Part shown: piece by piece, positions 1 through 64,000 of the stretch
Layout: the number at the start of each line of letters is the position of its first letter
Position numbering within the stretch: the stretch's first letter is position 1
DNA from: a virus
IMG/VR virus record: IMGVR_UViG_3300036770_004821
Span: 7,806 to 71,805 of that record
DNA length: 64,000 bases
Reading direction: 5' to 3' (one strand)
Position numbers and translations under genes: made by a program
Notes under the pieces: model-generated
Database searches by the model: none
What the model was told of the DNA's origin: nothing
The model's input: only the letters and a program-made list of their open reading frames with translations

Positions 1-508
1 CGGTAAAGGATACAGTTTCAGTTGTTATGCCTAAAATCTGATCTGCTTTATCATCAATAATTGCAACTTTTAAATTATTTGCCCAAGAACCTGGAGTTTT
101 TGCAGCAAAAATATAGTTTGCAACATCATCGGCATAATTTGCTTCATAATCATCAAAATTTTTAATTTTTAATTCTGGTTCTCCAGCAGTAGAAATACCT
201 GAAGAATTGCGAATAGCATTCGCATTTACTAGTTCCTCTCCATCAGTTCTTACTACTTTCAGTACTCCACCATAAGAAAGAAATGAAGAAGCACTCATCC
301 AATATTCATATTGTCCATCTTTTGAAGATGGTCTTCCGAATACATTAATTAAATCTTGTTCTGTGGTTATATCAATAGGTTCATCAACTGGACCAATTGC
401 AAAAGGACCCGCAATTGCTCCGATATTATCTAAAACATTATCAGCTCTTCCTACTGTTAGGTCAACCTCACGGATCAGTACACCGGGAGATAATTGAGGA
501 GTCGCCAT
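1..508 (-). CDS. gp18: Tail sheath protein gp18, 5' part (runs off window start)
   Basis: Hand translation from ATG at 508: MATPQLSPGVLIREVDLTVGRADNVLDNIGAIAGPFAIGPVDEPI..., the typical T4-like sheath N-terminus; AAGGAG RBS; follows gp17. Confidence 0.9.
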   Translation of the reverse strand, partial: MATPQLSPGVLIREVDLTVGRADNVLDNIGAIAGPFAIGPVDEPIDITTEQDLINVFGRPSSKDGQYEYWMSASSFLSYGGVLKVVRTDGEELVNANAIRNSSGISTAGEPELKIKNFDDYEANYADDVANYIFAAKTPGSWANNLKVAIIDDKADQILGITTETVSFT

Positions 509-541
509 TTTTTTCTCCTTAGTCTCAGTTTATCTAAGAAA

Positions 542-549
542 TATTTATT
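542..549 (-). promoter_or_regulatory. T4-type late promoter (AATAAATA) for gp18
   Basis: NATAAATA about 34 nt upstream of the gp18 start. Confidence 0.7.
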
Positions 550-570
550 AAAAACTTAAATTACAGAAGA

Positions 571-3216
571 CTAACTTATATATTCCCACATATATGAACG
601 ATCCCCATACTCATCAGTATACCATCTATCACCATCACTATCTATAAAAGTATTTTCTTCATTTATTCCATCTATAATAAACCCAAATGGAGACATATCT
701 TGCTCTACTTGATTCTTTTGTTCTTCATAAATTCTTTTTCTAATATCCTGATCAGTTAATTCTTTAAAATAATCTTGTAGTATTAACCAAGCATACATTA
801 CAAGACACATCACTAAATCATCATTTCTTCCCTCTTCTGCCTCAAAAGAATTTGCTTTTTGTATAAAGGTAGTAAGTTCATTAATAATTTCAAAGTCGTT
901 GAAAATCAATTTATTATCTTCTATTAAGGTTTTTAAATTTAAACAACCAACTTTTTTGGTTGTTTTGGACATTTTTACCCCAAGTTGAACTTTTTTACCA
1001 GAAAATCCTTGACCTAAAATTTGTCCTGCCCTTCCCCTCATTGAACTCATAAGAAGATTAGGATATTCTAAATCATAATGAAGTCCTGCAGCCACTTGAT
1101 CTCCAACATCATTAACTTCACATAAAATATATGCATTATTATATGATTTTGCCACATCTTTAATTATGTTTGGAAACAGTATTGGTCTTATTTGATTATT
1201 TCTATATTTTGCTACTACCTTGTGAGGAAACTGTGATACATCAATTACTACAAATGCAGAAAAGTCTTTTTCAACTCCACGAGCAACATCTACAGTAACA
1301 ACATATGTATGATCTTCTTGGGGATCTTCATAAACATCTAGTCCTGCACTTGAAGTTTTTGGATTATCAAATATTAATCTATTTAATATAGGACCGGAAA
1401 TTAATGTATCTGAGGAACCCAAAAATAGACATTCAAATTCTTGTCTCCACTGAGATTCTGAAGTATTTGCTATGGTAGTTCTTTTAAACTCTTCGTCTCT
1501 TCCTGGAACATCAGTCCAATGAACTTCAATTGGAACATACTCATTTCTATTTTTTTGAGCATCATCCCAAAGACGATAAAAATGATTCATTCCATAAGGA
1601 GTACTTACAACTATAACCTTAGAAGATTTACCTGAAGTAATTACAGGATATACAGAACTAAAAAAGTTATCAGCAACTGTATTTGGAACGAATGCAAATT
1701 CGTCCAAAAAAATAATATTATAAGTACCACCTCGAATAGAAGATGCTGAAGTAGAAGCTGCAGTTATCTTGGACTTATTTTCAAGTTCTAAGGATCCCTT
1801 GTTCCACGATAAGACCCCTTGTTGCAACCACTTGGGTAAATTCTCATATCCTGTCTGAAGACGGGTTAGAAGGTCTCTGGCAGTGTTTGCTTTGTTTGCA
1901 AGAATAGCAATATTTACATTATCATTAAATATCGCATAATGGAGAAGATATGAAACTACAGTTGTTGAATTGTGAGTTGGTATAAAAGTTCTACCACATA
2001 AGAATAAATGATCATCGCTATCTACAGAAATACAAGCAACAGGAACACTATTGACCTTTTCAATTTTTTGGATGTATATTCTTTTATCTTGTGGTCTTAA
2101 TGGTCTACTATTATTGATAAGATTATATTTTCTGGGAAGATTAAATACTCTTTCTACAGTTGTAAATGAAACTGTGTGATATAAACAATCTTTTATTTTT
2201 TTAACTCTTATTCTTGATTTAATTCCTAAAGATGAAAGTAATTCTACAAACTGTAATGTAAGTTCATAATTTTTTTGATAAAATTCAAAAGATCTTGTAT
2301 TTGGTTTTAATGATCCATCAGTATCCATTAACCCACGTAATAACTCAAGTCTAGAATTATATGAAGATCTTAAGTAAATCTGAGGAATGTGTTTATTTTT
2401 TAATAAATTATTTTGTTTTAATTTTTGATACAATCCATCACACTTAAATCTAATGCAATTATTATCTTCTCGTAAATATTCAATTTTTATTTTATCTTTA
2501 TAAAATTTAAAATCATCTTTATGTGAAACAATTCTAGAATCTGCGGAATAACCATCACCTAACCATACTCCAAGAAGGTAAGGATCAATTGGTAATTCTT
2601 TTTCTGTTACAAAGTTATCTAAAGGTTTTGATATTTCTATGTAATATGAACCACAAACACCAAAACCTTTTTTATTATTTTTTTTCTTCTCGTATATTTT
2701 TGCAATTTCTTCAGAATTGATAATTTTTTTACCAGAAGACCAATAAGAACTATTCACTTCCCATAAATGATCAGCATCTGCAACTATTTCTTCACCATTA
2801 TCAAAATAAAATTTATAACAATTGTGATTAAACATAGTTTCTGTTTTTTTAATAACAGAAACTGATTTTCCTGAAGGTGATAATATTTTATCACCTTCAG
2901 AAATATCTCCCATTGTGGTCCAACCATTAGGTGTTGGAATAGGAGTATCTAAACTTAATGCTTTACCACTTTGTCTAGGTAATTTACATATACTAAATCT
3001 ATTCTCATGAAAAGTTTTTACCATATTTTCCTGAAAAGGATACATGTCAAAAGTTGTTAATCCATGATCAAGGGTTGTAATTTTTATATATTTTTTTGCA
3101 AAATAAACAGGATCTTGAGCGCATTTAATCCACTCAAGAACCTGTTCTTCCGTAAATTCAATTTTGGTATTTGCTTTCTTGAGCAAAGGATTGCCCAAAT
3201 AATGTTCTTCAGACAT
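571..3216 (-). CDS. gp17: Terminase large subunit gp17, intein-containing
   Basis: YLGNPLLKKAN N-terminus, Walker A RQSGK/ST split by an insertion, Walker B IIFLDEFAF, VSTP, nuclease motifs VDVARG..DFS and NDDLVM. Confidence 0.97.
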   Translation of the reverse strand: MSEEHYLGNPLLKKANTKIEFTEEQVLEWIKCAQDPVYFAKKYIKITTLDHGLTTFDMYPFQENMVKTFHENRFSICKLPRQSGKALSLDTPIPTPNGWTTMGDISEGDKILSPSGKSVSVIKKTETMFNHNCYKFYFDNGEEIVADADHLWEVNSSYWSSGKKIINSEEIAKIYEKKKNNKKGFGVCGSYYIEISKPLDNFVTEKELPIDPYLLGVWLGDGYSADSRIVSHKDDFKFYKDKIKIEYLREDNNCIRFKCDGLYQKLKQNNLLKNKHIPQIYLRSSYNSRLELLRGLMDTDGSLKPNTRSFEFYQKNYELTLQFVELLSSLGIKSRIRVKKIKDCLYHTVSFTTVERVFNLPRKYNLINNSRPLRPQDKRIYIQKIEKVNSVPVACISVDSDDHLFLCGRTFIPTHNSTTVVSYLLHYAIFNDNVNIAILANKANTARDLLTRLQTGYENLPKWLQQGVLSWNKGSLELENKSKITAASTSASSIRGGTYNIIFLDEFAFVPNTVADNFFSSVYPVITSGKSSKVIVVSTPYGMNHFYRLWDDAQKNRNEYVPIEVHWTDVPGRDEEFKRTTIANTSESQWRQEFECLFLGSSDTLISGPILNRLIFDNPKTSSAGLDVYEDPQEDHTYVVTVDVARGVEKDFSAFVVIDVSQFPHKVVAKYRNNQIRPILFPNIIKDVAKSYNNAYILCEVNDVGDQVAAGLHYDLEYPNLLMSSMRGRAGQILGQGFSGKKVQLGVKMSKTTKKVGCLNLKTLIEDNKLIFNDFEIINELTTFIQKANSFEAEEGRNDDLVMCLVMYAWLILQDYFKELTDQDIRKRIYEEQKNQVEQDMSPFGFIIDGINEENTFIDSDGDRWYTDEYGDRSYMWEYIS
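1969..2961 (-). mobile_element. Intein (331 aa, residues 86-416) with LAGLIDADG endonuclease and class-3 signature
   Basis: Starts ALSLDTPIPTPNGW right after RQSGK; DADHLW (block B), LLGVWLGDG and LRGLMDTDG (LAGLIDADG), VACISV (block F), ends IPTHN followed by Ser+1. Confidence 0.93.
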
Positions 3217-3727
3217 AATTTTTTATATTCATATTTTCTGCAACATACTTACACATCATTATAAAATGTTCTTGAGAGTAACTTTGTTTCATCATGTTTA
3301 TATCTTTCAATACTAATTGAATATTATTTTTAATGTAACCCTTTTTACTATCAATTCTATCTATGGATGCTAAGGATTTTTGAGGATGTCCTGATTTTGG
3401 AAATTCAATGTCTAAATTGGTAAGTCTACATTTATAATTTTGTTTTTCCATTACATCGGCAATATCATCCATAGTAATATCCCAGAGTATACCTCTCGTT
3501 TCAGCACAAGTTTTAAACATATTAAACCAAGAAATTCTTATTCCTCTATACCATCCTCTATTGCAATTAGAATCTTTTTTATTTGAGCATTTTTTGCAAG
3601 TTTTATTCAACCTCAAACTTTCATATGCATAATTTCTTCTCAAATAACTTTGTATTTCTCCACATTCCGGACAAGGTTTGTAGTATCTACCATCTTCTCT
3701 TTTTTCTATATGTATTAATTTATTCAT
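3209..3727 (-). CDS. Putative free-standing HNH-type endonuclease
   Basis: CPEC/CKKC zinc motifs and SIDRIDSKKGYIKNNIQLV..IN..K His-Me-finger-like motif; likely start MNKLIH at 3727 below a late promoter. Confidence 0.7.
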   Translation of the reverse strand: MNKLIHIEKREDGRYYKPCPECGEIQSYLRRNYAYESLRLNKTCKKCSNKKDSNCNRGWYRGIRISWFNMFKTCAETRGILWDITMDDIADVMEKQNYKCRLTNLDIEFPKSGHPQKSLASIDRIDSKKGYIKNNIQLVLKDINMMKQSYSQEHFIMMCKYVAENMNIKNYV

Positions 3728-3750
3728 ACTAATATTTTTAATACTATAAT

Positions 3751-3758
3751 TATTTATT
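3751..3758 (-). promoter_or_regulatory. Late promoter AATAAATA
   Basis: NATAAATA about 24 nt upstream of ATG at 3727. Confidence 0.6.
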
Positions 3759-3779
3759 ATAATTACCACTTCACTTTTA

Positions 3780-4034
3780 TTACCACTTTATTTTGTCAGA
3801 CCACCAGGCAGCTGACATTTTTCCTTTTGCTATATTTTTTGCATGTCTTGCTTTAAATCTTTCACGACGGTTTGCATATTCTTCAGATTCACCCTTTTTC
3901 TTTGGCGATCCTTTTACTCCTCTTTGTCCAAAGCGAATGATTTTTTCTTTTCCATCTTCACATGCTTTAACTACATGAGATTTTCCAGTTTGAGAATCAC
4001 CAACTGCTTGTGCTTTGGGTTTATTGCAAGGCAT
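3780..4034 (-). CDS. Conserved basic cyanophage domain; possibly the -1 frameshift extension of the upstream ORF
   Basis: KIIRFGQRG...RERFKARH...SAAWWS..KW pattern; -1 frame is open across the upstream stop. Confidence 0.7.
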   Translation of the reverse strand: MPCNKPKAQAVGDSQTGKSHVVKACEDGKEKIIRFGQRGVKGSPKKKGESEEYANRRERFKARHAKNIAKGKMSAAWWSDKIKW

Positions 4035-4045
4035 CTCTGCCTTAT

Positions 4046-5668
4046 TTACTTTTTTTCTTCAAATATTTCAACCTCTTCACCCATAGGTTTTACATAGTTT
4101 TTGTTGGGACCCATTTTTGCACCACTACCACCTCTATATGCATAGATTAGAGGTTCTCCTTCTTTGAAATCCGCAATTCTATGAATTACTACTCTAGATC
4201 CTGGGTAAATTTTTTGTATTTCATCAGAGATTTCAATTCTTGAAGGAACTTTTGCTTGTGGGAAAAATATTTGAATAGTGTAATACTTGCCTCTCCAAGA
4301 TAAAGTTACAAAAACATTATTTCCTGTTTTTGCAGGCATTCTTGCTGCTTCTTCTACACAATTTGGAACTTCTTTTCCGTCTTTTATTTTTGTTTTTGGA
4401 TTTCCTAATTTTTTACCTTTCCAGCATTTGCTCGCCCCAACATTTGCTCTTGCCTGTTCAATTCCTTCCTCTATATCTAATGTCTTTGGATATCCTTTTT
4501 GTCCTGGTTTTTTCTTGGGAAGACCTTTTTCCCTACGTTTATGAATATTTGCCCAGAGTCCAGGATTCTCTTCTTCTATAGATCCAGATTTAATAATATC
4601 AATAAACTCAGCATAATAATTACCATTTACATCTCTTACTATAGAACTTTCTTTTTGAGTTTCCATTTTTTTGAGTTTACTGTAATAATTGGGAAGTTCG
4701 TCCAAATGCTGAAGGGCAGTTATTCTTGCCTTACTTTTATCTGAAGTATGTTCAAATTCAACTTTTGTTCCGATTTCAATTTGCTTATGGATTTGATCTA
4801 AAGAAACCCCATGCTTTTTAGCAAGTTCTTCTGGTGACTTATATGATTTTGTTGGACCCTTTGGATCCTTTTCTTCTGACATTGGACATTTATGTTTTCC
4901 ATGAACAGGGCAAGGTTCACCTTTTCCGGTATGAGCACATGATTCTCCAACTGGTTTACCTATTCCAACTTCAGTTGGTTTAATTTTTTGCCCAGGGACC
5001 TTCATTCCTTCAGGAAGAGGTTTGCATACTTTATCTGTATTACACCAATACATTCCTTTTCCACACTTTTCTTCTCCAAGAATTTTTTCAACCAAAGAAA
5101 TTTCTTCTTTAAATGGAAGAGAAGGACCTTTTAATTTTGACTTAGCAACATTTGCTTCATTTGGATTTGGACTTTTAGTTAGACCTCTTATTTTTGCTTG
5201 TTTTTGAGTTGTTCTATGAGATTTGGGGTCAATAGTATGACTTATTTGTTCTTCAACCTTTTCATCACTTTGAAGATACTCTGCTGCAGTATCAATATAA
5301 TCTGCTGCTTTTGTGATTTTTGATTGAACCCAAGCGGGGAGTTGTTGCTTACCAGACTTTATAGATTTTCTAAGATTTTGAACTGCTTTCTCAATTGAAT
5401 CCAATTCATTTCTTGCCATATAACCTTCATCATCTGATTTTTGCCCAGATGAAATTTCTTTATGGTCTTCGTGAATTTTTTTCATTTTCCCCTTAATCCA
5501 ATCGTCTGGTATCTTTTTATATTTATTTTTAAAAGAATTGTGAAGTTCTTTAGCAGTGACATTATGAGATTTCATAATTTTTCTCATTAAATTATCAATA
5601 GAATCATAAGAAATATTATCTAATTCTAATAATTTTTTCTTTAGTTCTAATACTGCTCGATCTAACAT
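4046..5668 (-). CDS. Modular hypothetical protein between gp16 and gp17, probably virion-internal
   Basis: 540-aa ORF of short modules (LPAWVQSKITKAADY; KVEFEHT...ALQHLDELPNYYSKL; GLWANIH; CWKG..VPNCV) joined by Glu-rich junctions. Confidence 0.75.
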   Translation of the reverse strand: MLDRAVLELKKKLLELDNISYDSIDNLMRKIMKSHNVTAKELHNSFKNKYKKIPDDWIKGKMKKIHEDHKEISSGQKSDDEGYMARNELDSIEKAVQNLRKSIKSGKQQLPAWVQSKITKAADYIDTAAEYLQSDEKVEEQISHTIDPKSHRTTQKQAKIRGLTKSPNPNEANVAKSKLKGPSLPFKEEISLVEKILGEEKCGKGMYWCNTDKVCKPLPEGMKVPGQKIKPTEVGIGKPVGESCAHTGKGEPCPVHGKHKCPMSEEKDPKGPTKSYKSPEELAKKHGVSLDQIHKQIEIGTKVEFEHTSDKSKARITALQHLDELPNYYSKLKKMETQKESSIVRDVNGNYYAEFIDIIKSGSIEEENPGLWANIHKRREKGLPKKKPGQKGYPKTLDIEEGIEQARANVGASKCWKGKKLGNPKTKIKDGKEVPNCVEEAARMPAKTGNNVFVTLSWRGKYYTIQIFFPQAKVPSRIEISDEIQKIYPGSRVVIHRIADFKEGEPLIYAYRGGSGAKMGPNKNYVKPMGEEVEIFEEKK

Positions 5669-5670
5669 AT

Positions 5671-6111
5671 TTACTTTTCTTCTGGATTTAATTTATTTTT
5701 TAATAATTTTGATAATTCAGCAGTAGAACCAACAAACAAAGCATTTGTCACATTAGTAGGACCACTAGATTGCTTAACTTCTTCTATATCTTTTAATTTT
5801 TTTTGTAGTTCCATCAATTTATCTGTTGCATCAGAAACATTCTTAATTAATTGTCCAACCACTTCATATGCTCTCGGAGACTCGGTTTCTTGTGCAAGTT
5901 CTAGAATACTATTGATTGCTTCTTGCCCCTTTTCAATTATAGAATAAAAATTTCCTCTAGAGTATTCATAATCTTTCTTTATATCACTGAGTAAAGATTT
6001 AGAATCTCTTTCAGAATCAACTTTTTCTAAATTAGAAAAATCCAAATCTTTTGACACAATTTCACTTGAAACATTGAACACTTCATTTAACTTATCAAAT
6101 TTCTTAGTCAT
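5671..6111 (-). CDS. gp16: Terminase small subunit gp16
   Basis: DYEYSRGN..., SPRAYEV, C-terminal NALFVGSTAELSKLLK; synteny. Confidence 0.92.
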   Translation of the reverse strand: MTKKFDKLNEVFNVSSEIVSKDLDFSNLEKVDSERDSKSLLSDIKKDYEYSRGNFYSIIEKGQEAINSILELAQETESPRAYEVVGQLIKNVSDATDKLMELQKKLKDIEEVKQSSGPTNVTNALFVGSTAELSKLLKNKLNPEEK

Positions 6112-6115
6112 AAAT

Positions 6116-7120
6116 TTAACTAAAATCTAAACCACTAAACCCAAAATCATCTCCAATTTGTATTAGATCATTATCCTGTTCTGTGATTACTTTAACCTCA
6201 GTTCCAGAAACGTGACTTGTTATTGGAGTTCCATAAGAACCTCTAATAACATTAAGAATATTTCCATTTTTACTGGAAACATATAAAGTCTCATTATTTA
6301 TAGTGAAATAAGATTTTTCTGGTATATTAGAAGCATTTTGTACTTCTATAATTGTTGAATCAATATCAACATCATCACTCAATATAGTAGTAGATTGATC
6401 ACTATAACTTTTTGTTGCTACTGGTTCAATAGAATAAGTAAGATCTCTTGATGTAGATTTAGTGTCTCCAGAAACAAATCCAAGAGAAACTTTTTTGATA
6501 ATATCTTTAGATACTCCACTGAGTACTGGTCCAAATAAGTAAACTTTAGCAGTAAATTTTAGAGTATATATTAAAGCTCTTCTTGTAGTAAAATCCCCTT
6601 CATAATCATCTTGCATTAAAATACTATTTAATATAATAGGAATATCTCTTTTTTCTCCTATTGTTTCAATTAAATTTATTGATAATGTATATGAAGGTTG
6701 AAAGTACGGTAAAATTTGTTCAACAATTTGAAGCATATCATCATTGAACTTAGTAAATATATTTAACTCAAAATCCATATTATATGGAACTGGCATATAA
6801 GTTTTCTTTATATCAGTTGAATCTGTTACTGATTTAGATAAAAAACTTTGTGTAGTTGTTAATTTTCTTGACTGATCGTAAGATAATCCGTTAAATTCAA
6901 ATGACATTCTTGGCAACGTTATTTGAACAGGACTATTTAAATTTGGCTGTTGTTCTATTCTTGCTAAAAACTTTTGGGTGGGACCATACGCAAGAGGAAC
7001 TTTCATTATAGAAGTTGTTTGACCTTGATCGTTAGATTGTTTAATGGTTATATCATTGAATAATGAACCAAATCCTATGATTGTTTTTCTAAATATTTCG
7101 TGATAAAAGTACTCAAACAT
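6116..7120 (-). CDS. gp15: Tail sheath stabiliser/terminator gp15
   Basis: YFYHEIFRKTIIGFGSLFN, VPLAYGP.QKFLAR, LPRMSFE, QIVEQILPYFQP. Confidence 0.93.
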   Translation of the reverse strand: MFEYFYHEIFRKTIIGFGSLFNDITIKQSNDQGQTTSIMKVPLAYGPTQKFLARIEQQPNLNSPVQITLPRMSFEFNGLSYDQSRKLTTTQSFLSKSVTDSTDIKKTYMPVPYNMDFELNIFTKFNDDMLQIVEQILPYFQPSYTLSINLIETIGEKRDIPIILNSILMQDDYEGDFTTRRALIYTLKFTAKVYLFGPVLSGVSKDIIKKVSLGFVSGDTKSTSRDLTYSIEPVATKSYSDQSTTILSDDVDIDSTIIEVQNASNIPEKSYFTINNETLYVSSKNGNILNVIRGSYGTPITSHVSGTEVKVITEQDNDLIQIGDDFGFSGLDFS

Positions 7121-7150
7121 TTTTCTTACCTATTTGATATATTTAACAAA

Positions 7151-8581
7151 TTACGGAATTCCAAAAGGATTTTTTTCATCAAAATCTAAAATTTTATTAC
7201 CTTCGTCTTGAATAATATTATTTTGCCCATAATTATCATTTAAATTATTTAAATTAAAAAATCTTATACCATAACTAGCATTTGATGTTTCTCCGGTTAT
7301 AATTTCCCCAGGAACAAAGACACCTGTTGCATTTGAAACTTCTAATATTTTTGTTACTGAATTCCACGATTTAACTCTTGCACTAATACTACTAATACTT
7401 CCAGTAACAACCTCATTGTATATGTAAGTTCCTAATCCAACTATAATATTAGGGGCACCAATAATAATTTGAGGTGCTGAAGTATATCCTAGTCCTGAAT
7501 TTATTATCCTTATTTGCGTTACAGATCCAGATCCATTAATTACTGAAACTGCTTGTGCCGGAACTGAAGAGATTCCAACAAAACTAACTGGAGGTGGGAC
7601 CAAATATCCAGAACCAGAATTAGTAACTGTAATAATTCCAACTATACCATCTCCTATAGTTGCTACTGCTTGTGCTCCAGATCCACTTCCTCCAGTGAAT
7701 GAAATTTTTGGAGCAATAGTATAACCAAATCCAGGATTTGTTAATTGAACTCCTTGTACTCTAAGTAAAGTTTCATTTGGTTCGCATAAATCTACAATAC
7801 CACCTAGCATTGTTGCTATTCCGGTAGCAGTTACTCCTCCAAAAGGTGCAGATGAAAAAGATACACTTGGAGCATTTTTATATCCTGATCCTCTATTTGT
7901 AATTGTTACAAATCTAACACCACCATTTACAATATTAGTTGATGCAGATGCAGTTGATCCAAATCCTACCATCTGTAGGGTTTGTGTTACTGAGAATTGT
8001 GGTCTATCAATTATATCATCTCCAGTTCCATCGCCATCATATCCACCTCCATCAGGATTATCAATGAAATCAATACCAGTATCAATAATTTCATTCTGAT
8101 ATCTAAACAGTTCACATCTTAATTCATAAACATAATTCTTTCTTAATTGATAGAATGGTTTTTCATGCTCAACATATTTAATTTCAAATAATCTATTTCC
8201 AAATGGAAAATAAATTAAATCACCTTCTTTAGGTCTTTTTGATAGTTTTATGTCTGGAATATTTTGAATCAATACTGATATGTAAGTATCATATCTTTCT
8301 TTAGAAATTATTAAATTTAGATCATCTAACTCCTGAATACCAAATTTTGAAAGAACGGTTCCTTGCCCACCATATCCTTCATATGAATCTACATATGCTT
8401 CTATTGGATATGCAAAATTAAAATGAGATTCTATTACTTCTTTTATAACTGTCTTTTCAGTTACATATCTTCTTGGAAGATAATAAACATCAACTCCATA
8501 CATTCTTAAATGTTCGTTAATTAGATCTTGTAGAAGACCTTGTTCAGTTGGAGAACCTTGAAGAAAAAATGGATTTAACAT
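7151..8581 (-). CDS. gp14: Neck/head closure protein gp14 with inserted beta-repeat domain
   Basis: LNPFFLQG..EQ.L.QDLINE, RPKEGDLIYFP, FEIKYVEHEKPFYQL, C-terminal FDEKNPFG; internal ITNxGSGY repeats. Confidence 0.92.
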   Translation of the reverse strand: MLNPFFLQGSPTEQGLLQDLINEHLRMYGVDVYYLPRRYVTEKTVIKEVIESHFNFAYPIEAYVDSYEGYGGQGTVLSKFGIQELDDLNLIISKERYDTYISVLIQNIPDIKLSKRPKEGDLIYFPFGNRLFEIKYVEHEKPFYQLRKNYVYELRCELFRYQNEIIDTGIDFIDNPDGGGYDGDGTGDDIIDRPQFSVTQTLQMVGFGSTASASTNIVNGGVRFVTITNRGSGYKNAPSVSFSSAPFGGVTATGIATMLGGIVDLCEPNETLLRVQGVQLTNPGFGYTIAPKISFTGGSGSGAQAVATIGDGIVGIITVTNSGSGYLVPPPVSFVGISSVPAQAVSVINGSGSVTQIRIINSGLGYTSAPQIIIGAPNIIVGLGTYIYNEVVTGSISSISARVKSWNSVTKILEVSNATGVFVPGEIITGETSNASYGIRFFNLNNLNDNYGQNNIIQDEGNKILDFDEKNPFGIP

Positions 8582-8585
8582 ATTT

Positions 8586-9428
8586 TTATCCGATCATATC
8601 AAGAGGTGGAAGTTCATATGTTAAGAACATTTTCTCAATTATAATGTCTATTTCTCTTTGACCATCATCATAAAGTTGTCTACCATTTAATTCCACTCCT
8701 CCAGGAAGTTTTACTCCTTGAAACTTAATTAAATTTTGCCCCCATTGTTTTTTAATTAAAGCAGTTAAATATTCCTTTAAAAATGAATCATTCCAAACTT
8801 TTGAAAAATCATTTGGATCCATCATTCTATAACAATCGATAATTAAAATTTCTCCTGCTCTTAATGATCCCCAATCAATATCTAAATATAACCTATCTTG
8901 TCTTTTATTAAATCTAATTTGTTTTTGAGTTGTTAACAACCAATTTAAATCTTCAAGATAAGTTTTTACCATTGAATAAGTTAAAAGATCAATAGACCCC
9001 CAATAGTAAATATCATTTAAAAATAACTGATATTTTATACTAAACATACCACTTGAAAGTGTATTAGATCCTTCAAATTGAAATATTTTGTTAACACCAA
9101 TTACGTGAGAAGGTATTGGTAAATAATTTCCAGTTTCATAATAATTAAAATCAGTTGGAGTTCCTGTTATATTTACAGAAACTGTAGAGGTAGTAACTCC
9201 AACTGAATTATAAGTTTTAGATCTTCCTCTATCAATATCTTCTTGAGTTACTTCATATTTAAGAAAAGTTTGATATACTCCATCAAAATGCCTTTCTTGA
9301 AATAATTGAATAGCATCATCTACAAGATCTTCTATTTGCTCTTGAGCAATATTTATCTCAAGAACAGGAGCACCTAATTTTCTTAGGCAATAATCTATTA
9401 ATTCTTGTCGAGTTGATGGTTGTGCCAT
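8586..9428 (-). CDS. gp13: Neck/head-tail adaptor gp13
   Basis: RQELIDYCLRKLGAPVLEIN, QWGQNLIKFQGVKLPGGVELNG. Confidence 0.95.
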   Translation of the reverse strand: MAQPSTRQELIDYCLRKLGAPVLEINIAQEQIEDLVDDAIQLFQERHFDGVYQTFLKYEVTQEDIDRGRSKTYNSVGVTTSTVSVNITGTPTDFNYYETGNYLPIPSHVIGVNKIFQFEGSNTLSSGMFSIKYQLFLNDIYYWGSIDLLTYSMVKTYLEDLNWLLTTQKQIRFNKRQDRLYLDIDWGSLRAGEILIIDCYRMMDPNDFSKVWNDSFLKEYLTALIKKQWGQNLIKFQGVKLPGGVELNGRQLYDDGQREIDIIIEKMFLTYELPPLDMIG

Positions 9429-9592
9429 TAGAGTTTAGATACAACTTCTTGCTGTTTTAAATATAGTCTTGCAAAAGATTTTGCAAAATTTCTAACCATA
9501 TCTATATTATCTATATTATCTATATCTCTTGAGATTTTTTCATACTCAAACATTTTATTGACATCTTCAAGAATAATATCATTTGGATTCAT
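9428..9592 (-). CDS. Small helical protein (54 aa), missed by the ORF track
   Basis: Hand translation MNPNDIILEDVNKMFEYEKISRDIDNIDNIDMVRNFAKSFARLYLKQQEVVSKL; fills the gap exactly, stop overlaps the gp13 ATG. Confidence 0.75.
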   Translation of the reverse strand: MNPNDIILEDVNKMFEYEKISRDIDNIDNIDMVRNFAKSFARLYLKQQEVVSKL

Positions 9593-9809
9593 TTAAAATT
9601 CTCCTCAATAAATCTTTAATTTCATTAATATCATCTTTTAACTTTAAAACTTCTTCCTCAAGATTGACATGATTTTCTTTTTCTTTTCGTTTTTGTTCCT
9701 TTAATCTCAAATAGTTATTATATTGAGACTTACTAGTATTTACAATAGAGTTAGTATATGGGTCTCTTAAAAGACCCAGTTGATCTTTTATCGGAATTAA
9801 ATCTGACAT
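9579..9809 (-). CDS. Small coiled-coil hypothetical protein
   Basis: LLRDPYTNSIVN...LKDDINEIKDLL pattern; tight operon spacing. Confidence 0.75.
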   Translation of the reverse strand: MSDLIPIKDQLGLLRDPYTNSIVNTSKSQYNNYLRLKEQKRKEKENHVNLEEEVLKLKDDINEIKDLLRRILNESK

Positions 9810-9811
9810 AA

Positions 9812-12800
9812 TTATGCTAAAGCAATTGCCCTAATGTCCTTTAATTGAGGAACATATGATTGATTAGTAGAAGTCATAATTAATTTTATCCTATAATAAG
9901 TAAATGATGGTAGATTATTTGAGGTAAATTCATATTCTACAAAATTATTGGTTTCAAAGTCTAAAATAGAATTTTTTTCAGTAAATATGTCTGGTCTACC
10001 ATCACTATCTTCAGGATTTATAGTTTCAAGTAGATTATTTAAATTATTATATCCTGGGAATAATTCAAAAACAGGATCAGAATTTGCCTCATTACTTATA
10101 GAGAAAAGTGCTCTAATATCGGAGTAGATATTAATGTCGGCAGAAACATAAAGTTTTAAAGATGTTGCTGGATTTTGTAATCTTATAGATTTCGATACAT
10201 ATAGAAATGCATTTTGATCTCTAACCAAAGAATTTACTCTATTATCACCGGGATATTCATCATCACCAACTATTTTATTGACTCTGTTAGTCGTAGTAAT
10301 AACACTAGTTCTTGTTAAATCAATACATGGGGATAATCTTGAATCTGCTGAGGATAGAGTTAGTAATACATTAAGAGATTTATTACCAGGCAACTCTGTC
10401 AATAAATTACGTTCATTCACAGAAGAACAAACTAGTCTTGGAGTTGAGAAGTAATTATAAACACCAAGACTAATTGGACTAAATCCTTGATCAACAAAAG
10501 ACTCTTCATTTCCAGAAATACTTTTCCCACTAACGGTTCTAACTTGACTTGATATGTTAGTAGATCCTGGAGTGAAAGTTTCAATTAATGGAGTAAGTAA
10601 TTCAAATTGCATATTTTGAGTACAAGAAACATCAATTCCACCATCAAATTTACTGTCTCTGAAATACAGAGCAGGTTTTAAACTAGAAGAAGGAGTTCTA
10701 TTAGTAATTTCTAGAGTAGAATCTTCACTTATAAATTCTTCTTGACTTAATCTTAGGGTATAATAATCTAGTCCAATTGCATTATCAATAGTTGCATCTT
10801 CTAATCTATGAGTTTTATTTATTCTCAATAAAGAAACTCCATTTATTTCATATTTTCTAATTTCACTATCTGTAGAATGAGGAGAAATAATAGTATTATC
10901 TATTCCTCTTTGAGTAATATTTAAAGAGTTATTACTAATACTAGTGTATTTAATAATTTCTCCATCAATTATTGCATAACCTGGATTTGTTGGAGATACA
11001 TTAAGTCCTTCAAAGGTTGAGAAATTACCAGAATTAGTTACACTTAAAGATCCAACAAATACACTTGATAAATCAGAGTTTATTTTTGATGGAGGTACAT
11101 CTGGAGTCACTCCACTTAATTCAACATAATTTAATGTAGAATGCATTCCGTGATTTAAATGTCTTACTCTAAAATGTAATCCATCGTTCTCAATAATAAT
11201 TGGAGAAATTGGAGTAATATTTCCTCCACTGCCAGAATTTAACTGAACTAAGTTTCCAGATGAGTTAAAAAATTGGAGGGTATTTCCTATTCCAACTCCA
11301 GTATTAAATTCTCCTTGAACATCTTCCAAAATAATTTCGTTGAAAGAACTTACTATTCCTACAGAAATTCTTAAATTTCTTCCAAGATTATCTATTCCTA
11401 AACTATTTACGGTTAATACATCACCAACTTGATATCCATATCCCCCCATAACTATCGTAGCACCTACAGCAACGCCATCTGTAATAGTAATATTTGCAGT
11501 AGCACCATTTCCAGATCCAGTGATTGATAATAGTGGAACGTTTGAGTATAACAAAGATCCACTGGAAGGAGTATAACCTATTCCAGGATTAACTATATTA
11601 ATCCCAGAACCTCCTGGTGCAGTTCCTCCTGTAGCAAGACCAACCTTACCAGCATAAGTTCCAAAGGCACTACTACTTGATTGAAAAACTGTACTTCCAA
11701 CTGGGAAATTGGAATCAGATTCTGTTATTGTATTTGATAAACCTACTCTTATTTTTCTTGAGATAAAATCTAGAGGATTATTTGTTAACGTTGGGATTTG
11801 AGAATTTCCTTTAGTTAGTTGGGGATTATAGAAATTAATTGTTCCAGGATTAATACTAAATTCAGCGCGATATAAGGTAAACTTTAAATCTTCATATTGA
11901 CTTGGAGTCCAAGTTGAAGCATTTTGTGATTTAAATAATGATCCTAGTATTGGTTGGGTAGTAATTCTTTCCCCTGTCAAAGTGTCTGTTGGAGGTATAA
12001 ATTCACCTTCATCATCACCTTCAGGATCTCTTCCTAATATAGATGAAATCCAAACAAAATATGAAGTTGAATTGGAAAGTAATACAATTGCATACTCTTG
12101 ACTTCCTTCTATATAAACTGGACTTTCAAACTCAAAAGTAGTTGGAATAGATGCATCATCAGAAATATTAACTTGGTCTGGGATTAAAGTAACTTCACTA
12201 AAAGGTAATATTGTTTGAGTAGGAGTTCCCAAATCCATAGTCCTAATCTGACAAGATACTGGTATAGAAGGATCTTTAGATTGGAAATATACATCAATTT
12301 TAGTCAAATATACTCCACTAGGTTCATCACAAGCAAAAGATTGAGCAAGGGGATCGACATAAAGTCCAGTAAATTCTGTTTCTGTTTTAGTTTCACTTCC
12401 TACTGCTATTGATGTGACTTTTGCATTTCTTATTGAAAGAATTTTTTCTTGAATTTTCTGGGTTTTCCCTTCAGCAAAATAATTAGTTTCAGAAGCAGTT
12501 CCTCCAGATCCGGGAATAAAAGTATTATCACTATCACTGGTTAATCTAAATGATCTAATTCCAGATTTAAACTTGTAATTTTGAATAATATTTGGATTAG
12601 GAATAAAGAAAGATCCGATAATATCTCCAAACTTATCACTAACTAGTGAGACATTACTAACCTTTGCAATTGCCTTACTAGTTCTTCCAACTAAAATATA
12701 ATCTTTTTTAATTAATCCATAGTATGAAGTATCAGACATCAATGACATTGATGCAGTATCAACATTCAATAATGTAGAAGTTGAAGAATATGATGGAGGG

Positions 12801-15800
12801 ATAACTTGCCCTATACTATAAGGATTTTCAGTAAATGTTTGAGATGGAGAATTAAATTTTCCTTTTTTATGATTTGGAGTTGCTAATCTAAAAGAACCTA
12901 AAATAGAAGATTGTCCTGATATTTTAATATCAACCGTTTCTCCTACAACAAATGTTCCAGAATTCATTATTATTTGAATTAATTTTGGAAAACAATCATT
13001 TGTTACATCAACTCCATCAAAAAATGCATAGAGTTTAGTATTTGGTTTTAACTTATCTGCTCTAAACTCTACATTTCTTGATCTTATATATGGTTGTATA
13101 TCTATAGAAACTACCGAATCTCCTAAAGATTCTGTTTCAAAAGTTTCAGTTACTTGTAATTGTGTGGCACTTCTTCCGTATAAAGCATCTACAACTTGAA
13201 CATATAATCCTGTTGTTGGTATTACTCCTTGTGTATATAAAGGTATAGATGATCCCACCCAAGTAAATTTAGATGGATTAGATTCTTTCTCTGCATAAAA
13301 CTCATTTCTGAGTGCTGCAGATTCATCTGTTCCTCCAGCCTTTTTCGATCTAGCATCAGCCCATCTTGGTTCTCCATATCCAAGCAAAGTCCAAGATCCC
13401 CAAATAACTGGACCTAATCCAGTTTGTGGGTTTACACCCTCTGTCAATGTTAATTGATTTAATGTTGACAAATAATTTCCTTCCATTTGAATTGTCAACG
13501 CATCTAATCTAACCGTATCTATCCATATATCAGAAGAAGGATTGAGTTTAATATCACCTTCCCAAAAAGTTAGAATATATGGCTGAACATTTTCAATTCT
13601 AGTTGCATAAGGTTGCTTAATAAATTCTTTATCAGTGTAAGTTAATGTTATAATGTCACCAGATTTTCTTATGTTAGATCCAATTATGTCTTCACTTGAT
13701 ATATTCTGAAGATCCTCATTTGTAGTAGAACCAATTCCAAGACCACTCTTTGTTGCAAGTAAAAGATCAATTGAAGTAGTATAATGAGATGGTCTTAATA
13801 TGTTAAAAAATGGATCTATAGAATTTCTAATTCCAATTCTATCTTCCTGTGTAGACAAAGAACTAAAATTATCAACAAAAAATCCAGATTTAAATCTATT
13901 AAGACCAGAAGAATCTAGAATTTGTAGATTTGAGGTTTCGGATTCTAATAATGATAATGTTGTGTAATATTCTAGGTTTTTAATTCTATTTTCAAGTTTT
14001 GAGATATCTGACATTTGATATCTCTTATAATCAAATGATGTTATTGATGCCTTTTTAGTATCATAAAGATATGGAGGAAGAAATATATTTGCTATTTCTA
14101 AGGACTCATCTACTGGTTGTGGTTTTTTTGGATTTTCATCAGGAATTCCAGATTTAACGATAAATTCTCCATTTCTATTAACAAATATTCTATCTATTCT
14201 TGGTAGATAAAAATTATAGTTTAAAAGTATAGATTCATCAGAGGCTAAAATGTTAGTTGAACTATTTCCTTGCTGATTAAATTGCCTTCCTTCAAATTCA
14301 AATGGAGATCTTGCATTTAATGAAACTGAATAATCTGAAACTCTAGGTCTTATATCAATAATATCAGTCACTCTATATCCATTATGATAAGAAATTTCAT
14401 TCTTATAATCAAATAATTGATAGGAATTTGCAGTTGTAATATCTCCATCATCTTGTGAATCATAATATGCATATTCAAAGTATATTTTTATTTTTTTCTG
14501 AGGTTCTAAAATTCCTTCATTTCTAATAATTCTTCCATAATCATAAAATGTATCCCTTTGTCCATTATCAAAAGTAAAAGATTTTGTTATATTTTTACTC
14601 GGAGTTTCTAAAGAACTTATTGTTGCAACTACTCCAGATTCTTTAAATTCTATTATTTCACCAATTGCAAATGTTGAATCATTTTGATAAACAAACGTAA
14701 TTTGATTAGATGATGGCAATTCTGCAAGTATTGCAATAGAATTACTGCTTCTACCTATAATTTTTTCCCCAATGACTAAATCAACTGTAGATGAATTAGG
14801 ACTTGCTATCGCAGATAAAACAGCATTTGGTGCTGATGGAGTAGAAAGATCTAAAGACTCAAAAATACCATAAACTTTTATTATATCGGGAACATTTAAT
14901 GATATTTCTTTATCTTGAACTCTTGTTCCATATGGATAATTTCCAAATTGCAACCCATCATTTCTTGTGGTAGTTCCAATTCCGGAAGTAGTGACAGTGG
15001 ATTTGTCTACTACTAAAGTTTTAACTCTTGTCTTTTTCTTTATCTTTGATTTTACATTAATTTTTCTTAATGTTGCAATTAAATTTGCTCCCGTGCTACT
15101 AGAAGTATTCAATCCTTTAATTTGTAATTGCCTTCCATCAGCAGAAATTTGAACTTTATCTTCAGATAATGGTTCTAAAGTTCCATTAGATGTAAATAAA
15201 GAATATCTTTCTTCATCATAAGGCAAGAAAGATTCATTTGTATCTGCAAGAATAGTTTCTGTAGCATTACCTGTAATATTTACAGTATATTGTTTTCTGA
15301 TACTTAAGTTTGAATCTGTTAAATTAACATCAGATACATTTTGTTTTGATAATGGAGCATATAAGAAATTATTAGACCCCTGCAAATAATTTGTTGTTAA
15401 TACAGTTAAATCAGTAACTGAAATATTTGATGTTGGAAGTCTTCCTTCACAAACGCCAAAAACAGTTGTTACTCCAACAATTTTTACAAATGTTGATATA
15501 TCATTAGTTGATAATTCTGTAATTTTTGCGTAATTTTTTATTGCAGATGTAGATGAATTTGTAAAACTTATAACATCATTTACTTTTAGATTATCTAGAT
15601 AATCTGATCCAGGAATTATAACGGTAGAAATTCCGGATGATTCAGTAGTTATTGAACAAATTCCAATACTATAAAAGTTAGTTTGTATAGTATCACCATT
15701 AAAAGTATAAGATGAATCATCAGAGTAGATTGATTTAATATCTGAAATATTGTAAGAAGTTACTGCTGTTGCAACTCTACTATTTCTTATTCCATCAAAT

Positions 15801-17374
15801 GTAAAAGATTCATTTCTTAAAAATTTACCATTTGTATTATATAAAGTAATTAAATTTGAATTAGAAACATTATCTTTTAAATAACCAGTAGCACCACTTG
15901 AATTTCCTATCACATAGGTAGGAGTAGTTAAAGTTATTGGTTGATTTAATGCAATTTTTGTGTATGTTTGAATATCATATAAAGACACATCCCATCTATT
16001 AAGACCTAGTGATGCTGTATTATATGAACCCTCTTCTAATGCAAAATCAAATACTCTTGCTACTCCAATTTCTTCTCCTGCAGCAGAAGTGTTTATATCT
16101 CCTATTCTACTATCTCTTAAACTAATTATATAAGAATTACCAATACCTATAGTTGGTGCTCCAGTAACTCTGTTAATTGCCAATGTTGGACCAGTATAGT
16201 ATAAAACTGATTCATCTCCAGAATTCTTAGTAGTTCTTGGTTTAGGTATGTCTAAAAATGTAGGTGAATTTACCTCAACTTCATAACCTCTAACATATGC
16301 CTTTCCTGGAGATATCTTATATACAGCAAGATCTTCGTTTGCTATGTTTCCATCATATGTTCTTTTTCCTTCGACAAATATTCCATTATTACCTAGATTA
16401 TCATTTAATGAATCTTCACAACTAACTTGGAATCTTTTTACATAGTAATCTCCAGATTCTTCAAATGTTCTTTTTGCAAATTTATCATTAATAAGATTAT
16501 AAAGAGTATCATTTGGAGTATCTCTTATAATGCCACCTTGTACTCTTGCAATTTCTACAAAATTTTGACTATTATTGTCGTCTAATGTTCTTTTATCTAA
16601 AATTGCTGTAATTTTTAATCTATCTGCTCCAGGTGCAGCATAGTTATTAAATCCTTTAGCATTATCAGTTAGAGTTTCATCAAAAGAAGATGTTATAATT
16701 TCTTCTACTACAGTAAATCCAATTCTATAATCTGGTATGTTTGTATATTGATCTAAAATTATAGTCTGAGTAGGAACAGTTACAAAATGTCCTCTAAGAT
16801 AATAAACTCCATTGGACACAGTAAATGAAGATCCAAAAGAGTTTGCATTCAATGAAATAGTTGAAGCAAAAGATTCTCCAGCAAGAAAAGCATTAGTTGA
16901 AGTGACTATACTTTCTTCAACTAATAAATTTTCACCATCCTCAAAAAAGAAACTTTCATTATTTTGAGTATTTGCATTTAAATAACTGACATATATTGTG
17001 ACATTTCCTCTTTCAGACTCATTTGAAGTTAAAACTTTATTAATAACTGCAGATATCCCTGATCTTTCCCCTTTTACTTTAATTCCAATAAAAGCATTAA
17101 TATAAGAAGATACATTAATTCCCAAAAACTCATTATTAAGTTCTACTGCATTATAAAAGTTATTATAACTAGTTTGCCCAGGAATTACTTTAGCACCTTC
17201 TTTAAATATATGATCACCAAATCTTTCTATTTGATTTTGTAATATTGACTGTAAAGTAGTTAATTCTCTAGCCTGAACTGGATATCCAGGTTTAAAAAGA
17301 ACTTTATAATAGTTCTTATTTTGATCAAAATCATCAAAATAAGGAGATACGTTAAGGTTAGTTTCCTGTGGCAT
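9812..17374 (-). CDS. Large virion structural protein (VrlC/DUF4815-like)
   Basis: MPQETNLNVSPYFDDFD, KVLFKPGYPVQARELTTLQ, APGADRLKI, RFKSGFFVDNF, DPLAQSF, C-terminal DIRAIALA. Confidence 0.88.
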   Translation of the reverse strand: MPQETNLNVSPYFDDFDQNKNYYKVLFKPGYPVQARELTTLQSILQNQIERFGDHIFKEGAKVIPGQTSYNNFYNAVELNNEFLGINVSSYINAFIGIKVKGERSGISAVINKVLTSNESERGNVTIYVSYLNANTQNNESFFFEDGENLLVEESIVTSTNAFLAGESFASTISLNANSFGSSFTVSNGVYYLRGHFVTVPTQTIILDQYTNIPDYRIGFTVVEEIITSSFDETLTDNAKGFNNYAAPGADRLKITAILDKRTLDDNNSQNFVEIARVQGGIIRDTPNDTLYNLINDKFAKRTFEESGDYYVKRFQVSCEDSLNDNLGNNGIFVEGKRTYDGNIANEDLAVYKISPGKAYVRGYEVEVNSPTFLDIPKPRTTKNSGDESVLYYTGPTLAINRVTGAPTIGIGNSYIISLRDSRIGDINTSAAGEEIGVARVFDFALEEGSYNTASLGLNRWDVSLYDIQTYTKIALNQPITLTTPTYVIGNSSGATGYLKDNVSNSNLITLYNTNGKFLRNESFTFDGIRNSRVATAVTSYNISDIKSIYSDDSSYTFNGDTIQTNFYSIGICSITTESSGISTVIIPGSDYLDNLKVNDVISFTNSSTSAIKNYAKITELSTNDISTFVKIVGVTTVFGVCEGRLPTSNISVTDLTVLTTNYLQGSNNFLYAPLSKQNVSDVNLTDSNLSIRKQYTVNITGNATETILADTNESFLPYDEERYSLFTSNGTLEPLSEDKVQISADGRQLQIKGLNTSSSTGANLIATLRKINVKSKIKKKTRVKTLVVDKSTVTTSGIGTTTRNDGLQFGNYPYGTRVQDKEISLNVPDIIKVYGIFESLDLSTPSAPNAVLSAIASPNSSTVDLVIGEKIIGRSSNSIAILAELPSSNQITFVYQNDSTFAIGEIIEFKESGVVATISSLETPSKNITKSFTFDNGQRDTFYDYGRIIRNEGILEPQKKIKIYFEYAYYDSQDDGDITTANSYQLFDYKNEISYHNGYRVTDIIDIRPRVSDYSVSLNARSPFEFEGRQFNQQGNSSTNILASDESILLNYNFYLPRIDRIFVNRNGEFIVKSGIPDENPKKPQPVDESLEIANIFLPPYLYDTKKASITSFDYKRYQMSDISKLENRIKNLEYYTTLSLLESETSNLQILDSSGLNRFKSGFFVDNFSSLSTQEDRIGIRNSIDPFFNILRPSHYTTSIDLLLATKSGLGIGSTTNEDLQNISSEDIIGSNIRKSGDIITLTYTDKEFIKQPYATRIENVQPYILTFWEGDIKLNPSSDIWIDTVRLDALTIQMEGNYLSTLNQLTLTEGVNPQTGLGPVIWGSWTLLGYGEPRWADARSKKAGGTDESAALRNEFYAEKESNPSKFTWVGSSIPLYTQGVIPTTGLYVQVVDALYGRSATQLQVTETFETESLGDSVVSIDIQPYIRSRNVEFRADKLKPNTKLYAFFDGVDVTNDCFPKLIQIIMNSGTFVVGETVDIKISGQSSILGSFRLATPNHKKGKFNSPSQTFTENPYSIGQVIPPSYSSTSTLLNVDTASMSLMSDTSYYGLIKKDYILVGRTSKAIAKVSNVSLVSDKFGDIIGSFFIPNPNIIQNYKFKSGIRSFRLTSDSDNTFIPGSGGTASETNYFAEGKTQKIQEKILSIRNAKVTSIAVGSETKTETEFTGLYVDPLAQSFACDEPSGVYLTKIDVYFQSKDPSIPVSCQIRTMDLGTPTQTILPFSEVTLIPDQVNISDDASIPTTFEFESPVYIEGSQEYAIVLLSNSTSYFVWISSILGRDPEGDDEGEFIPPTDTLTGERITTQPILGSLFKSQNASTWTPSQYEDLKFTLYRAEFSINPGTINFYNPQLTKGNSQIPTLTNNPLDFISRKIRVGLSNTITESDSNFPVGSTVFQSSSSAFGTYAGKVGLATGGTAPGGSGINIVNPGIGYTPSSGSLLYSNVPLLSITGSGNGATANITITDGVAVGATIVMGGYGYQVGDVLTVNSLGIDNLGRNLRISVGIVSSFNEIILEDVQGEFNTGVGIGNTLQFFNSSGNLVQLNSGSGGNITPISPIIIENDGLHFRVRHLNHGMHSTLNYVELSGVTPDVPPSKINSDLSSVFVGSLSVTNSGNFSTFEGLNVSPTNPGYAIIDGEIIKYTSISNNSLNITQRGIDNTIISPHSTDSEIRKYEINGVSLLRINKTHRLEDATIDNAIGLDYYTLRLSQEEFISEDSTLEITNRTPSSSLKPALYFRDSKFDGGIDVSCTQNMQFELLTPLIETFTPGSTNISSQVRTVSGKSISGNEESFVDQGFSPISLGVYNYFSTPRLVCSSVNERNLLTELPGNKSLNVLLTLSSADSRLSPCIDLTRTSVITTTNRVNKIVGDDEYPGDNRVNSLVRDQNAFLYVSKSIRLQNPATSLKLYVSADINIYSDIRALFSISNEANSDPVFELFPGYNNLNNLLETINPEDSDGRPDIFTEKNSILDFETNNFVEYEFTSNNLPSFTYYRIKLIMTSTNQSYVPQLKDIRAIALA

Positions 17375-17380
17375 AATTCT

Positions 17381-18967
17381 TTAGAATTGCAAAACGATTT
17401 TGATATTCTCTCTTTGGTTTTGTGACCTAGTAATAGAAGGTCTATGGTCTACATAAATGACATTACCAGAATTTTTTTTGACTTCTGGCACTGATATTCC
17501 ATTTATAAAAAATTGACCAAGTTGATATGTCTTATTATTTATTACTGTAGTAATACCTGGATTTGTACTGGATCCATAACTAGTATCAATTTGTAAATTA
17601 ATAGATCCACCCTCAATTGTTAAAGAACCACCTTGTCCTGGAGTTGATGTAAAATTATTTAATTGTAATCCATATGTTGGAGATGTATTTCCGCTTCCAT
17701 CATAGTTAAATCCATATAAAGATCTATCCTGCCAATATTTTAGTACTCCAGTATTTTGATCGTAAGAAATCACCTTTCCAACAGATGTAACTCCCGTTCC
17801 AATTGTTTGAGTTACTAAAGAATCTGAAGTAAATCTTGCATTTTTAAAATCATCAGGATTTTCTATACCAACAAGCTTTAAAGCATTTAATGCACTTGCT
17901 TTTTCTAAGGATAAAATTGAATCTGACCCATATTGTTCTGGATTTTGAACTATACCTATTCTAGAAATTTCATTTCCAATGATGAAATCGGGATTTTCAG
18001 TATCATTTTCAATTTTAGAGTAGATCATAGCATAATACGATCCAAGTTCCCTATCAATGTCAAATCCATGCCCACCTTTTGGAGGAATAATTACTTTAAA
18101 AGTTGGTAAAATAGTATTTGCAGAAACTGGTATACCACTGTTTTCTAAATCCACAGTTCCATATGTATATCCAGATCCACCACTTGATACAGTTATTGAT
18201 TGTACTTTTGAATCATTATCGACTAATATTACTGCAGTTGCTCCAGTTCCATCTCCTTTTATAGGAACATTAGTATAAATTCTATTTCTAGGGCCTAAAT
18301 TTATTCCTCTATTTTCTATAAGGATTGTTTTTAATTGTCCACTTGTTATCGCATTATTTTTAATCAAAGATGTTTGAGTGTCTAATCCCCAATTTTTAGG
18401 AACAGGAATGAAATTAGTACTATCAAATCTAATAATATCAGAAGGATTAACCGTAAAAAGATATTTCCAAATATACCCATCTCCACTATCTCCAGCAGAT
18501 CTTGGTTCTAAATCAGTAAAAATTGGCTCATCTAGAGAAGGTCTTCCATTTGGATTTTCCGGTGTTGTTCCATTATTCAAGCAAATATAAACCTTATATT
18601 CACTATTCAAAACATAAAAATTAGAAGAATATAAACTTGTTGCTCCAGAAGTATTAGCAACATTATTTCTATTTACATCATGTCTATACATATCAAAGGT
18701 AACACCACTTTCCCAAGTAATTTTTCTAATACATTGCTTTACATCTTCTTCTTTAACTCGTTTTAAAGCAATCATTGAATCCCAATAATCACTTTCATCA
18801 TCAAAACAATCTCTTGGGGAAGGAGGACTATCATTCCATTCTAAATCATACTCAGATGAATTCGGAAGTCCTACAAAAACATAATATGATTCATTTTCAG
18901 AAGAAAATCTATTAACAAAATCCTTTGTCTTTGATATTCTTAATTGATCTGTTATTATAGCAGGCAT
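17381..18967 (-). CDS. gp8: Baseplate wedge subunit gp8
   Basis: MPAIITDQLRI, FYVLNSEYKVYICLNNG, DGYIWKYLF, C-terminal ENIKIVLQF. Confidence 0.9.
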   Translation of the reverse strand: MPAIITDQLRISKTKDFVNRFSSENESYYVFVGLPNSSEYDLEWNDSPPSPRDCFDDESDYWDSMIALKRVKEEDVKQCIRKITWESGVTFDMYRHDVNRNNVANTSGATSLYSSNFYVLNSEYKVYICLNNGTTPENPNGRPSLDEPIFTDLEPRSAGDSGDGYIWKYLFTVNPSDIIRFDSTNFIPVPKNWGLDTQTSLIKNNAITSGQLKTILIENRGINLGPRNRIYTNVPIKGDGTGATAVILVDNDSKVQSITVSSGGSGYTYGTVDLENSGIPVSANTILPTFKVIIPPKGGHGFDIDRELGSYYAMIYSKIENDTENPDFIIGNEISRIGIVQNPEQYGSDSILSLEKASALNALKLVGIENPDDFKNARFTSDSLVTQTIGTGVTSVGKVISYDQNTGVLKYWQDRSLYGFNYDGSGNTSPTYGLQLNNFTSTPGQGGSLTIEGGSINLQIDTSYGSSTNPGITTVINNKTYQLGQFFINGISVPEVKKNSGNVIYVDHRPSITRSQNQRENIKIVLQF

Positions 18968-18981
18968 TTTACTTTTTTATC

Positions 18982-18989
18982 TATTTATG
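18982..18989 (-). promoter_or_regulatory. Late promoter CATAAATA for gp8
   Basis: NATAAATA about 15 nt upstream of the gp8 ATG. Confidence 0.55.
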
Positions 18990-21900
18990 CAAAATAATTT
19001 AAATATTTAAGTGGATTATATCTTCTAACAATAGTCGAAGAAGTTATTCCAACTGGATATGAATCAAATTGTTTTGGAGATCTTCTTCTGGAAGTATAAA
19101 TTTTGCCCCAACTATAATCTCCATAGTAACCCGTAGTAGATGATCCAGCAATACTATCTATATTTGATACTTTTACTAAAACTGAATTAATATAAGTAAC
19201 TCCTATTCCTGGAATATTTTTTAATTTAATATCATAATCATAAACCTGATACACATTATCTATAAAATTAGTACTAATTCCAATGGAAGAATTATCAGTC
19301 CTCAGAGAATTTATATTAGTTCCAAGATTTGAATTAGAGACTTTAAAATAATAATCAGTTTTTATTCCACTAATTCCAGTAGTTGCTATTCCTACTCTAT
19401 CAGTTAATTGTTGTCTAATATAAGAATCTATAGGAATTGAAAAATCAAAAATAAGTCCGAGGGTTCCAGTAATTGTAGTTGTTCCGACTCCTACAATAGT
19501 TCCAAAATCTCCTTCATATTCAACCCCATCAACTATTTCATAAAAGAAAGAAGGTTCTTCAATAATTACAATTGGAGGTTCACTTGAAGTATATCCTGTC
19601 CCTGGATTTATTATATTAAAAGAAGTAATTTCTCCATTTAAATTTATGTTTGTTGTGGCAATACAAGTAGATCCATTTCCAACTGGAGAAGAAACTATAA
19701 TTGAAGGACTAGTTGTATATCCAATACCAGAATCTACAATTAATATATCATCAACTTCACCAGAAACTATTACTGCAGTTGCAATTCCAGGTCTAGTTTC
19801 TTTTTGTGATAATAATAAAATTTCATCTTGAAAATCTTTTGATAATTGAAATTCATTTGAACTATCAAAAAATGTTTTAATATTTTCAACAAAGAACACA
19901 GTACTTGAAGAACTTACCGATTGAATTAAATAAGTTTCTGGATAAATCAATGGTTCATAGATTATTCTATCCTTAGTTACCTCTTTTCCATTAATAAACT
20001 TATCATCGGTTTGACGACACCATATTAAAGGTCTTCTTAAATCTTGATTTCTTGTTATACCTTGTCCACCATAAATATTTGTTCTTATAGTATCTGAAGT
20101 TAATACTTCTTCAACACTTCTAGATACTTGATCCAAATCTCTAGATCTATCGTAAATTCTAACAATATCACCCTCTTTAATAGTTTCTAAAATATCTTTA
20201 TCTCTAGTATCTACGTCTTTAGTTCCTCTATAGAATAATATTCTACATTTATCACCTTCTCTTGGAGGTTCTGTAAAGGTAATTAGACTCCCACCTCTTA
20301 TATCATATGACTTTTTAGGAACTTGTAAAACATTATTAAGTGTAATAATTAGATTTGCTGCTATATCTATATCAAATCCCATTCTTGGTCTAATGGACGT
20401 TCTATTCCCATTAATTGATATTGGAAATACTTTTCTTTCTCCATCAAATAAATTATCAATATTGTCTATTACCTGTAATTGTCCTATTGACCAAGCATTG
20501 AATTCATCATTTTTTACTTCTGTAACATAAACTTGAAATTCTTTAAATGATAAAGAAGTATTTGTTGGTATTCCAGTTTGACCTCCAATATTTACTGTTA
20601 GAATGTCTCCTGATTTGTATCCAAATCCAAGATTTCTGATATCATATTTTATAACACTTGATCCTTGACCGACCACTATATCAATAGTTGCTTCAGTTCC
20701 AACCCCAGGTTGAGAAAAAGAACTATATTTTAAAGGTAAACTCCAATATTCTAATGGAAGATCAAAAACTACGTTAGGTGGATTTAGTATGCTGTAACCT
20801 GAACCTGGATTCGTTATGCTTACACCAACAACACTACCATTTTGAATTGATGCTATTCCAACATATTCAATAAAACTACTTTGTGTTTTAACTCCAACTT
20901 TTACTGAAGTTTGAATTCCAGGACGATAACCTGATCCACTATTGCCAATACTAATAGATTGTATTGTTCCCGCCAATGAAACTAATGCAGTTCCCCCAGC
21001 AGAAACTGTTGGTTGATATCCAAATCCTTCAGTAGAACCAACTGAAAAGATTATGCCACCTCTAGGCAACTGTGAAGTATTAACATCATAAGAAACTGAT
21101 GCTGCAGTTCCAACAAAAGTAATTGAAGTTATTCCAGCATTTTCTTCAAGAAAAAAATCATTATTTATTTGAATGCCTGTCGTTCTTGATGGGATTTGAT
21201 TTATATCATTAATTAAAACAATAGCATTATCAGTAGATATTCCACTTACAGACTCACCATTTTCTGTTAATGTAAATGTTCTTTCGTAACCATCAAAGTT
21301 CTCTGAAAGAGAATCAAATAAATGATTTGATTTATATGCTTCTTCTGTTCCGAGTGGAATTCCTGATCGTAAAAATACTCTTCCACTAAATCTTGATCTA
21401 GAGTCTAGATTTGTATATTCTAAATCAGATCCAGAAACATTTTGGTCCAATCTGTTTAAATCATTGCCATAAGGAGCAGATGCAAAATAAATAATATTAT
21501 CAATTATATTATAGTTTCCTTGAACAATTGTGATTGTAGAACCAATAGAATGTGGTTCGGCAGTAGTTCCTAATATTGGTCTTTCAACTTTTATTTTAGT
21601 ATTTTCAGTTGTTCCTATACCTACTGTAAAGACCCTCATATATTCATTATCAATTTTTATAATACTACCCCCATTAAAATCTGAAGTGTCATTGATTTTA
21701 AAAACAGTTTCTGCACTTCCAATATCATCTTCAATAAAACTTGTCAATCCAGTAGATATAATTGGAGATTGAGATACATTATCTAATGCAATTAAACACT
21801 TTTTATTTTGATTTTTAGATAAAAATTTATGTTGACCAAATCCTAAAGATGTTATTCTTAATGGAACAGGTGGGTCAGAAAGAGCATCTTCTGCTGTTGC

Positions 21901-22233
21901 AGCAACTCTAATATCAATAGCAGAAACTTTAATTACATAAAATGTTTTTGGAAGATATGAAGTAGTTACGCCAGAGATAACAGTAGGTTCAATTGATATT
22001 GGAATATCTCCATTTTCAATAGAATATTGATACTCCAATTCTTCTCCAGAAGAATAAAAGTGATTAACTATTCTTATTGTATTTGAAGGTATTCTTACTA
22101 CCGCAATGTTCTGAGATTCAATAGGACGTTCAAATATTAATTCATTATTATAAGTTAATAGAAAAGAATTTACCTCTCCGAGTGTTGGATCTCTATATTC
22201 TCCAGAAGAAGATGAAAAAGTAATATTACTCAT
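18985..22233 (-). CDS. Large baseplate/structural protein resembling the C-terminal part of cyanophage gp7-like proteins
   Basis: 1082 aa, IxNxGxGY repeats, ends YGDYSWGKI..RRYNPLK; ATGA overlap with the upstream ORF. Confidence 0.75.
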   Translation of the reverse strand: MSNITFSSSSGEYRDPTLGEVNSFLLTYNNELIFERPIESQNIAVVRIPSNTIRIVNHFYSSGEELEYQYSIENGDIPISIEPTVISGVTTSYLPKTFYVIKVSAIDIRVAATAEDALSDPPVPLRITSLGFGQHKFLSKNQNKKCLIALDNVSQSPIISTGLTSFIEDDIGSAETVFKINDTSDFNGGSIIKIDNEYMRVFTVGIGTTENTKIKVERPILGTTAEPHSIGSTITIVQGNYNIIDNIIYFASAPYGNDLNRLDQNVSGSDLEYTNLDSRSRFSGRVFLRSGIPLGTEEAYKSNHLFDSLSENFDGYERTFTLTENGESVSGISTDNAIVLINDINQIPSRTTGIQINNDFFLEENAGITSITFVGTAASVSYDVNTSQLPRGGIIFSVGSTEGFGYQPTVSAGGTALVSLAGTIQSISIGNSGSGYRPGIQTSVKVGVKTQSSFIEYVGIASIQNGSVVGVSITNPGSGYSILNPPNVVFDLPLEYWSLPLKYSSFSQPGVGTEATIDIVVGQGSSVIKYDIRNLGFGYKSGDILTVNIGGQTGIPTNTSLSFKEFQVYVTEVKNDEFNAWSIGQLQVIDNIDNLFDGERKVFPISINGNRTSIRPRMGFDIDIAANLIITLNNVLQVPKKSYDIRGGSLITFTEPPREGDKCRILFYRGTKDVDTRDKDILETIKEGDIVRIYDRSRDLDQVSRSVEEVLTSDTIRTNIYGGQGITRNQDLRRPLIWCRQTDDKFINGKEVTKDRIIYEPLIYPETYLIQSVSSSSTVFFVENIKTFFDSSNEFQLSKDFQDEILLLSQKETRPGIATAVIVSGEVDDILIVDSGIGYTTSPSIIVSSPVGNGSTCIATTNINLNGEITSFNIINPGTGYTSSEPPIVIIEEPSFFYEIVDGVEYEGDFGTIVGVGTTTITGTLGLIFDFSIPIDSYIRQQLTDRVGIATTGISGIKTDYYFKVSNSNLGTNINSLRTDNSSIGISTNFIDNVYQVYDYDIKLKNIPGIGVTYINSVLVKVSNIDSIAGSSTTGYYGDYSWGKIYTSRRRSPKQFDSYPVGITSSTIVRRYNPLKYLNYFA

Positions 22234-25200
22234 ATAGTAATGGCTCCGTCTTGGTTGGTAAGTCCTACAATGGTTGTTAATATTCTTAAATCATAATCAA
22301 TATCTTGATAAGGAGTGAAATATAATTCAAAGTTTCCTGAAATATTATCAATTTCTGAATTAAATTCTCCAATAGAAGTATTAAAATTTAATACTCCATA
22401 TTCAACAACTAAAGATTCTTGTCTAGAATTATTTAATAGAGTATTCATTTCAATAAATTCAAATTCATTATTAGTCTTATCGTGTATTAAAATATTACTA
22501 TAAGTAGTGCTGTATCTACTTGAGTGAGTAAAAATTAATTTATTTTCTGGAATACCACCAGTCATAGAAGTTGAAATAAATTTTGAATTAAATATATTTC
22601 CCAAAATTATTAAATTATCTCCTGTTACCCCAGTAGTTCCTATTGAAGTAATAGTAGCATTTACAAATAAAGAAGTACCTATTCCAACATTTGGATGTAG
22701 AAGTAATGATAAATTATTACTTTCAAGAGATGCACTAAAAGTTACAATACCTGATGAATAATTTTGTTCATAATTCAAATTATTTAAATCTCCAAAATCA
22801 TTAATCAAAACATCTTCATCATTATGAAGAATACTTAATTCATTAAATTGATAATATGAGTTTTCAGTATCAGAAATTGCAATAAGTAATTTACAAGCAC
22901 GTTGATCAGTAGATATTCCAGGTAAAGAAATAGGGGTAACATCATTTTCAGGTATAATAGTATTTACATACTCTATTTTTGCAATATTACCAAAATTTAA
23001 TTCTGTATTTGCTGCACCAACTAAAGAATCACTTATTCCAATAGAAAAATTATTATATTTGTAAATTTTTCTATTTGTAATAGATGGATAAAATAACAAT
23101 TCTCCAAATCTATCAATTTCTATTCTGAAATCAAAATAACCCATAGCATCTTCGCTGGAAATTACAGCATACTGATTTAGATAACCTTCAGTCCCATCAT
23201 GAAGCAGGGATACAAATATAGATTCTGTTCTTGTTGGATCTAGAACATCATATATGTAAATAAGATATTTTTTATATCTTATATCTTCTAATTCAAAAGT
23301 ATCTATTATTTGAAATGGTCTTGGTTCTGTTGTAGTAAACTTATCTGAAATATCATCAATGAGTAAAACTCTATTACCTATTGATTCAATATAGTCTTGA
23401 AGAATTCTAGAATCAAAATAAATTTCATTAGATTTTACTTTTTTATTAAAAATAAATGAATTTTCAGTTACTAAGTCAAAATCATAAACACAATTAAAAT
23501 CAATAAATTCAGATGATATACTTTCCGCGTAATAATTACCAAGATTTTGAGATTGACTCATTTTTGCAGAGTCTGACTCTTCTTGAATTAAAATATCACT
23601 AAACTTTTTAAATCCAGAAGTATGATTGACATTACTTACAACATCATTCCACCTATTAATATCAATTGGAGATTCTATTGAATATGAGAAATATTGATAA
23701 TAATCACTATCATAAAGTCTTTGATTGTCATTGTTTAAGAATCCAGTCTCTAACTTCCACCCCTGTTTTACAGTAGTATTTGAATCTATATTTAAGTAAG
23801 TATCAAATGATATAATACTTTCAATCAAACCTTTAACATTAGAAGTCTGTCCTACTAAAATATCACCTATCGTAAAATCTTTATTTGAACTTACTTTTAG
23901 ATAGTTATTTTCTGGATCCCACCCTTTAACTACACCAGAATTATTTGATGAAATTACAACTTCATTTATACCAAATTCAATTAATTTTAATTGTGAATAA
24001 AATTTTGGAAAATACTTTTTAGGAACTACTACACCTTTAGAAAATCTAATATCATAAACTCCTGGGTCTTCTCCTGGTTCTAAAATATCATCTAAACTGT
24101 ATGAAAAATTAGCACCACTACCACCAAAGTTTGGATTAAGAACTTCTATTTTAAATAGTTTATATCCGTAGTTTTCAGAGTTGTATCCTTTACTATCTTC
24201 AGATTCTACACTTACATTTTCAATTAAAACTTCATCCCCAAGTTCAAATGGGAAATCAACAGTATTATTAAATTCTCCTTCTAATATTACTGTAACTTTG
24301 TTTGTAAATTGATCATAAAATATATCAGAAATTAAAAATCCATTATCATTATTAATTGGAATTATATCTGGTTCTACTTTACTGATTCCTTTAGTGTTTT
24401 GTAAAATAGACACACTATTAGTTTCAAAATTATAACTCAATAGTGCATCATCAACGACTTCTTCGGTAATTCCATCCAATACCACTAAATCTGGAGCAGA
24501 AGTGTAATTTTTACCTCTACTTAATACTTCAACAAAATCAAATATATTGTAAGGTAAAATTCTAATTATTGAAGGGAATATACACTTTGGTCTAATAGTA
24601 ATGTCAGCGGAATAATTAAATCCAATATCCTTTATTTTTATATTATTAGAAGTTACATTTCCTATAGTACTTGTTGAAATCTCCAATACAGCATTTGATC
24701 CTATACCAGTATTAATAGATTTAATTTTTGGAACTTTGTTATATAATCTTTTCTGATTATTTACTGATACTTTTGATATTCCCCCTAGGGAACTAAGAGA
24801 ATCAGTTTCATACTCTATACTAGAATTACTTCTATTATAGAGTTTACTTTCAACTGGGTCAAAAGTATCAAAAGTAAAAGTATTTGAAGTGTAATCTTTT
24901 ACTTTTTGTTCACCTTGGATTTCACTATTAATTAAAGAAATTTTATTATGACCAATTTGTTCCTTATCAATATAAATTTCTTTTTTGACCGCAGGTAAGA
25001 CATTTACATCCACAGGAACCAGAGAATAATATACATTATTAAGTAAATTATTCGTTTTCAGTTTTATTGTTGAAGTAGTTCCTACTCCAATACTTCCTGA
25101 TCTTTCTATATCAAATGATCCATATGAATTTTGTAAATTTTCATCTTCAAATAATCTTAAATCAAAAGCAGATCTATTTGTCGATCCAAGTCTATAGGAT

Positions 25201-28200
25201 AAAGAAGGATCGGAAACATCAAATATAATATCTTGATATTTTATAATTTCTATTCTAGGATTAATAGATGCTAATTTTCCTGTTCCACTAGATGTTATGT
25301 CTATAATATTTGGTAATGATTTTTTACTTTCTACTAATGATAAACATAAACTAATTGTATCAGGATCAATTATAACAGCATAATACATTTTATTATTAAC
25401 TAATCCACCTATTGGAGTAGTTTCACTATAAATTAACTTTTCTGAAGTTGAAAAATTATGATTAGGAATATTTAAAGTATTATTAATTAAATCAATACTT
25501 TGTATTGTTTTTGGTGTTCCTGTAAATCTTCTATTAGAATCATTATAAACCAGTCTTATAGTTGTAGAAATACCAGACTCTATATTCAAATAAACAGAAT
25601 CTTCTAAGGTTAACCCATGTGGAGATAATGTTGATACTGTAGAAATATTTTGAGATAGAGTTCCTTTTAAAATATTTGGATAATTTGTAGTAAGACTATG
25701 ATAAGATCCAGTACCAATTCCAGAGAAGTAGACAATATCATTAGATCTTCCTATTCCATCTATTTCACCACTTGATCCTATTGATACTGGTTCAGTTGAT
25801 AATCCAATTAAATCATTTGATAATTTTACAGCATATGTTATACTATTCTTTTGTAATTGTGATGTAGTTAGAGTATTAGTAGAAATTGATACAGGAGAAC
25901 CTTCATATGAAGTATAAACTAATTGGTCATTAGTGTTTAGTCTATGATTTGGCAAATATATTGATCTAGTTGGAATATCTAAAGTATTCCACTTATTTAA
26001 TTTAGCATCAACTAAAGTTCCTGGAAATGAAGATGTATTATAATCTAGTTTTATGATTGTACTACCAACTGATACTATTTTCTTTAAACTTGTGTTATAT
26101 TCAATATTTGATGCGTTTGTAATTTGAACATATCCGCCGGAAGAATATTTACTAATATCAGAAGAATTTTTAAAGTATATTGTTGTTTCCGTACCCTTTT
26201 CTATAAAAATTGGAGTATTTAAATTATTTACTGAAAAGAATAATGTTGAGGTAATTCCTACTCCTGAAGTTAATCCTATTCCAACTGATATTTGAGGATC
26301 AAAATAATATTCTTCATTAACTTTATAATTGTAAAAATCTGAAGTGATTCCAGTATTAAATAAAACTTTTCTTGACAGAGACCTCAATTGATCACCAGTA
26401 CTATGAGAAGTTCCAATTGTTGAATTTTGTCCTCTTAAAACTCTGATTTCATAGTTTACTTTATCTACATTTAAAATTTTAACTATTTCATCATTAACTT
26501 CATAAAAATCATTTTCCTTTAAAGGAAAATCTAAATTACCATAAACTTTAAAGTTAGTTACTATTCCGGTAAAGGAAATTGTATTTACATTTTCAGTTAA
26601 AGTTAGAGTGTTAGATAGTACTCTAACTTTATTTGTTTTTTTATATTCATATTTTGAAGTTAATGTAACCAATGAATTATTATAAAAATTATGAGGAATT
26701 GTTGAAATTCCTATAAAATCACCAACATTATTATATGGATAAAACTCAATATCTTTAACTGATGTTGTACTCGATGTTATTGTAGATATTGTTTTACCTT
26801 TTATTCTTGTAACTCTTCCATTAACTATATTATCATCAAAAACAACCGAATCGTTGATTTTATAATTATCTCCAGAATTTATGACATCAATTGAATTTAC
26901 TGATCCTGCATCAGTAAATTCGACTTCAATTTCCTGCACTTTTTCTTCATATGGTTCAAAAATAAATTCATAATCACTATTAGATTGTAATAAATTATAT
27001 GGGGTTGTATTTCTTAATAGTTTATTGGTTATTAAATATTGTTCATCTAGTAGTCTTGGTTGATTAAAATTAAAATCTATTATCTTATTTTTATAAAAAT
27101 TCCCAATTATATAAGGAAACTGAGGAACTTTATATCTAGCAAATTGTCCTGATGATGGTGGATTGTCTTCAAAGAAAGTTGAAAAATAAGCATAAACACC
27201 ATTTGGAAATTCTGGAGTTATGCAATATCTACCATTAAATTCATCTAAATCTCCAGCACCAGTAAATTCATAATCCTCAATAAAAGTTCCAAGAGGATAA
27301 TTTCTAGGACCATCAAATCTTCCTTGAGCATTAGTGTATTTTTGTGTATAACTACTTCTCATCAACCTGATTGGTCCAGAATTTCCATTTGAAAATCCAT
27401 AAGGACCATAGATTGGATTTCCATCATAAGCCCATCCAATTATTGGAGAGTGTCTGGTTGAATTTATTTCAATATTTGAAGTATTTAACTGTAAATCTGT
27501 AACATAATTTTGATTAACTGTAGAATATACAGATGATCTTAAAGATCTAGATGCATATAAATGACCGTATTGTAAATCATTTAATCCATTAAAAATAACG
27601 CCATCATCTGGTAATATTTTTTGCTTTGAAATATATTTTTGAACTAAATTGATTCTCCAAGATTTTATAAGAGATTTAAACTTTGCCCCACTTCCTGGTG
27701 GGATAACACTCAATAAAGTATCACTTTGAGAATAACCAAATCCTCCAGAAATGACTTTAACTTCTGATATTGATCCTTGAGAAATAACTGGAACTAAAAC
27801 TGCTCCAAATCCAGATCCTTTTATAATAATATCTGGAGTTGCTTTGTAATTTAATCCTGGAGATTGAATTATAACTCTTTCTATTGAACCATTATTAATT
27901 ATAGGTGTTAATTGTGCTCCACTACCTTCAATTAAAAATACATTGGGCTGACGATCAAAATTAACAATATCAGAAGAACCATACCCAACTCCCCCATCTT
28001 CTAAAAATACTGACTGTATTTTACCTCTAAAAATTGGAACTATTTTACCGAAATAATCTTGCCCTAAAATTGAAGATATTCCAACCTTCCCAGTTAAGGT
28101 TGCAGTTATTGGAGGATAGTTAAAGTAATCATTTGATAATGATGGTGAAGTAAAATCAATATATTCTTTATTCTTAAAGTAAATTTCAGGATCACTAATA

Positions 28201-31200
28201 GGTCCAATTTCAGATAATTTTAGTTCATTGTCCGAAACTTTAGTTACATAATAAGAACTTGAAGATGTTAGACCTACAATTGGAGTAACCTGAGGATAAT
28301 ATGTGATTATTTCTTTATCCAGATATCCGTGATGATTAATTGTTAAAGTATCAGATGCTGTGTTTATACCAGAAACTCTTGTTCTCTTATTCTGATATCC
28401 AGATCCTGAGGAAATAATTTCAACTGAACTAATTTTTTTCTTAAGAGTTGTTGATCTTAAGTTGTGTATTCCCAATCCTTCTTCATTAAAATTTATAGAA
28501 CTTATTCCTAAGATAGAATCTGACAAACTATTATGAAGACAAACTTTATATTGGTCTATAACTGAGACATAATATTCTGAGTTTGTATTTATACCTAAAA
28601 CACTTTTTTGGTCATTTGTTTCATAAATTACCTTTTCATTATCTACAAATCTGTGAGGATCAAAAAATTCAATCACATTATTTTCAATATCAACTAACTG
28701 AGAGTTAAATTCAGGAGAATGAACTGAATTTACTGTTCTTACTCTAGCTTTTGCTCCAGATCCATTACCACCAGTTATACTAACAGATGGTTCTTCAACA
28801 TAGTCAAAACCAGGATCAACAATATCAAATCTTTTTAATTCACCAATAACTGAACAATATGCACTACATCCAACTCCAAGAGCATCTGTAACTAATAAAC
28901 TTGGAGGATTTATTACATCATATTCATCTCCTTCTGCAGTTACTAAAATATCTTCTATTGGACCATAAAACACTTTATCTGGAGATTTATAATTTAATAA
29001 CTCTACACCATTTACAAAAATACCAATAGTTCCGGGTTCAGTCTCTTTTTTAATATCTGATAATTCTGGTTCTGATATTTTTTTAAGTAAATTTTGTGCC
29101 TTTAATTTTAAAGCATTAAAGTTTATATCATTGAATTCAAAAAGTTCTAATCTACATTCATCTAATTTTCCAGTAATGATTATAAATTTTTCATTAAAAA
29201 TATTTTCTCTACTTCTAGAAAGTTTAATTGTATTTACATCTTCAACTTTTACATAATAAAGTGAAGTTGTTAATCCTATTCCATCTGTTTTTATATTACT
29301 TATTGGAGAAGGTTTAAAAACAATAGCATCTCCAGTAAAATAACTATGATTTACCACAGGTAAACTATAATTATTTTCAGGTAAATCTATACTTGGAAAT
29401 TTATAAGAAAAATCATCAACATTAATTGGAGTGTTTAAATAACTTGGTAATGAAGGTGATGTAACATACAATGAATTTTCAGAATCAACATAAGTATTCT
29501 GGACATTTGTATTATAGATTTTGTAAGTGTTTATTGTATCTGAATCTGAATTAACTACTGTGTTCTGATTTACATTAAGTTTTGAAATTTTCTTTCTTAC
29601 TTTTGTTCCTAAATTTAAAAATGAATTAGGAACATTTAAGTCAGTTTTTATTAAAAGAGTCTTAGAATTACTAATATCAATTACTGTTGCAGTATATGAA
29701 TTATCTGAAGAGAAATATAATTCTATTTGGTCTCCCTTAACAAATGTATGAATATCAAATAAAGTAATTTTTAAATCCTTACTTAAAGTTAATGAATTTT
29801 GAACTGGATTTAAATCTTCAATATTTTGAATATTATAATTTGTCGCAATGTTAAAAAACCAATTATTTTCTTTTATTTCTTCACAATCTTCACCTAGGGT
29901 TTTGATACTTATAATATCACCTTTTTCATAATAAGCATTAGTATCAAAGGAATCAATTCCAGAAATAACTCCAGTTATTCTTACTGCAATTAATTCATTA
30001 TTGTTATTAAATCCATAGGCAAAATTATCAAATTTTACTTCTGTTCCTGGAGATATACTTTTAATTCCATTTTCATCTTCTAGACCATCAGGAAGAATTA
30101 TACCGCTACAACCTAAAAATTGATTTAATACTTTTGAAGTATAAGTAACAATAATTGATGTATCAATTACACCATCAAAATTAGAATCTAAATCTATAAC
30201 TAATTGTCCTGAATTTGGAAACCCTATTGTTGAATCTACATCAAGATAGGTTGAATTTTCAAAAATTCTACTTGTAAGTATTGTCTTTGGATGAATTTTA
30301 AATGTACTCTTAATTGATCCAAATACATCAATATCTTTATCATAACCAGAATCCAAACTAATAGTATAATATATTCTTCCTCCTCTAGAAATTCTCTTTA
30401 CATCAGTAATAGTTCCTCTAGCATCTGAGAATAATCCATTAGTATCTCTATCTTGATAGAGTGTTCCATTAATTAATTGTAATGGATCGCCTAAGATAGA
30501 CTCTACAACTAAATCTTGAGTTATTCTAAATTGAGCATCTGAGGGTTGAATTAAATAATCTCTTGGTAAAATTACTTTTGGAGTAACGCCATATAATGCT
30601 CCGAAAAGAATTTTAAAAGAATCTTCAGTTCCTTTTGAAGTATAAAGATCATTAGACTGTTTTATAAAAAGTCTTTCATTTAAGGATTCATAAAAGTCTT
30701 TATTCTCCAGTCCAGGAGTTATTTGCTTCTTAATTTTAATAAAGAACTCTTTTAAAAACAGAATACTCAGATTATTTACTTTAGAATTAGTTGAGTGCTC
30801 AGAAGATTCAGTTTCTTTAAAAACTAACTGGTCTTCTTGATTTGGATTATTAAAAGAAGTTACTCCACTGAATCCTCTAATGCATTCAAGAAAAGAAGTT
30901 TTAGTTTTACTTTTATAAGTGATAATCTCATCATCAATTAAAATGAGTCCATAAGAATTTGGAAATCCATCAGTAGATTCCACAGAGATTTCATCATCAA
31001 AGAATGAAATGTCTGAAGTTAAAGAAGTAAAATCTATTAAGTTTGTAAGATTATCAACTTTGATATAATTATCAATATTTTGAATAATATCTGAAGGATT
31101 TCCCTGAGATTCTAATGAGAAATAATATTGGGATAAAAATTCAGATGCCAGAGGATATTCTTCTCTAATAAACTCTGGAAGTTGATTTTCTATAATTGAA

Positions 31201-31226
31201 CTGATTTTAATTCTATTTTCTAGCAT
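22230..31226 (-). CDS. gp7: Baseplate wedge initiator gp7-like giant protein with a YHYH-like insert
   Basis: RIKISSIIENQLPEFI, LYTSKGTEDSFKILF, HSPIIGWAYDGNPIYGPYG...DLDEFNGR...TPEFPNGVYAY, DSDYYQYFSYSI..NHTSGFKKF; lies between gp6 and gp8. Confidence 0.8.
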   Translation of the reverse strand: MLENRIKISSIIENQLPEFIREEYPLASEFLSQYYFSLESQGNPSDIIQNIDNYIKVDNLTNLIDFTSLTSDISFFDDEISVESTDGFPNSYGLILIDDEIITYKSKTKTSFLECIRGFSGVTSFNNPNQEDQLVFKETESSEHSTNSKVNNLSILFLKEFFIKIKKQITPGLENKDFYESLNERLFIKQSNDLYTSKGTEDSFKILFGALYGVTPKVILPRDYLIQPSDAQFRITQDLVVESILGDPLQLINGTLYQDRDTNGLFSDARGTITDVKRISRGGRIYYTISLDSGYDKDIDVFGSIKSTFKIHPKTILTSRIFENSTYLDVDSTIGFPNSGQLVIDLDSNFDGVIDTSIIVTYTSKVLNQFLGCSGIILPDGLEDENGIKSISPGTEVKFDNFAYGFNNNNELIAVRITGVISGIDSFDTNAYYEKGDIISIKTLGEDCEEIKENNWFFNIATNYNIQNIEDLNPVQNSLTLSKDLKITLFDIHTFVKGDQIELYFSSDNSYTATVIDISNSKTLLIKTDLNVPNSFLNLGTKVRKKISKLNVNQNTVVNSDSDTINTYKIYNTNVQNTYVDSENSLYVTSPSLPSYLNTPINVDDFSYKFPSIDLPENNYSLPVVNHSYFTGDAIVFKPSPISNIKTDGIGLTTSLYYVKVEDVNTIKLSRSRENIFNEKFIIITGKLDECRLELFEFNDINFNALKLKAQNLLKKISEPELSDIKKETEPGTIGIFVNGVELLNYKSPDKVFYGPIEDILVTAEGDEYDVINPPSLLVTDALGVGCSAYCSVIGELKRFDIVDPGFDYVEEPSVSITGGNGSGAKARVRTVNSVHSPEFNSQLVDIENNVIEFFDPHRFVDNEKVIYETNDQKSVLGINTNSEYYVSVIDQYKVCLHNSLSDSILGISSINFNEEGLGIHNLRSTTLKKKISSVEIISSGSGYQNKRTRVSGINTASDTLTINHHGYLDKEIITYYPQVTPIVGLTSSSSYYVTKVSDNELKLSEIGPISDPEIYFKNKEYIDFTSPSLSNDYFNYPPITATLTGKVGISSILGQDYFGKIVPIFRGKIQSVFLEDGGVGYGSSDIVNFDRQPNVFLIEGSGAQLTPIINNGSIERVIIQSPGLNYKATPDIIIKGSGFGAVLVPVISQGSISEVKVISGGFGYSQSDTLLSVIPPGSGAKFKSLIKSWRINLVQKYISKQKILPDDGVIFNGLNDLQYGHLYASRSLRSSVYSTVNQNYVTDLQLNTSNIEINSTRHSPIIGWAYDGNPIYGPYGFSNGNSGPIRLMRSSYTQKYTNAQGRFDGPRNYPLGTFIEDYEFTGAGDLDEFNGRYCITPEFPNGVYAYFSTFFEDNPPSSGQFARYKVPQFPYIIGNFYKNKIIDFNFNQPRLLDEQYLITNKLLRNTTPYNLLQSNSDYEFIFEPYEEKVQEIEVEFTDAGSVNSIDVINSGDNYKINDSVVFDDNIVNGRVTRIKGKTISTITSSTTSVKDIEFYPYNNVGDFIGISTIPHNFYNNSLVTLTSKYEYKKTNKVRVLSNTLTLTENVNTISFTGIVTNFKVYGNLDFPLKENDFYEVNDEIVKILNVDKVNYEIRVLRGQNSTIGTSHSTGDQLRSLSRKVLFNTGITSDFYNYKVNEEYYFDPQISVGIGLTSGVGITSTLFFSVNNLNTPIFIEKGTETTIYFKNSSDISKYSSGGYVQITNASNIEYNTSLKKIVSVGSTIIKLDYNTSSFPGTLVDAKLNKWNTLDIPTRSIYLPNHRLNTNDQLVYTSYEGSPVSISTNTLTTSQLQKNSITYAVKLSNDLIGLSTEPVSIGSSGEIDGIGRSNDIVYFSGIGTGSYHSLTTNYPNILKGTLSQNISTVSTLSPHGLTLEDSVYLNIESGISTTIRLVYNDSNRRFTGTPKTIQSIDLINNTLNIPNHNFSTSEKLIYSETTPIGGLVNNKMYYAVIIDPDTISLCLSLVESKKSLPNIIDITSSGTGKLASINPRIEIIKYQDIIFDVSDPSLSYRLGSTNRSAFDLRLFEDENLQNSYGSFDIERSGSIGVGTTSTIKLKTNNLLNNVYYSLVPVDVNVLPAVKKEIYIDKEQIGHNKISLINSEIQGEQKVKDYTSNTFTFDTFDPVESKLYNRSNSSIEYETDSLSSLGGISKVSVNNQKRLYNKVPKIKSINTGIGSNAVLEISTSTIGNVTSNNIKIKDIGFNYSADITIRPKCIFPSIIRILPYNIFDFVEVLSRGKNYTSAPDLVVLDGITEEVVDDALLSYNFETNSVSILQNTKGISKVEPDIIPINNDNGFLISDIFYDQFTNKVTVILEGEFNNTVDFPFELGDEVLIENVSVESEDSKGYNSENYGYKLFKIEVLNPNFGGSGANFSYSLDDILEPGEDPGVYDIRFSKGVVVPKKYFPKFYSQLKLIEFGINEVVISSNNSGVVKGWDPENNYLKVSSNKDFTIGDILVGQTSNVKGLIESIISFDTYLNIDSNTTVKQGWKLETGFLNNDNQRLYDSDYYQYFSYSIESPIDINRWNDVVSNVNHTSGFKKFSDILIQEESDSAKMSQSQNLGNYYAESISSEFIDFNCVYDFDLVTENSFIFNKKVKSNEIYFDSRILQDYIESIGNRVLLIDDISDKFTTTEPRPFQIIDTFELEDIRYKKYLIYIYDVLDPTRTESIFVSLLHDGTEGYLNQYAVISSEDAMGYFDFRIEIDRFGELLFYPSITNRKIYKYNNFSIGISDSLVGAANTELNFGNIAKIEYVNTIIPENDVTPISLPGISTDQRACKLLIAISDTENSYYQFNELSILHNDEDVLINDFGDLNNLNYEQNYSSGIVTFSASLESNNLSLLLHPNVGIGTSLFVNATITSIGTTGVTGDNLIILGNIFNSKFISTSMTGGIPENKLIFTHSSRYSTTYSNILIHDKTNNEFEFIEMNTLLNNSRQESLVVEYGVLNFNTSIGEFNSEIDNISGNFELYFTPYQDIDYDLRILTTIVGLTNQDGAITI

Positions 31227-31227
31227 T

Positions 31228-33129
31228 TTAACTTCTTACAAGATTTCCATTTGTATAACTTGATGTGATAATAAACTCAGATCCAGAAATATCAGATCCT
31301 GATGATATATTATCAGAAATCATATTAATAGTACTGCTATTAATATCTATTACAATATATAACTCCTGTTTTCCAATAATATCATTTGATTTTGGAGTTA
31401 CTGATATTTGAATTATAGAATCTTCTCCTTCAATTCTTGAAGTTCTTGCAATATTTACAGGATTTAAGTTAATTTCTCCTTTTTCATAGTCTATAGTTCC
31501 TGCATTCGTCTTAACAATTTCATATTCAGTTTCACTTATTAATTTAAAAAATACAATTGTTCCTGTTTTTCCATCTTTATTCGGAAAGTCTGTCAAATAA
31601 AGAGTATTTGGATTTCCATTAATCACAAATCCAGAAGATTTTACATTAAATCCTTTCTGATTTGGATAAATTGGATTACCGTAGCAAATAAGATAACTTG
31701 AAAAAGTATTTAATGCTGCTCTTAAATCTCTTCTTATTCTTATTTTTGTAATATTTGAAGTAATTGATTGATTACTATCGTCAATAAGTTTTAAAAATTT
31801 ACTATATTTAAATCTAGTTCCGTAATTATTTAAATTTTCTTTAGAATAGTTAATGATATTATTGATAATAATGCTTCTTAACTCACTTGATTCTGAAAAA
31901 AGGTTCTCATTATAGTAAACTGAACTATCAATTTCAATATAAAGAAACTTTAAATCAAGTATTTCTGTTACAATTCCTGCTACACTATACTTTCGTAGCA
32001 TTCTCTTTAGATTATCTTTAATTAAATTGGGAACAAATGGTCCAAATTTAGGTTTAATTGATATAAAAACCTTTCCATAACTAGGTGGATCTAATTCTTC
32101 ACCACCAAAAACAGATACAGATTCAGTTTCTGGGTAAATTCTAGGAATTAATGCCTCATAATCATTTGCAGTTACTGCTCTATTCTGTGCAGAGTATATT
32201 CTTGGAGCATAATTTCTAATTGAATTTACCGATTCAATCTCAGATCCCCTCTGAGAAGATGAAATTGTACTGATGAGAGATATGCCAGTTGGAACAACTC
32301 TTCCATTATTATCAATAATTCTTCCCGAAAAGGCAAAAGAGGTCAATCCATTACCATTTTCACCATTACTTATCACATAAGAAGTATTAATATAGTTCTG
32401 ATTATCTAATTTTTTACCAAAAATATTATCTCCAAATATTAATTCATATCTTTGATCTTCAATTTCTTGAATAAAAAATACTTTTGATGTAGGAGTAACA
32501 TTAAAAAGACTGTCTGATAGTAAAAATTTTCTTGTTACTGTACTTTCCTTAGTATTCTTAACGTTTATTCTAATTGTAGATGTATCGATATTAGAATTAC
32601 TTAGAATAAATCTTTGATTTAAATTATTAGCATCTACCGTAAAATTCTGTGATATGTATGTTCCTTCTACAACTTCGATATTTTCAAAGGAAGCAATGTC
32701 ATTTATAATTGGAACTGTAATGTCTTCTAGAATAGAAAAAGTAAAACTTGTGTTACCGAAAGCATTTGAGGTACAAACCAATCCTTTTTGAAGAGTTAGA
32801 CTGATTGGATTTGTAGAAAGTGCTGAAGTATCGACGGAAAATGATATTATTGCTCTGGATGATGTTCTAGATCTTGGGGTGTATCCAATATTCTTAGCAA
32901 GGGATACTACGTTCTCCCTGAGAGTTGCACTATCAATAAAAACCTCATTGCTAATCATATTAGCATTGTATGAGGTGATGTAAGTATTATACGCAAGAAC
33001 ATCAATTAATGCTGATAGATTTGATCCCTCAAAATCATAATCAGTAAAATTTGAATTTGCGCGTAGATACTCACGAAGAGTTGATTTTATTTGATCGAAG
33101 TCTAAATTAGTAAAATTAACTAATGCCAT
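31228..33129 (-). CDS. gp6: Baseplate wedge subunit gp6
   Basis: LDFDQIKSTL..DYDFEGS..LAYNTY, FIDSATLRENVVSLAK, AQNRAVTANDY, YGKVFISIKP. Confidence 0.95.
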   Translation of the reverse strand: MALVNFTNLDFDQIKSTLREYLRANSNFTDYDFEGSNLSALIDVLAYNTYITSYNANMISNEVFIDSATLRENVVSLAKNIGYTPRSRTSSRAIISFSVDTSALSTNPISLTLQKGLVCTSNAFGNTSFTFSILEDITVPIINDIASFENIEVVEGTYISQNFTVDANNLNQRFILSNSNIDTSTIRINVKNTKESTVTRKFLLSDSLFNVTPTSKVFFIQEIEDQRYELIFGDNIFGKKLDNQNYINTSYVISNGENGNGLTSFAFSGRIIDNNGRVVPTGISLISTISSSQRGSEIESVNSIRNYAPRIYSAQNRAVTANDYEALIPRIYPETESVSVFGGEELDPPSYGKVFISIKPKFGPFVPNLIKDNLKRMLRKYSVAGIVTEILDLKFLYIEIDSSVYYNENLFSESSELRSIIINNIINYSKENLNNYGTRFKYSKFLKLIDDSNQSITSNITKIRIRRDLRAALNTFSSYLICYGNPIYPNQKGFNVKSSGFVINGNPNTLYLTDFPNKDGKTGTIVFFKLISETEYEIVKTNAGTIDYEKGEINLNPVNIARTSRIEGEDSIIQISVTPKSNDIIGKQELYIVIDINSSTINMISDNISSGSDISGSEFIITSSYTNGNLVRS

Positions 33130-33530
33130 TATCGTGTTGGCTGAAGTGCGAATGACAACTGTTGAGGAAGAACATCAATTCCAATAATTCTATAGTTGAT
33201 TGTAACGTTAAATTCGTTATTATCGTAATTAGGAGAAATAATCACATCTATTAATTCGACTCTTGGTTCATATCTGTTAATAGTGTTAGTTATTTCATCT
33301 CTTATAATTGATGCTGAAATATCATCTAAATTTTCAAAGAGAGATCTACCTACTTTTGATCCTAAATTCTCATTAAAGAATCTCTCGCCTGGTTGGGTAA
33401 GCACAAGATTTCTTACAGATCTAGCAATAGCACTTTCATTTTTAAGTGCTATAAGATCGTAGTTCAGGGGACTTACCTGAAACGTCATGCTTAAATCTTT
33501 AAATCCTCTGCTTACCCTTTCTAAAGGCAT
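33129..33530 (-). CDS. gp25: Baseplate wedge subunit gp25
   Basis: FKDLS, AIARSVRNLVLTQPGERFF, INRYEPRV. Confidence 0.93.
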   Translation of the reverse strand: MPLERVSRGFKDLSMTFQVSPLNYDLIALKNESAIARSVRNLVLTQPGERFFNENLGSKVGRSLFENLDDISASIIRDEITNTINRYEPRVELIDVIISPNYDNNEFNVTINYRIIGIDVLPQQLSFALQPTR

Positions 33531-33549
33531 GAAATAAAATAAATCTATA

Positions 33550-33789
33550 TTATTTATTCATTTGATAAAGAGGTTCAGTTCCATAGTCCCAGTCATCATA
33601 ATCATTGTCATTTCTAATCTTTTCATGAATTTCATTTTGAATTTTGAAATCATGTTTTTTAGGGGTACAATCATCATGATTAATTTCACGAAGCATCTTT
33701 TGTTCTGAAAATGCATTATAGTCAGACGCCAGACAATTTGTTCCCCACATTTTTCTCATATATTCAGTGTTTCTATCTGATTTTGACAT
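33550..33789 (-). CDS. Conserved hypothetical protein
   Basis: Likely start MSKSDR with AGGAG RBS; WGT..L.SDY and DYDDWDYGTEP patterns. Confidence 0.7.
   Translation of the reverse strand: MSKSDRNTEYMRKMWGTNCLASDYNAFSEQKMLREINHDDCTPKKHDFKIQNEIHEKIRNDNDYDDWDYGTEPLYQMNK
33551..33558 (-). promoter_or_regulatory. Late promoter AATAAATA heading the baseplate operon
   Basis: NATAAATA about 20 nt upstream of gp25. Confidence 0.7.
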
Positions 33790-33832
33790 TTGTTTTCTCC
33801 TGATTTGAAAATCAGAACTTTTAAAGGGGTTT

Positions 33833-34447
33833 CTATCCCTTGTCATGATCAATCAAAAATCCAAGTCGATGATAATCCTCATCCTCTACAAATGTATACT
33901 TACTATCTATATTCAAATCTTCATCTTTCCAGATTGGTATTGCAACTGTATTTCCATATCTAAAATCGGAATTCCTACGAAAATGAACCTCAATAAGTTT
34001 TCCTTCAATGAATTCACAATTAATCCATTCATATTTTTCTTTAAATGAATTCAATACTTTTGGAAATTCAACTTTACGTTCTATCTTATACCATCTAGAC
34101 CACTTATAAAGATTGTTTTGCTGTGGTGATCTTTCCCCTTTTACAATAAGATTTGGAATTCCTTTTTTATAATCAACACTCAAATGTTCTCCTACAAATA
34201 ATTCACACCAGAACTCTGAGGGATGTAAATGTTCTGTAGAATCTTCAATGAATTCTACACGAGAAAACCGGCCCATACCCATAAAGTTCATAGAAGGTCT
34301 TACAATATAAAAGTCGGGTTTAGGAACCGAAAGTCCTGCTGGACCGCAGTTATATCCTAAAACCCGACTAAGTATCAGTTTATTATAAACCCAAAGGTCC
34401 TCTGAATGTATTGAATTCCACTCTGAGGAGACCTCCAGATGATACAT
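33833..34447 (-). CDS. Hypothetical protein, possible ATP-grasp fold
   Basis: YIVRP.MN..GMG, E...GEHLSVDY, INCEFI...LIEVHFR resemble ATP-grasp motifs. Confidence 0.5.
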   Translation of the reverse strand: MYHLEVSSEWNSIHSEDLWVYNKLILSRVLGYNCGPAGLSVPKPDFYIVRPSMNFMGMGRFSRVEFIEDSTEHLHPSEFWCELFVGEHLSVDYKKGIPNLIVKGERSPQQNNLYKWSRWYKIERKVEFPKVLNSFKEKYEWINCEFIEGKLIEVHFRRNSDFRYGNTVAIPIWKDEDLNIDSKYTFVEDEDYHRLGFLIDHDKG

Positions 34448-34450
34448 AAA

Positions 34451-34591
34451 CTATTTTCCCTGACCTCTATATTTTTTCTTTGCACCATTCCGAGAGGTTG
34501 CGGAATACTTTGTGTGCTTCCCTAGACCCTGACGAGTAGACTTGGGTTTTGATTCAATTTGTTGTCCGTTTAGATTCGGTCTTTTTGCCAT
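34451..34591 (-). CDS. Small basic protein (46 aa), missed by the ORF track
   Basis: MAKRPNLNGQQIESKPKSTRQGLGKHTKYSATSRNGAKKKYRGQGK; AAGGAG RBS. Confidence 0.75.
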   Translation of the reverse strand: MAKRPNLNGQQIESKPKSTRQGLGKHTKYSATSRNGAKKKYRGQGK

Positions 34592-34606
34592 AATGATTCT
34601 CCTTTA

Positions 34607-35377
34607 TCAAATAACTCTAATTTTTTCGTGACCCACACGAATTCGTGGATCACACCAAATTTCATATCCTACTTCCTTTGCATCAAGACAGAAAGAAACA
34701 TCCTCTCCGCACATATCTTGAACTGCTCCAGATTCAAACACTTGCATCTTTGGTGCAAACCAAGGATACTCTAGATTTTCAAAGACTCCATTTTTAATTA
34801 GAACCCAACCAAATCCAGTATAATCAACTGTAAATGGTTTCTTTCTCTTTGAAAGACTTTCTACAGTTTCATGATTCATAACACCGCCATTCTTTCGGAA
34901 GTCATCTTCTTCCAACCAGTGAGCAACTGAAGAAGTGTGTCCATCTTCAGTTGCATACCATCCAGCAGAAATTGGTCTTTCATCACCTTCTGCAGGTAAT
35001 GCCAGATCGCAGAGTTGCCAGAACTTTTCTGAATTAAAAACAATATCACTATCAATCCAGAGTTGATAGTCATAATTAAGTTTTCCATCCCAAGGAATTT
35101 GTTTTGGCCCCCTGAGAACATTTGCTCCAAGTACTTTGCAACGAGCAAAGTTTACCATTGATGAATAGTCTTGTGAGATTTGAATGCTCATTCCATTCTG
35201 AACCAAATCAAAACAGAGTTGAACAAAACTTTTCAGAAATGTAAATGAACATCCTCGTCCAGGAAGACAGAAGACAATTAATTTACCTTTCATTCTTTCT
35301 TTAATCGCATCATAATCCCACTGTGGTTCTGATGATATTGGCGCTTTTGCTTTTACAGTGAATCCTTTAGTTGTCAT
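34607..35377 (-). CDS. Glycosyltransferase (GT-A/GT2-like)
   Basis: VNFARCK, LWIDSDIVF (DxD), YTGFGWVLIK..VFE, GEDVSFC, VGHEK. Confidence 0.8.
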   Translation of the reverse strand: MTTKGFTVKAKAPISSEPQWDYDAIKERMKGKLIVFCLPGRGCSFTFLKSFVQLCFDLVQNGMSIQISQDYSSMVNFARCKVLGANVLRGPKQIPWDGKLNYDYQLWIDSDIVFNSEKFWQLCDLALPAEGDERPISAGWYATEDGHTSSVAHWLEEDDFRKNGGVMNHETVESLSKRKKPFTVDYTGFGWVLIKNGVFENLEYPWFAPKMQVFESGAVQDMCGEDVSFCLDAKEVGYEIWCDPRIRVGHEKIRVI

Positions 35378-35400
35378 AAAATTAATAAAACCTCAGATCA

Positions 35401-35430
35401 ATTTTAACAGTCTATATATCATTCTGTCAA
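35401..35430 (-). promoter_or_regulatory. Sigma70-type promoter TTGACA-N18-TAAAAT (extended -10)
   Basis: Read directly upstream of the glycosyltransferase. Confidence 0.65.
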
Positions 35431-35612
35431 TGAGAAGAATTTAGAGAAATCTCTTTATCTAAAATAATCTCCTCATATGAAAGATCTTTATTATCAGATA
35501 TAAAATCTGCAAGTTGTTTTAGAGACTTCCAAAGATTTTCAAACTCCTCTTCATTGAGAGAGTGAAAAATACATTTGTTATTGGAGTATATGTGATATAT
35601 TTTCTCTTTCAT
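35427..35612 (-). CDS. Hypothetical protein
   Basis: 61-aa ORF in operon spacing. Confidence 0.65.
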   Translation of the reverse strand: MKEKIYHIYSNNKCIFHSLNEEEFENLWKSLKQLADFISDNKDLSYEEIILDKEISLNSSH

Positions 35613-35614
35613 AT

Positions 35615-35758
35615 TTACTTTGTGATTGCATTATATATGATAACAATCAGAAATCCAATGGGAACTCCGATAATACGCAGAGTTTGTTTTGGATATCGAA
35701 TCAACCACCCAGCAAACACAACCTTCCAAAAATTCCAATAGGGGGTTCTTCTTTTCAT
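35615..35758 (-). CDS. Small membrane protein (47 aa), missed by the ORF track
   Basis: MKRRTPYWNFWKVVFAGWLIRYPKQTLRIIGVPIGFLIVIIYNAITK. Confidence 0.65.
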   Translation of the reverse strand: MKRRTPYWNFWKVVFAGWLIRYPKQTLRIIGVPIGFLIVIIYNAITK

Positions 35759-36242
35759 TTCAAAAATTTTCTGCGGGAATTTTTTATCTAAAAGGGTATT
35801 TGGGGTGAATTTTTCCTGGGGGATTTTTTTATATGTAAGGGAGGTATAGAACGCTCGTGAGTGTAGATCCTTGTAGGTTAGAAAGTCTTAAAAATCTTAA
35901 AGGGGGGCGTTACGCAAAATATAAGGAATAAGAAACAATCATAATAACTGCTAACACGAATAAAGAATAAGTGTTATTCGTGTGTTATTCGTTATATTTT
36001 GTGTCATTCTTTACACTATCTGCTCACACTTTCCAGTATATAATTATACTCAGAACAGTTGTTTACATAAGAAACGAACAATTCATTGAGTATTAGAATC
36101 AAACAACGAATTGTTTATACTATCTCACGGATTGTTTATTCTTTATCAGAACTCACGTAGAGATAATGATTGTGAGTTCTCAGTTGAGAAACAACTGTTC
36201 TGAGTATAAACATATACGAACATCTGAATGTTTCAGTATAAG

Positions 36243-36410
36243 TTACCAACGAATATTCAAATCTTCGACATAAGATCTAACCTTCTCAGTGGGTTCTAGT
36301 TTGAATAACTTTTTCCAATCAATCTGATGTGGATTGAAATCTTCTAATGATTCAATCTCTAATGTAATACGATACCTATTCTTTTGTGCGGAAAGATAAG
36401 AACTAGACAT
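36243..36410 (-). CDS. Small hypothetical protein (55 aa), missed by the ORF track
   Basis: MSSSYLSAQKNRYRITLEIESLEDFNPHQIDWKKLFKLEPTEKVRSYVEDLNIRW; own TTGACG-N17-TAGACT promoter at about 36450-36478. Confidence 0.65.
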   Translation of the reverse strand: MSSSYLSAQKNRYRITLEIESLEDFNPHQIDWKKLFKLEPTEKVRSYVEDLNIRW

Positions 36411-36806
36411 AAGACGTAAGAAGCAGGGTGAACGAATGACCGAACGATAAGTCTACCAGATATAACTGTCTACGTCAACCGTATTACACGAATCAAATAA
36501 GAACACGAATAAGACTGTGTGTGAGTCCTTATACGTTGTTCTTATTCTTGCCCTTATAAACGAATCAAAATCATACACGAATGTTCTTATAAAGCATAAG
36601 AAAAAATGTGATTGATTTTGAATTCCTATACGAACAGACTCTAAACACGAATAAGTCTCAAAGGAAAAGAAAAGTCATAAGCATATTTATTCAGTTGTAT
36701 ACGATGTTCTTATATACACGAATGAATGTGTGAGTATAAGAACATCGTATTGGTGTGAATTCAAGTCTTATACGATAAGACTCTAATCACGAATCAGGAT
36801 TGTTTT

Positions 36807-36835
36807 ATTATAGGGCATCAGTCATTCAATGTCAA
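36807..36835 (-). promoter_or_regulatory. Consensus sigma70 promoter TTGACA-N17-TATAAT firing into the repeat region
   Basis: tgtcaa at 36830-36835 and attata at 36807-36812, between the two 33-bp repeats. Confidence 0.8.
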
Positions 36836-36869
36836 GTCTTATACGATAAGACTCTAATCACGAAAGAAC

Positions 36870-37127
36870 TTATCCATCGGAGATTTCTTCTGCCCAGTAA
36901 TGAATCCATCGTTCTGCTTCTTCAATGTAAGCACTTTCATAATCCTCATCATTCTCATATTCTTCATCACCACGCTGATTCTCAAAAACTCCATAAGACT
37001 CAAACATTTCCATAGCAGCAGTGTAAGCTACCAGATTTGCTTCATCCAAATTATCTGCTTCAATTACATCAGTTTCAGTCTCATTATATCCACCACCCAG
37101 ACCGTAAGTAATTTGAAATTGTGCCAT
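36870..37127 (-). CDS. Acidic hypothetical protein
   Basis: 85-aa D/E-rich ORF. Confidence 0.7.
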   Translation of the reverse strand: MAQFQITYGLGGGYNETETDVIEADNLDEANLVAYTAAMEMFESYGVFENQRGDEEYENDEDYESAYIEEAERWIHYWAEEISDG

Positions 37128-37163
37128 AGTAAAAAAGAAAAAACTTATGAGTTTGTGTACGAT

Positions 37164-37355
37164 TCAGACTAACTCATTTTTTGTGTCATTATCCTTAATG
37201 TAATATACGTGAGAATAAGAAAAAGGAACTCCATTTGCTGCTAGATTAGAGTTAATTTCCCTCACGATTTCTTGTGCTTCTTTCTCAGTTTCAGCATACA
37301 AATCATCGCGGAGTTCGTGAGAACCATCAACGATTTCCCAGATGTCGAATTGCAT
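37164..37355 (-). CDS. Hypothetical protein
   Basis: 63-aa ORF directly below a palindrome-promoter cassette. Confidence 0.65.
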   Translation of the reverse strand: MQFDIWEIVDGSHELRDDLYAETEKEAQEIVREINSNLAANGVPFSYSHVYYIKDNDTKNELV

Positions 37356-37417
37356 AAGACTTGAGTATAAAGAAGTAAAGAATGAGACCCGTGTGAGACA
37401 CTTCCCCCCACCTCTCT

Positions 37418-37475
37418 AATCTACCACACTTTGGGGTCTGTGCTCGTTTAGTGTGCCAGTTTCACAAGTGGCACA
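37418..37475 (-). promoter_or_regulatory. Palindrome-promoter cassette (family B)
   Basis: gtgccagt-ttcaca-agtggcac, 29 bp from TAGATT. Confidence 0.8.
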
Positions 37476-38041
37476 GTGGTATAAGAGACTCATGCTAAGA
37501 ATACTATTTCTTATGAATATGTCCAGACACTAAAAAACCTTCTCAAGATTTTTAGAGATTTGTAAAGAACTCTAAGTCTTAAGAATTAAAATTTTCTTAA
37601 ATTCGATCATATTCAATTATAACACCTTTTGTATCTTTCAAGGATTCATTCATCCTTACGATTTTATTGCGACGGAGACCGTGTTCTAACTCCCTCTGTT
37701 TATAATAATCAATTACACATAACTTATCATACCTTATTGTCTTCTGTCAGTTTGTTATCTCTGTATCCTGTAGGAGAGTTCAAGAGCTGCTCTATGAGTC
37801 AAATAAGATATTTTTATTTATAATAGATTGATTCTTATGTATTATAATGCTTAGTAACGACTCAATATACCTTTATGGTCTTAGAGGCGTCTTCTAGGCG
37901 ATTCTAGAAGGGTCTCAGAGGGTATTCTATTCTTACCCCTTCGGGGTAATTCCTTCGGAAATCTCAAGTATTAGATATAGTTATTCTTAAGTACCTTAGA
38001 GTTCTTATAAGGTACAACTTATCTTCATCGGTAACAAACCT

Positions 38042-38103
38042 AGTCTAGCAGTATTCTTATAAGTCTGTCAAGTGTTGACTTATAAGCACTCATGTCTTAT
38101 AAT
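38042..38103. promoter_or_regulatory. Back-to-back divergent sigma70 promoters
   Basis: Plus strand TTGACT(38075)-N17-TATAAT; minus strand TTGACA(38071)-N18-TAGACT; CTTATAAG palindrome on both sides. Confidence 0.6.
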
Positions 38104-38238
38104 AACGAAATCAGGATAGAACATTGAAAATTAAAAATATATTGTGAAGTCTTATATGCACTTATAAGGTCTAATCACGAAGTCTTATAGTATTTGGATT
38201 TCTTATGAGTGGTATTTGGATTTCTTATGTGTCCCCTC

Positions 38239-38267
38239 TTGACAAAAAAGAGTTCTTGTGATACAAT
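38239..38267 (+). promoter_or_regulatory. Sigma70 promoter TTGACA-N17-TACAAT
   Basis: Near-consensus with TG extension, upstream of the GIY-YIG gene. Confidence 0.7.
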
Positions 38268-38398
38268 GAAGTCCAAGATGACAAGGATCTAGAAGAATAA
38301 GATTTATAAACATTACATATATCAAAAACAAATCGCAATACAATATTTCTTTAATCTTTTGTTAACTTATTAACAAATCGTATAAAAAGGCACTTTAT

Positions 38399-38406
38399 TA
38401 TAAATA
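38399..38406 (+). promoter_or_regulatory. Late promoter TATAAATA
   Basis: Exact T4 late consensus 26 nt upstream of the GIY-YIG ATG. Confidence 0.7.
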
Positions 38407-38432
38407 TTCAACGTTTAATACGTTTTACTATA

Positions 38433-39248
38433 ATGAAAACAGGAATAATATATTGTATTACAAATACAATAAATGGTAAACGTTATATTGGACAAACCAA
38501 AAATGAATTAAACAAAAGATGGAAAGATCATCTTAATGAAGCAAAGAAATATAATACTAGACCTCTTTACAGAGCAATAAACAAATACGGAACTGACGTT
38601 TTTAAAATTAAGATAATAGAAGAATGTAATATTGAGAACTTAAATGAAAAAGAAGCATTTTGGATAAAAAAGTTAAATACATTCAATAATGGATATAATG
38701 CTACCTCTGGTGGAGATCATTTCGATCATAGTGATAAGACAAAAGATAAAATATCCATCACTATGACAAACATTGAAAGAAATGATAATTGGAGAAAGAA
38801 TAGTGAAAATAGTTTAAAACATAAAGTTGAAAAAGGTGAATTATGGGGTTTTCTAAAAGGAAATCATTATAACCACAATAAACTTAAAAGAAAAGTAAAA
38901 GCAATTAATCTAGAAACAGGAGAAGAAACTATATTTGAAAGTATGAATAATGCTGCCTATGTAATTACAGGAAATAAAAAGTGTGCTAGTAATATATCTA
39001 ATGCTATTAAAAATGGATTTAATGTTTATGGTTATAAATGGGAAAAAATAGATAATACTCCTACAAAAATATCAGTTATTGGTATTCATAAGAGAACAGA
39101 GGAAATAATAAAGTATGAAAGTATGAGTGCTGCTGCTTTTGATTTAACAGGTGATCCAACAAAAGCAAAGGGTGGATTAAGAAAAAGTTTATCAAATCCT
39201 GGTAAAAATAGTTGGATGGGATATTATTGGTATTATCAAAATTCATAA
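38433..39248 (+). CDS. GIY-YIG (Seg-like) free-standing homing endonuclease
   Basis: GIIYCITNTINGKRYIGQT, RW..H, E..WI, GYN; two C-terminal NUMOD-like repeats (FESMNNAA / YESMSAAA ... GY.W). Confidence 0.92.
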   Translation: MKTGIIYCITNTINGKRYIGQTKNELNKRWKDHLNEAKKYNTRPLYRAINKYGTDVFKIKIIEECNIENLNEKEAFWIKKLNTFNNGYNATSGGDHFDHSDKTKDKISITMTNIERNDNWRKNSENSLKHKVEKGELWGFLKGNHYNHNKLKRKVKAINLETGEETIFESMNNAAYVITGNKKCASNISNAIKNGFNVYGYKWEKIDNTPTKISVIGIHKRTEEIIKYESMSAAAFDLTGDPTKAKGGLRKSLSNPGKNSWMGYYWYYQNS

Positions 39249-39448
39249 TCCATTTCATAATAAGCAGAGATTACATTATCATCATTTTGATGAACTAACT
39301 TAGACATTCGGGAATGAATGTTTGAGACATTATACCCTGTGAATTGTACTTCATCAAGAATTGAATCAAGTTGCTTTCTTTCTCGTTGTGTTTTTGGTTT
39401 GCGTAGAGCACAAGAGTTGTAATGTGCGTTGCGATGAGTGCGAGACAT
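39236..39448 (-). CDS. Hypothetical protein
   Basis: 70-aa ORF, MSRT.R...LRKPKT. Confidence 0.65.
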   Translation of the reverse strand: MSRTHRNAHYNSCALRKPKTQRERKQLDSILDEVQFTGYNVSNIHSRMSKLVHQNDDNVISAYYEMDYEF

Positions 39449-39691
39449 TTACTTCTTTTCCGTAGTGAGAACAGTTACAATAGTTGAATCAGGAGTTAGA
39501 TAATCAACTTGATAAACAGTTGGAGAGATTTGTTGTTTGCCGACGATCGTAGAAATCAAAAGAAGTTCAAGCATTTTTTTGAATCAGTGAAATGGAATCG
39601 GTAATTAAAGTAGTCAGATAGAGTGGGGCATACGATGCATTGACAATTGCATACACAACCTGTTTTGTTTCTATGTCGTATGTATAGACAA

Positions 39692-39886
39692 TCATTTGAT
39701 TTGAGATTTCAGAAGAGAAAGAACACATTCACGATCAACACTATCACCTAGAAACTTTTCATTCTTAAGTCTCAGAATTTGTAGATGAATTGATGTTGCC
39801 TTTTTGATTTGTTTGAGTGTGTATTCAGTTGGGTAAATCCCATCAGGTCCGTAGAAAGACCACATATAATCATAAAACTTAGTCAT
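39692..39886 (-). CDS. Hypothetical protein
   Basis: FYDYMWSFYGPDGIYP...GDSVDRE pattern. Confidence 0.65.
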   Translation of the reverse strand: MTKFYDYMWSFYGPDGIYPTEYTLKQIKKATSIHLQILRLKNEKFLGDSVDRECVLSLLKSQIK

Positions 39887-40103
39887 TGGTTGAATGATTT
39901 ACGATTTGATCTTCGATTTGATTTGCGAGTTGATTGTATGCGGAAAAGTCATTGTGCGACTTCTCACAATCAACTTGAAATCGACTTCTAAATGCTTTAT
40001 CTCGCATCACACGAAGAATCGTGTCGATTTGATCGTCAGTGAAATAATAATCTTTGAGTTCATTCATTGAGATAAGGTTCACGGAGGTCTTCGACAAATT
40101 CAA
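39879..40103 (-). CDS. Hypothetical protein
   Basis: ORF overlapping its neighbours in operon; start uncertain. Confidence 0.55.
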   Translation of the reverse strand: MNLSKTSVNLISMNELKDYYFTDDQIDTILRVMRDKAFRSRFQVDCEKSHNDFSAYNQLANQIEDQIVNHSTND

Positions 40104-40107
40104 GTGC

Positions 40108-40380
40108 TTACATCAATTCAGGATCTTCATACTGTCTCCATTGTTCACGGAGTTCGTTATCAATACACTCAGAGATTTCAGTGTAGAGATAATCATAATC
40201 TTCAAGATTGCTGAGAACGTTCTCAGCAATCTCACGGGGTTGTTTTACCTGATTGCAGTCATCATCCATCACAAACACATCTTCTTTTGTGAAAATGAAG
40301 GCAGCAACAGGAGCATCTTCACCCTGTTGTTCAATCAAACGTTGGACGGAATCTTGAAGTTGTTTGAGAGTGCGGTACAT
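40108..40380 (-). CDS. Acidic hypothetical protein
   Basis: Start MYRTLKQ just below the cassette promoter. Confidence 0.65.
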   Translation of the reverse strand: MYRTLKQLQDSVQRLIEQQGEDAPVAAFIFTKEDVFVMDDDCNQVKQPREIAENVLSNLEDYDYLYTEISECIDNELREQWRQYEDPELM

Positions 40381-40402
40381 GAGATTTCTCAGGAACAAAT
40401 GT

Positions 40403-40461
40403 AATGTAGTAGGGCATGGGGGCATTAGGAACCCCCTTGTGCCAGTTAATTAAGTGTCACA
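40403..40461 (-). promoter_or_regulatory. Palindrome-promoter cassette
   Basis: gtgccagt-taatta-agtgtcac, 30 bp from TACATT. Confidence 0.7.
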
Positions 40462-40709
40462 TTAGAATTCAATCTCCCAAACTTTTTTATCGTGTAAGAA
40501 AGAGAGTCAATCAACGTCCCGGATTGTGCGGTGAGTTCTTTGACTAATTCATTGCCAATGTCCTCATCATCAGCATCATCGGAAATCTCAATCTCAACAA
40601 TGTAACCTACATACTCCTCTTGAAGATGCTCCTGAAGATTTGGTTGTTGAAGTAGATCAAGAGAATCAAGATCGAAAGAAATGTCGGTGACTTGAAGTTG
40701 GAGAATCAT
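40446..40709 (-). CDS. Acidic hypothetical protein
   Basis: 87-aa ORF; stop lies inside the palindrome. Confidence 0.65.
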   Translation of the reverse strand: MILQLQVTDISFDLDSLDLLQQPNLQEHLQEEYVGYIVEIEISDDADDEDIGNELVKELTAQSGTLIDSLSYTIKKFGRLNSNVTLN

Positions 40710-40740
40710 TTTCAGAAACTAAAGAAAAGAATGAAATGAA

Positions 40741-40911
40741 CTAGACAAGAGCAAGAGCAGAAGAATCTTGACGAGGATTCTTGATTTGCTTAACCCAGGT
40801 AGATTTGCGATTCTTCACTTGCGAAGGAAGTTTGCTGTAACCTTGAACTTCATTCACAAGAGCAATGAGATTGAGAAAGAATTGCTTTTCCATTCTCTGT
40901 GCGGTGGTCAT
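40741..40911 (-). CDS. Small hypothetical protein (56 aa), missed by the ORF track
   Basis: MTTAQRMEKQFFLNLIALVNEVQG...; directly below a cassette promoter. Confidence 0.6.
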   Translation of the reverse strand: MTTAQRMEKQFFLNLIALVNEVQGYSKLPSQVKNRKSTWVKQIKNPRQDSSALALV

Positions 40912-40935
40912 TGCCTTTCCCTCGATTGCTACGCA

Positions 40936-40995
40936 ATCCTAGCACGGGACGGGGGGGTTCGGGGGGTATAGTGTGCCAGTTTCACAAGTGGCACA
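40936..40995 (-). promoter_or_regulatory. Palindrome-promoter cassette
   Basis: gtgccagt-ttcaca-agtggcac, 31 bp from TAGGAT. Confidence 0.75.
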
Positions 40996-41019
40996 TTGGG
41001 TAAGAGTCTCAGGTGAGAA

Positions 41020-41529
41020 TCAGAGACTCTTATACAAACTTCCGTATTTTCCGAAAATCGTCTGAAATCTATTCAGTCGATTTCCAAGATAGATGATTGC
41101 AGATTGAAATGGTGCTGCGCTCTTTCCTTCACCAAACTTCAATCTTCGATTTATAGCAATCCAAGGATAATCAGATACTGATTTCCACCAAACAGTAGAT
41201 ACATCTAATTTGATGAGAAGTATCATTTCTTTACTATTTCCTTTTTCATATTGATTCACTGCATAAGGTATCCAATTCTTACTGTCACTGTAAGGATGAT
41301 TCATAAAAACAGAATCTGCAATCCAATCGTGTTGCAATCCATTTGTGATTTCTGTGAATACTCTTTTTGCAGGAACATTTGGATTATTTTCATCATTTGA
41401 GCAAGGGTCTAAATCAACCTCACCTTCAAAAAATACAAGTACATCCTCTACAAATGATTTTGGAGTATTCCAACAATCAGTTCGATTTCCTGTCGATGCT
41501 GTGAGTGCTTTAAGCGCGGTTGAAGTCAT
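41020..41529 (-). CDS. Phage-type DNA N6-adenine methyltransferase
   Basis: WNTP, VDLDPCS, NGL..DW, VFMNHPYS (NPPY-like), RLKF, APF.SAI. Confidence 0.85.
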   Translation of the reverse strand: MTSTALKALTASTGNRTDCWNTPKSFVEDVLVFFEGEVDLDPCSNDENNPNVPAKRVFTEITNGLQHDWIADSVFMNHPYSDSKNWIPYAVNQYEKGNSKEMILLIKLDVSTVWWKSVSDYPWIAINRRLKFGEGKSAAPFQSAIIYLGNRLNRFQTIFGKYGSLYKSL

Positions 41530-42119
41530 AAAATTGTTTTTCCGTAATTAGCAAGAAGATAAAATGCCATTCCTTTATCTTTTAGTTGAACTCCATTATA
41601 GCACATCGGAGTGTATTCTCCACGCCTATTTTTGGATGCTTTTGTTCTAATTTGCAGTAGTTTGTTTGGACCTGTAATTGTATTTAACTCTGATCCTTCA
41701 GCATATGAAAGTTTGATTTGAGCGCAAATATAACCATAATCTTCTGCAAGATAATTATAATGTTCAGCGTGAGTTTCTGAATCGACTGTGATATTTCCCC
41801 TATATTGATTATTACGAGTAAATCCAATGTAGATAGTTTTATCTAATTTCTTGCCAACCTTGCTCTCATCAAACTCAACTCTATTTTCAATAATTTCTTG
41901 TAAGCAATGTTTGAGGTTAGTTACAGCGATAGTTTCACCAATGGTAAATGTTTTTAGTTCACCATCAATCAAATCTCTGAGATTTGAACTATTCTTAACT
42001 CCAAGTGCAATTTCAATGAGTTGTCCACGTTTACCTTTATTTCTTCCAGGTTTGTGAAAGGAATCAAAATCAAAGTTAGAAAACTTTGATTCAACATCAG
42101 CAACGGTGAGTTTAGTCAT
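41526..42119 (-). CDS. MutH/Sau3AI-like PD-(D/E)xK endonuclease
   Basis: NKGKRGQLIE..LG..N....DL.DGELKT, LLQIRTK, C-terminal AFYL; ATGA-coupled to the methyltransferase. Confidence 0.75.
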   Translation of the reverse strand: MTKLTVADVESKFSNFDFDSFHKPGRNKGKRGQLIEIALGVKNSSNLRDLIDGELKTFTIGETIAVTNLKHCLQEIIENRVEFDESKVGKKLDKTIYIGFTRNNQYRGNITVDSETHAEHYNYLAEDYGYICAQIKLSYAEGSELNTITGPNKLLQIRTKASKNRRGEYTPMCYNGVQLKDKGMAFYLLANYGKTIL

Positions 42120-42146
42120 AACTTAATTAGAATCTTGAGTTTCAGG

Positions 42147-42309
42147 GGTCGGGACCAGACCCCTCCTAATCTCAGGTGAGACTCGATGAGAACCCAGTCC
42201 ACCACTGGACCGAAAACCGGAAAAACAATGGATTCTACCCTTCAGGTGTCCTAGGTCATCCCCCGCAGTCTCATCACCTGTTCATGTGAAACTGTTAAGA
42301 CTGCCCTCA
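42147..42309 (-). repeat. Structured non-coding element, copy A (paralog at 46301-46459)
   Basis: Shares long identical blocks with copy B, e.g. ccgcagtctcatcacctgttcatgtgaaactgtt(a/g)agactgccctca. Confidence 0.8.
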
Positions 42310-42471
42310 ATCGACCTGCGATTCATCATCTTTAGGAAGAAAATCGTTGAGTTTTTGAATCAGTGGTTCAGTGAGTTCATAACTCTTGAACCAGGATTGT
42401 TCGTCAAGAACATACAGTCCGTGAAGAATTGTATTGAGTTCTTGTTCTGTGACTTGAATTGTAATTTTCAT
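42307..42471 (-). CDS. Small hypothetical protein (54 aa), missed by the ORF track
   Basis: MKITIQVTEQELNTILHGLY..., similar to the N-terminus of 62479-62754 (FQITEQELEILHDALY). Confidence 0.6.
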   Translation of the reverse strand: MKITIQVTEQELNTILHGLYVLDEQSWFKSYELTEPLIQKLNDFLPKDDESQVD

Positions 42472-42475
42472 TGTT

Positions 42476-42739
42476 TTATAGTTGAGACAACACCCACATC
42501 ATAGCAGAAACTTCTTGTTTTGTATTCCAACCAGAAACATCATCAGTCATGTTTCCATTGGGTCGAATGATTGCAACTTCATAAGTATTCGGTGCTTCAA
42601 CAATTTCATTGATTTCACCGTACAATCCACAACCAGGGGCACCAGAGACAACACTAATCTCCCAACCATTCTCAAACTTATGCTTTGCAGCAATCGCATT
42701 GGGAATGTGATGCGGTTGAAAATCAAGAAGATCGAACAT
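42476..42739 (-). CDS. Hypothetical protein (paralog of 49119-49436)
   Basis: FENGWEISVV...YEVAI...V.GW. Confidence 0.7.
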   Translation of the reverse strand: MFDLLDFQPHHIPNAIAAKHKFENGWEISVVSGAPGCGLYGEINEIVEAPNTYEVAIIRPNGNMTDDVSGWNTKQEVSAMMWVLSQL

Positions 42740-42765
42740 TAGAGTTCCGTTGCTTGTGTTCCTGT

Positions 42766-42824
42766 ATTATAGGGCATCCAGTGCCCCAGTGGGAGTTTTA
42801 TGTGCCACTAGAACAAGTGGCACA
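42766..42824 (-). promoter_or_regulatory. Palindrome-promoter cassette (family A)
   Basis: tgtgccact-agaaca-agtggcaca, 30 bp from TATAAT. Confidence 0.85.
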
Positions 42825-42837
42825 AGGGGTCTGCGAC

Positions 42838-43059
42838 TCACTGCGAGATCGAGTTTAAGTATCGCATCAAATCAGGAATCTTGGAATTATCATAAAATGG
42901 ATCAATGTCAACTGGGATCTCAAGATAAGGATGATTCTCGGTAAGATAATTTACCATAAATTGTCCGTATCGTTGAGTTCCACAATGCTTCATAAAAGCA
43001 TCGTTGACATCTTTAATGAAGAAATTGTAATCAAAAGTCATCGTAGTCACTGGTGTCAA
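42838..43059 (-). CDS. Hypothetical protein
   Basis: QRYGQ..VNYL...DPFYD pattern. Confidence 0.65.
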   Translation of the reverse strand: MTPVTTMTFDYNFFIKDVNDAFMKHCGTQRYGQFMVNYLTENHPYLEIPVDIDPFYDNSKIPDLMRYLNSISQ

Positions 43060-43291
43060 TTAAATTCCATTCAAGATCTAAACTGTCAATGAACTTTAGA
43101 AGTTCATTCTCATCTGAGGGTAGATTTTCATCTTCATCAAGACAAAATTGTGCAGAACATAATCCAGGTCCAAATTCTTTTGGATCAAAATAAGTTCCCT
43201 TGAATGTAACAATGCTGTCCTCTACAACAGCATTTACATTTACTACACCCTCCTCATCTACAAAGATTTCTTCAATTGAAAGAACAGACAT
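43031..43291 (-). CDS. Acidic hypothetical protein
   Basis: Start MSVLSIEE; DPKEFGPGLC pattern. Confidence 0.65.
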   Translation of the reverse strand: MSVLSIEEIFVDEEGVVNVNAVVEDSIVTFKGTYFDPKEFGPGLCSAQFCLDEDENLPSDENELLKFIDSLDLEWNLIDTSDYDDF

Positions 43292-43320
43292 ACTAGAAAG
43301 AAAAGAAAAGTGTGGGGGAA

Positions 43321-43998
43321 TTATACCCCACACAGTTGACGTTGAACAGAACCACTTGCCTGCCGATGAAGTGACACACCAGCACCGACATTTGCACCCA
43401 CAGCAGCACCAGCACCACTCGCACCATTCATTCTCTTGGCACGACCAAACCGCATCGTAGACAGTTTCTTATCCACTGCCTCTGCATCATCGTGAGTGCG
43501 ACCTTCCTCTTTCTTCATTTCAGCAAGTCGCATTGCAACTTTATCTGCAAATGCCTTGCGGAAATTAAGTTTGAAAGAACGGGAAACAGTAGCACCAGTC
43601 AGTTCGGCAAGAACTTTCTCTGCTTTATGAGCAGTTTCTGCCTCACGTTCCATCACTTGACACAGATAGTCAAAATAGAGTTTGACTTGGATTTGCTGAC
43701 CCTCACTACCGATCACTTGAAGTGATTTATGATCTACCTTGTTGGAAAGGTATGCTTTTGCATCATAGAAGTTTGCAACAGCATTGAGAAGAATGGAAAG
43801 AGCAGCATTGGTTTTCTTGAAGATCATAAACGACTCATCAAGAACTTGAGTTTCAGTTGCTTCACTGATCGAAACTCCGTATTGCTGACAGAGTTTATCA
43901 ATCATTGCAGCAGCAGCAGATGCTTCACCCTCAAAGTCAGTTCCATTCTGGAGTTTGAGAATGGATTGGATTTTGGCAATAACTTGTTGACGATCCAT
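43321..43998 (-). CDS. DUF2786-domain protein
   Basis: IAKIQSILKL....EGEASAAAAMIDKLCQQYG N-terminal motif; start MDRQQ. Confidence 0.75.
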   Translation of the reverse strand: MDRQQVIAKIQSILKLQNGTDFEGEASAAAAMIDKLCQQYGVSISEATETQVLDESFMIFKKTNAALSILLNAVANFYDAKAYLSNKVDHKSLQVIGSEGQQIQVKLYFDYLCQVMEREAETAHKAEKVLAELTGATVSRSFKLNFRKAFADKVAMRLAEMKKEEGRTHDDAEAVDKKLSTMRFGRAKRMNGASGAGAAVGANVGAGVSLHRQASGSVQRQLCGV

Positions 43999-44049
43999 AA
44001 TAAGAATAATGAATGAGACTTGAGTGGGACTGGACCCCTCCACCTCTTT

Positions 44050-44107
44050 AATCTACCACACTTTGGGGTCCGTGCTCTTTTAGTGTGCCACTAGAACAAG
44101 TGGCACA
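44050..44107 (-). promoter_or_regulatory. Palindrome-promoter cassette (family B)
   Basis: tgtgccact-agaaca-agtggcaca, 29 bp from TAGATT. Confidence 0.85.
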
Positions 44108-44146
44108 TGGAGTATGAGACTTGAGGTGAGACTGACTAACGATTAC

Positions 44147-44557
44147 TCATACCAGTTTTTTTGAATCAAACTTACCATAAGTGATAACTGCGTATTCAGT
44201 TTGAACTTTACCGTTCACAAAATACTTGACCCACATATCATCAGGTTCTTCACCATTACCAGTAAGAATGAACAGCACATTCCGATATTTCTTAGAAACA
44301 TTACGCATATCCTCGGTGTGTTCATACCATTTGCACTCTTCCTCAAATGGGTTGTAAGTTAGAAATTCAACTACATCATCTTGAGTAACAAAACTACTTT
44401 TATATGAATTGTTAATTTCCCCAATCAGTTTTTCTTTCAGGGTATCAGAAATGTTGGATTCTTGAATTTCTTTGATTTCAGCATTTTTGTTTTTCTCATT
44501 CTCATTTTTGAATTGAGTATCGTCAATACTGAGTTCGTAGTAAGTGTTGTAACCCAT
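44147..44557 (-). CDS. Conserved phage hypothetical protein
   Basis: MGYNTYY...KWYEH.EDM..VSKKY...F.L.G.GEE..D.W..YF.NGK. Confidence 0.7.
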   Translation of the reverse strand: MGYNTYYELSIDDTQFKNENEKNKNAEIKEIQESNISDTLKEKLIGEINNSYKSSFVTQDDVVEFLTYNPFEEECKWYEHTEDMRNVSKKYRNVLFILTGNGEEPDDMWVKYFVNGKVQTEYAVITYGKFDSKKLV

Positions 44558-44583
44558 AAAAGTTGTGTGTTGTGTACGAATGT

Positions 44584-44642
44584 ATTGTAAGGCATCAAAG
44601 GGCACCAGTCCAGTGCCCCTGTGCCAGTTGTTTAAGTTTCCT
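44584..44642 (-). promoter_or_regulatory. Palindrome-promoter cassette (one arm degenerate)
   Basis: gtgccagt 31 bp from TACAAT. Confidence 0.6.
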
Positions 44643-45081
44643 CAAGTTGGAGAAGTTCAAGATAAAACTGATGGTATTTCGTAATCCTTGCAATATCTTT
44701 ATCACTTACACCCTTCAACCTACGAATGTCGGTATTGTGACGTAAATCTGCCATTTTGACTTTGACCGCATCCTTATTCTTCTTCACTCGTTCCTTGTAT
44801 TCATCATAAGTTTCACCGGGAACTTTAGTCAAAGATTGAATCCCTTTGATAATCCTATCGGTAAAACCTTCTTGTTTGAGATGAGAATAAGTTACATCAG
44901 TATCTTCAATAATATCGTGACCCAGAGCAATACACTGGAGTTCCTCATCAACACTCCGAAGATAGTGCATCACTTTCAACGGGTGAAGAATATAAGGATT
45001 GCCACCCTTATCATATTGTCCTGCGTGAGCATTAGTGGCAAGAACCAACATTTTGTTCAGCAGTTCACCTTTTTTAATCAT
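44632..45081 (-). CDS. HD-domain hydrolase, RelA/SpoT-hydrolase (Mesh1/SAH)-like
   Basis: AHAGQ.DK.G.PYILHP..V, LGHDIIEDT, LTK, VKMADLRHN. Confidence 0.85.
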   Translation of the reverse strand: MIKKGELLNKMLVLATNAHAGQYDKGGNPYILHPLKVMHYLRSVDEELQCIALGHDIIEDTDVTYSHLKQEGFTDRIIKGIQSLTKVPGETYDEYKERVKKNKDAVKVKMADLRHNTDIRRLKGVSDKDIARITKYHQFYLELLQLEET

Positions 45082-45103
45082 CGGGCATCCCCAACAGAAT
45101 AGT

Positions 45104-45162
45104 ATTATAGGGCATCCGGTGCCCCGGTGCGAGGTGTAGTGGACAGTTCTACAAGTGGCACA
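45104..45162 (-). promoter_or_regulatory. Palindrome-promoter cassette (family A)
   Basis: tggacagt-tctaca-agtggcac, 30 bp from TATAAT. Confidence 0.8.
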
Positions 45163-45179
45163 GTCTCACATTGGTCTCA

Positions 45180-45275
45180 TCAAAGTTGTGCTTCAATCAA
45201 ATCAGCAATTTCATTAAATGTTGAGCCATTGTCATTCAATTCAGCAACTGCGACATTGAAGTTGTAAGAGTTGTT
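45180..45275 (-). pseudogene. Start-less C-terminal gene remnant
   Basis: Frame reads ...NFNVAVAELNDNGSTFNEIADLIEAQL* with no in-frame ATG after the preceding stop. Confidence 0.45.
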
Positions 45276-45397
45276 TGTTTAGACTACAAACTCCTCAAGA
45301 AAATAGTCTACTGTGATTTCCATTTCCTCACAGATTTTCTCTACACACTCACCAGTGAGTTGTTCGTACCAGTAGCAAAAGATGATTTGTTCTTCGG

Positions 45398-45682
45398 TCA
45401 TTCAGTAACCTCAACAGTGTTGGTGAAACTTTTCAGTTTCTCAACAATCGAATCAATAAAATTCAGAATCACATTGATGGCATTGAGAACCTTTTGATTG
45501 CCGTTGTTTTCTTGGTATGCTTTGTGAATGAATTGAAACACACCGACAACAACTGCCGCAACTGTCGCAATCCAATACAGAGTAGTTTGTATGAATTGCG
45601 ACTGATAAATCGCATTAACTTTTTGCGTAACGACTTCCATTGAAATAAAATGATTAAAAGAGTTAGTGTTAGAATCAAGCAA
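45398..45682 (-). CDS. Hypothetical membrane protein
   Basis: One hydrophobic segment (LYWIATVAAVVVGVF); start uncertain. Confidence 0.55.
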   Translation of the reverse strand: MLDSNTNSFNHFISMEVVTQKVNAIYQSQFIQTTLYWIATVAAVVVGVFQFIHKAYQENNGNQKVLNAINVILNFIDSIVEKLKSFTNTVEVTE

Positions 45683-45893
45683 AAACTTGGGAGATTAGTA
45701 CACCTTCTTGATATACATTCACAGGAACACCATTGAGTTCAGCACTCCAATCCCAGGCAGAATCATAAGCAGATTCTTCATCCGTAAAGTATTCTGCATC
45801 ATCCAGAATGAAACCTTCGGTTTGAGGAAGAATTGCGAACATTGGATTAAAGAAAATAGTTGGAAATAAAGAGGGAGAATGTATCTCCCTCAA
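45675..45893 (-). CDS. Hypothetical protein
   Basis: Likely true start MFAILP; AWDWS.E pattern. Confidence 0.55.
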   Translation of the reverse strand: MREIHSPSLFPTIFFNPMFAILPQTEGFILDDAEYFTDEESAYDSAWDWSAELNGVPVNVYQEGVLISQVFA

Positions 45894-45899
45894 TTAGAA

Positions 45900-46100
45900 T
45901 CAGAGGGCAGCAAGGTATGCTTCGATCTCATCATCATTTTCAGGGCAATCAGCAATGCCCAGATCCTCGCAAACTTGTTCCCGAGTGTATTGAACTTGAG
46001 TGGGAACAAGAGTTTCCAGAATCTCAAGGATTTGATTACCAGTAGCACCCTTGCGGAGCATACCAACCATCAGTTCGGGAGAAAAAGTAGCAGCAGTCAT
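45900..46100 (-). CDS. Hypothetical protein (paralog of 46457-46579)
   Basis: ELMVGML...TGNQILEILETLV. Confidence 0.7.
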   Translation of the reverse strand: MTAATFSPELMVGMLRKGATGNQILEILETLVPTQVQYTREQVCEDLGIADCPENDDEIEAYLAAL

Positions 46101-46211
46101 TTAGAATAAAGTTGAGTTTAATTTGTGGTAAGTGTTTGGACTCCTACAAGAGGCACTCCCAAACCAGAACCCCGGAGTGTGAAACAACCGGACTTCCCTC
46201 ACCACTCCCTT

Positions 46212-46269
46212 AATGTAGCAGGTTTCGGGGGCAGTGGGGGATTTAGTGGACAGTTTGGGAACTGGCACA
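46212..46269 (-). promoter_or_regulatory. Palindrome-promoter cassette
   Basis: tggacagt-ttggga-actggcac, 29 bp from TACATT. Confidence 0.75.
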
Positions 46270-46300
46270 CTCATCTGGGACTCAATGAGATTGGCCCTAA

Positions 46301-46459
46301 GGTCGGGTGCCCCCTCCAATCTCAGGTGGGACTCGATGAGACCGACTGCGGCACCTAGGGGCAAAACCCAAAATACTTTCGATTCTGCCTCCCAGGTGCC
46401 CTAGGTCGTCCTCCGCAGTCTCATCACCTGTTCATGTGAAACTGTTGAGACTGCCCTCA
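46301..46459 (-). ncRNA. Structured non-coding element, copy B; candidate long-hairpin RNA
   Basis: Nested pairings CAGGTG/CACCTG, GATGAGAC/GTCTCATC, TGCGG/CCGCA, ACCTAGGG/CCCTAGGT. Confidence 0.55.
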
Positions 46460-46579
46460 CATTTCAGGTTGGGCATCAGTTTCATCAGCAACTTCACTTA
46501 CAAGAGCATCAAGAATGTCAAGAAGTTCATTGCCAGTGTTGGCACGATTCAGCATAGCAACCATCAGTTCTTGGGACAT
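46457..46579 (-). CDS. Small hypothetical protein (40 aa), missed by the ORF track
   Basis: MSQELMVAMLNRANTGNELLDILDALVSEVADETDAQPEM. Confidence 0.6.
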   Translation of the reverse strand: MSQELMVAMLNRANTGNELLDILDALVSEVADETDAQPEM

Positions 46580-46670
46580 AATAAAAATGAATGAATAAAG
46601 AATAAGTGAGTGTCTTTATCGGTCAGATATTTCCAACCCCTAGGCGCATCTCATTCCTATTATCCATCAA

Positions 46671-47177
46671 TCAAAGATGACGGAAGTAATAACCATTCTC
46701 CTCATAGTAATCAAATCGCAGAGCAGTTTCCCAAGTTGCCTCTACATCAATCACAATCCAAGTAGGAATGTTCAGATCAAACATTGTGATAAAGTAATCT
46801 ACAAAGTCATCTTTGGAATCAAAACAACCCTCATAAGTCTCTTCAAATAGATTAAGATCACTTACATCAAACATAGACATAAATGCTTCCACTGTGATGA
46901 TTGTGGATGAACTGGTGGATAATGGTTATGAACTTGAAGAAGTTCTTGAGTTTGTTGATTATTTCGGTGAAGAATACTCCGAAGTAATCGAAAGCATCAT
47001 CGACACAGTAAATGATGCTGGATCTGGCAAATCTGATCTTTACGATTTCATCGAGAATCAAGGAGTTGAAAATGTAGAGCATTTTCCCACTTATTGGAGT
47101 CTGATTGAAGATTATAACCCAAACGCAGTGGAAGGTGCCAGAATTTCTTTGTAGTTGTCGGTGAAAGTGATGGACAT
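46671..47177 (-). pseudogene. ArdA-like anti-restriction gene interrupted by an internal inversion (46886-47134)
   Basis: Minus-strand start MSITFTDNYKEILAPST, plus-strand middle (46894-47133) and minus-strand ArdA-like C-terminus join in frame across 9-bp inverted repeats. Confidence 0.85.
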
Positions 47178-47379
47178 TGGATTTCCAATAATAAGTGATT
47201 TAAGTGTAAAATGTATCTAGAATGTGTTTACCTACGATAGGGTGATTTCCAGTATGCTTTATAAACAGCAACCAGAATGAAGGCAGTGGAAACAACGCCA
47301 ACAAATCCCAGGATAGTCACAAAGTCGCCAGAAAAGTTAAGAGTATCAGGCATTAGTCAGATTTCTTAGGAACAAGTGT

Positions 47380-47438
47380 AGTATAGCAGGTGGTGGGGGC
47401 ATAGCGCCCCTTGATGTGCCACTTCGTTAGGTGTCACA
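47380..47438 (-). promoter_or_regulatory. Palindrome-promoter cassette
   Basis: gtgccact-tcgtta-ggtgtcac, 30 bp from TATACT. Confidence 0.75.
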
Positions 47439-47685
47439 TGAGTTTCTTCATGTTCAAGAAACTCATTTTAATCATTTCACCTCCAACATAAAACAACACA
47501 TAGTAAGGAAAAACTTCAATATCACCATCTACAACGGAAAGATCCACATAATCATCCCCATTATTGTCTGCGATGTAAGGGCTATCATCAGTGTCGTACC
47601 CCACAAAGTAGAGAGTATCATTTACACAAACTGCATAAGAATCAGAAAGCAGATCGTGGAACTGTTCAAGCGTAATGGTGGTCAT
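47434..47685 (-). CDS. Hypothetical protein
   Basis: Start MTTITLEQ; 83 aa. Confidence 0.6.
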   Translation of the reverse strand: MTTITLEQFHDLLSDSYAVCVNDTLYFVGYDTDDSPYIADNNGDDYVDLSVVDGDIEVFPYYVLFYVGGEMIKMSFLNMKKLM

Positions 47686-47749
47686 AAGAACCTCAGAAAC
47701 AAATGAATCGTAAAGCAGTCTTTTGGGCGATGCTGTTCCCAAAAATGAG

Positions 47750-47891
47750 TACCCGATGTTGGAATTGAACCAACTCCGTTCTATCAGTGAGTAACCAATT
47801 CACCTAGATGTTCACTACACACAATCAATAATTGGTTAGATTATTGATTGTGTGTATATTCCATCCGAACTACCTGCCATTAGAATCGGGC
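47750..47891 (-). ncRNA. tRNA-like RNA (acceptor stem and T-arm) with a long central extension
   Basis: GCCCGAT/ATCGGGT 7-bp acceptor-like stem, GTTGG-TTCAATT-CCAAC T-arm, internal 17-bp perfect hairpin at 47816-47856. Confidence 0.6.
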
Positions 47892-47930
47892 ATGTACTCA
47901 GTAGGTTCTGGGAGGTATTTCAACCTCCCT

Positions 47931-47954
47931 TGTGTCAGTTAGTCAGGTGTCACA
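47931..47954 (-). promoter_or_regulatory. Palindrome copy upstream of the tRNA-like RNA (-10 box unclear)
   Basis: gtgtcagt-tagtca-ggtgtcac. Confidence 0.5.
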
Positions 47955-48132
47955 CATCATAGCAAATGCAACTTTTCTTCATCTCTGCCCACCACACTTG
48001 ATCGGACTCTGACATAATAGAAGTCAGAGACATGCAGAAGTTAGCAAGTTCTGCCCTGCTGGCGTTCAGTTCCATATGATGATCGTGGCGTTCCACAATC
48101 TTGCTGTTCATGTAGTTGGAGAAATTGAACAT
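47950..48132 (-). CDS. Hypothetical protein
   Basis: 60-aa ORF below a cassette promoter. Confidence 0.55.
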   Translation of the reverse strand: MFNFSNYMNSKIVERHDHHMELNASRAELANFCMSLTSIMSESDQVWWAEMKKSCICYDV

Positions 48133-48158
48133 AAGAGGAATCCCTCAGCGACAAATGT

Positions 48159-48218
48159 AGTATAGCACCTTGGAGGGGGCACCGCAAGGGGTGCTGTGCC
48201 ACTTGTCAGACTGGCACA
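48159..48218 (-). promoter_or_regulatory. Palindrome-promoter cassette
   Basis: tgtgccact-tgtcag-actggcaca, 31 bp from TATACT. Confidence 0.8.
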
Positions 48219-48424
48219 TCCTCCAATAGTGCCTTATGACAACGATCTGCTTCTTCAAGCATATCTTCATCAATTCGATCCCACTCTACCCAATCATAAG
48301 CAGAATAGGTTGTCTCGTATGATCCATCAGAAAGAAGAGGAGCATACATTAACACTCTGTCATTATCAGGATCCAGAGTATAAGTACAGTTGTTTTTTTG
48401 AGAAATAACAAAAGTCATAATCAA
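48206..48424 (-). CDS. Hypothetical protein
   Basis: 72-aa ORF. Confidence 0.6.
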   Translation of the reverse strand: MIMTFVISQKNNCTYTLDPDNDRVLMYAPLLSDGSYETTYSAYDWVEWDRIDEDMLEEADRCHKALLEDVPV

Positions 48425-48437
48425 TTCTCAAATAAAA

Positions 48438-48620
48438 TTAAAAGTCGTTAGAAGAATCTACCGAACCAAATGAATAATCATCATAGAATAGATCCTCCTC
48501 CATAGTGTCTGCCATACAATCACTTGCCAACCAAGGAAACATAGCATCCTCTTGTGCCAGTTGTTCGTAGTCCATAGGATACATTTCTTCGATTTGATTG
48601 TTTTGAATGTAAGGATTCAT
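48438..48620 (-). CDS. Highly acidic small protein
   Basis: 60 aa, D/E-rich, no Lys or Arg. Confidence 0.55.
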   Translation of the reverse strand: MNPYIQNNQIEEMYPMDYEQLAQEDAMFPWLASDCMADTMEEDLFYDDYSFGSVDSSNDF

Positions 48621-48623
48621 AGA

Positions 48624-49031
48624 TCAAAAATTGCGATTGAACACATAATTGTTGTTGATTACATAATCCCAAGCAAGATCCTTGGCAAAGGCATCATAAT
48701 CAATGTAGGATTCAAGTTCTTCGGGAACAAGATGCCCGTAAATCTCATTGAAGAAGTTTTCAGCAAAGGAGTCAAAATCACTCCATTCACCATTGTAGGC
48801 ATCATCAAAGTTATCCAGATTATCAAATCCAAACTCTGCGACAAAGGCATCTACCGCATCATAACTGACACTTTCACCAATCCGCACAAAATCCTCATAG
48901 TATTTCACAAAGGTATCTTCACCATACTCGTTAATGAAAACATAAATGTCTTCCTCATAATAAGAATCTTCGACAAGACCAGCAATGTATTCTTGAGTGG
49001 ATTCTTTGAGTTGAACTTGAGTTGCGGTCAT
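48624..49031 (-). CDS. ardA: ArdA-like anti-restriction (DNA mimic) protein
   Basis: FDDAYNGEWSDFDSFAE...VPEELESYIDYDAFAKDL..DY...NYVF; very acidic; start MTATQ. Confidence 0.75.
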   Translation of the reverse strand: MTATQVQLKESTQEYIAGLVEDSYYEEDIYVFINEYGEDTFVKYYEDFVRIGESVSYDAVDAFVAEFGFDNLDNFDDAYNGEWSDFDSFAENFFNEIYGHLVPEELESYIDYDAFAKDLAWDYVINNNYVFNRNF

Positions 49032-49058
49032 TTGCGTTTCCTTTGCTTGTGTCCTTGT

Positions 49059-49118
49059 ATTATAGGGCATCCGGTGCCCCAGTGGGGGTTTAGTGTGCCA
49101 GTCTGAAAACTGGCACAC
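49059..49118 (-). promoter_or_regulatory. Palindrome-promoter cassette (family A)
   Basis: gtgtgccagt-ctgaaa-actggcacac, 30 bp from TATAAT. Confidence 0.85.
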
Positions 49119-49436
49119 TCACTGCTTGGCAGTCCAGTTCATAATCTCCAGCATAGTTTCTGGAGTGATCCACCCCAGAACCTGATCACCTTCTGGACAC
49201 CCTGGAAAATCGGTGGAGAATTTATCATCAGGAGTGAACACTGCAATTTCTGCATCTTCACTGTGAAATCCTCCCCAAATGGGAACAGTTGCACGATGAT
49301 CAACATCCACAAATCTATTTTGGCAGTAGTTTCCCCCGCCGAACATTACACTGACCCTCCACCCGTTGGCGAAGGTGATTTGAAATCCCTTTTCAGCAAA
49401 TGTAGAGAACAACGTAGGATTGAGGAGGTTAGTCAC
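49119..49436 (-). CDS. Hypothetical protein (paralog of 42476-42739)
   Basis: GFQITFANGWRVSVMFGGGNYC...AEIAV...VLGWITPE; GTG start assumed. Confidence 0.65.
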   Translation of the reverse strand: MTNLLNPTLFSTFAEKGFQITFANGWRVSVMFGGGNYCQNRFVDVDHRATVPIWGGFHSEDAEIAVFTPDDKFSTDFPGCPEGDQVLGWITPETMLEIMNWTAKQ

Positions 49437-49464
49437 TGTGAGGTTCCTTTGCTTGTGTCCTTGT

Positions 49465-49524
49465 ATTATAGGGCATCCGGTGCCCCAGTGGGGGTGTAGT
49501 GTGCCAGTAGAACAAGTGGCACAC
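49465..49524 (-). promoter_or_regulatory. Palindrome-promoter cassette (family A)
   Basis: gtgtgccagt-agaaca-agtggcacac, 30 bp from TATAAT. Confidence 0.85.
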
Positions 49525-49531
49525 TGTATAA

Positions 49532-49870
49532 TCAATTACCCTGCATTTGCTCCCTACGATTGAGTTCCTTTTCTACCGCAATTTCAAGATGCTCTTTGAT
49601 AATAGAATTAATAGTAGATTCTATCCGACCTTCAAAATGAGCAATGAGGTCATACCATTTATTATTCGCAACCCTACGAGCAATCTTATTCGTAAAATAT
49701 TCATCATAACGGAGAATTTCACTCACATTAGATTTAACCATATCACGAATTGAATCTTGGTCGGTAAATTCTTTTTTGCGAGTCTCAAGTTCTTCGAGAA
49801 GATAATTCAGACCAGCAATAAGATTGTCAATCTTAACCAGATTATCGTTCAGAGTAGTGGTAGGAGTCAT
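49532..49870 (-). CDS. Helical hypothetical protein, probably co-transcribed with the E1 gene
   Basis: 112 aa; no cassette promoter between it and the ThiF gene. Confidence 0.65.
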   Translation of the reverse strand: MTPTTTLNDNLVKIDNLIAGLNYLLEELETRKKEFTDQDSIRDMVKSNVSEILRYDEYFTNKIARRVANNKWYDLIAHFEGRIESTINSIIKEHLEIAVEKELNRREQMQGN

Positions 49871-49911
49871 TTTAAGAAATTGATTAGTAAAAGTGAACTG
49901 AAGAAATTAAA

Positions 49912-50622
49912 TCAGGAAACCGTGGTTTTCAGATTGCGAAGATTGAAGAACATAGAACTTTGGTTCTTATCGAAGAATCCATCCAGGAAGTTTTGAATCA
50001 CCATCAGAGTAAGTGATGCTGCAAGAAAGTTTGCGGAAATCAGTTGAGGACGACTCGGTGCGTTCAGAGAACAAGAACCTTCGGACGGAATACTATCTTG
50101 AGGACGTTCGATGTTGGGATAAACATCTGCGGGATTGCAACCCACGTTCTCACCATTTACTTTACCAAACCAAAGAACTTGACCACGCACATCTTCAAGA
50201 CCATCAGAATTGCCTGGAGTGATGAAGATGTAGTCACCTTCACAAAAGGCCTTCATTGTGTTGATGATTGCAAGTCGAGTGGCATCATTATCCACCGAAC
50301 ACACAACCAGAGGACAAACAGAACGTCGGAGCATCGGAATAAACGTCGAGGCAGAAATGAAACTTTCCTTAGACTCAACATTGCTAAGACCCTGATATGC
50401 ACAGAAGTCTACCATCGAACGTGCTTTATTCATACCAACTTGACTAGGACCAACAAGTTGTCGAGTGGTATTCTTATCCTCAAACTCATCACCATCAATA
50501 AACACGACTTTGGAATCTTGAGTATTCTGATGATACGCAATCAGACGTGCGAGTGGAGCAGCAAGATGACCACCAGTACCACCAACACCAATCACAAAAA
50601 CGTAGTCGGGAGAAAAAGTCAT
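49912..50622 (-). CDS. ThiF/E1-like ubiquitin-activating (adenylating) enzyme
   Basis: IGVGGTGG, IDGD...KNTTRQ, NKA, VDNDATR, PGN, candidate catalytic Cys184 in EGSCS...PQLISAN. Confidence 0.92.
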   Translation of the reverse strand: MTFSPDYVFVIGVGGTGGHLAAPLARLIAYHQNTQDSKVVFIDGDEFEDKNTTRQLVGPSQVGMNKARSMVDFCAYQGLSNVESKESFISASTFIPMLRRSVCPLVVCSVDNDATRLAIINTMKAFCEGDYIFITPGNSDGLEDVRGQVLWFGKVNGENVGCNPADVYPNIERPQDSIPSEGSCSLNAPSRPQLISANFLAASLTLMVIQNFLDGFFDKNQSSMFFNLRNLKTTVS

Positions 50623-50643
50623 AATTTCCTTTGGTTCCTTTAC

Positions 50644-50701
50644 AGTATAGCAGGGGATAGGTCGAAAACAGGGGTTATAGGGACACTTGCAGAAGTGTCC
50701 C
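50644..50701 (-). promoter_or_regulatory. Palindrome-promoter cassette for E1
   Basis: gggacact-tgcaga-agtgtccc, 30 bp from TATACT. Confidence 0.8.
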
Positions 50702-50709
50702 CTGATGTA

Positions 50710-51666
50710 TCAAACCTGACCAACAATCAGTCCATCGTGAGACACAAACCACCGTTTGTTGAGTTCATCTGGAGAAGTCAGATAACCAGAGAAAAACCCA
50801 CCGTTCTTTTCGATTGTAGATTCAAACAGAGGAATCATCATAATGTGTGGTGCATCTGGAACAGACTTAAATCCAGCAGTGAGCATTTGGAAAAATGCAG
50901 AAATATCTTCCGCAGCATCAAGAAGCATCAGAGCATCTGGACTTTCAGTGCTAAGAAGTTTCTCATTCTCCTTCTCATAAAACTCTCCATTGTCGGCAAG
51001 ATACCGAGTTTCTCTTGAGTTGTCTTCAAATGCCCTCATAGGCAGAAGGTCATTATTAAATGGAGTTTCAAAGTAAGCCTCAACAATACCCCTCAGAGTT
51101 TGAGGTCTATCGTTGTCTCCCCAACAAACACCCTCGGGGTAATCTGAACAACCAAAAACATTGGCAGCCATCATTGTTTCGGTGGAATGAATGTTTCCAT
51201 CGTCCCCCACCTTACCCGCAGAAAGATATGCGGTATCACCATCAAGAGAAAACTTAGAGTAATGAGTCTTCAGATGATTCAGGGCAATTCCGAATACCAT
51301 ATTGGAGAGTCGGAAGTCAATAACATCATCTTCTGCCCCGTGTCCTTCTGGGCAAGTTTGACCGTAATAACCTTCATCATACACAGCACAATGATTCCGA
51401 AGGTCTGGATGGTCCCAATTTACATCACCCTCATCATCTTCATAGTTGGAAAGAAAGTCACAGCAATTCCTAGGACAATCATCACAGAAAGCATTGTGAA
51501 AATCATCATTATCGGGTTTTACTTCCTGATGAATGTTCTTATACCCATCAGGCATCCACGCTTTAATCCAAAGATAATCAGATACGGAGAATGTAATTAT
51601 TTCCGAACCTTTAGGTAGAGGATGAACTTTAGCCTTATTTGGTTGGTTTAGAAAAATTACAGACAT
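50710..51666 (-). CDS. Prokaryotic E2-like (PRTRC protein B / Prok-E2 family D-like) protein with a Cys-rich N-terminal insert
   Basis: ANVF......GVCWGDN......IVEAYFETPFNNDL motif; start MSVIFL below its promoter. Confidence 0.7.
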   Translation of the reverse strand: MSVIFLNQPNKAKVHPLPKGSEIITFSVSDYLWIKAWMPDGYKNIHQEVKPDNDDFHNAFCDDCPRNCCDFLSNYEDDEGDVNWDHPDLRNHCAVYDEGYYGQTCPEGHGAEDDVIDFRLSNMVFGIALNHLKTHYSKFSLDGDTAYLSAGKVGDDGNIHSTETMMAANVFGCSDYPEGVCWGDNDRPQTLRGIVEAYFETPFNNDLLPMRAFEDNSRETRYLADNGEFYEKENEKLLSTESPDALMLLDAAEDISAFFQMLTAGFKSVPDAPHIMMIPLFESTIEKNGGFFSGYLTSPDELNKRWFVSHDGLIVGQV

Positions 51667-51688
51667 TTGTTTGGTTTCTTGTTCCAAC

Positions 51689-51748
51689 ATTGTAGCACGC
51701 ATCAGGGGTAAAACTGGGATATGGTGGACACTCCAAGAAGTGTCCACC
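51689..51748 (-). promoter_or_regulatory. Palindrome-promoter cassette for the E2-like gene
   Basis: ggtggacact-ccaaga-agtgtccacc, 30 bp from TACAAT. Confidence 0.8.
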
Positions 51749-51760
51749 AAAGGTATTCAA

Positions 51761-52783
51761 TCAAACAACAGTGGACATAAGGTCTTCACTTTCAACTTCA
51801 AGATAATCATCGAGGTCTTTTACGAAATCCTCAAGTTCATCTTTAAGTTTGTAGAGAAGCATTGGATTGTCTAGATGTTGCTCCAGATAGTCGGCAAGAG
51901 TATCTGTAATGTTCCAACAGTCAATCTTATGATTAGAATTGTAGGAATTACTCCAGTAGAATGGGTCATTCTTATAATCCGTGTAATCATTACCCCAACC
52001 CAAGTTCTTAGGATTGCTATATTGAGACTTACTGTAAGTACCAGTAGATACTTTCTTCGACCAAACAACTGCTTTGATTGCTGGTTTGGTGAAGTCTACA
52101 TAATTGATAACATCTGGATGAAACTCTACTCCAGGACAAGCAGAAGCATCAATCAGTTTATCAAATTGAACTTCAAACCGACGACGAGAACCAACAACAG
52201 AAGCAGCAATTCGATATTTCATATTGGTGGTGTCAATAGAACCCACAACAATATGAATACCAGGGTCATTCAGTTCATATTTGTCATCAATAGAACTGAA
52301 GAACGCTTCCATAGTATTATGACTATGCGAAGAACCCACAGGAATCCAACCATCAGGAGGATACTGAGTGATTTCTTCACCAGTCTCCAGGTCGATAGAA
52401 ACATCGAAATCTTCTGCTCGCACAGAAGCAGCAGAGACTTTCTGATAAGGAATCAGAAAACGATACTTAGAAGGGTCTTCTGCACTACGAAGGATGCGAG
52501 TAGAAACTTCTACCGTATCTTGAACTTTGTCTACAAAGTAGAAACAGAGTTTGACCCACTTTGTCCACAGGTCAGCAGGAATACGGTGAATATCCTCTCG
52601 CAGTTGAAACTCCTCAAGGTGCTTATCACTAATTTCTACATTTGCATCAGGGTCATCTGCTTCTCGCAGATAGGAACCCCAAGGACCATCATATACTTCC
52701 CACACACCATCCCTACGAGTTCGAAGAATGGTGGGAGATTGAACTTCTTGAACTTCTTGATTTTCTTCAGTAAGAGTGGTCAT
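51761..52783 (-). CDS. JAB/JAMM (Mov34) metallopeptidase
   Basis: Exact HxH-x7-S-x2-D motif (HSHNTMEAFFSSID), upstream VEVS and PYQKVSAASV, downstream GIHIVVG. Confidence 0.9.
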   Translation of the reverse strand: MTTLTEENQEVQEVQSPTILRTRRDGVWEVYDGPWGSYLREADDPDANVEISDKHLEEFQLREDIHRIPADLWTKWVKLCFYFVDKVQDTVEVSTRILRSAEDPSKYRFLIPYQKVSAASVRAEDFDVSIDLETGEEITQYPPDGWIPVGSSHSHNTMEAFFSSIDDKYELNDPGIHIVVGSIDTTNMKYRIAASVVGSRRRFEVQFDKLIDASACPGVEFHPDVINYVDFTKPAIKAVVWSKKVSTGTYSKSQYSNPKNLGWGNDYTDYKNDPFYWSNSYNSNHKIDCWNITDTLADYLEQHLDNPMLLYKLKDELEDFVKDLDDYLEVESEDLMSTVV

Positions 52784-52803
52784 TTTGAATAATTCAGGAT
52801 AGC

Positions 52804-52844
52804 AAAATACTTCCCATTGAGGAAAAAATCCTCAATGGGAAGTA
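52804..52844 (-). terminator. 16-bp stem-loop followed by TTTT between Ubl and JAB
   Basis: tacttcccattgagga-aaaaa-tcctcaatgggaagta. Confidence 0.7.
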
Positions 52845-52863
52845 GGAAAACAAAGGGAGTAAC

Positions 52864-53124
52864 TCAACCCTTGCTCTCAGAAGTTACAGCCCCCCTAATG
52901 CTCTCACCAGCACGCACAACGGTATCACCAGGCACAATCTCGGTGTTCAGAACAAAGCGGTTGATTCGACTCACATCACCCAGAGAATGACCGTACTCAC
53001 CGAACAGTTGGGAAACAGTTTTGCCACGGAACTGATCGGAAGTCAGAGTGATGCTCTCCTCGTTGAGGTACAGAGTCACAGGAGCGGTTTGGTCAGCGGT
53101 GCGGATTTGATCGAAGAAAGACAT
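52864..53124 (-). CDS. Ubiquitin-like (beta-grasp) protein ending in ...SESKG
   Basis: 86 aa from MSFFDQ; VTLYL..SITL, GKTVSQLF, FVLNTEIV.GDTVVRAGESI pattern; C-terminal Gly; operon context. Confidence 0.8.
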   Translation of the reverse strand: MSFFDQIRTADQTAPVTLYLNEESITLTSDQFRGKTVSQLFGEYGHSLGDVSRINRFVLNTEIVPGDTVVRAGESIRGAVTSESKG

Positions 53125-53186
53125 GATAAAGAAAAGAGTAGAGGTCAAATGTTGGATGAAAGAGTCACCTTCTCACCAACCCCATA

Positions 53187-53244
53187 ATCATAGCACCTTA
53201 ACGGTGTGATTGGGGGTGTGTGTGGACAGTTCCGAAACCGGACC
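53187..53244 (-). promoter_or_regulatory. Palindrome-promoter cassette for Ubl
   Basis: tggacagt-tccgaa-accggacc, 30 bp from TATGAT. Confidence 0.65.
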
Positions 53245-53284
53245 TGGAGAAAGTGGTTAAGACCCTTCCCTGCCAACTGAAATC

Positions 53285-53343
53285 AGTATAACACGGATTG
53301 AGGGTCTCACAAGCGGGAGTGTGCCACTAGAACAAGTGGCACA
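53285..53343 (-). promoter_or_regulatory. Palindrome-promoter cassette (second, tandem, upstream of Ubl)
   Basis: tgtgccact-agaaca-agtggcaca, 30 bp from TATACT. Confidence 0.8.
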
Positions 53344-53355
53344 TCAGGTAAGAAA

Positions 53356-53607
53356 CTACCAAACTCCCCGTTTGATATGATAGTTACGAATTTCCTTGAA
53401 AAGGAATTCTTTCAGTTTAACATCATCAGTTTTTTCGTATGCCTCATACAGACGATTTACATAATCCTCTTGTTTGACACACTTGACTACTTTTGCTGTA
53501 GTTACACCCAGATCATTGAGAGGAGAACCTGCTTTCCTGCGAGGTTGTGAAACAGCACCAGAAGTTCTAAACTTTGTTTTTATTTTAGAAAGATTGGAAG
53601 TAGTCAT
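53356..53607 (-). CDS. Basic hypothetical protein
   Basis: 83-aa ORF. Confidence 0.7.
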   Translation of the reverse strand: MTTSNLSKIKTKFRTSGAVSQPRRKAGSPLNDLGVTTAKVVKCVKQEDYVNRLYEAYEKTDDVKLKEFLFKEIRNYHIKRGVW

Positions 53608-53813
53608 TAGTTACAAGCAAGAATCAGATTTGCTACCCTATTTTCAGGAACAAAGTCCTGAAGTTTATCGTAAACACCTTCAAACTGTTGAATGATGTTT
53701 GTATAATATGCAGCAAGATGAGGTTCCTCAAAAATCTCTGCGTCTTTTACTTTATAGTCAAGAGCAGAGATAATGTCTAGGATTTCACCGGAGGTCAAAG
53801 AAATAGAAGTCAT
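53607..53813 (-). CDS. Hypothetical protein
   Basis: 68 aa, TAATG coupling. Confidence 0.65.
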   Translation of the reverse strand: MTSISLTSGEILDIISALDYKVKDAEIFEEPHLAAYYTNIIQQFEGVYDKLQDFVPENRVANLILACN

Positions 53814-53970
53814 TTTTGTCCGTAAAGTTCAGTGAATACATCAGGAGAATCGAGTGCGTTCTCCATCTCTTTAAGAATTGATATTTCTCGTGCCCAGAAT
53901 CCCATCTCTCCCTTTGCTTTAAGATAGTTGTTGCGAGCATCATAGAGTGCTCGTTGAATTTCTACACGGT

Positions 53971-54156
53971 TCATTTGATGTTAAAGATGTCGAACAGTTC
54001 TTGTTGAGTCTTGGTGAAAAGAGTATCAGGTTCTGGGTAGTTGTGAACTTCCTCTTGAAGTTGCTTGTAAGTATAAAGCATATCTTGCAGAGCAAGAAGT
54101 TGCTTTTCAGTCAGGACTTCTTCGAGCATTAGAACTTGGTCAAGCATAGTTTTCAT
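53971..54156 (-). CDS. Hypothetical protein
   Basis: 61 aa, GGGAG RBS. Confidence 0.6.
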   Translation of the reverse strand: MKTMLDQVLMLEEVLTEKQLLALQDMLYTYKQLQEEVHNYPEPDTLFTKTQQELFDIFNIK

Positions 54157-54348
54157 CAGTAATCACTCCCGTCATTTTGACATTGTTGAATCCAGTAGGA
54201 ATAGCAAGGAAAGTTAAGTGGGTGGTCTTTATGTCTTTGATACCAATTAAAGGCAAGATTCAATCGGTTTTCTGGCACCTTCAAATAAGAAAGATTAGAT
54301 TGAATTGGAATGTAAGTTGTGGGCATCTGATACTCTCTCTACTCTTCT

Positions 54349-54407
54349 AATATAGCAGGTTTTGGAGTCTGTGCTCTTTTAGTGTGCCACTAGAACAAGT
54401 GGCACAC
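54349..54407 (-). promoter_or_regulatory. Palindrome-promoter cassette (family B-like)
   Basis: gtgtgccact-agaaca-agtggcacac, 29 bp from TATATT. Confidence 0.85.
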
Positions 54408-54430
54408 AGTATAAGAGACTTACCTTGAGA

Positions 54431-55672
54431 TCAGGTAACTAGAACCTGACCCTTGACAAAGATCGTATCAACAACATTTTGAAGTTGTCGAGCAATCTTA
54501 TCACCATAGTTGTTCTGGACGGGAACAGTGATGGTGCCGAATGGTTTGCGATACAGTTCAAATTGACCGGGTTTGACCGTGCCATTTTGAATTGCTTTGC
54601 GATCATCCTTACTCATACGGATCACACGACCAATGGTCTGTGCCATTTCAATCAGGGGAAGATTGCGAAGCATAATACAATGAGTAAGTCCATGTACGTT
54701 CATTCCTTCGGAAAGAATAGAGTAATGAAACACAATCATCTTTTTGATGGGATCATTACCACACTCTGCCATTTTGTCGAAGAATACTTCACGAGACACT
54801 TTCTTCTTGTTGATGTAACCACCGTGCTTGCTGGTGATATGAAATACGGTAAATCCCATATCATTCAGTTGTTGAAGCAGATCACTTTCAGTGAACATAC
54901 CCCAAATTACTTTGGTGCTGGGAGAAGCAACAAGCACTTTGGGAGTGATACTATCATCAATCTCTTTGAGAATACCGATGACATTTTCCGCATCTACAAA
55001 TGCAGCATTTTCTTTTGTGCGAGTGGTTTCAGACTTATAAGTATGAACCCGAGGAGGAATGATTGAACCAGCATCCAGCAGTTCCGTAGCAGGCACAGAA
55101 ATAAGATTCTGACCGTACACACGGGTATTATTCATAGATTCTTCACTGTTCTTATACTTGGGAGTTGCGGTGAAGAAATAAGCATTTTCTGCGAACTCGG
55201 AGATGTGAGCAACACCTACAAAGTTGCTGGGTTTGGTGCAATGATGTGCCTCATCAAAATAGACAACATCAATGTCAATTCCAGAGTCATTTACACGACC
55301 AATGGAATTGTAGGTAGTAAAAATAAACCGATGATTTCCTGCTTCTTTTGCTGCTGCGTGATAGTTTGCGATGATGTGAGGACGGGTGGAGGATTGATGA
55401 TGAGTTTCTCCACTGTGGCAATGAATATAAGTAATATCCATACCTTTCAGGTAGTCTTCAAACTCTGCAGAGAGTTGATTGGCAAGAAGAATACGAGGAG
55501 CAACGACAACAAATGTCATCGTATGCTGAGCATCAAGAATACGATGACGGGCATCCTCCATCATCACAGCAGTCTTACCACCACCAGTAGGAATGTAGAC
55601 AGTACCTTTGGAGTGATTTTGAACAGCAGTCAGGGCACGTTGTTGATAAGGAAGGAGAGTGAACATAATCAA
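54431..55672 (-). CDS. Superfamily-2 DEAH-box helicase/ATPase
   Basis: LLPYQ, PTGGGKT, APRILLANQ, FDEAHH, TAT, LSEG, QTIGRVIR. Confidence 0.9.
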   Translation of the reverse strand: MIMFTLLPYQQRALTAVQNHSKGTVYIPTGGGKTAVMMEDARHRILDAQHTMTFVVVAPRILLANQLSAEFEDYLKGMDITYIHCHSGETHHQSSTRPHIIANYHAAAKEAGNHRFIFTTYNSIGRVNDSGIDIDVVYFDEAHHCTKPSNFVGVAHISEFAENAYFFTATPKYKNSEESMNNTRVYGQNLISVPATELLDAGSIIPPRVHTYKSETTRTKENAAFVDAENVIGILKEIDDSITPKVLVASPSTKVIWGMFTESDLLQQLNDMGFTVFHITSKHGGYINKKKVSREVFFDKMAECGNDPIKKMIVFHYSILSEGMNVHGLTHCIMLRNLPLIEMAQTIGRVIRMSKDDRKAIQNGTVKPGQFELYRKPFGTITVPVQNNYGDKIARQLQNVVDTIFVKGQVLVT

Positions 55673-55687
55673 TTCAAGTGTAAAGTA

Positions 55688-55746
55688 ATTATAGCACGGA
55701 CCCTGCCGGACCCGTGCTTTAAGTGGACAGTCCTACGACTGGCACA
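55688..55746 (-). promoter_or_regulatory. Palindrome-promoter cassette for the helicase
   Basis: tggacagt-cctacg-actggcac, 30 bp from TATAAT. Confidence 0.8.
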
Positions 55747-55777
55747 TCAGGATAAGAAATTAAGAATAAGTTAAGAT

Positions 55778-56110
55778 TTAGAAGATAATACTCCCAAGAG
55801 TAGGAACACCATAAGGATTACCTACAGTGCAAAAGGTTAAAGAACCCTCTACTTTTTCATTGAGTTCTTCATTGACAACTTCTTGTTGTGGTTCTTCGAC
55901 TACTTTCTCTTGTGTATCAAAGATAATCAGTGTTTCGGCAGCAACTTTTGCTGCTTTAAGAGATTTGGAAAAGTGTTGAGGAGTATCAAATACATCCATA
56001 ACAACCCATTTGGTCGCATTAGATTTGCGAATGAAACCTACGGTTTCACCATTCTTCTGGATTTCGTAGTTGCCAGCAGACAGACGGGGGAAAGAGAAAG
56101 TCATAATCAA
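55778..56110 (-). CDS. Hypothetical protein
   Basis: 110-aa ORF. Confidence 0.65.
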   Translation of the reverse strand: MIMTFSFPRLSAGNYEIQKNGETVGFIRKSNATKWVVMDVFDTPQHFSKSLKAAKVAAETLIIFDTQEKVVEEPQQEVVNEELNEKVEGSLTFCTVGNPYGVPTLGSIIF

Positions 56111-56292
56111 TCAGCAAAGGTGGAGAGAAGTTGAAAGTCAGAGGATACTTCCTCAAACTCATAATCTACCAAATCTTCATCACCTTCCAGTCCCATTGAT
56201 ACACTTTCGGGGATGAACTTGCGAGGATGTGAACCTTCCTCAATATCAAGAACAAGAGTAACTTTCCAACGTTTAGTAGTCATAATCAGCAA
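56107..56292 (-). CDS. Hypothetical protein
   Basis: 61 aa, ATGA coupling. Confidence 0.6.
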   Translation of the reverse strand: MLIMTTKRWKVTLVLDIEEGSHPRKFIPESVSMGLEGDEDLVDYEFEEVSSDFQLLSTFAD

Positions 56293-56579
56293 TGCTCGGG
56301 AAGAATACAGAAGGAAGCACAGAAACTACGAACCCAGTTCAGGGTATCAAAGTATCCCCTAGGATTACTCATTACCATACTCACATTCTTACGAGGATTG
56401 TAAGCAACAGCAACGTAACTGTAACAATCAGGAGATTCTTCGATTTCTTGAATCCACATTTGATTTACATTACCATCCTGCCAATCCCAACGGGAAGCAG
56501 TGTAATGAAAAACATCAAGAATCATTTGGTTCTTAAATGAAGTTAAAGTGATGAGGTTAGATAACAGCATACTTACCAA
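56286..56579 (-). CDS. Hypothetical protein
   Basis: Likely true start MILDVF; GNVNQMWI and VAVAYNPR patterns. Confidence 0.6.
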   Translation of the reverse strand: MVSMLLSNLITLTSFKNQMILDVFHYTASRWDWQDGNVNQMWIQEIEESPDCYSYVAVAYNPRKNVSMVMSNPRGYFDTLNWVRSFCASFCILPEHC

Positions 56580-56631
56580 GATGTCCTTCGGACGTTATCG
56601 GGGTGGATGAAACCCCCCTCACCACCTTCTT

Positions 56632-56690
56632 AATCTACCACACTTTGGGGTCTGTGCTCTTTTAGTGTGCCACTAGAACAAGTGGCACAC
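56632..56690 (-). promoter_or_regulatory. Palindrome-promoter cassette (family B)
   Basis: gtgtgccact-agaaca-agtggcacac, 29 bp from TAGATT. Confidence 0.85.
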
Positions 56691-56705
56691 GGTATAAGGT
56701 TATTA

Positions 56706-57158
56706 TCAGTTACGATATAACCACGATCCTGCCCAATCGGCATACTCAAGTGCCCACTCTCTTTCTTTGATGATAAGAAGATTGCACCTTTCTCCTTTCG
56801 CAGGACCACGCCACGATGCTGCTTTATATACGGAACCAGTTTTTTTATCCACAAAAAATGCTACGCTACGAGCACCATTCGCATTCATAATGACTTTGTG
56901 ATACTTGCGACCTGTTTCAGGATAGAACTCATAATCACAGATACCTTTCTTGAGTTCTTCAATGCAGGCAAGATGATAGCATTCCTCAGCATCACTAATA
57001 CCATTCTTGTTAATGTTGTGTTGATGCGAACGAATACAATAATTGATATAATTCTGCCGTAGTGCCTCGCAGAGGGCATAGGTGTGTCCTAGAACAGCAA
57101 GTTCAACATCCTTACGTGCCTCAGCAGAAGCAGAGTATTCAGCAAAAGTAGTAGTCAT
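56706..57158 (-). CDS. Conserved cyanophage early protein
   Basis: GRKYHKV...SV..FVDKKTG.VYKAASW..PAKG.R...ADWAGSWLY. Confidence 0.75.
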   Translation of the reverse strand: MTTTFAEYSASAEARKDVELAVLGHTYALCEALRQNYINYCIRSHQHNINKNGISDAEECYHLACIEELKKGICDYEFYPETGRKYHKVIMNANGARSVAFFVDKKTGSVYKAASWRGPAKGERCNLLIIKEREWALEYADWAGSWLYRN

Positions 57159-57305
57159 TTTTGAAGATACTTGTTTTTGAGATGAGAAAGTGCTTGTTTT
57201 CTTGATTTAATTTTATTTTTTGAGACACCTCTGGGATTTTTCTTTTTTCCAGAGTTATGAATCCAATTCGGAGTCATTGTACTTCCTCTTTTCTTGTATC
57301 CTTGT

Positions 57306-57365
57306 ATTATAGGGCATCTGGTGCCCCAGTGGGGGTTTAGTGTGCCACTAGAACAAGTGGCACAC
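57306..57365 (-). promoter_or_regulatory. Palindrome-promoter cassette (family A)
   Basis: gtgtgccact-agaaca-agtggcacac, 30 bp from TATAAT. Confidence 0.85.
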
Positions 57366-57557
57366 CATATAAAAAACTAACGATACGTTAGTTGATATTC
57401 AGTTTCTTTGTCCTTGAAAGATCGTTCAACCTCATAAAGAAGTTGAACATAATCCTCATAATCCACACCAAGATAATTCTCGGCAAATTCCCTGTAGTCC
57501 TCTTGAAGAATTAGATCGTCAACAAACATTGAAACCTCCCAGAACTTGTATGTATCT

Positions 57558-57616
57558 ATTATAGAACACTTGGGGTTCTATGTGAAGTGTGGATGTGCCA
57601 GTTGTTTAATTGGATT
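57558..57616 (-). promoter_or_regulatory. Palindrome-promoter cassette (one arm degenerate)
   Basis: gtgccagt 31 bp from TATAAT. Confidence 0.55.
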
Positions 57617-57824
57617 GAACTGGTTTCAGAATAATGTTATCAATGATACATTGTCCAATCTCAGCAATCAAAAATATATCATCCGTTCCCAGTTTATCAC
57701 GGATAGCATCAGAAGTCATTTCCATCGTAAAATCCATCCAACGTTCATCAGCATAAATGTATTCAATTACTTCCGGAGTTAAAGCAACTGCCAGATTTTG
57801 AATGGTTTTGTTAGAGAGTGCCAT
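57606..57824 (-). CDS. Hypothetical protein
   Basis: MALSNKTIQNLA.ALTPEVIEYI..DERW. Confidence 0.65.
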   Translation of the reverse strand: MALSNKTIQNLAVALTPEVIEYIYADERWMDFTMEMTSDAIRDKLGTDDIFLIAEIGQCIIDNIILKPVQSN

Positions 57825-57830
57825 AATAGT

Positions 57831-58022
57831 TCAGGGGGTAGGATCAAAGAAAACAATTTCTTCCAGTGCTGGAAGAATCTCATACTGGATATTATCCAAA
57901 TCTTGAGTTTGAATAGTCATATCCATAAGATGAAGACTACTCTCACGTTCTACAAGATCCTTGAGAATCTTGTAAGCACGTTCAATCTCACGGTATCCGT
58001 AGATTACTTGTGTCATTGTCAA
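57831..58022 (-). CDS. Hypothetical protein
   Basis: 63 aa, ends FFDPTP. Confidence 0.6.
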   Translation of the reverse strand: MTMTQVIYGYREIERAYKILKDLVERESSLHLMDMTIQTQDLDNIQYEILPALEEIVFFDPTP

Positions 58023-58426
58023 ACAAACAAAGGAGCAGAAGGGATTTGAACTACTTCATACATTTCGGTAGGTTCAAACTGATGCCGATTCCAGCAGATC
58101 CATTCACCATCACGAAACAGATAAGCATACTCCTCACCATCCTTGAGATACTCAATCACATTCTCGTCAAGATGAGGAGGGCAATCTTCACCACGTTGAG
58201 AGTAGTATTCAGGACCATAAGTTCCATCAGCACTATTATCCCAACGGGATTCAGTCCAGCAACAGGACATATCTCCACCATCAATGAGTTCTTCTACTTT
58301 CTCTTTGGTATTGTAATGGGTTTTAAGAACACGACCCAACCAGTCAGGATAACCGTCCCAATGATGATAAACAGAAAGAACAGAACCATTGGAAAGTTCA
58401 ATACCAATGCGTGAACGAGTTGCCAT
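58019..58426 (-). CDS. Conserved phage hypothetical protein
   Basis: MATRSRIGI....SVYHHWDGYP..LG..L..HY...GDMS...EEYAYLF..GEW. Confidence 0.75.
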   Translation of the reverse strand: MATRSRIGIELSNGSVLSVYHHWDGYPDWLGRVLKTHYNTKEKVEELIDGGDMSCCWTESRWDNSADGTYGPEYYSQRGEDCPPHLDENVIEYLKDGEEYAYLFRDGEWICWNRHQFEPTEMYEVVQIPSAPLFV

Positions 58427-58448
58427 TGCTTTTCTTGAATGTCTCTGT

Positions 58449-58508
58449 ATTATAGGGCATCTGGTGCCCCAGTGGGGGTGTAGTGTGCCACTAGAACAAG
58501 TGGCACAC
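58449..58508 (-). promoter_or_regulatory. Palindrome-promoter cassette (family A)
   Basis: gtgtgccact-agaaca-agtggcacac, 30 bp from TATAAT. Confidence 0.85.
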
Positions 58509-58519
58509 ATTCTTTACAA

Positions 58520-58753
58520 TTATACAGAAGTCAGAGTGCCATCTTTACGAGCAAGAGAAATGAATCGACCGAGACTATCATCATTTTGAATCACGACATT
58601 CACACTCTCCTCAAAGTCTTCTACATCATCACACTCAAAGAAATAAAAACTATCAGGATTGCTGGTAAAAGCAACACCAACTTCACTGTTTTCAGTATCC
58701 AGAAAAATCTTAGCAACAGCACTTGACTCTGAAAACTCAAGAACTTTAGTCAT
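58520..58753 (-). CDS. KTSC-like small protein
   Basis: ESSAVAKI......VGVAF......Y.F...SLGRFI pattern; start MTKVL. Confidence 0.55.
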   Translation of the reverse strand: MTKVLEFSESSAVAKIFLDTENSEVGVAFTSNPDSFYFFECDDVEDFEESVNVVIQNDDSLGRFISLARKDGTLTSV

Positions 58754-58777
58754 TTCCCTTTGGTTGATTACTTCGTA

Positions 58778-58940
58778 ATCATAGCACAAAAAAGGCACCT
58801 TGCGGTGCCTCAGTGGACGGTTTGGGAAGTGGTTTATCAGGATTCCTGATAACTGGCGTTTATCGAGAATCCTGATAGTAGCATTCTTAGCACAAAAAGG
58901 CACCTTGCGGTGTCTCAGTGGACGGTTTGGAAAGTGTCCT
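58778..58940 (-). repeat. Two tandem cassette copies with an embedded terminator-like hairpin
   Basis: tagcacaaaaa(a)ggcaccttgcggtg(c/t)ctcagtggacggtttgg at about 58782 and 58888; minus strand AGGCACC-GCAA-GGTGCCT-TTTTT. Confidence 0.8.
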
Positions 58941-59722
58941 CAACGATTTCCAAGTTCAGACATTTTTTTTCCAAATCTCATTGCTCTTTGACGATCCCAC
59001 TGCCTATTTGCTTCCTTATCTTTTCTTTGATAAGTAGCAATGTCTTCTTTTTTATTAGCACGTTCAATTTGACGATTTATTTTTTGTTGATTTACAGGTT
59101 TCCATCCTTCACTAATAAGTTCTTCAACAATACCCTCTACCCACTCCTCACTCATATTCTCAAGAATCACTTCTGCTGCTTCTGGAGTTTCGGCATATCC
59201 TTCATCAAGAAGATGAGAGAGAATGATGTCATAAAGGTCTGATTCTTCACTCCTTATCATACGAAGAATTTCATCAGCTTTAGAAGATAATCTATCATCC
59301 TTAACCGTTGAAGATAGTCTTCTGTTTGCTTTAGGTGCTTTTGACTTTTCTTTTGGTTCTTCACTACCCATAGGTCTTGAAGAACGTTTAGATGCACCTC
59401 TAGTTGAATCTAGGGCAGCATTAGCAAGTTTTTCAAGTTTCTCCGCCTTTTGCTCTTGTTTGCGTTGGTTTGCTCTTTGACTAGTTCTTTTAGCAGAGGT
59501 CATTACACGTCCTTGTGCCTGAAGTTCGGCAATACGTGCTCTCCTTTCATTGCGTCTCTTTTCTTCTTCAGTTTCTTCATCAATCTCAAAAACCTCTTCG
59601 CATAAAGATTCAAACTCATCATCATTCATAGATTCTATGAGTTGTTCTGCTTCCTCATAAGAATCAACATATCCTTCAAAGTATAGAAACTTAAGCAATT
59701 GATTGTATTCGTATGTTGTCAT
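58940..59722 (-). CDS. Probable virion-internal protein with two YL..EGY....EA..I...M repeats
   Basis: FLYFEGYVDSYEEAEQLIESMND and HLLDEGYAETPEAAEVILENMSEEW; late promoter GATAAATA at 59740-59747. Confidence 0.7.
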   Translation of the reverse strand: MTTYEYNQLLKFLYFEGYVDSYEEAEQLIESMNDDEFESLCEEVFEIDEETEEEKRRNERRARIAELQAQGRVMTSAKRTSQRANQRKQEQKAEKLEKLANAALDSTRGASKRSSRPMGSEEPKEKSKAPKANRRLSSTVKDDRLSSKADEILRMIRSEESDLYDIILSHLLDEGYAETPEAAEVILENMSEEWVEGIVEELISEGWKPVNQQKINRQIERANKKEDIATYQRKDKEANRQWDRQRAMRFGKKMSELGNR

Positions 59723-59738
59723 TTTTTTTACTTTTTAG

Positions 59739-59957
59739 TTATTTATCTAAAAATTCCTTCATACCAGTTGCTTTCACAAAACTCTCAAGACCTTTGTTGA
59801 TTGGACGAACTTTAATGTAAATTTCATTAGGAACTTCACCAAAGAATCCCTGCAACCAAGGGCACAACCAAACAGGAATACACATCGTCGTATCAGTGTA
59901 AGTTGTGCCTTCTTCATCAGACACTTCTTTCTCCAGTTGAACTTTCTTCAAGTTCAT
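59739..59957 (-). CDS. Hypothetical protein (possibly truncated)
   Basis: WLCP.L..FF...P.EIYIK pattern. Confidence 0.5.
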   Translation of the reverse strand: MNLKKVQLEKEVSDEEGTTYTDTTMCIPVWLCPWLQGFFGEVPNEIYIKVRPINKGLESFVKATGMKEFLDK

Positions 59958-59987
59958 AGCATTTGTAAATAAACTCTTGAAATGTTT

Positions 59988-60368
59988 TCATTTTTTCTCC
60001 TTGGGGGAACGAATCATTGAATCTGCACCAGCAATTTTATCCGAAGGTGTGCGGTCTCGATAACCTAGATTTCTATACATTTTATCTAATTTTTCTTTAT
60101 ACCCTGGTTTTGCAACTGGGGTCAAAGAAACATTTTTACCAATCTTATCTGCATATTTGTGAAGTCCTTTAAATGTTCTTTTTGCAATTCCTTTGCCTCT
60201 TTGATTCTCTGGAACTTCAATGTTATCCACACGAATATCACCAGAACTTGTAGTATGAACAACATACTTCATTCCTGGTGTTCTTCCTTTTGTTTTTCTT
60301 TGAATCGTTTCTAGAGCATCAGGTTTTGGTGCCTTTGCTTCTTCTAGGAACTGCTTAAAAGTTTTCAT
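59988..60368 (-). CDS. GNAT-like acetyltransferase with an N-terminal capsid-targeting-like peptide
   Basis: MKTFKQFLEEA leader; VDNIEVPENQRGKGIAK (acetyl-CoA motif A), LDKMYRNLGY (motif B). Confidence 0.75.
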   Translation of the reverse strand: MKTFKQFLEEAKAPKPDALETIQRKTKGRTPGMKYVVHTTSSGDIRVDNIEVPENQRGKGIAKRTFKGLHKYADKIGKNVSLTPVAKPGYKEKLDKMYRNLGYRDRTPSDKIAGADSMIRSPKEKK

Positions 60369-61186
60369 TTTGCTTGCCTTCTTTCACGACTCTTCTTTCT
60401 AACTGCTGCAGAGATTAAATCTCTCACAGTTACTGCTGATTCTTTACTCTTAGGTCCAGAAACAATATCCTTTGTTTTACCTTCAAATTCGTGTGCTCCT
60501 CCTGCTCTATGAGGAACTCCTGGTTTTCCTTCTGGGGTGTTCTTTCCTTTTGCTGCCATCAAATTTCTTGGTTGATGACCGTGATAGACTCCAAGTTTCT
60601 TATCACGTTCAACTCTCTTTTGCCATTCAGCATCACTCATTGATGATTTTAGTTTAGAAGAATGATGTGTTGGAGTAATATGATGTGCTTCATATCCTTT
60701 TCTTTTAATCGCAGTCTCTTTACGTTTTGCTTTATCTCTTTCTTCTTGTGATGTTAGAGACTTAATTCTTTCGGATCTTGCTTGTCTTTCTTTTGCCCCA
60801 CCTGATTTTGGTTTAAGTCTCCATCTTGGATTTTCTGTGCTTCCAGCATTATTCCAATAATATCCTTCTGGTGTTCCACCGTGATTCTTTTCACCTTCTT
60901 CTCTACTTGAAAATGTTTTTGATTTTTCAATTAGATATGTTTCTTCTACAAACTCTTTGAATGTTTTCATCTTACGATTCCTTGCTGGGTGTGATACTCT
61001 TCCACTATCTAAGTTTCTATTTGCTTCCTTTCTCTTAGTCATCATTCTACTCATTAGTTGAATTCCAGGACTTTCAATATGCCCTGAACGAACTAAATCT
61101 TTTGGAGATTGTGCAGCAGAAGCAGCAAATGCTAATCCTAAAAGTGCGTTTGCTGCTGCGTCTCGTTTTCTACCTTCTTGTAGCAT
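60365..61186 (-). CDS. Probable virion-internal basic protein with an internal MKTFKEFVEE motif and HNH-like C-terminus
   Basis: KMKTFKEFVEETYLIE; YEAHHITP...HQPRNL...H; late promoter AATAAATA at 61207-61214. Confidence 0.6.
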   Translation of the reverse strand: MLQEGRKRDAAANALLGLAFAASAAQSPKDLVRSGHIESPGIQLMSRMMTKRKEANRNLDSGRVSHPARNRKMKTFKEFVEETYLIEKSKTFSSREEGEKNHGGTPEGYYWNNAGSTENPRWRLKPKSGGAKERQARSERIKSLTSQEERDKAKRKETAIKRKGYEAHHITPTHHSSKLKSSMSDAEWQKRVERDKKLGVYHGHQPRNLMAAKGKNTPEGKPGVPHRAGGAHEFEGKTKDIVSGPKSKESAVTVRDLISAAVRKKSRERRQAK

Positions 61187-61209
61187 TTTATATAATTATT
61201 TCTTATTAT

Positions 61210-61431
61210 TTATTTCTTTTTATAAGAGTCCAGACTATAAAAGTATTCAAGTCTTGCCTTTTCTTCTTGTAATTTCAATTCTTCAGTATAACGAATAAAA
61301 TGTTCTTGAAGTTCAATATCTTCATCACTGAATGGAATATCATTCTCACGTTTGTATCTTATATTTTGAGCAAACTGTGTGATATAGTTTACTGGTAGTT
61401 CTAAAAAGTCTTCGTAGGACATTTTTTGCAT
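61210..61431 (-). CDS. Hypothetical protein
   Basis: 73-aa ORF. Confidence 0.6.
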   Translation of the reverse strand: MQKMSYEDFLELPVNYITQFAQNIRYKRENDIPFSDEDIELQEHFIRYTEELKLQEEKARLEYFYSLDSYKKK

Positions 61432-61458
61432 GTATTCCCTACTACTAATTTATATTAG

Positions 61459-61845
61459 TTATACTTTATATTGATACAAAAATCCATCATCAGTAGAATA
61501 AATGATCTTTTTGATATTATTCATTTCTAACGCTGCCTGACAAATTTTACAAGGCTTGCTGATACGGAGATCACAATAACCGTGTCCTCCAACTCTAGCA
61601 ACAACAATCGTGTCTGCTTTCTCCTTTGCTTTAATCAGAGCATTAACTTCTGCGTGAAGATAAATCTTCTCTTTAAGACCTACACGTTCTGCAAGTGTTG
61701 CTTGAAGAGGATGAGTTTTTCTTTCAAGATTTGTAGCAGTGGATATAATCTTATTCTTTTTGAGAAGCACAGCACCAATCTTCTTTTTGGAAGGAGAAGA
61801 TTTAGCAGTGTTAATTGCAAGTTGAAGAATCGAGTCAGAAATCAT
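61459..61845 (-). CDS. Zinc-dependent cytidine/dCMP deaminase-fold protein
   Basis: IGAVL, HAEVNAL, SKPCKICQ. Confidence 0.88.
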   Translation of the reverse strand: MISDSILQLAINTAKSSPSKKKIGAVLLKKNKIISTATNLERKTHPLQATLAERVGLKEKIYLHAEVNALIKAKEKADTIVVARVGGHGYCDLRISKPCKICQAALEMNNIKKIIYSTDDGFLYQYKV

Positions 61846-62005
61846 TTCAATTCCGGTTTGACAGTTTGAATCGTCATACGTTGAACTGAAGATACTACTG
61901 TATCTAACATAGGAGCAATTCCTGAAAATCCAATGGTTGATACTACGATTCCAACTGTCATTCCAAAAAGAAAGTTCTTCAAGACTTGTACCTCAATACC
62001 TCTGT

Positions 62006-62064
62006 ATTATAGCAGGCATCAGGTGCTGTTGGGTGATATAGTGGACGGTTCAAAAACTGTCACA
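62006..62064 (-). promoter_or_regulatory. Palindrome-promoter cassette
   Basis: tggacggt-tcaaaa-actgtcac, 30 bp from TATAAT. Confidence 0.7.
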
Positions 62065-62485
62065 TCGTCATCAGTATTCCGTGAAGATGATCTATTTCGT
62101 GTTGAAGTATTCTAGCAGATAGTCCTTCATAAGTATCAACACAGGGATGACCTTTAATGTTTCTATATTTTACTACCACAGAATTATATCTTTTCTTTTC
62201 TATGAAAGTTCCTGGTATAGATAAACATCCTTCTTCACCAGATACTATTTCATTAGATGTTGAAATAATTTCTGGGTTGATGAATACCTTTGGTTGATTG
62301 TCAATCAAAGCAATCACGATTTGTTTAAGTATTCCACATTGAGGTGCTGATAATCCAATTCCATTATTAGAAATCATTGTATCAATTAATGATACACACA
62401 AATTCTTTATGGAGTCATCAATACTCGCAACTCTCTTGCTTTTTTTGCGAAGAATTCTATTCTCGTCTGTTAGAATATTTAACAT
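62060..62485 (-). CDS. def: Peptide deformylase
   Basis: GIGLSAPQ, EGCLS, QHEIDHLHG. Confidence 0.95.
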   Translation of the reverse strand: MLNILTDENRILRKKSKRVASIDDSIKNLCVSLIDTMISNNGIGLSAPQCGILKQIVIALIDNQPKVFINPEIISTSNEIVSGEEGCLSIPGTFIEKKRYNSVVVKYRNIKGHPCVDTYEGLSARILQHEIDHLHGILMTM

Positions 62486-62754
62486 TTGAATGACTCTCTA
62501 AACTTATCAAGTTTCTCTGGTTCTTCAAGAACAGCATTTACACCATATTGCTCTACAAATGCTTCCATCGCAGGATCATAAATGGATTCTTCCAAATAAA
62601 GTCCACTGATTTTATCATAAAACTTTTCTACATCTTCTACGACATAAGCACCAGTATCACTATCTAATTGTTGTCTTGAATAAGTGTATAGTGCGTCGTG
62701 AAGAATCTCAAGCTCTTGTTCTGTGATTTGAAAGGAAACTTTGTAGTTTGACAT
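62479..62754 (-). CDS. Hypothetical protein
   Basis: 91 aa; NATAAATA at 62771-62778 upstream. Confidence 0.65.
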   Translation of the reverse strand: MSNYKVSFQITEQELEILHDALYTYSRQQLDSDTGAYVVEDVEKFYDKISGLYLEESIYDPAMEAFVEQYGVNAVLEEPEKLDKFRESFKC

Positions 62755-62773
62755 TTTCTTATTTTTTAGATAT

Positions 62774-62980
62774 TTATTTACTTGATTCCTTTAATAGTTT
62801 AATTTTATTAAACTCATCTTTATAAATTACGATGCAGACATTTCTTACCTTTTCTTCTGGTAAATATTTAACACATAAAGTTAAATAGGAACTACCAACA
62901 AAATTGATAATTCCCACATAATTATCGTAAATTGCTTCCAGTCCTTCGTGAAATATTATACTACTCACAGGTTTCATCAC
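62774..62980 (-). CDS. Hypothetical protein
   Basis: GIINFV..SYLTLCV pattern. Confidence 0.6.
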   Translation of the reverse strand: MMKPVSSIIFHEGLEAIYDNYVGIINFVGSSYLTLCVKYLPEEKVRNVCIVIYKDEFNKIKLLKESSK

Positions 62981-63161
62981 TCCAGTAATAATTTAGTTTA
63001 TCACCATTCGCAGAAATATTCAAGTGGTAGATTTTACCATTCTTACCATAAACACCAATCCATAGTGTGCGTTCATTCATACTTTCCAGGTGAAACATCT
63101 TCACATCTTCCAGCACAATTTCGTCTGGGTTTTCAGTGAATCTACTCACTTTGGTTCCCAA
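62961..63161 (-). CDS. Hypothetical protein
   Basis: NPDEIV...FHLESMN..TLWIG. Confidence 0.6.
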   Translation of the reverse strand: MGTKVSRFTENPDEIVLEDVKMFHLESMNERTLWIGVYGKNGKIYHLNISANGDKLNYYWSDETCE

Positions 63162-63364
63162 AATCTACCATCAGGTCCACAAGAAAAATCAAGGTCTTGC
63201 CAACAATGTGCTCTTAACATATCACAAAATCTTTTCTTACGACCTGTTACAAGGTCACTAGTGGTATTTGGACAGGCACACATATCTAAACCATTGTTTC
63301 TAAAAAAGATGTGCTCAATCCAATCCTTACGATACCACTTACAATCCTTACAGAGTTTTTTCAT
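63146..63364 (-). CDS. Cys-rich (probable zinc-binding) hypothetical protein
   Basis: CKDCKW...C...DLVTG...C...R...CGPDGRFWE. Confidence 0.65.
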   Translation of the reverse strand: MKKLCKDCKWYRKDWIEHIFFRNNGLDMCACPNTTSDLVTGRKKRFCDMLRAHCWQDLDFSCGPDGRFWEPK

Positions 63365-63555
63365 TTTACCGTAGTCCTAATAGCAATTTCCATACCTGCC
63401 CTAAATGCCTCATCAAGTGCTGATTTCATACAAAAAACAGAAACATCATAAAAATCCAAACCATCACTTCCACGGGTTTCAAGGGTTTCAACATTAAACC
63501 ATTTCTTTGCGATGGTTTCAAGAAGTTGATTGTATTGTTCAGGAACAGTGGTCAT
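63361..63555 (-). CDS. Conserved small protein
   Basis: IAK.....ETLETR.SD.LDF.DVSV...K.AL..AF.AG. Confidence 0.7.
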   Translation of the reverse strand: MTTVPEQYNQLLETIAKKWFNVETLETRGSDGLDFYDVSVFCMKSALDEAFRAGMEIAIRTTVK

Positions 63556-63556
63556 T

Positions 63557-63748
63557 TCAGTTCTCCTCCTGATGATTGAAAACTTTGGCAAACTCTTCTG
63601 CTGCCTCAAATGCAAGTTCAGCACAAAACTTGAACATTTCCTTTCGTTCCGCTTCAGAAATAGTTCCGATACCAGTTGTAGATTTCATCCACTCAATATA
63701 AAGTGTTTGACCCAAATCAACGAATCGTTTTTGTGAGAAGTCAGTCAT
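63557..63748 (-). CDS. Hypothetical protein
   Basis: 63-aa ORF. Confidence 0.6.
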   Translation of the reverse strand: MTDFSQKRFVDLGQTLYIEWMKSTTGIGTISEAERKEMFKFCAELAFEAAEEFAKVFNHQEEN

Positions 63749-63750
63749 AA

Positions 63751-63993
63751 TCAGTTAATGTTGTTAATAATTTCGGTGACTTTATCTTGAAGTTCAACAA
63801 TCATACTTACGAGATCAACATCACCAGATGATTCTTCGTCTTCAAATTGAGGCATCGGATGCCAATGTGTAGGGGGAAATGGGTGCGGCCATCGGGCAAA
63901 TCCATCATTCTCTCGCCACACATAATAAGGATCAGTGGTGTATGGTGCCCCATTCGCAGTAATCATTACATCCTTTGCGATTACTGCAAACAT
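63751..63993 (-). CDS. DUF551-like protein, probably 5'-truncated by the window end
   Basis: PPTHWHPMP motif. Confidence 0.55.
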   Translation of the reverse strand: MFAVIAKDVMITANGAPYTTDPYYVWRENDGFARWPHPFPPTHWHPMPQFEDEESSGDVDLVSMIVELQDKVTEIINNIN

Positions 63994-64000
63994 TTCAAAT

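Follow-up and report, generated by a model that had tools for sequence, protein, structure and literature searches.

A short-repeat inversion, very probably a one-off event, in an ArdA-like gene of an uncultured T4-like phage

Inversion of an ArdA-like gene

An ArdA-like gene (46671..47177, - strand) of an uncultured T4-like myovirus is split by an internal inversion whose two ends lie in a 9-bp inverted repeat. Coordinates refer to the window, i.e., the whole stretch of 64,000 nucleotides that was analysed, which corresponds to bases 7806-71805 of a linear 71.8-kb IMG/VR viral record. We consider it very probable that this is a real, heritable and lineage-specific inversion, made once between two microhomologies, and that the gene is a recent pseudogene and no switch. 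A preliminary description of the window, made from its letters alone, had left three readings side by side (an intragenic ON/OFF switch, a one-off microhomology inversion, and a chimera of amplification or assembly). It is the second of these that agrees with the intact relatives of the gene and with the recurrence of the inverted allele in contigs of three samples.

The record, a metagenome-assembled viral contig, is about 35% complete (CheckV). A PHROG scan of 79 ORFs returned a terminase, a sheath stabiliser, a head-closure protein, gp6/7/8-type baseplate wedge proteins and giant structural proteins, together with enzymes such as a peptide deformylase, a dCMP deaminase and an HD phosphohydrolase. 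T4-like myoviruses of Synechococcus and Prochlorococcus have counterparts of the gp6-like protein with 55-58% identity and, based on this identity and on the structural genes found in the PHROG scan, we assign the record to an uncultured T4-like myovirus.

Structure of the broken gene

Two exact reverse-complementary 9-mers lie within the gene, CTTCCACTG at 46886-46894 and CAGTGGAAG at 47126-47134 (both as read on the + strand), and their match cannot be extended on either side. As assembled, the gene that starts with the ATG at 47177 (- strand) ends after 21 codons (ORF 47112-47177), its middle reads on the + strand (ORF 46894-47154, 86 aa), and its 3' part is left as a 73-aa open frame (46671-46892, - strand). 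Reverse-complementing 46895-47125 by script produced a single frame of 168 codons plus stop, just as the preliminary description had stated. Followed from its start, the gene begins with a 5' piece in the original orientation (47135..47177, - strand) that comprises the start codon, codons 1-14 and the first base of codon 15; its N-terminus agrees with the N-terminus of the family, and the stop of the 21-aa ORF lies just past the junction. This is followed by the arm at the upstream break point (47126..47134), the inverted 231-bp segment (46895..47125, + strand), the arm at the downstream break point (46886..46894) and the 3' piece with the ArdA-like C-terminal domain (46671..46885, - strand), which runs from the second base of codon 98 through codon 168 to the stop. 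The inverted segment (249 bp with the arms counted) carries the ancestral codons 18-95, now on the opposite strand, with codon 18 short of its first base and codon 95 of its last two (these bases lie in the arms); the mechanical 86-aa ORF includes the whole segment. The two arms are in the same codon phase.

On its own, the 9-bp repeat is not beyond chance. When the gene was shuffled 2000 times by mononucleotides, at least one exact 9-nt inverted pair arose in 1421 cases (71%), the gene as assembled has four exact 9-mer inverted pairs, one of which belongs to an unrelated perfect 10-nt pair (46672-46681/46806-46815), and exact 9-nt inverted pairs no more than 600 nt apart number 833 in the window. 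What does go beyond chance is that the break points, as defined by the relatives of the gene, coincide exactly with the 9-bp pair, and that nothing was inserted or deleted there.

Translation from the native start would stop after 21 codons, leaving the central 78 codons antisense and the C-terminal ArdA-like domain without its start, and the gene has, to judge from these frames, presumably lost its function. GTG and ATG codons that lie in frame within the 73-aa C-terminal piece offer starts from which it could still be translated. A scan of 46300-47600 for sigma-70 promoters and terminators gave two promoter-like sites against 3.5 expected and no terminators; as the promoter-like sites are not above chance, they lend no support to a + strand promoter driving the 86-aa ORF. 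Upstream of the gene are a small ORF of 41 aa (47228-47353, - strand; phrog_14199, E 4.6e-16) and a repeated promoter-like leader (47365-47399, - strand; repeat family D7, four copies), and a leader similar to the latter stands directly before the intact gene in the viral contig L004. The small ORF and the leader (47228..47399) probably lead a transcript that runs into the broken gene.

Intact relatives and the ancestral state

L004 encodes an uninterrupted 168-aa protein (P0001) that passes both junctions exactly like the flipped reading of the window. A search with P0001 returned 42 proteins of 134-207 aa (most of 167-169 aa), with which the flipped frame is collinear; the intact phage proteins of this family have 163-207 aa. 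Apart from P0008, the flipped frame aligns from residue 1 over 165-168 columns with 40 of the other 42 database proteins, the exceptions (P0007 and P0043) both being truncated. With P0008 the alignment runs gapless from 1-168 on 1-168 with 144/168 residues identical, and the closest intact allele, P0051 (168 aa), which was reached by exact look-up of the C-terminal piece, is identical at 164/168 positions (97.6%), again with no gaps. Given these gapless alignments with P0008 and P0051, both break points lie within the short inverted repeat and no bases were gained or lost there. All full-length relative loci (12/12) are collinear and intact, and the inversion is the derived state, since these 12 loci, the proteins of the family and a ~98% identical contig from an independent study (see below) are un-inverted.

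The flipped protein retains 18/18 invariant and 33/41 near-invariant columns of the family, and most of its eight departures from the near-invariant columns appear common to its subclade (read by eye from the printed sequence of the viral contig L006). Thus it shows no apparent sign of long decay, a pattern that fits a recent event. Compared with the window by blastn, L006 matches at ~96% in the flanks on one strand and at 92.8% in the segment on the other; L006 and a further contig, L012, have 92% nucleotide identity and look like the intact second haplotype described below. Blastn of 46400-47500 against GenBank phages gave no match, and a scan of viral contigs with the 73-aa C-terminal piece gave no confirmed one. 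L005, a GC-rich contig with a weak 35% match, was judged unrelated.

L006 is ~96% identical to the window on both sides of the ArdA-like gene, and the 750 bp upstream of the start codon are unmatched (47198-47950). The intact-haplotype contigs from sequencing runs also diverge from the window right at 47177. This upstream divergence looks like a cassette swap with its boundary at the start codon.

Inverted and intact haplotypes in contigs

Part of a 2-kb stretch around the gene is held by 20 runs, four of which (X1, X2, X4, and X5) were compared over the portions that their contigs cover; X1, for example, has no cover at 46469-46669. The run data are Logan contigs (k=31 assemblies) and not raw reads, and such contigs drop rare variants. 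X1, X2 and X4 are samples of one study (P1); its runs provide evidence that depends neither on the assembler nor, as samples, on one another, though P1 may be the source of the window, with data perhaps shared. Window-type contigs cross both junctions in all three of these samples with 0-2 differences: 46714-47455 in X1 (record 4, 742 nt, 0 differences, depth 56), 46714-48000 in X2 (record 13, 0 differences, depth 29), and records 17 and 19 of X4 with 2 and 0 differences, respectively. These contigs are unbranched through both junctions.

A second, ~92% identical haplotype in the same three samples has the intact orientation and differs from the window at 19 positions in the flanks and 17 in the segment (X1 record 5, X2 record 14, and X4 record 18; depth 101, 65, and 15). 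As this haplotype is intact in the same runs as the inverted one, orientation goes with haplotype, and a single orientation per haplotype was seen in the contigs of the four runs, in which rare variants are hidden. Where contigs of X1, X2 and X5 join the window on opposite strands (46885-46895/47125-47135), nine letters are common to both sides, and in the ~92% variant six letters are common at one joint. The inverted haplotype makes up 56/157 (X1), 29/95 (X2) and 15/30 (X4) of the summed contig depth, and because it thus amounts to ~1/3-1/2 of the two haplotypes by this measure, the loss of the gene would not be strongly harmful.

The fourth run, X5, comes from the independent study P2, and its record 22 (3555 nt) has ~30 differences over 1766 aligned bases, i.e., it is ~98% identical to the window. 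In this contig 46886-47134 lie on the other strand with nine letters common at both joints, so that the gene is intact and the repeat is perfect, and therefore the repeat predates the inversion. By eye, the X5 differences at 46920, 47054 and 46832 would give three of the four substitutions of P0051.

That the window is a metagenome-assembled viral contig speaks for an assembly or whole-genome-amplification chimera that would be absent from phage DNA, as does the general observation that inverted joins at short homologies are common among amplification chimeras. Against this, both junctions recur in the separate k=31 assemblies of the three samples, and a k=31 graph should not be misled by a repeat of only 9 bp. 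The inverted form also has its own haplotype, and its un-inverted parent was not seen in contigs, even though a chimera should accompany its parent. Furthermore, P0048, an 85-aa ORF specific to the inverted allele, has been recorded from three contigs and three sources, the longest contig being the window's own record. An exact search of viral contigs, a set that may not include that record, gave 0 matches to the 33-nt junction as assembled.

Identity of the gene product

The product of the flipped frame is very acidic (40 D+E vs 5 K+R, pI 4.05) and is related to an intact ArdA-like paralog of 135 aa at 48624..49031 (- strand), both as first proposed; hhalign of the paralog with the family profile gave a probability of 97.6% and E 2.6e-12 over 105 columns. 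The paralog itself matches Pfam ArdA (PF07275) with 36.3 bits (cut-off 27) and phrog_36653 with E 3.5e-17, and the C-terminal piece of the broken gene (the 73-aa frame) matches the same PHROG, an 'anti-restriction protein', with E 2.1e-9. The preliminary label "ArdA-like" stood in part: the C-terminal two thirds are distantly homologous, and family membership by Pfam threshold does not hold. A Pfam search with the two gene pieces and P0001 gave no ArdA match, and the 168-aa family stays below the Pfam ArdA threshold, with 17/42 members at E <= 0.01 and a best value of 1.8e-4.

An AlphaFold model of P0008, used as a stand-in (pLDDT 91.8), has ArdA (2W82_A) as its top match by VIA-align (Z 6.5, rmsd 2.4 A, 77 residues), and the superposition is limited to model residues 91-168, i.e., the C-terminal domain; the N-terminal 90 residues are helical in the model and have no clear structural match. 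Foldseek of this model against the PDB returned nothing at E <= 0.001 (ArdA ranked fourth, E 1.5), and the family profile against PDB sequences returned no ArdA, the best hit being a GGDEF protein (E 0.034). Distant cyanophage homologs (26-33% identity) carry the annotation 'anti-restriction protein'. ArdA acts as a dimeric mimic of DNA against Type I restriction-modification enzymes. Like ArdA (PF07275; 2W82), the protein is small and very acidic, with a DNA-mimic-like charge, and is encoded among early-type genes of a mobile element, its C-terminal two thirds are homologous to a paralog above the Pfam ArdA threshold, and its best structural match is ArdA; unlike ArdA, it belongs to a family below that threshold and superposes over residues 91-168 only. 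We consider 'ArdA-like' a fair label for the C-terminal part, resting as it does on profile and model comparisons, and the anti-restriction role a predicted one.

Origin of the inversion and alternative readings

In the reading that we favor, illegitimate recombination would have taken place once between two 9-bp inverted microhomologies present in the gene by chance, the ninth matching base having been supplied by a GCA-to-GAA change (Ala to Glu) peculiar to the lineage of the window and X5. The inversion would have come about either through a pair of template switches at a replication fork or through break-and-rejoin, and the product does not tell the two apart. That the loss was tolerated may be due to the intact ArdA-like paralog 1.4 kb away, which may buffer it.

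The inversion could also be real and selected, in that the knock-out of a DNA-mimic-like protein would let the phage escape a PARIS-like sensor defence, which would explain the share of the inverted allele. This share is substantial in X1, X2 and X4, a second ArdA-like gene is kept, and defence systems that sense the anti-restriction protein Ocr are reported (PMC9122126 and PMC11455837); one may speculate that loss of the gene is favored where hosts sense DNA-mimic proteins. However, contig depths are poor measures of abundance, and a neutral loss that hitch-hikes on a successful haplotype fits the same data. We regard such selection as unlikely.

A programmed, reversible intragenic inverton, in which a recombinase flips the segment at the 9-bp repeats and so turns anti-restriction ON or OFF as bet hedging, would account for break points exactly at an inverted repeat, for arms in the same codon phase and for three gene pieces that are all still open frames. 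Both orientations do turn up together in single samples, each on a haplotype of its own, and intragenic invertons of a 'premature stop' type are described in bacteria (10.1101/2023.03.11.532203). The repeat, however, is of chance length and is not conserved in homologous genes, being 9/9 in 0/12 relatives, 8/9 in two of them (L006 and L012) and 3-6/9 in the other ten. The statement of the preliminary description that no invertase is visible in the window can be extended to the whole 71.8-kb record (~35% complete), which has no match to the serine or tyrosine recombinase families (PF00239 and PF00589), and the PHROG scan found no recombinase among its 79 ORFs; one may reside elsewhere in the genome or in the host. 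In the contigs of the four runs, which drop rare variants, none carries the SNPs of the window in the flipped-back form, and the X5/P0051 lineage, with its perfect repeat and intact gene, shows only the intact form in its contig. The proposed ON/OFF switch is thus very improbable, with a repeat that relatives do not share, no recombinase in the record and one orientation per haplotype in the contigs.

In another variant, the 9-bp arms would be a low-frequency reversible flip site that operates without a dedicated invertase in a recombination-rich T4-like phage and keeps an ON/OFF population. Were it true, it would be a viral intragenic inverton controlling a counter-defence gene, in which OFF could be favored against host defences that sense DNA mimics. 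A minority of flipped-back molecules may exist on the window haplotype, yet we give this variant very little credence. Finally, a chimera of assembly or amplification is scarcely credible for junctions found in three samples on a haplotype that is distinct both inside and outside the segment.

Comparison with known inversions

One-off microhomology inversions are already familiar, and this one opens no new mechanism and settles no standing question. Its nearest counterpart comes from E. coli KLY (PMC4272514), where a non-variable 24-bp micro-inversion with 8-bp flanking repeats interrupts an antitoxin gene. Both inversions are intragenic, have a perfect inverted repeat of 8-9 bp at the break points, disrupt the gene product, are homogeneous within their lineage (here as far as contigs show) and need no dedicated recombinase. 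They differ in that the segment here is ten times longer (231 bp) and in that its carrier is a wild T4-like phage haplotype known from metagenomes, whereas the E. coli case is a laboratory clone. Spontaneous inversions of this sort are known in E. coli, and Schofield, Agbunag and Miller (1992, Genetics 132:295) are said to have described another case.

The intragenic invertons of bacteria, as described by Chanin et al. (10.1101/2023.03.11.532203), are made by a recombinase, are reversible and occur in both orientations in one population. Like them, the inversion here lies wholly within coding sequence, creates a premature stop and splits the gene in pieces; unlike them, it has one orientation per haplotype in the contigs, a repeat that is not conserved and no recombinase in the 71.8-kb record. 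Template switching between short inverted repeats inverts the spacer and gives rise to multinucleotide mutations, according to the abstract of PMC8604942. The short inverted repeats as switch points and the inversion of the intervening DNA inside genes are shared with our case; that abstract deals with multinucleotide mutations, whereas our case concerns a stretch of 231 bp, for which template switching is one of two proposed mechanisms.

The locus provides a clean natural example of the death of a phage accessory gene, as environmental data yielded the ancestral allele, the microhomology that preceded the event and the derived allele alike. It suggests that in a wild T4-like phage a stretch of hundreds of bases can be turned round at short inverted microhomologies and, with one of two ArdA-like paralogs presumably lost, that counter-defence genes of the hyperplastic region turn over quickly. 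It also offers a signature for annotation, i.e., a wrong-strand ORF (here of 86 aa) between two gene stubs, which would otherwise be called as three hypothetical proteins.

The surrounding gene region

The ArdA-like locus sits among short - strand genes (64/77 greedy ORFs are on this strand), in a region rich in repeated intergenic hairpin and promoter-like cassettes. The hairpin GTGCCACTAGAACAAGTGGCAC has at least ten intergenic copies between 40436 and 57379 of the window, and a cassette of 73-92 nt, which on the gene strand consists of a hairpin followed by a TATAAT-like box, has four to five copies (42748, 45102, 49041, 49447, and 57288). Promoter/stem-loop cassettes have been described in the hyperplastic regions of T4-type phages, and the hairpin/TATAAT-like cassettes of the window resemble them. 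Scans of the window for tRNAs and against Rfam found none, so that tRNAs and known RNAs do not account for the GC-rich intergenic repeats. The G+C content is 0.26-0.33 over the structural genes (1-33000) vs ~0.38-0.42 over the accessory-gene region (40000-60000), a step that may reflect a horizontally acquired block or two genomes joined in assembly.

Close to the broken gene, a GC-rich stretch without a convincing ORF (46105-46460, - strand) folds at -139.6 kcal/mol (z -4.08; 0/100 shuffles as stable) and has no Rfam match. A length of 130 nt from it recurs 4.15 kb away at 86-88% identity (42160-42309, a partial copy; repeats D6/D8), and the ~98% identical relative from X5 has 65 other letters in place of 46120-46234. 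For this stretch, a structured RNA and a mobile element are both conceivable.

Two endonuclease-type ORFs were seen elsewhere in the window. One is of GIY-YIG homing endonuclease type (38433-39248, + strand) and lies on the strand opposite to its neighbours; the other is HNH/endonuclease VII-like (3209-3769, - strand) and adjoins the gene for the large terminase. This terminase ORF (571-3216, - strand; 881 aa) is longer than T4 gp17 and matches a full-length PHROG profile of 890 positions, and some shorter terminase profiles match it in two stretches.

What the first reader, a model, noticed from the sequence alone, without database searches (positions are those of the whole stretch)
49532..53343. 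Phage-encoded, apparently complete ubiquitin-like conjugation pathway (Ubl-JAB-E2-E1) in the early region
Seen: four adjacent minus-strand genes. They encode an 86-aa beta-grasp-patterned protein ending SESKG, a peptidase with an exact JAMM motif HSH-x7-S-x2-D, a protein with NV...GVCWG...YFETPFNNDL, and a ThiF/E1 with GxGGTG, DGD..N..RQ, VDN..TR and GSCS..PQ...N. Ubl, E2 and E1 each sit under the phage's own palindrome-promoter cassette, so the module is wired into the early programme rather than being a passenger. Established: this gene set matches prokaryotic Ubl systems, especially PRTRC-type cassettes whose Ubl also ends in KG; bacterial Bil systems use E1/E2/Ubl/DUB against phages. No ParB or other PRTRC accessory gene is visible here. 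Inference: a lytic cyanophage brings its own protein-tagging machinery, either to modify host proteins during takeover or to counter Ubl-based defences such as Bil or CBASS Cap2/Cap3. I know of no characterised phage example. The 112-aa ORF after E1 may be an adaptor or substrate.
Basis: partly seen in the sequence, partly recalled or inferred. Interest (0 to 1): 0.93.

Follow-up and report, generated by a model that had tools for sequence, protein, structure and literature searches.

The report
Phage-encoded ubiquitin-like protein-tagging module
A T4-like freshwater phage carries a conserved five-gene set that looks like a complete, reversible ubiquitin-style protein-tagging system, a machinery so far studied in cells and in bacterial anti-phage defence rather than in phages themselves.

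Summary
On the minus strand of 49532-53343 lie five genes. They encode an 86-aa beta-grasp protein ending in an invariant Gly, a JAMM/JAB peptidase, a 318-aa Cys protein, a 236-aa ThiF-type E1 and a 112-aa helical protein. Pfam and NCBIfam confirm JAB and ThiF, with PRTRC models as nearest relatives, far below their cut-offs. The small protein folds as a beta-grasp. In 23 of 38 relatives, 1-2 residues follow the Gly, as in ubiquitin-like precursors. The 318-aa protein matches no family. Its confident model (pLDDT 90) draws E2/UBC proteins in 36 of the 50 best structural rows, but only at Z 2.9-4.5. Weak profile links lead to Prok-E2_D/PRTRC_B. Gene order is kept in 11 of 11 related loci, ten of them viral contigs. 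The E2-like protein was not found in 50,697 phage records. A related E2-like/JAB/E1 set with a five-repeat poly-Ubl gene sits in cultured Bacillus jumbo phages. Best reading: a working Ubl conjugation cascade with unknown target. It is a new variant of a known kind.

The parts
53321..53342 (.). Canonical 22-nt palindrome of the window's early-region cassette, upstream of the Ubl gene
   Evidence: 0 mismatches to the pattern. There are 10 copies in the window, all within 37453-58506, and 0 expected in 100 shuffles. It belongs to repeat family D1.
53285..53312 (-). Promoter-like site TTGTGA-16-TATACT with TG extension, just downstream of the palindrome
   Evidence: This is a consensus match only: 7 sites were found in the region against 8.7 expected in shuffles. 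Its position after the palindrome is what counts.
52864..53124 (-). Ubl: 86-aa beta-grasp protein with a flexible tail ending SESKG
   Evidence: ORF. The AF2 model has pLDDT 79.8 with strand-strand-helix-strand-strand-strand order. Foldseek top rows are TGS, ubiquitin, SUMO, MoaD, TtuB and NEDD8 at prob about 1 and E >= 1.9e-3. VIA-align gives Z 8.0-6.1, including MoaD 7.8, ISG15 7.2, SAMP1 7.1, BilA 6.9 and BubA 6.5. Gly86 is invariant in 38 of 38 relatives; 23 of 38 carry 1-2 more residues after it.
52808..52844 (-). Terminator-like hairpin (16 pairs) plus T-run between the Ubl and JAB genes
   Evidence: One contig of an RNA library spans it (52644-52894), so it would be at most a partial stop.
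51761..52783 (-). JAB/JAMM metallopeptidase, 340 aa, with N- and C-terminal extensions
   Evidence: Pfam Prok-JAB 7.2e-6, 26.3 bits (cut-off 25). PRTRC_A 1.4e-5. E92, H153, H155, S163 and D166 are invariant in 9 of 9, as are R21 and W35 in the N-terminal region.
51723..51748 (-). Variant hairpin GGTGGACACTTCTTGGAGTGTCCACC upstream of the E2-like gene, followed by TACAAT at 51689-51694
   Evidence: Read directly. Not a copy of the canonical palindrome (not found).
50710..51666 (-). E2-like protein, 318 aa: N-terminal beta-meander, a four-Cys insert (C61, C64, C93, C105), the motif N169...C181-W-G...N204-x-D206, and a C-terminal alpha/beta domain (about 236-318)
   Evidence: No family hit. AF2 model pLDDT 90.1. 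36 of the 50 best VIA-align rows are E2/UBC/UEV proteins at Z 2.9-4.5 with about 72-125 residues aligned over model 11-238. Foldseek found nothing. hhalign to PRTRC_B gives E 0.0066 with the Cys aligned. hhalign to Bacillus phage gp214 gives prob 85.5%, E 5.6e-6. 3 of 40 family members hit Prok-E2_D weakly.
50680..50702 (-). Variant hairpin upstream of E1, followed by TATACT at 50644-50649
   Evidence: Read. This is the copy of repeat family D1 that is 61% identical to the reference.
49912..50622 (-). E1: single-domain ThiF-type adenylating enzyme, 236 aa, with candidate catalytic C184
   Evidence: Pfam ThiF 1.6e-7, 31.2 bits (cut-off 28.1). PRTRC_ThiF 9.5e-15. PADLOC E1-E2 (Cap2-type) 1.6e-8 and BilD 3.4e-4. 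G12xGGxGG18, D43, D45, N51, R54, Q55, K66, D111, D113 and C184 are invariant in 8 of 8.
49532..49870 (-). p112: 112-aa protein of unknown family, fifth gene of the module
   Evidence: A homologue follows E1 in 9 of 11 related loci, with a conserved N-terminal stretch of the type NDNLVK-DNLI--LNYLLEE. No credible family: Pfam hits all below cut-off, and one PADLOC hit of 22 bits to part of a CARF-HEPN model. The Atlas's own model is poor (pLDDT 0.53).
49501..49522 (.). Next copy of the palindrome (1 mismatch), marking the downstream edge of the module

Best explanation
The five genes encode a self-contained, reversible ubiquitin-like conjugation system that the phage expresses from its own early-type promoters. 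Proposed steps follow. (1) The Ubl is made from a gene with its own palindrome-promoter cassette and a terminator-like hairpin behind it, so it may outnumber the enzymes. (2) Where relatives carry 1-2 residues after the Gly, the JAB peptidase trims them. In this phage the Ubl already ends in Gly86, so JAB would mainly remove or edit conjugates. (3) The ThiF-type E1, probably a homodimer like ThiF/MoeB, adenylates Gly86 with ATP and takes it onto C184. (4) The Ubl passes to C181 of the E2-like protein, a very divergent UBC fold with a four-Cys (probably zinc) insert and an extra C-terminal domain. N169 and N204/D206 would play the parts of the E2 'HPN' Asn and the downstream acidic/polar residues. 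(5) The Ubl is then joined to lysines of targets. The extra E2 domains and/or the 112-aa protein may choose those targets. Shown here: the folds, the catalytic motifs, their conservation, and the fixed gene order. Inferred: every chemical step, the zinc site, the dimer, and the target. My lean for the target is host proteins during takeover or against host defence. The reasons are that the module sits among early genes with ArdA and Dam, and that its nearest relatives (PRTRC) sit on conjugative plasmids beside ParB and a DNA methylase.
For: JAB and ThiF pass Pfam's own cut-offs, and their catalytic residues are invariant. The Ubl model is a beta-grasp with a free tail. Its Gly is invariant in 38 of 38, and 23 of 38 carry a 1-2 residue extension. 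The same feature is reported for Bil Ubls, which the DUB BilC trims (PMC10557695, passages read). For the E2-like protein, 36 of the 50 best rows against 48,161 chains are E2/UBC/UEV. Its Cys is invariant in 40 of 40 sequences down to 17% identity. Weak but concordant profile links all align that Cys: A5 vs PRTRC_B E 0.0066; A5 vs Bacillus phage gp214 prob 85.5%; gp214 vs a clostridial PRTRC_B-like protein E 0.003; and 3 of 40 members vs Pfam Prok-E2_D. The order Ubl-JAB-E2-E1 is kept in 11 of 11 related loci, including two distant high-GC viral contigs. No rhodanese, desulfurase or PP-loop gene is in the neighbourhood. ArdA (36.7 bits, cut-off 27) lies two genes downstream, and Dam lies in the same island. 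The five-part layout matches operon type 6d of Iyer et al. 2006: Ubl with C-terminal Gly, JAB with an N-terminal extension, E1, an E2-like protein lacking the classical His, and a helical protein (PMC1779556, section 14 and passages of Table 1 read). Contigs of a freshwater RNA library cover the Ubl and JAB genes at 0-5 differences each.
Against: No chemistry was tested. The E2 assignment is the weak link. Foldseek found nothing at E <= 0.001 in PDB or BFVD. No VIA row reaches Z 5, and unrelated rows are interleaved at Z 4.2. Profiles A1 and A5 find no E2 among PDB sequences. Direct hhalign probability to PRTRC_B is only 5.7%, and 0.8% with the shallower alignment against a truncated protein. 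The window protein itself hits no Prok-E2 model. The His that marks 6d/PRTRC_B E2-like proteins (FTH) is replaced here (FNNDL). The Ubl shows no sequence similarity to PRTRC_C (prob 0.3%). No E3 is recognisable. RNA-library contigs may be DNA carry-over, and none was laid on E2, E1 or p112. The host is unknown.
Confidence: 0.62

Rival explanations
1. Sulfur-carrier chemistry. The Ubl is a ThiS/MoaD-type carrier that E1 adenylates and that is then thiocarboxylated, for a cofactor, a thionucleoside or another small molecule. JAB only matures the carrier, and the Cys protein is a sulfur relay rather than an E2.
For: ThiF/ThiS-type models are the next-best hits of E1. MoaD, ThiS, TtuB and CysO are among the best structural matches of the Ubl. 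JAB + Ubl + E1 sets without conjugation exist in sulfur assimilation (PMC1779556, passages read). In a clostridial plasmid relative, a LarE-like PP-loop protein (E 6.9e-4) lies about 1.5 kb from the ThiF gene.
Against: No rhodanese domain on E1 (236 aa, one domain). No desulfurase, PP-loop or sulfurtransferase gene among the ORFs scanned. A conserved Cys protein with E2-like structural matches is always present. The Ubl ends in KG, not the GG I recall as usual for carriers (recalled, not tested). Iyer et al. report that E1s in these E2-containing operons never carry rhodanese.
Confidence: 0.08
2. Counter-defence without real conjugation. The phage JAB strips host Ubl-type conjugates (Bil tags on tail fibres, Cap2-cGAS conjugates). 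The phage Ubl, E1 and E2-like proteins act as decoys or sponges for the host enzymes.
For: The setting is an early-gene island with ArdA and Dam. Bil and type II CBASS depend on conjugation that a JAB enzyme can reverse (PMC10557695 passages; 10.1101/2023.09.04.556158 abstract and passages). E1 gives weak PADLOC hits to Cap2-type E1-E2 and to BilD.
Against: All catalytic residues of E1 (ATP site, C184) and the E2-like Cys are invariant across distant relatives. That is not expected of decoys. The four genes are always kept together. The similarity to Bil and Cap2 is slight: 17-32 bits over part of the Rossmann fold.
Confidence: 0.1
3. A conjugation system aimed at phage proteins. Either it tags the phage's own virion or assembly proteins (compare the Ubl TAPI with the JAB protein in lambdoid tail assembly), or it tags a competitor phage's proteins as superinfection exclusion, as Bil does in bacteria.
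For: Bil tags a phage central tail fibre (10.1101/2023.09.04.556158, abstract). Lambdoid and T1-like phages pair a Ubl with a JAB in tail assembly (PMC1779556). In Bacillus phage vB_BceM_WH1 the poly-Ubl gene is annotated 'virion structural protein' by its depositors; the basis of that label is unknown to me.
Against: The module lies in the early, hyperplastic region under early-type cassettes, far from the structural genes at 1-35 kb. No paper on the Bacillus phage is held, so the label cannot be checked.
Confidence: 0.15
4. A passenger or decaying cassette without a function in this phage.
For: It lies in a region of different composition (GC 0.39-0.42 against 0.26-0.33 in the structural part) that is rich in shuffled cassettes.
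Against: All five frames are open. Catalytic residues are intact and invariant. The module is kept in 11 of 11 related loci, with 37-89% identity per protein where a match was found. A near-identical copy (30 differences in 4,235 bases) occurs in a run of another study.
Confidence: 0.03

Closest known systems
PRTRC cassette (ParB-related, ThiF-related cassette; NCBIfam TIGR03735-03738 and others) of conjugative plasmids and ICEs
   Same: The best-scoring named relatives of E1 and JAB. It has a small Ubl with ...KG near its end, an E2-like Cys protein (PRTRC_B = Pfam Prok-E2_D), and JAB directly before ThiF. The E1 'SCS' Cys motif is shared. It lies on a mobile element next to a DNA methylase. 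Function unknown in both.
   Different: No ParB and no proteins E or F. All scores are far below the family cut-offs. The gene order differs: plasmids have C-F-B-A-ThiF, here it is Ubl-JAB-E2-E1-p112. The E2-like protein is 318 aa with a four-Cys insert and an extra C-terminal domain, against about 240 aa. FTH is replaced by FNNDL. The carrier is a lytic-type T4-like phage.
Operon type 6d of Iyer, Burroughs and Aravind 2006 (PMC1779556)
   Same: The same five parts: Ubl with a conserved C-terminal Gly, JAB with an N-terminal extension carrying conserved Arg and Trp, a stand-alone E1 without rhodanese, an E2-like protein lacking the classical His, and a fast-evolving helical protein.
   Different: The downstream His said to be absolutely conserved in 6d E2-like proteins is not present. 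Homology of the JAB N-terminal region and of the helical protein was not tested. 6d was described from bacterial genomes, not phages.
Bil (BilABCD) anti-phage system
   Same: Ubl, E2, JAB DUB and E1 in one operon. A conserved Gly is followed by a short non-conserved tail in part of the family, trimmed by the JAB enzyme. BilA (8tyz_B) is a structural match of the Ubl at Z 6.9.
   Different: BilD is a multidomain E1 (inactive and active adenylation domains plus a Cys domain), whereas here there is one 236-aa domain. The order is Ubl-E2-DUB-E1 against Ubl-DUB-E2-E1. Only a 17-bit partial PADLOC hit to BilD, and none to BilA, BilB or BilC. Bil is a host system that acts against phages.
Related module in cultured Bacillus jumbo phages (vB_BceM_WH1, Edson, vB_BauM_KLEB27-3)
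   Same: It is phage-borne. It has an E2-like protein with the same ICWG...P...FF-x-PFN-x-DL motif (prob 85.5%), a JAB (PRTRC_A 3.3e-8) directly before a ThiF (PRTRC_ThiF 2e-29), and a Ubl whose repeat units end in KG.
   Different: The Ubl is a five-repeat polyprotein of the PRTRC_C type. Two other genes sit between the Ubl and the E2-like gene. The E2-like protein is 241 aa, without the four-Cys insert. E1 identity to the window is only 25-29%. Nobody has described it as a Ubl system in the papers I could search.
Type II CBASS Cap2/Cap3 and Bub pathways
   Same: Bacterial E1/E2/JAB-type conjugation machinery. E1 gives PADLOC hits to Cap2-type E1-E2 fusions (1.6e-8). BubA is a structural match of the Ubl at Z 6.5.
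   Different: Cap2 is an E1-E2 fusion that conjugates the cyclase itself, with no free Ubl. Bub works through oxyester intermediates with a peptidase-E1 fusion (PMC11601596, abstract and outline). Here E1 and E2 are separate and both keep an invariant Cys.

Membership tests
PRTRC cassette | ThiF-family protein reaching the TIGR03736 cut-off | tested here: not met
   54.6 bits against a cut-off of 144.75. It is still the best NCBIfam hit.
PRTRC cassette | PRTRC_A (JAB) reaching the TIGR03735 cut-off | tested here: not met
   24.7 bits against 101.8. Only the motif region 152-198 matches.
PRTRC cassette | PRTRC_B / Pfam Prok-E2_D protein | tested here: inconclusive
   No hit for the window protein. 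3 of 40 family members hit PF14460, best E 0.0091. 1 of 99 remote relatives hits PRTRC_B at 3.4e-4. hhalign A5 vs A4 gives E 0.0066, prob 5.7%, with the Cys aligned.
PRTRC cassette | PRTRC_C Ubl | tested here: not met
   No NCBIfam hit. hhalign prob 0.3%. Only the fold and the KG ending are alike.
PRTRC cassette | ParB-family gene and proteins E and F in the cassette | tested here: not met
   None among the 7 module and flanking proteins scanned with Pfam and NCBIfam. None among 30 further ORFs of 40-61 kb scanned with Pfam only; those 30 were not scanned with the NCBIfam models of proteins E and F. In plasmids these genes lie directly beside the cassette.
Bil (BilABCD) | Multidomain E1 (BilD) with an inactive adenylation domain and a Cys domain | tested here: not met
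   E1 is 236 aa with one ThiF domain. PADLOC BilD gives 17.4 bits over residues 3-119 only.
Bil (BilABCD) | Gene order Ubl-E2-DUB-E1 and PADLOC BilA/BilB/BilC matches | tested here: not met
   The order here is Ubl-DUB-E2-E1. No PADLOC hit for Ubl, JAB or the E2-like protein.
Ubiquitin-like modifiers (beta-grasp with reactive C-terminal Gly) | Beta-grasp fold | tested here: met
   Model pLDDT 79.8. Foldseek prob about 1 to TGS, ubiquitin, SUMO and MoaD, TM 0.5-0.6. VIA Z 8.0 (rmsd 1.9, 63 aligned) down to 6.1 at rank 50.
Ubiquitin-like modifiers (beta-grasp with reactive C-terminal Gly) | Conserved Gly at, or 1-2 residues from, the C-terminus on a flexible tail | tested here: met
   Gly86 in 38 of 38: 15 end there and 23 carry 1-2 more residues. 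The tail 84-86 has pLDDT below 50.
E2 / UBC superfamily | UBC fold (beta-meander, active-site loop, following helices) | tested here: inconclusive
   36 of the 50 best VIA rows are E2/UBC/UEV proteins, but Z is only 2.9-4.5 (for example UbcH5c at Z 4.5, rmsd 3.7, 108 aligned), with unrelated rows interleaved. Foldseek gave none. No sequence hit in PDB.
E2 / UBC superfamily | Invariant catalytic Cys with an upstream Asn (the 'HPN' Asn) | tested here: met
   C181 and N169 are invariant in 40 of 40. The classical His before the Asn is absent. That these positions are structurally equivalent to the E2 sites is inferred, not measured.
JAMM/MPN+ peptidases | E...HxH...S..D metal-site motif | tested here: met
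   E92, H153, H155, S163 and D166 are invariant in 9 of 9. Pfam Prok-JAB is above its cut-off.
E1 / ThiF / MoeB adenylating enzymes | Rossmann ATP site (GxGxxG, Arg, Lys, Asp) and a Cys after the adenylation core | tested here: met
   Pfam ThiF is above its cut-off. GxGGxGG, R54, K66, D111 and C184 are invariant in 8 of 8. Thioester formation could not be tested here.

The most novel reading that the evidence does not exclude
Tailed phages run their own complete ubiquitin-like conjugation pathway (Ubl, E1, a new zinc-bearing E2 family, JAB and a helical partner), made early in infection to tag host proteins, or rival or own phage proteins. The family is widespread: 133 clusters at 50% identity for the E2-like protein alone. 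It is almost confined to viral contigs. It reaches from freshwater T4-like phages to Bacillus jumbo phages, where the Ubl is a polyubiquitin-like repeat protein. That would make ubiquitin-style tagging a weapon on the viral side of the phage-bacterium conflict too.
Probability: 0.5. Interest if true: 0.9.

Novelty: new variant of a known kind. Interest (0 to 1): 0.8.

Why it matters
Ubiquitin-like conjugation in bacteria has so far been shown as host defence (Bil, type II CBASS) or left unexplained (PRTRC, Bub). A conserved, apparently complete pathway carried by lytic-type phages would turn that picture round. It would offer a compact system (86-aa Ubl, 236-aa E1) for studying minimal E1-E2 chemistry. 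It would add a new, strongly diverged E2 family with a metal-binding insert and a built-in extra domain. It could also give a first functional handle on the long-unexplained PRTRC cassettes of plasmids. The related module in cultured Bacillus phages makes the question testable now.

Tried and rejected
Searches with the window's own sequences:
- Nucleotide search of the region against 50,697 phage records: no match.
- tblastn of the E2-like protein against the same records: no match. Both tools warn that the window's own record may be left out.
- PHROGs: none of the five proteins hit.
- PADLOC: only E1, plus a 22-bit hit of p112 to part of a CARF-HEPN model, which I take as chance on a helical sequence.

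E2-like protein, structure and profiles:
- Foldseek against PDB and BFVD: nothing at E <= 0.001. The best BFVD row is an unnamed 241-aa viral protein, prob 0.91, E 0.074.
- Profiles A1 and A5 against PDB sequences: 0 hits and 5 chance-level hits.
- E1 profile A3 against PDB: 0 hits at E <= 0.001.
- ESM Atlas: no usable hit for the E2-like protein; only an unnamed viral cluster at 0.78 for p112.
- hhalign A1 vs a frameshifted PRTRC_B: prob 0.8%.
- hhalign A5 vs the clostridial PRTRC_B-like protein: prob 0.3%.
- hhalign PRTRC_B profile vs Bacillus phage gp214: prob 0.3%.
- hhalign Ubl profile vs PRTRC_C: prob 0.3%.

Other tools:
- Complex prediction (E1 + Ubl + E2-like) was not available; nothing was folded.
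With A1 it found one locus among the genomes of 185,579 species, a 4-kb contig of a MAG. That search works through one peptide pattern, so absence elsewhere is not proven.
- Earlier findings of this scan: none for this genome.
- psbA was not found in the 71.8-kb record, which is a fragment, so this says nothing about the host.
- In the RNA library, no contig was laid on E2, E1 or p112. This is no evidence that they are silent.
- tRNA scan of the window: none.

Considered and dropped: that the 318-aa protein is a structural or lectin-like protein (Foldseek's rotavirus VP8* rows). Those rows have TM 0.1-0.2 and prob <= 0.18.

Full report
WHAT THE WINDOW IS. The window is bases 7806-71805 of a 71,805-bp virus record that is estimated to be about 35% complete. 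Positions 1-35 kb encode T4-type structural and packaging proteins: large terminase, sheath stabiliser, head closure, and baseplate wedge subunits (PHROGs). The gp6-like baseplate protein is 55-58% identical to proteins of Synechococcus and Prochlorococcus myoviruses. A peptide deformylase gene lies at 62060-62485. So this is a T4-like phage related to cyanomyoviruses. Its host is not shown: no psbA was found, but the record is a fragment. GC content is 0.26-0.33 up to about 40 kb and 0.39-0.42 from 40 to 58 kb. The higher-GC part is a run of small minus-strand genes separated by a repeated cassette. The 22-nt palindrome GTGCCACTAGAACAAGTGGCAC occurs 10 times at up to 3 mismatches, all within 37453-58506, with none expected by chance. 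It is often flanked by further repeated sequence. From memory, this resembles the promoter-early stem-loop cassettes described for hyperplastic regions of T4-type genomes; I did not check that paper.

THE OBSERVATION. JAB and E1 pass Pfam's curated cut-offs (Prok-JAB 26.3 against 25 bits; ThiF 31.2 against 28.1). The best NCBIfam models are PRTRC_ThiF (9.5e-15) and PRTRC_A (1.4e-5), both far below their cut-offs. PADLOC gives E1 weak hits to Cap2-type E1-E2 fusions and to BilD. The small protein, the 318-aa protein and p112 match no family. Only the Ubl gene carries the canonical palindrome cassette, with a promoter-like site behind it. The E2-like gene and E1 have hairpins of their own, each followed by a TAnAnT box. 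A 16-pair terminator-like hairpin separates the Ubl and JAB genes.

THE UBL. 49 protein clusters are related to it. In an alignment of 38, Gly86 is invariant; 15 sequences end at it and 23 carry one or two more residues. Bil Ubls show the same pattern, and there the JAB enzyme removes the extension (PMC10557695, passages read; 10.1101/2023.09.04.556158, passages). The AlphaFold model (pLDDT 79.8) has beta-grasp order and a disordered tail. Foldseek's best rows are TGS, ubiquitin, SUMO, MoaD, TtuB and NEDD8, at prob about 1 but E no better than 1.9e-3. VIA-align gives Z 8.0 at the top and 6.1 at rank 50. The rows include MoaD 7.8, ISG15 7.2, SAMP1 7.1, the bacterial BilA 6.9 and BubA 6.5.

THE E2-LIKE PROTEIN. 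It has 77 related clusters at word-search level. An exhaustive profile search of 1.84 billion representatives finds 133 at E <= 0.001. Across 40 sequences down to 17% identity, the invariant residues are F56, C61, C64, C105, N169, C181-W-G, N204, D206 and Q317; C93 is nearly invariant. The model is confident (pLDDT 90.1). It shows four N-terminal strands, an insert that holds the four cysteines, more strands, then C181 at the end of a hairpin, followed by two helices and a separate C-terminal domain.

Foldseek finds nothing in PDB or BFVD. The Foldseek-independent search of 48,161 chains returns E2/UBC/UEV proteins in 36 of its 50 best rows, among them UbcH5, Ubc13, UBE2G2, Pex4, UbcH7, Ubc9 and UBE2O. 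These span model residues about 11-238 and most of each E2 chain. Z is only 2.9-4.5, and unrelated proteins are interleaved. I read this as a real but heavily decorated UBC-like core. By the tool's own guidance it is not conclusive.

Sequence links are weak but agree with one another:
- hhalign of the broad family against PRTRC_B aligns N169 and C181 with the YFNTW...ICIG motif at E 0.0066, prob 5.7%. Every one of the 120 listed PRTRC_B homologues carries Pfam Prok-E2_D.
- 3 of 40 family members hit Prok-E2_D, best E 0.0091.
- 1 of 99 remote relatives hits PRTRC_B.
- The family matches gp214 of Bacillus phage vB_BceM_WH1 at prob 85.5%, E 5.6e-6, over ICWG...P...FF-x-PFN-x-DL.
- gp214 in turn resembles a clostridial plasmid protein (pairwise E 0.003) that hits PRTRC_B at 3e-4.
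Other comparisons gave nothing. The His of the PRTRC_B motif FTHPN is not kept; the phage family has FNNDL.

E1 AND JAB. In 8 of 8 E1 sequences the glycine-rich ATP loop, D43/D45, N51, R54, Q55, K66, D111/D113 and C184 are invariant. The Cys sits in a G-S-C-S context. The Ralstonia PRTRC ThiF has P-S-C-S at a similar place, and the Bacillus phage ThiF has M-S-C. E1 has no rhodanese or second domain. In 9 of 9 JAB sequences E92, H153, H155, S163 and D166 are invariant, as are R21 and W35 in the N-terminal extension. Iyer et al. describe a JAB-N domain with a conserved Arg and Trp in their operon type 6d. I did not test whether the two are homologous.

CONSERVED MODULE. All 8 IMG/VR loci found with the E2-like protein have Ubl-JAB-E2-E1 in this order wherever the locus reaches. 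Identities to the window are 55-86% (Ubl), 50-59% (JAB), 37-50% (E2-like) and 67-73% (E1). The only hit among the genomes of 185,579 prokaryote species is a 4-kb contig of a MAG that holds just this module. Two distant, high-GC viral contigs found with a remote subgroup keep the same order: E1 45-49% identical, and the E2-like protein 28% identical or undetectable by tblastn but present as an ORF. A p112 homologue follows E1 in 9 of 11 loci; it was not detected in L006 and L008. It shares a conserved N-terminal helix-like stretch and is 191-193 aa long in the distant contigs. The flanking genes of the window (ArdA, orf138, p83) are not conserved beside the module; the helicase reappears several kb downstream in 3 of the loci. 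A contig in a run of a different study covers 49466-53700 with 30 differences.

CONTEXT AND EXPRESSION. ArdA antirestriction (36.7 bits, cut-off 27) lies at 48627-49070, Dam at 41023-41529 and a ResIII/DEAD helicase at 54434-55666. In a Ralstonia plasmid the PRTRC cassette lies next to an N6 DNA methylase and ParB. Contigs of one freshwater RNA library cover 52964-53549 (Ubl plus the upstream gene, depth 20). Three further pieces cover the JAB gene or its boundary with the Ubl gene (depth about 5), with 0-5 differences each. The tool warns that DNA may be present in such libraries and that contigs cannot rank genes. I count this as a hint only.

RELATED MODULES IN CULTURED PHAGES. E1 has 25-29% identical relatives in three Bacillus jumbo phages and one uncultured phage record. 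It also has relatives in 42 plasmids, mostly large non-mobilisable clostridial and Bacillus plasmids, plus PRTRC plasmids of Ralstonia and Cupriavidus. In vB_BceM_WH1 the gene run is: gp211, gp212, gp213, gp214 (E2-like), gp215 (JAB; PRTRC_A 3.3e-8), gp216 (ThiF; PRTRC_ThiF 2e-29), then NADAR and SPFH proteins. gp211 consists of five tandem PRTRC_C-type Ubl units, each ending AGTKG (TIGR03738, 73.6 bits, cut-off 45.95, 5 stretches). That is a polyubiquitin-like precursor. Its depositors call it a virion structural protein. It recurs in phages Edson (95.7%) and vB_BauM_KLEB27-3 (50%). No paper on vB_BceM_WH1 is held.

LITERATURE. Six searches with usable terms found no description of a phage-encoded Ubl-E1-E2-JAB pathway; a seventh, for the Bacillus phage by name, found nothing. 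In one search the phrases 'phage-encoded ubiquitin', 'phage ubiquitin-like' and 'phage-encoded deubiquitinase' had no occurrence in the 20 listed papers. In one search no paper combined bacteriophage with three of the Pfam names. What I read:
- PMC1779556: section 14 and passages of Table 1.
- PMC10557695: passages.
- PMC11601596: abstract and outline.
- 10.1101/2023.09.04.556158: abstract and passages.
Subscription journals and bioRxiv supplements were not searchable. Supplementary operon tables of the Bil and Bub papers could list phage or prophage examples that I could not see.

VERDICT. The module is real, intact and conserved. It is best explained as a phage-borne ubiquitin-like conjugation cascade with a JAB deconjugase (confidence 0.62). 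It works like Bil and PRTRC-type systems but is a member of neither by their models. The E2 assignment and the target are the open points. I rate it a new variant of a known kind, interest 0.8.

Noticed in passing
L016:4789-5688 (Bacillus phage vB_BceM_WH1, record 178788-179687) and L010:2713-5807: gp211, annotated 'virion structural protein', is five tandem PRTRC_C-type ubiquitin-like units, each ending AGTKG. That makes it a polyubiquitin-like gene in a cultured phage. It lies upstream of an E2-like protein (gp214), a JAB (gp215) and a ThiF (gp216). The same gene occurs in phages Edson and vB_BauM_KLEB27-3.
   Followed up: partly
window 37453-58506: There are ten copies of the palindrome GTGCCACTAGAACAAGTGGCAC, often inside longer repeated cassettes of 40-95 nt that include TATTATAGGGCATCCGGTGCCCCAGTGGGGG. 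They lie between small early genes. They look like mobile promoter/stem-loop cassettes that shuffle genes.
   Followed up: partly
window 1-40000 against 40000-58000: GC content steps from 0.26-0.33 in the structural genes to 0.39-0.42 in the early-gene island. The island may have a different history or be under different constraints.
   Followed up: no
window 38433-39248 (+): This is the only sizeable plus-strand gene in the window, and it lies just upstream of where GC content rises. It is a GIY-YIG/HNH-type homing endonuclease (PHROGs 7e-32). The 38-40 kb bin also has a reversed GC skew.
   Followed up: no
alignment A5, C-terminal ends of remote E2-like proteins (for example L013:5959-7032): A high-GC subgroup of the E2-like family carries a conserved C-terminal tail of the type P-C-x-S-P-x-P-S-S-S-x-L-A-A-x-A-A-S. 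The window's protein lacks it. Its meaning is unknown.
   Followed up: no
window 48627-49070 and 41023-41529: ArdA antirestriction and Dam methyltransferase genes lie in the same early island as the Ubl module.
   Followed up: partly
window 49000-53603 as laid in run X6: One 2,624-nt contig of a lake metagenome joins the p83 region, a copy of the cassette near 49000-49050 and the cassette plus the 5' part of the Ubl gene, with 804 and 748 unrelated bases in between. A relative therefore has other genes inserted at the cassettes.
   Followed up: no
L015 (Clostridium argentinense plasmid, record 84534-95142): A large non-mobilisable clostridial plasmid has a PRTRC_B-like protein (3e-4) and a PRTRC-like ThiF (4e-17), with no ParB among the annotated genes of the stretch. 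A LarE-like PP-loop protein (6.9e-4) lies between them. 42 plasmids, mostly of Clostridium and Bacillus, carry such ThiF genes.
   Followed up: partly
L009:4607-5328 (Ralstonia insidiosa plasmid): The PRTRC_B gene of this plasmid is split over two frames (62 aa + 178 aa) and is missing from the gene table. It is probably a frameshift or pseudogene.
   Followed up: no
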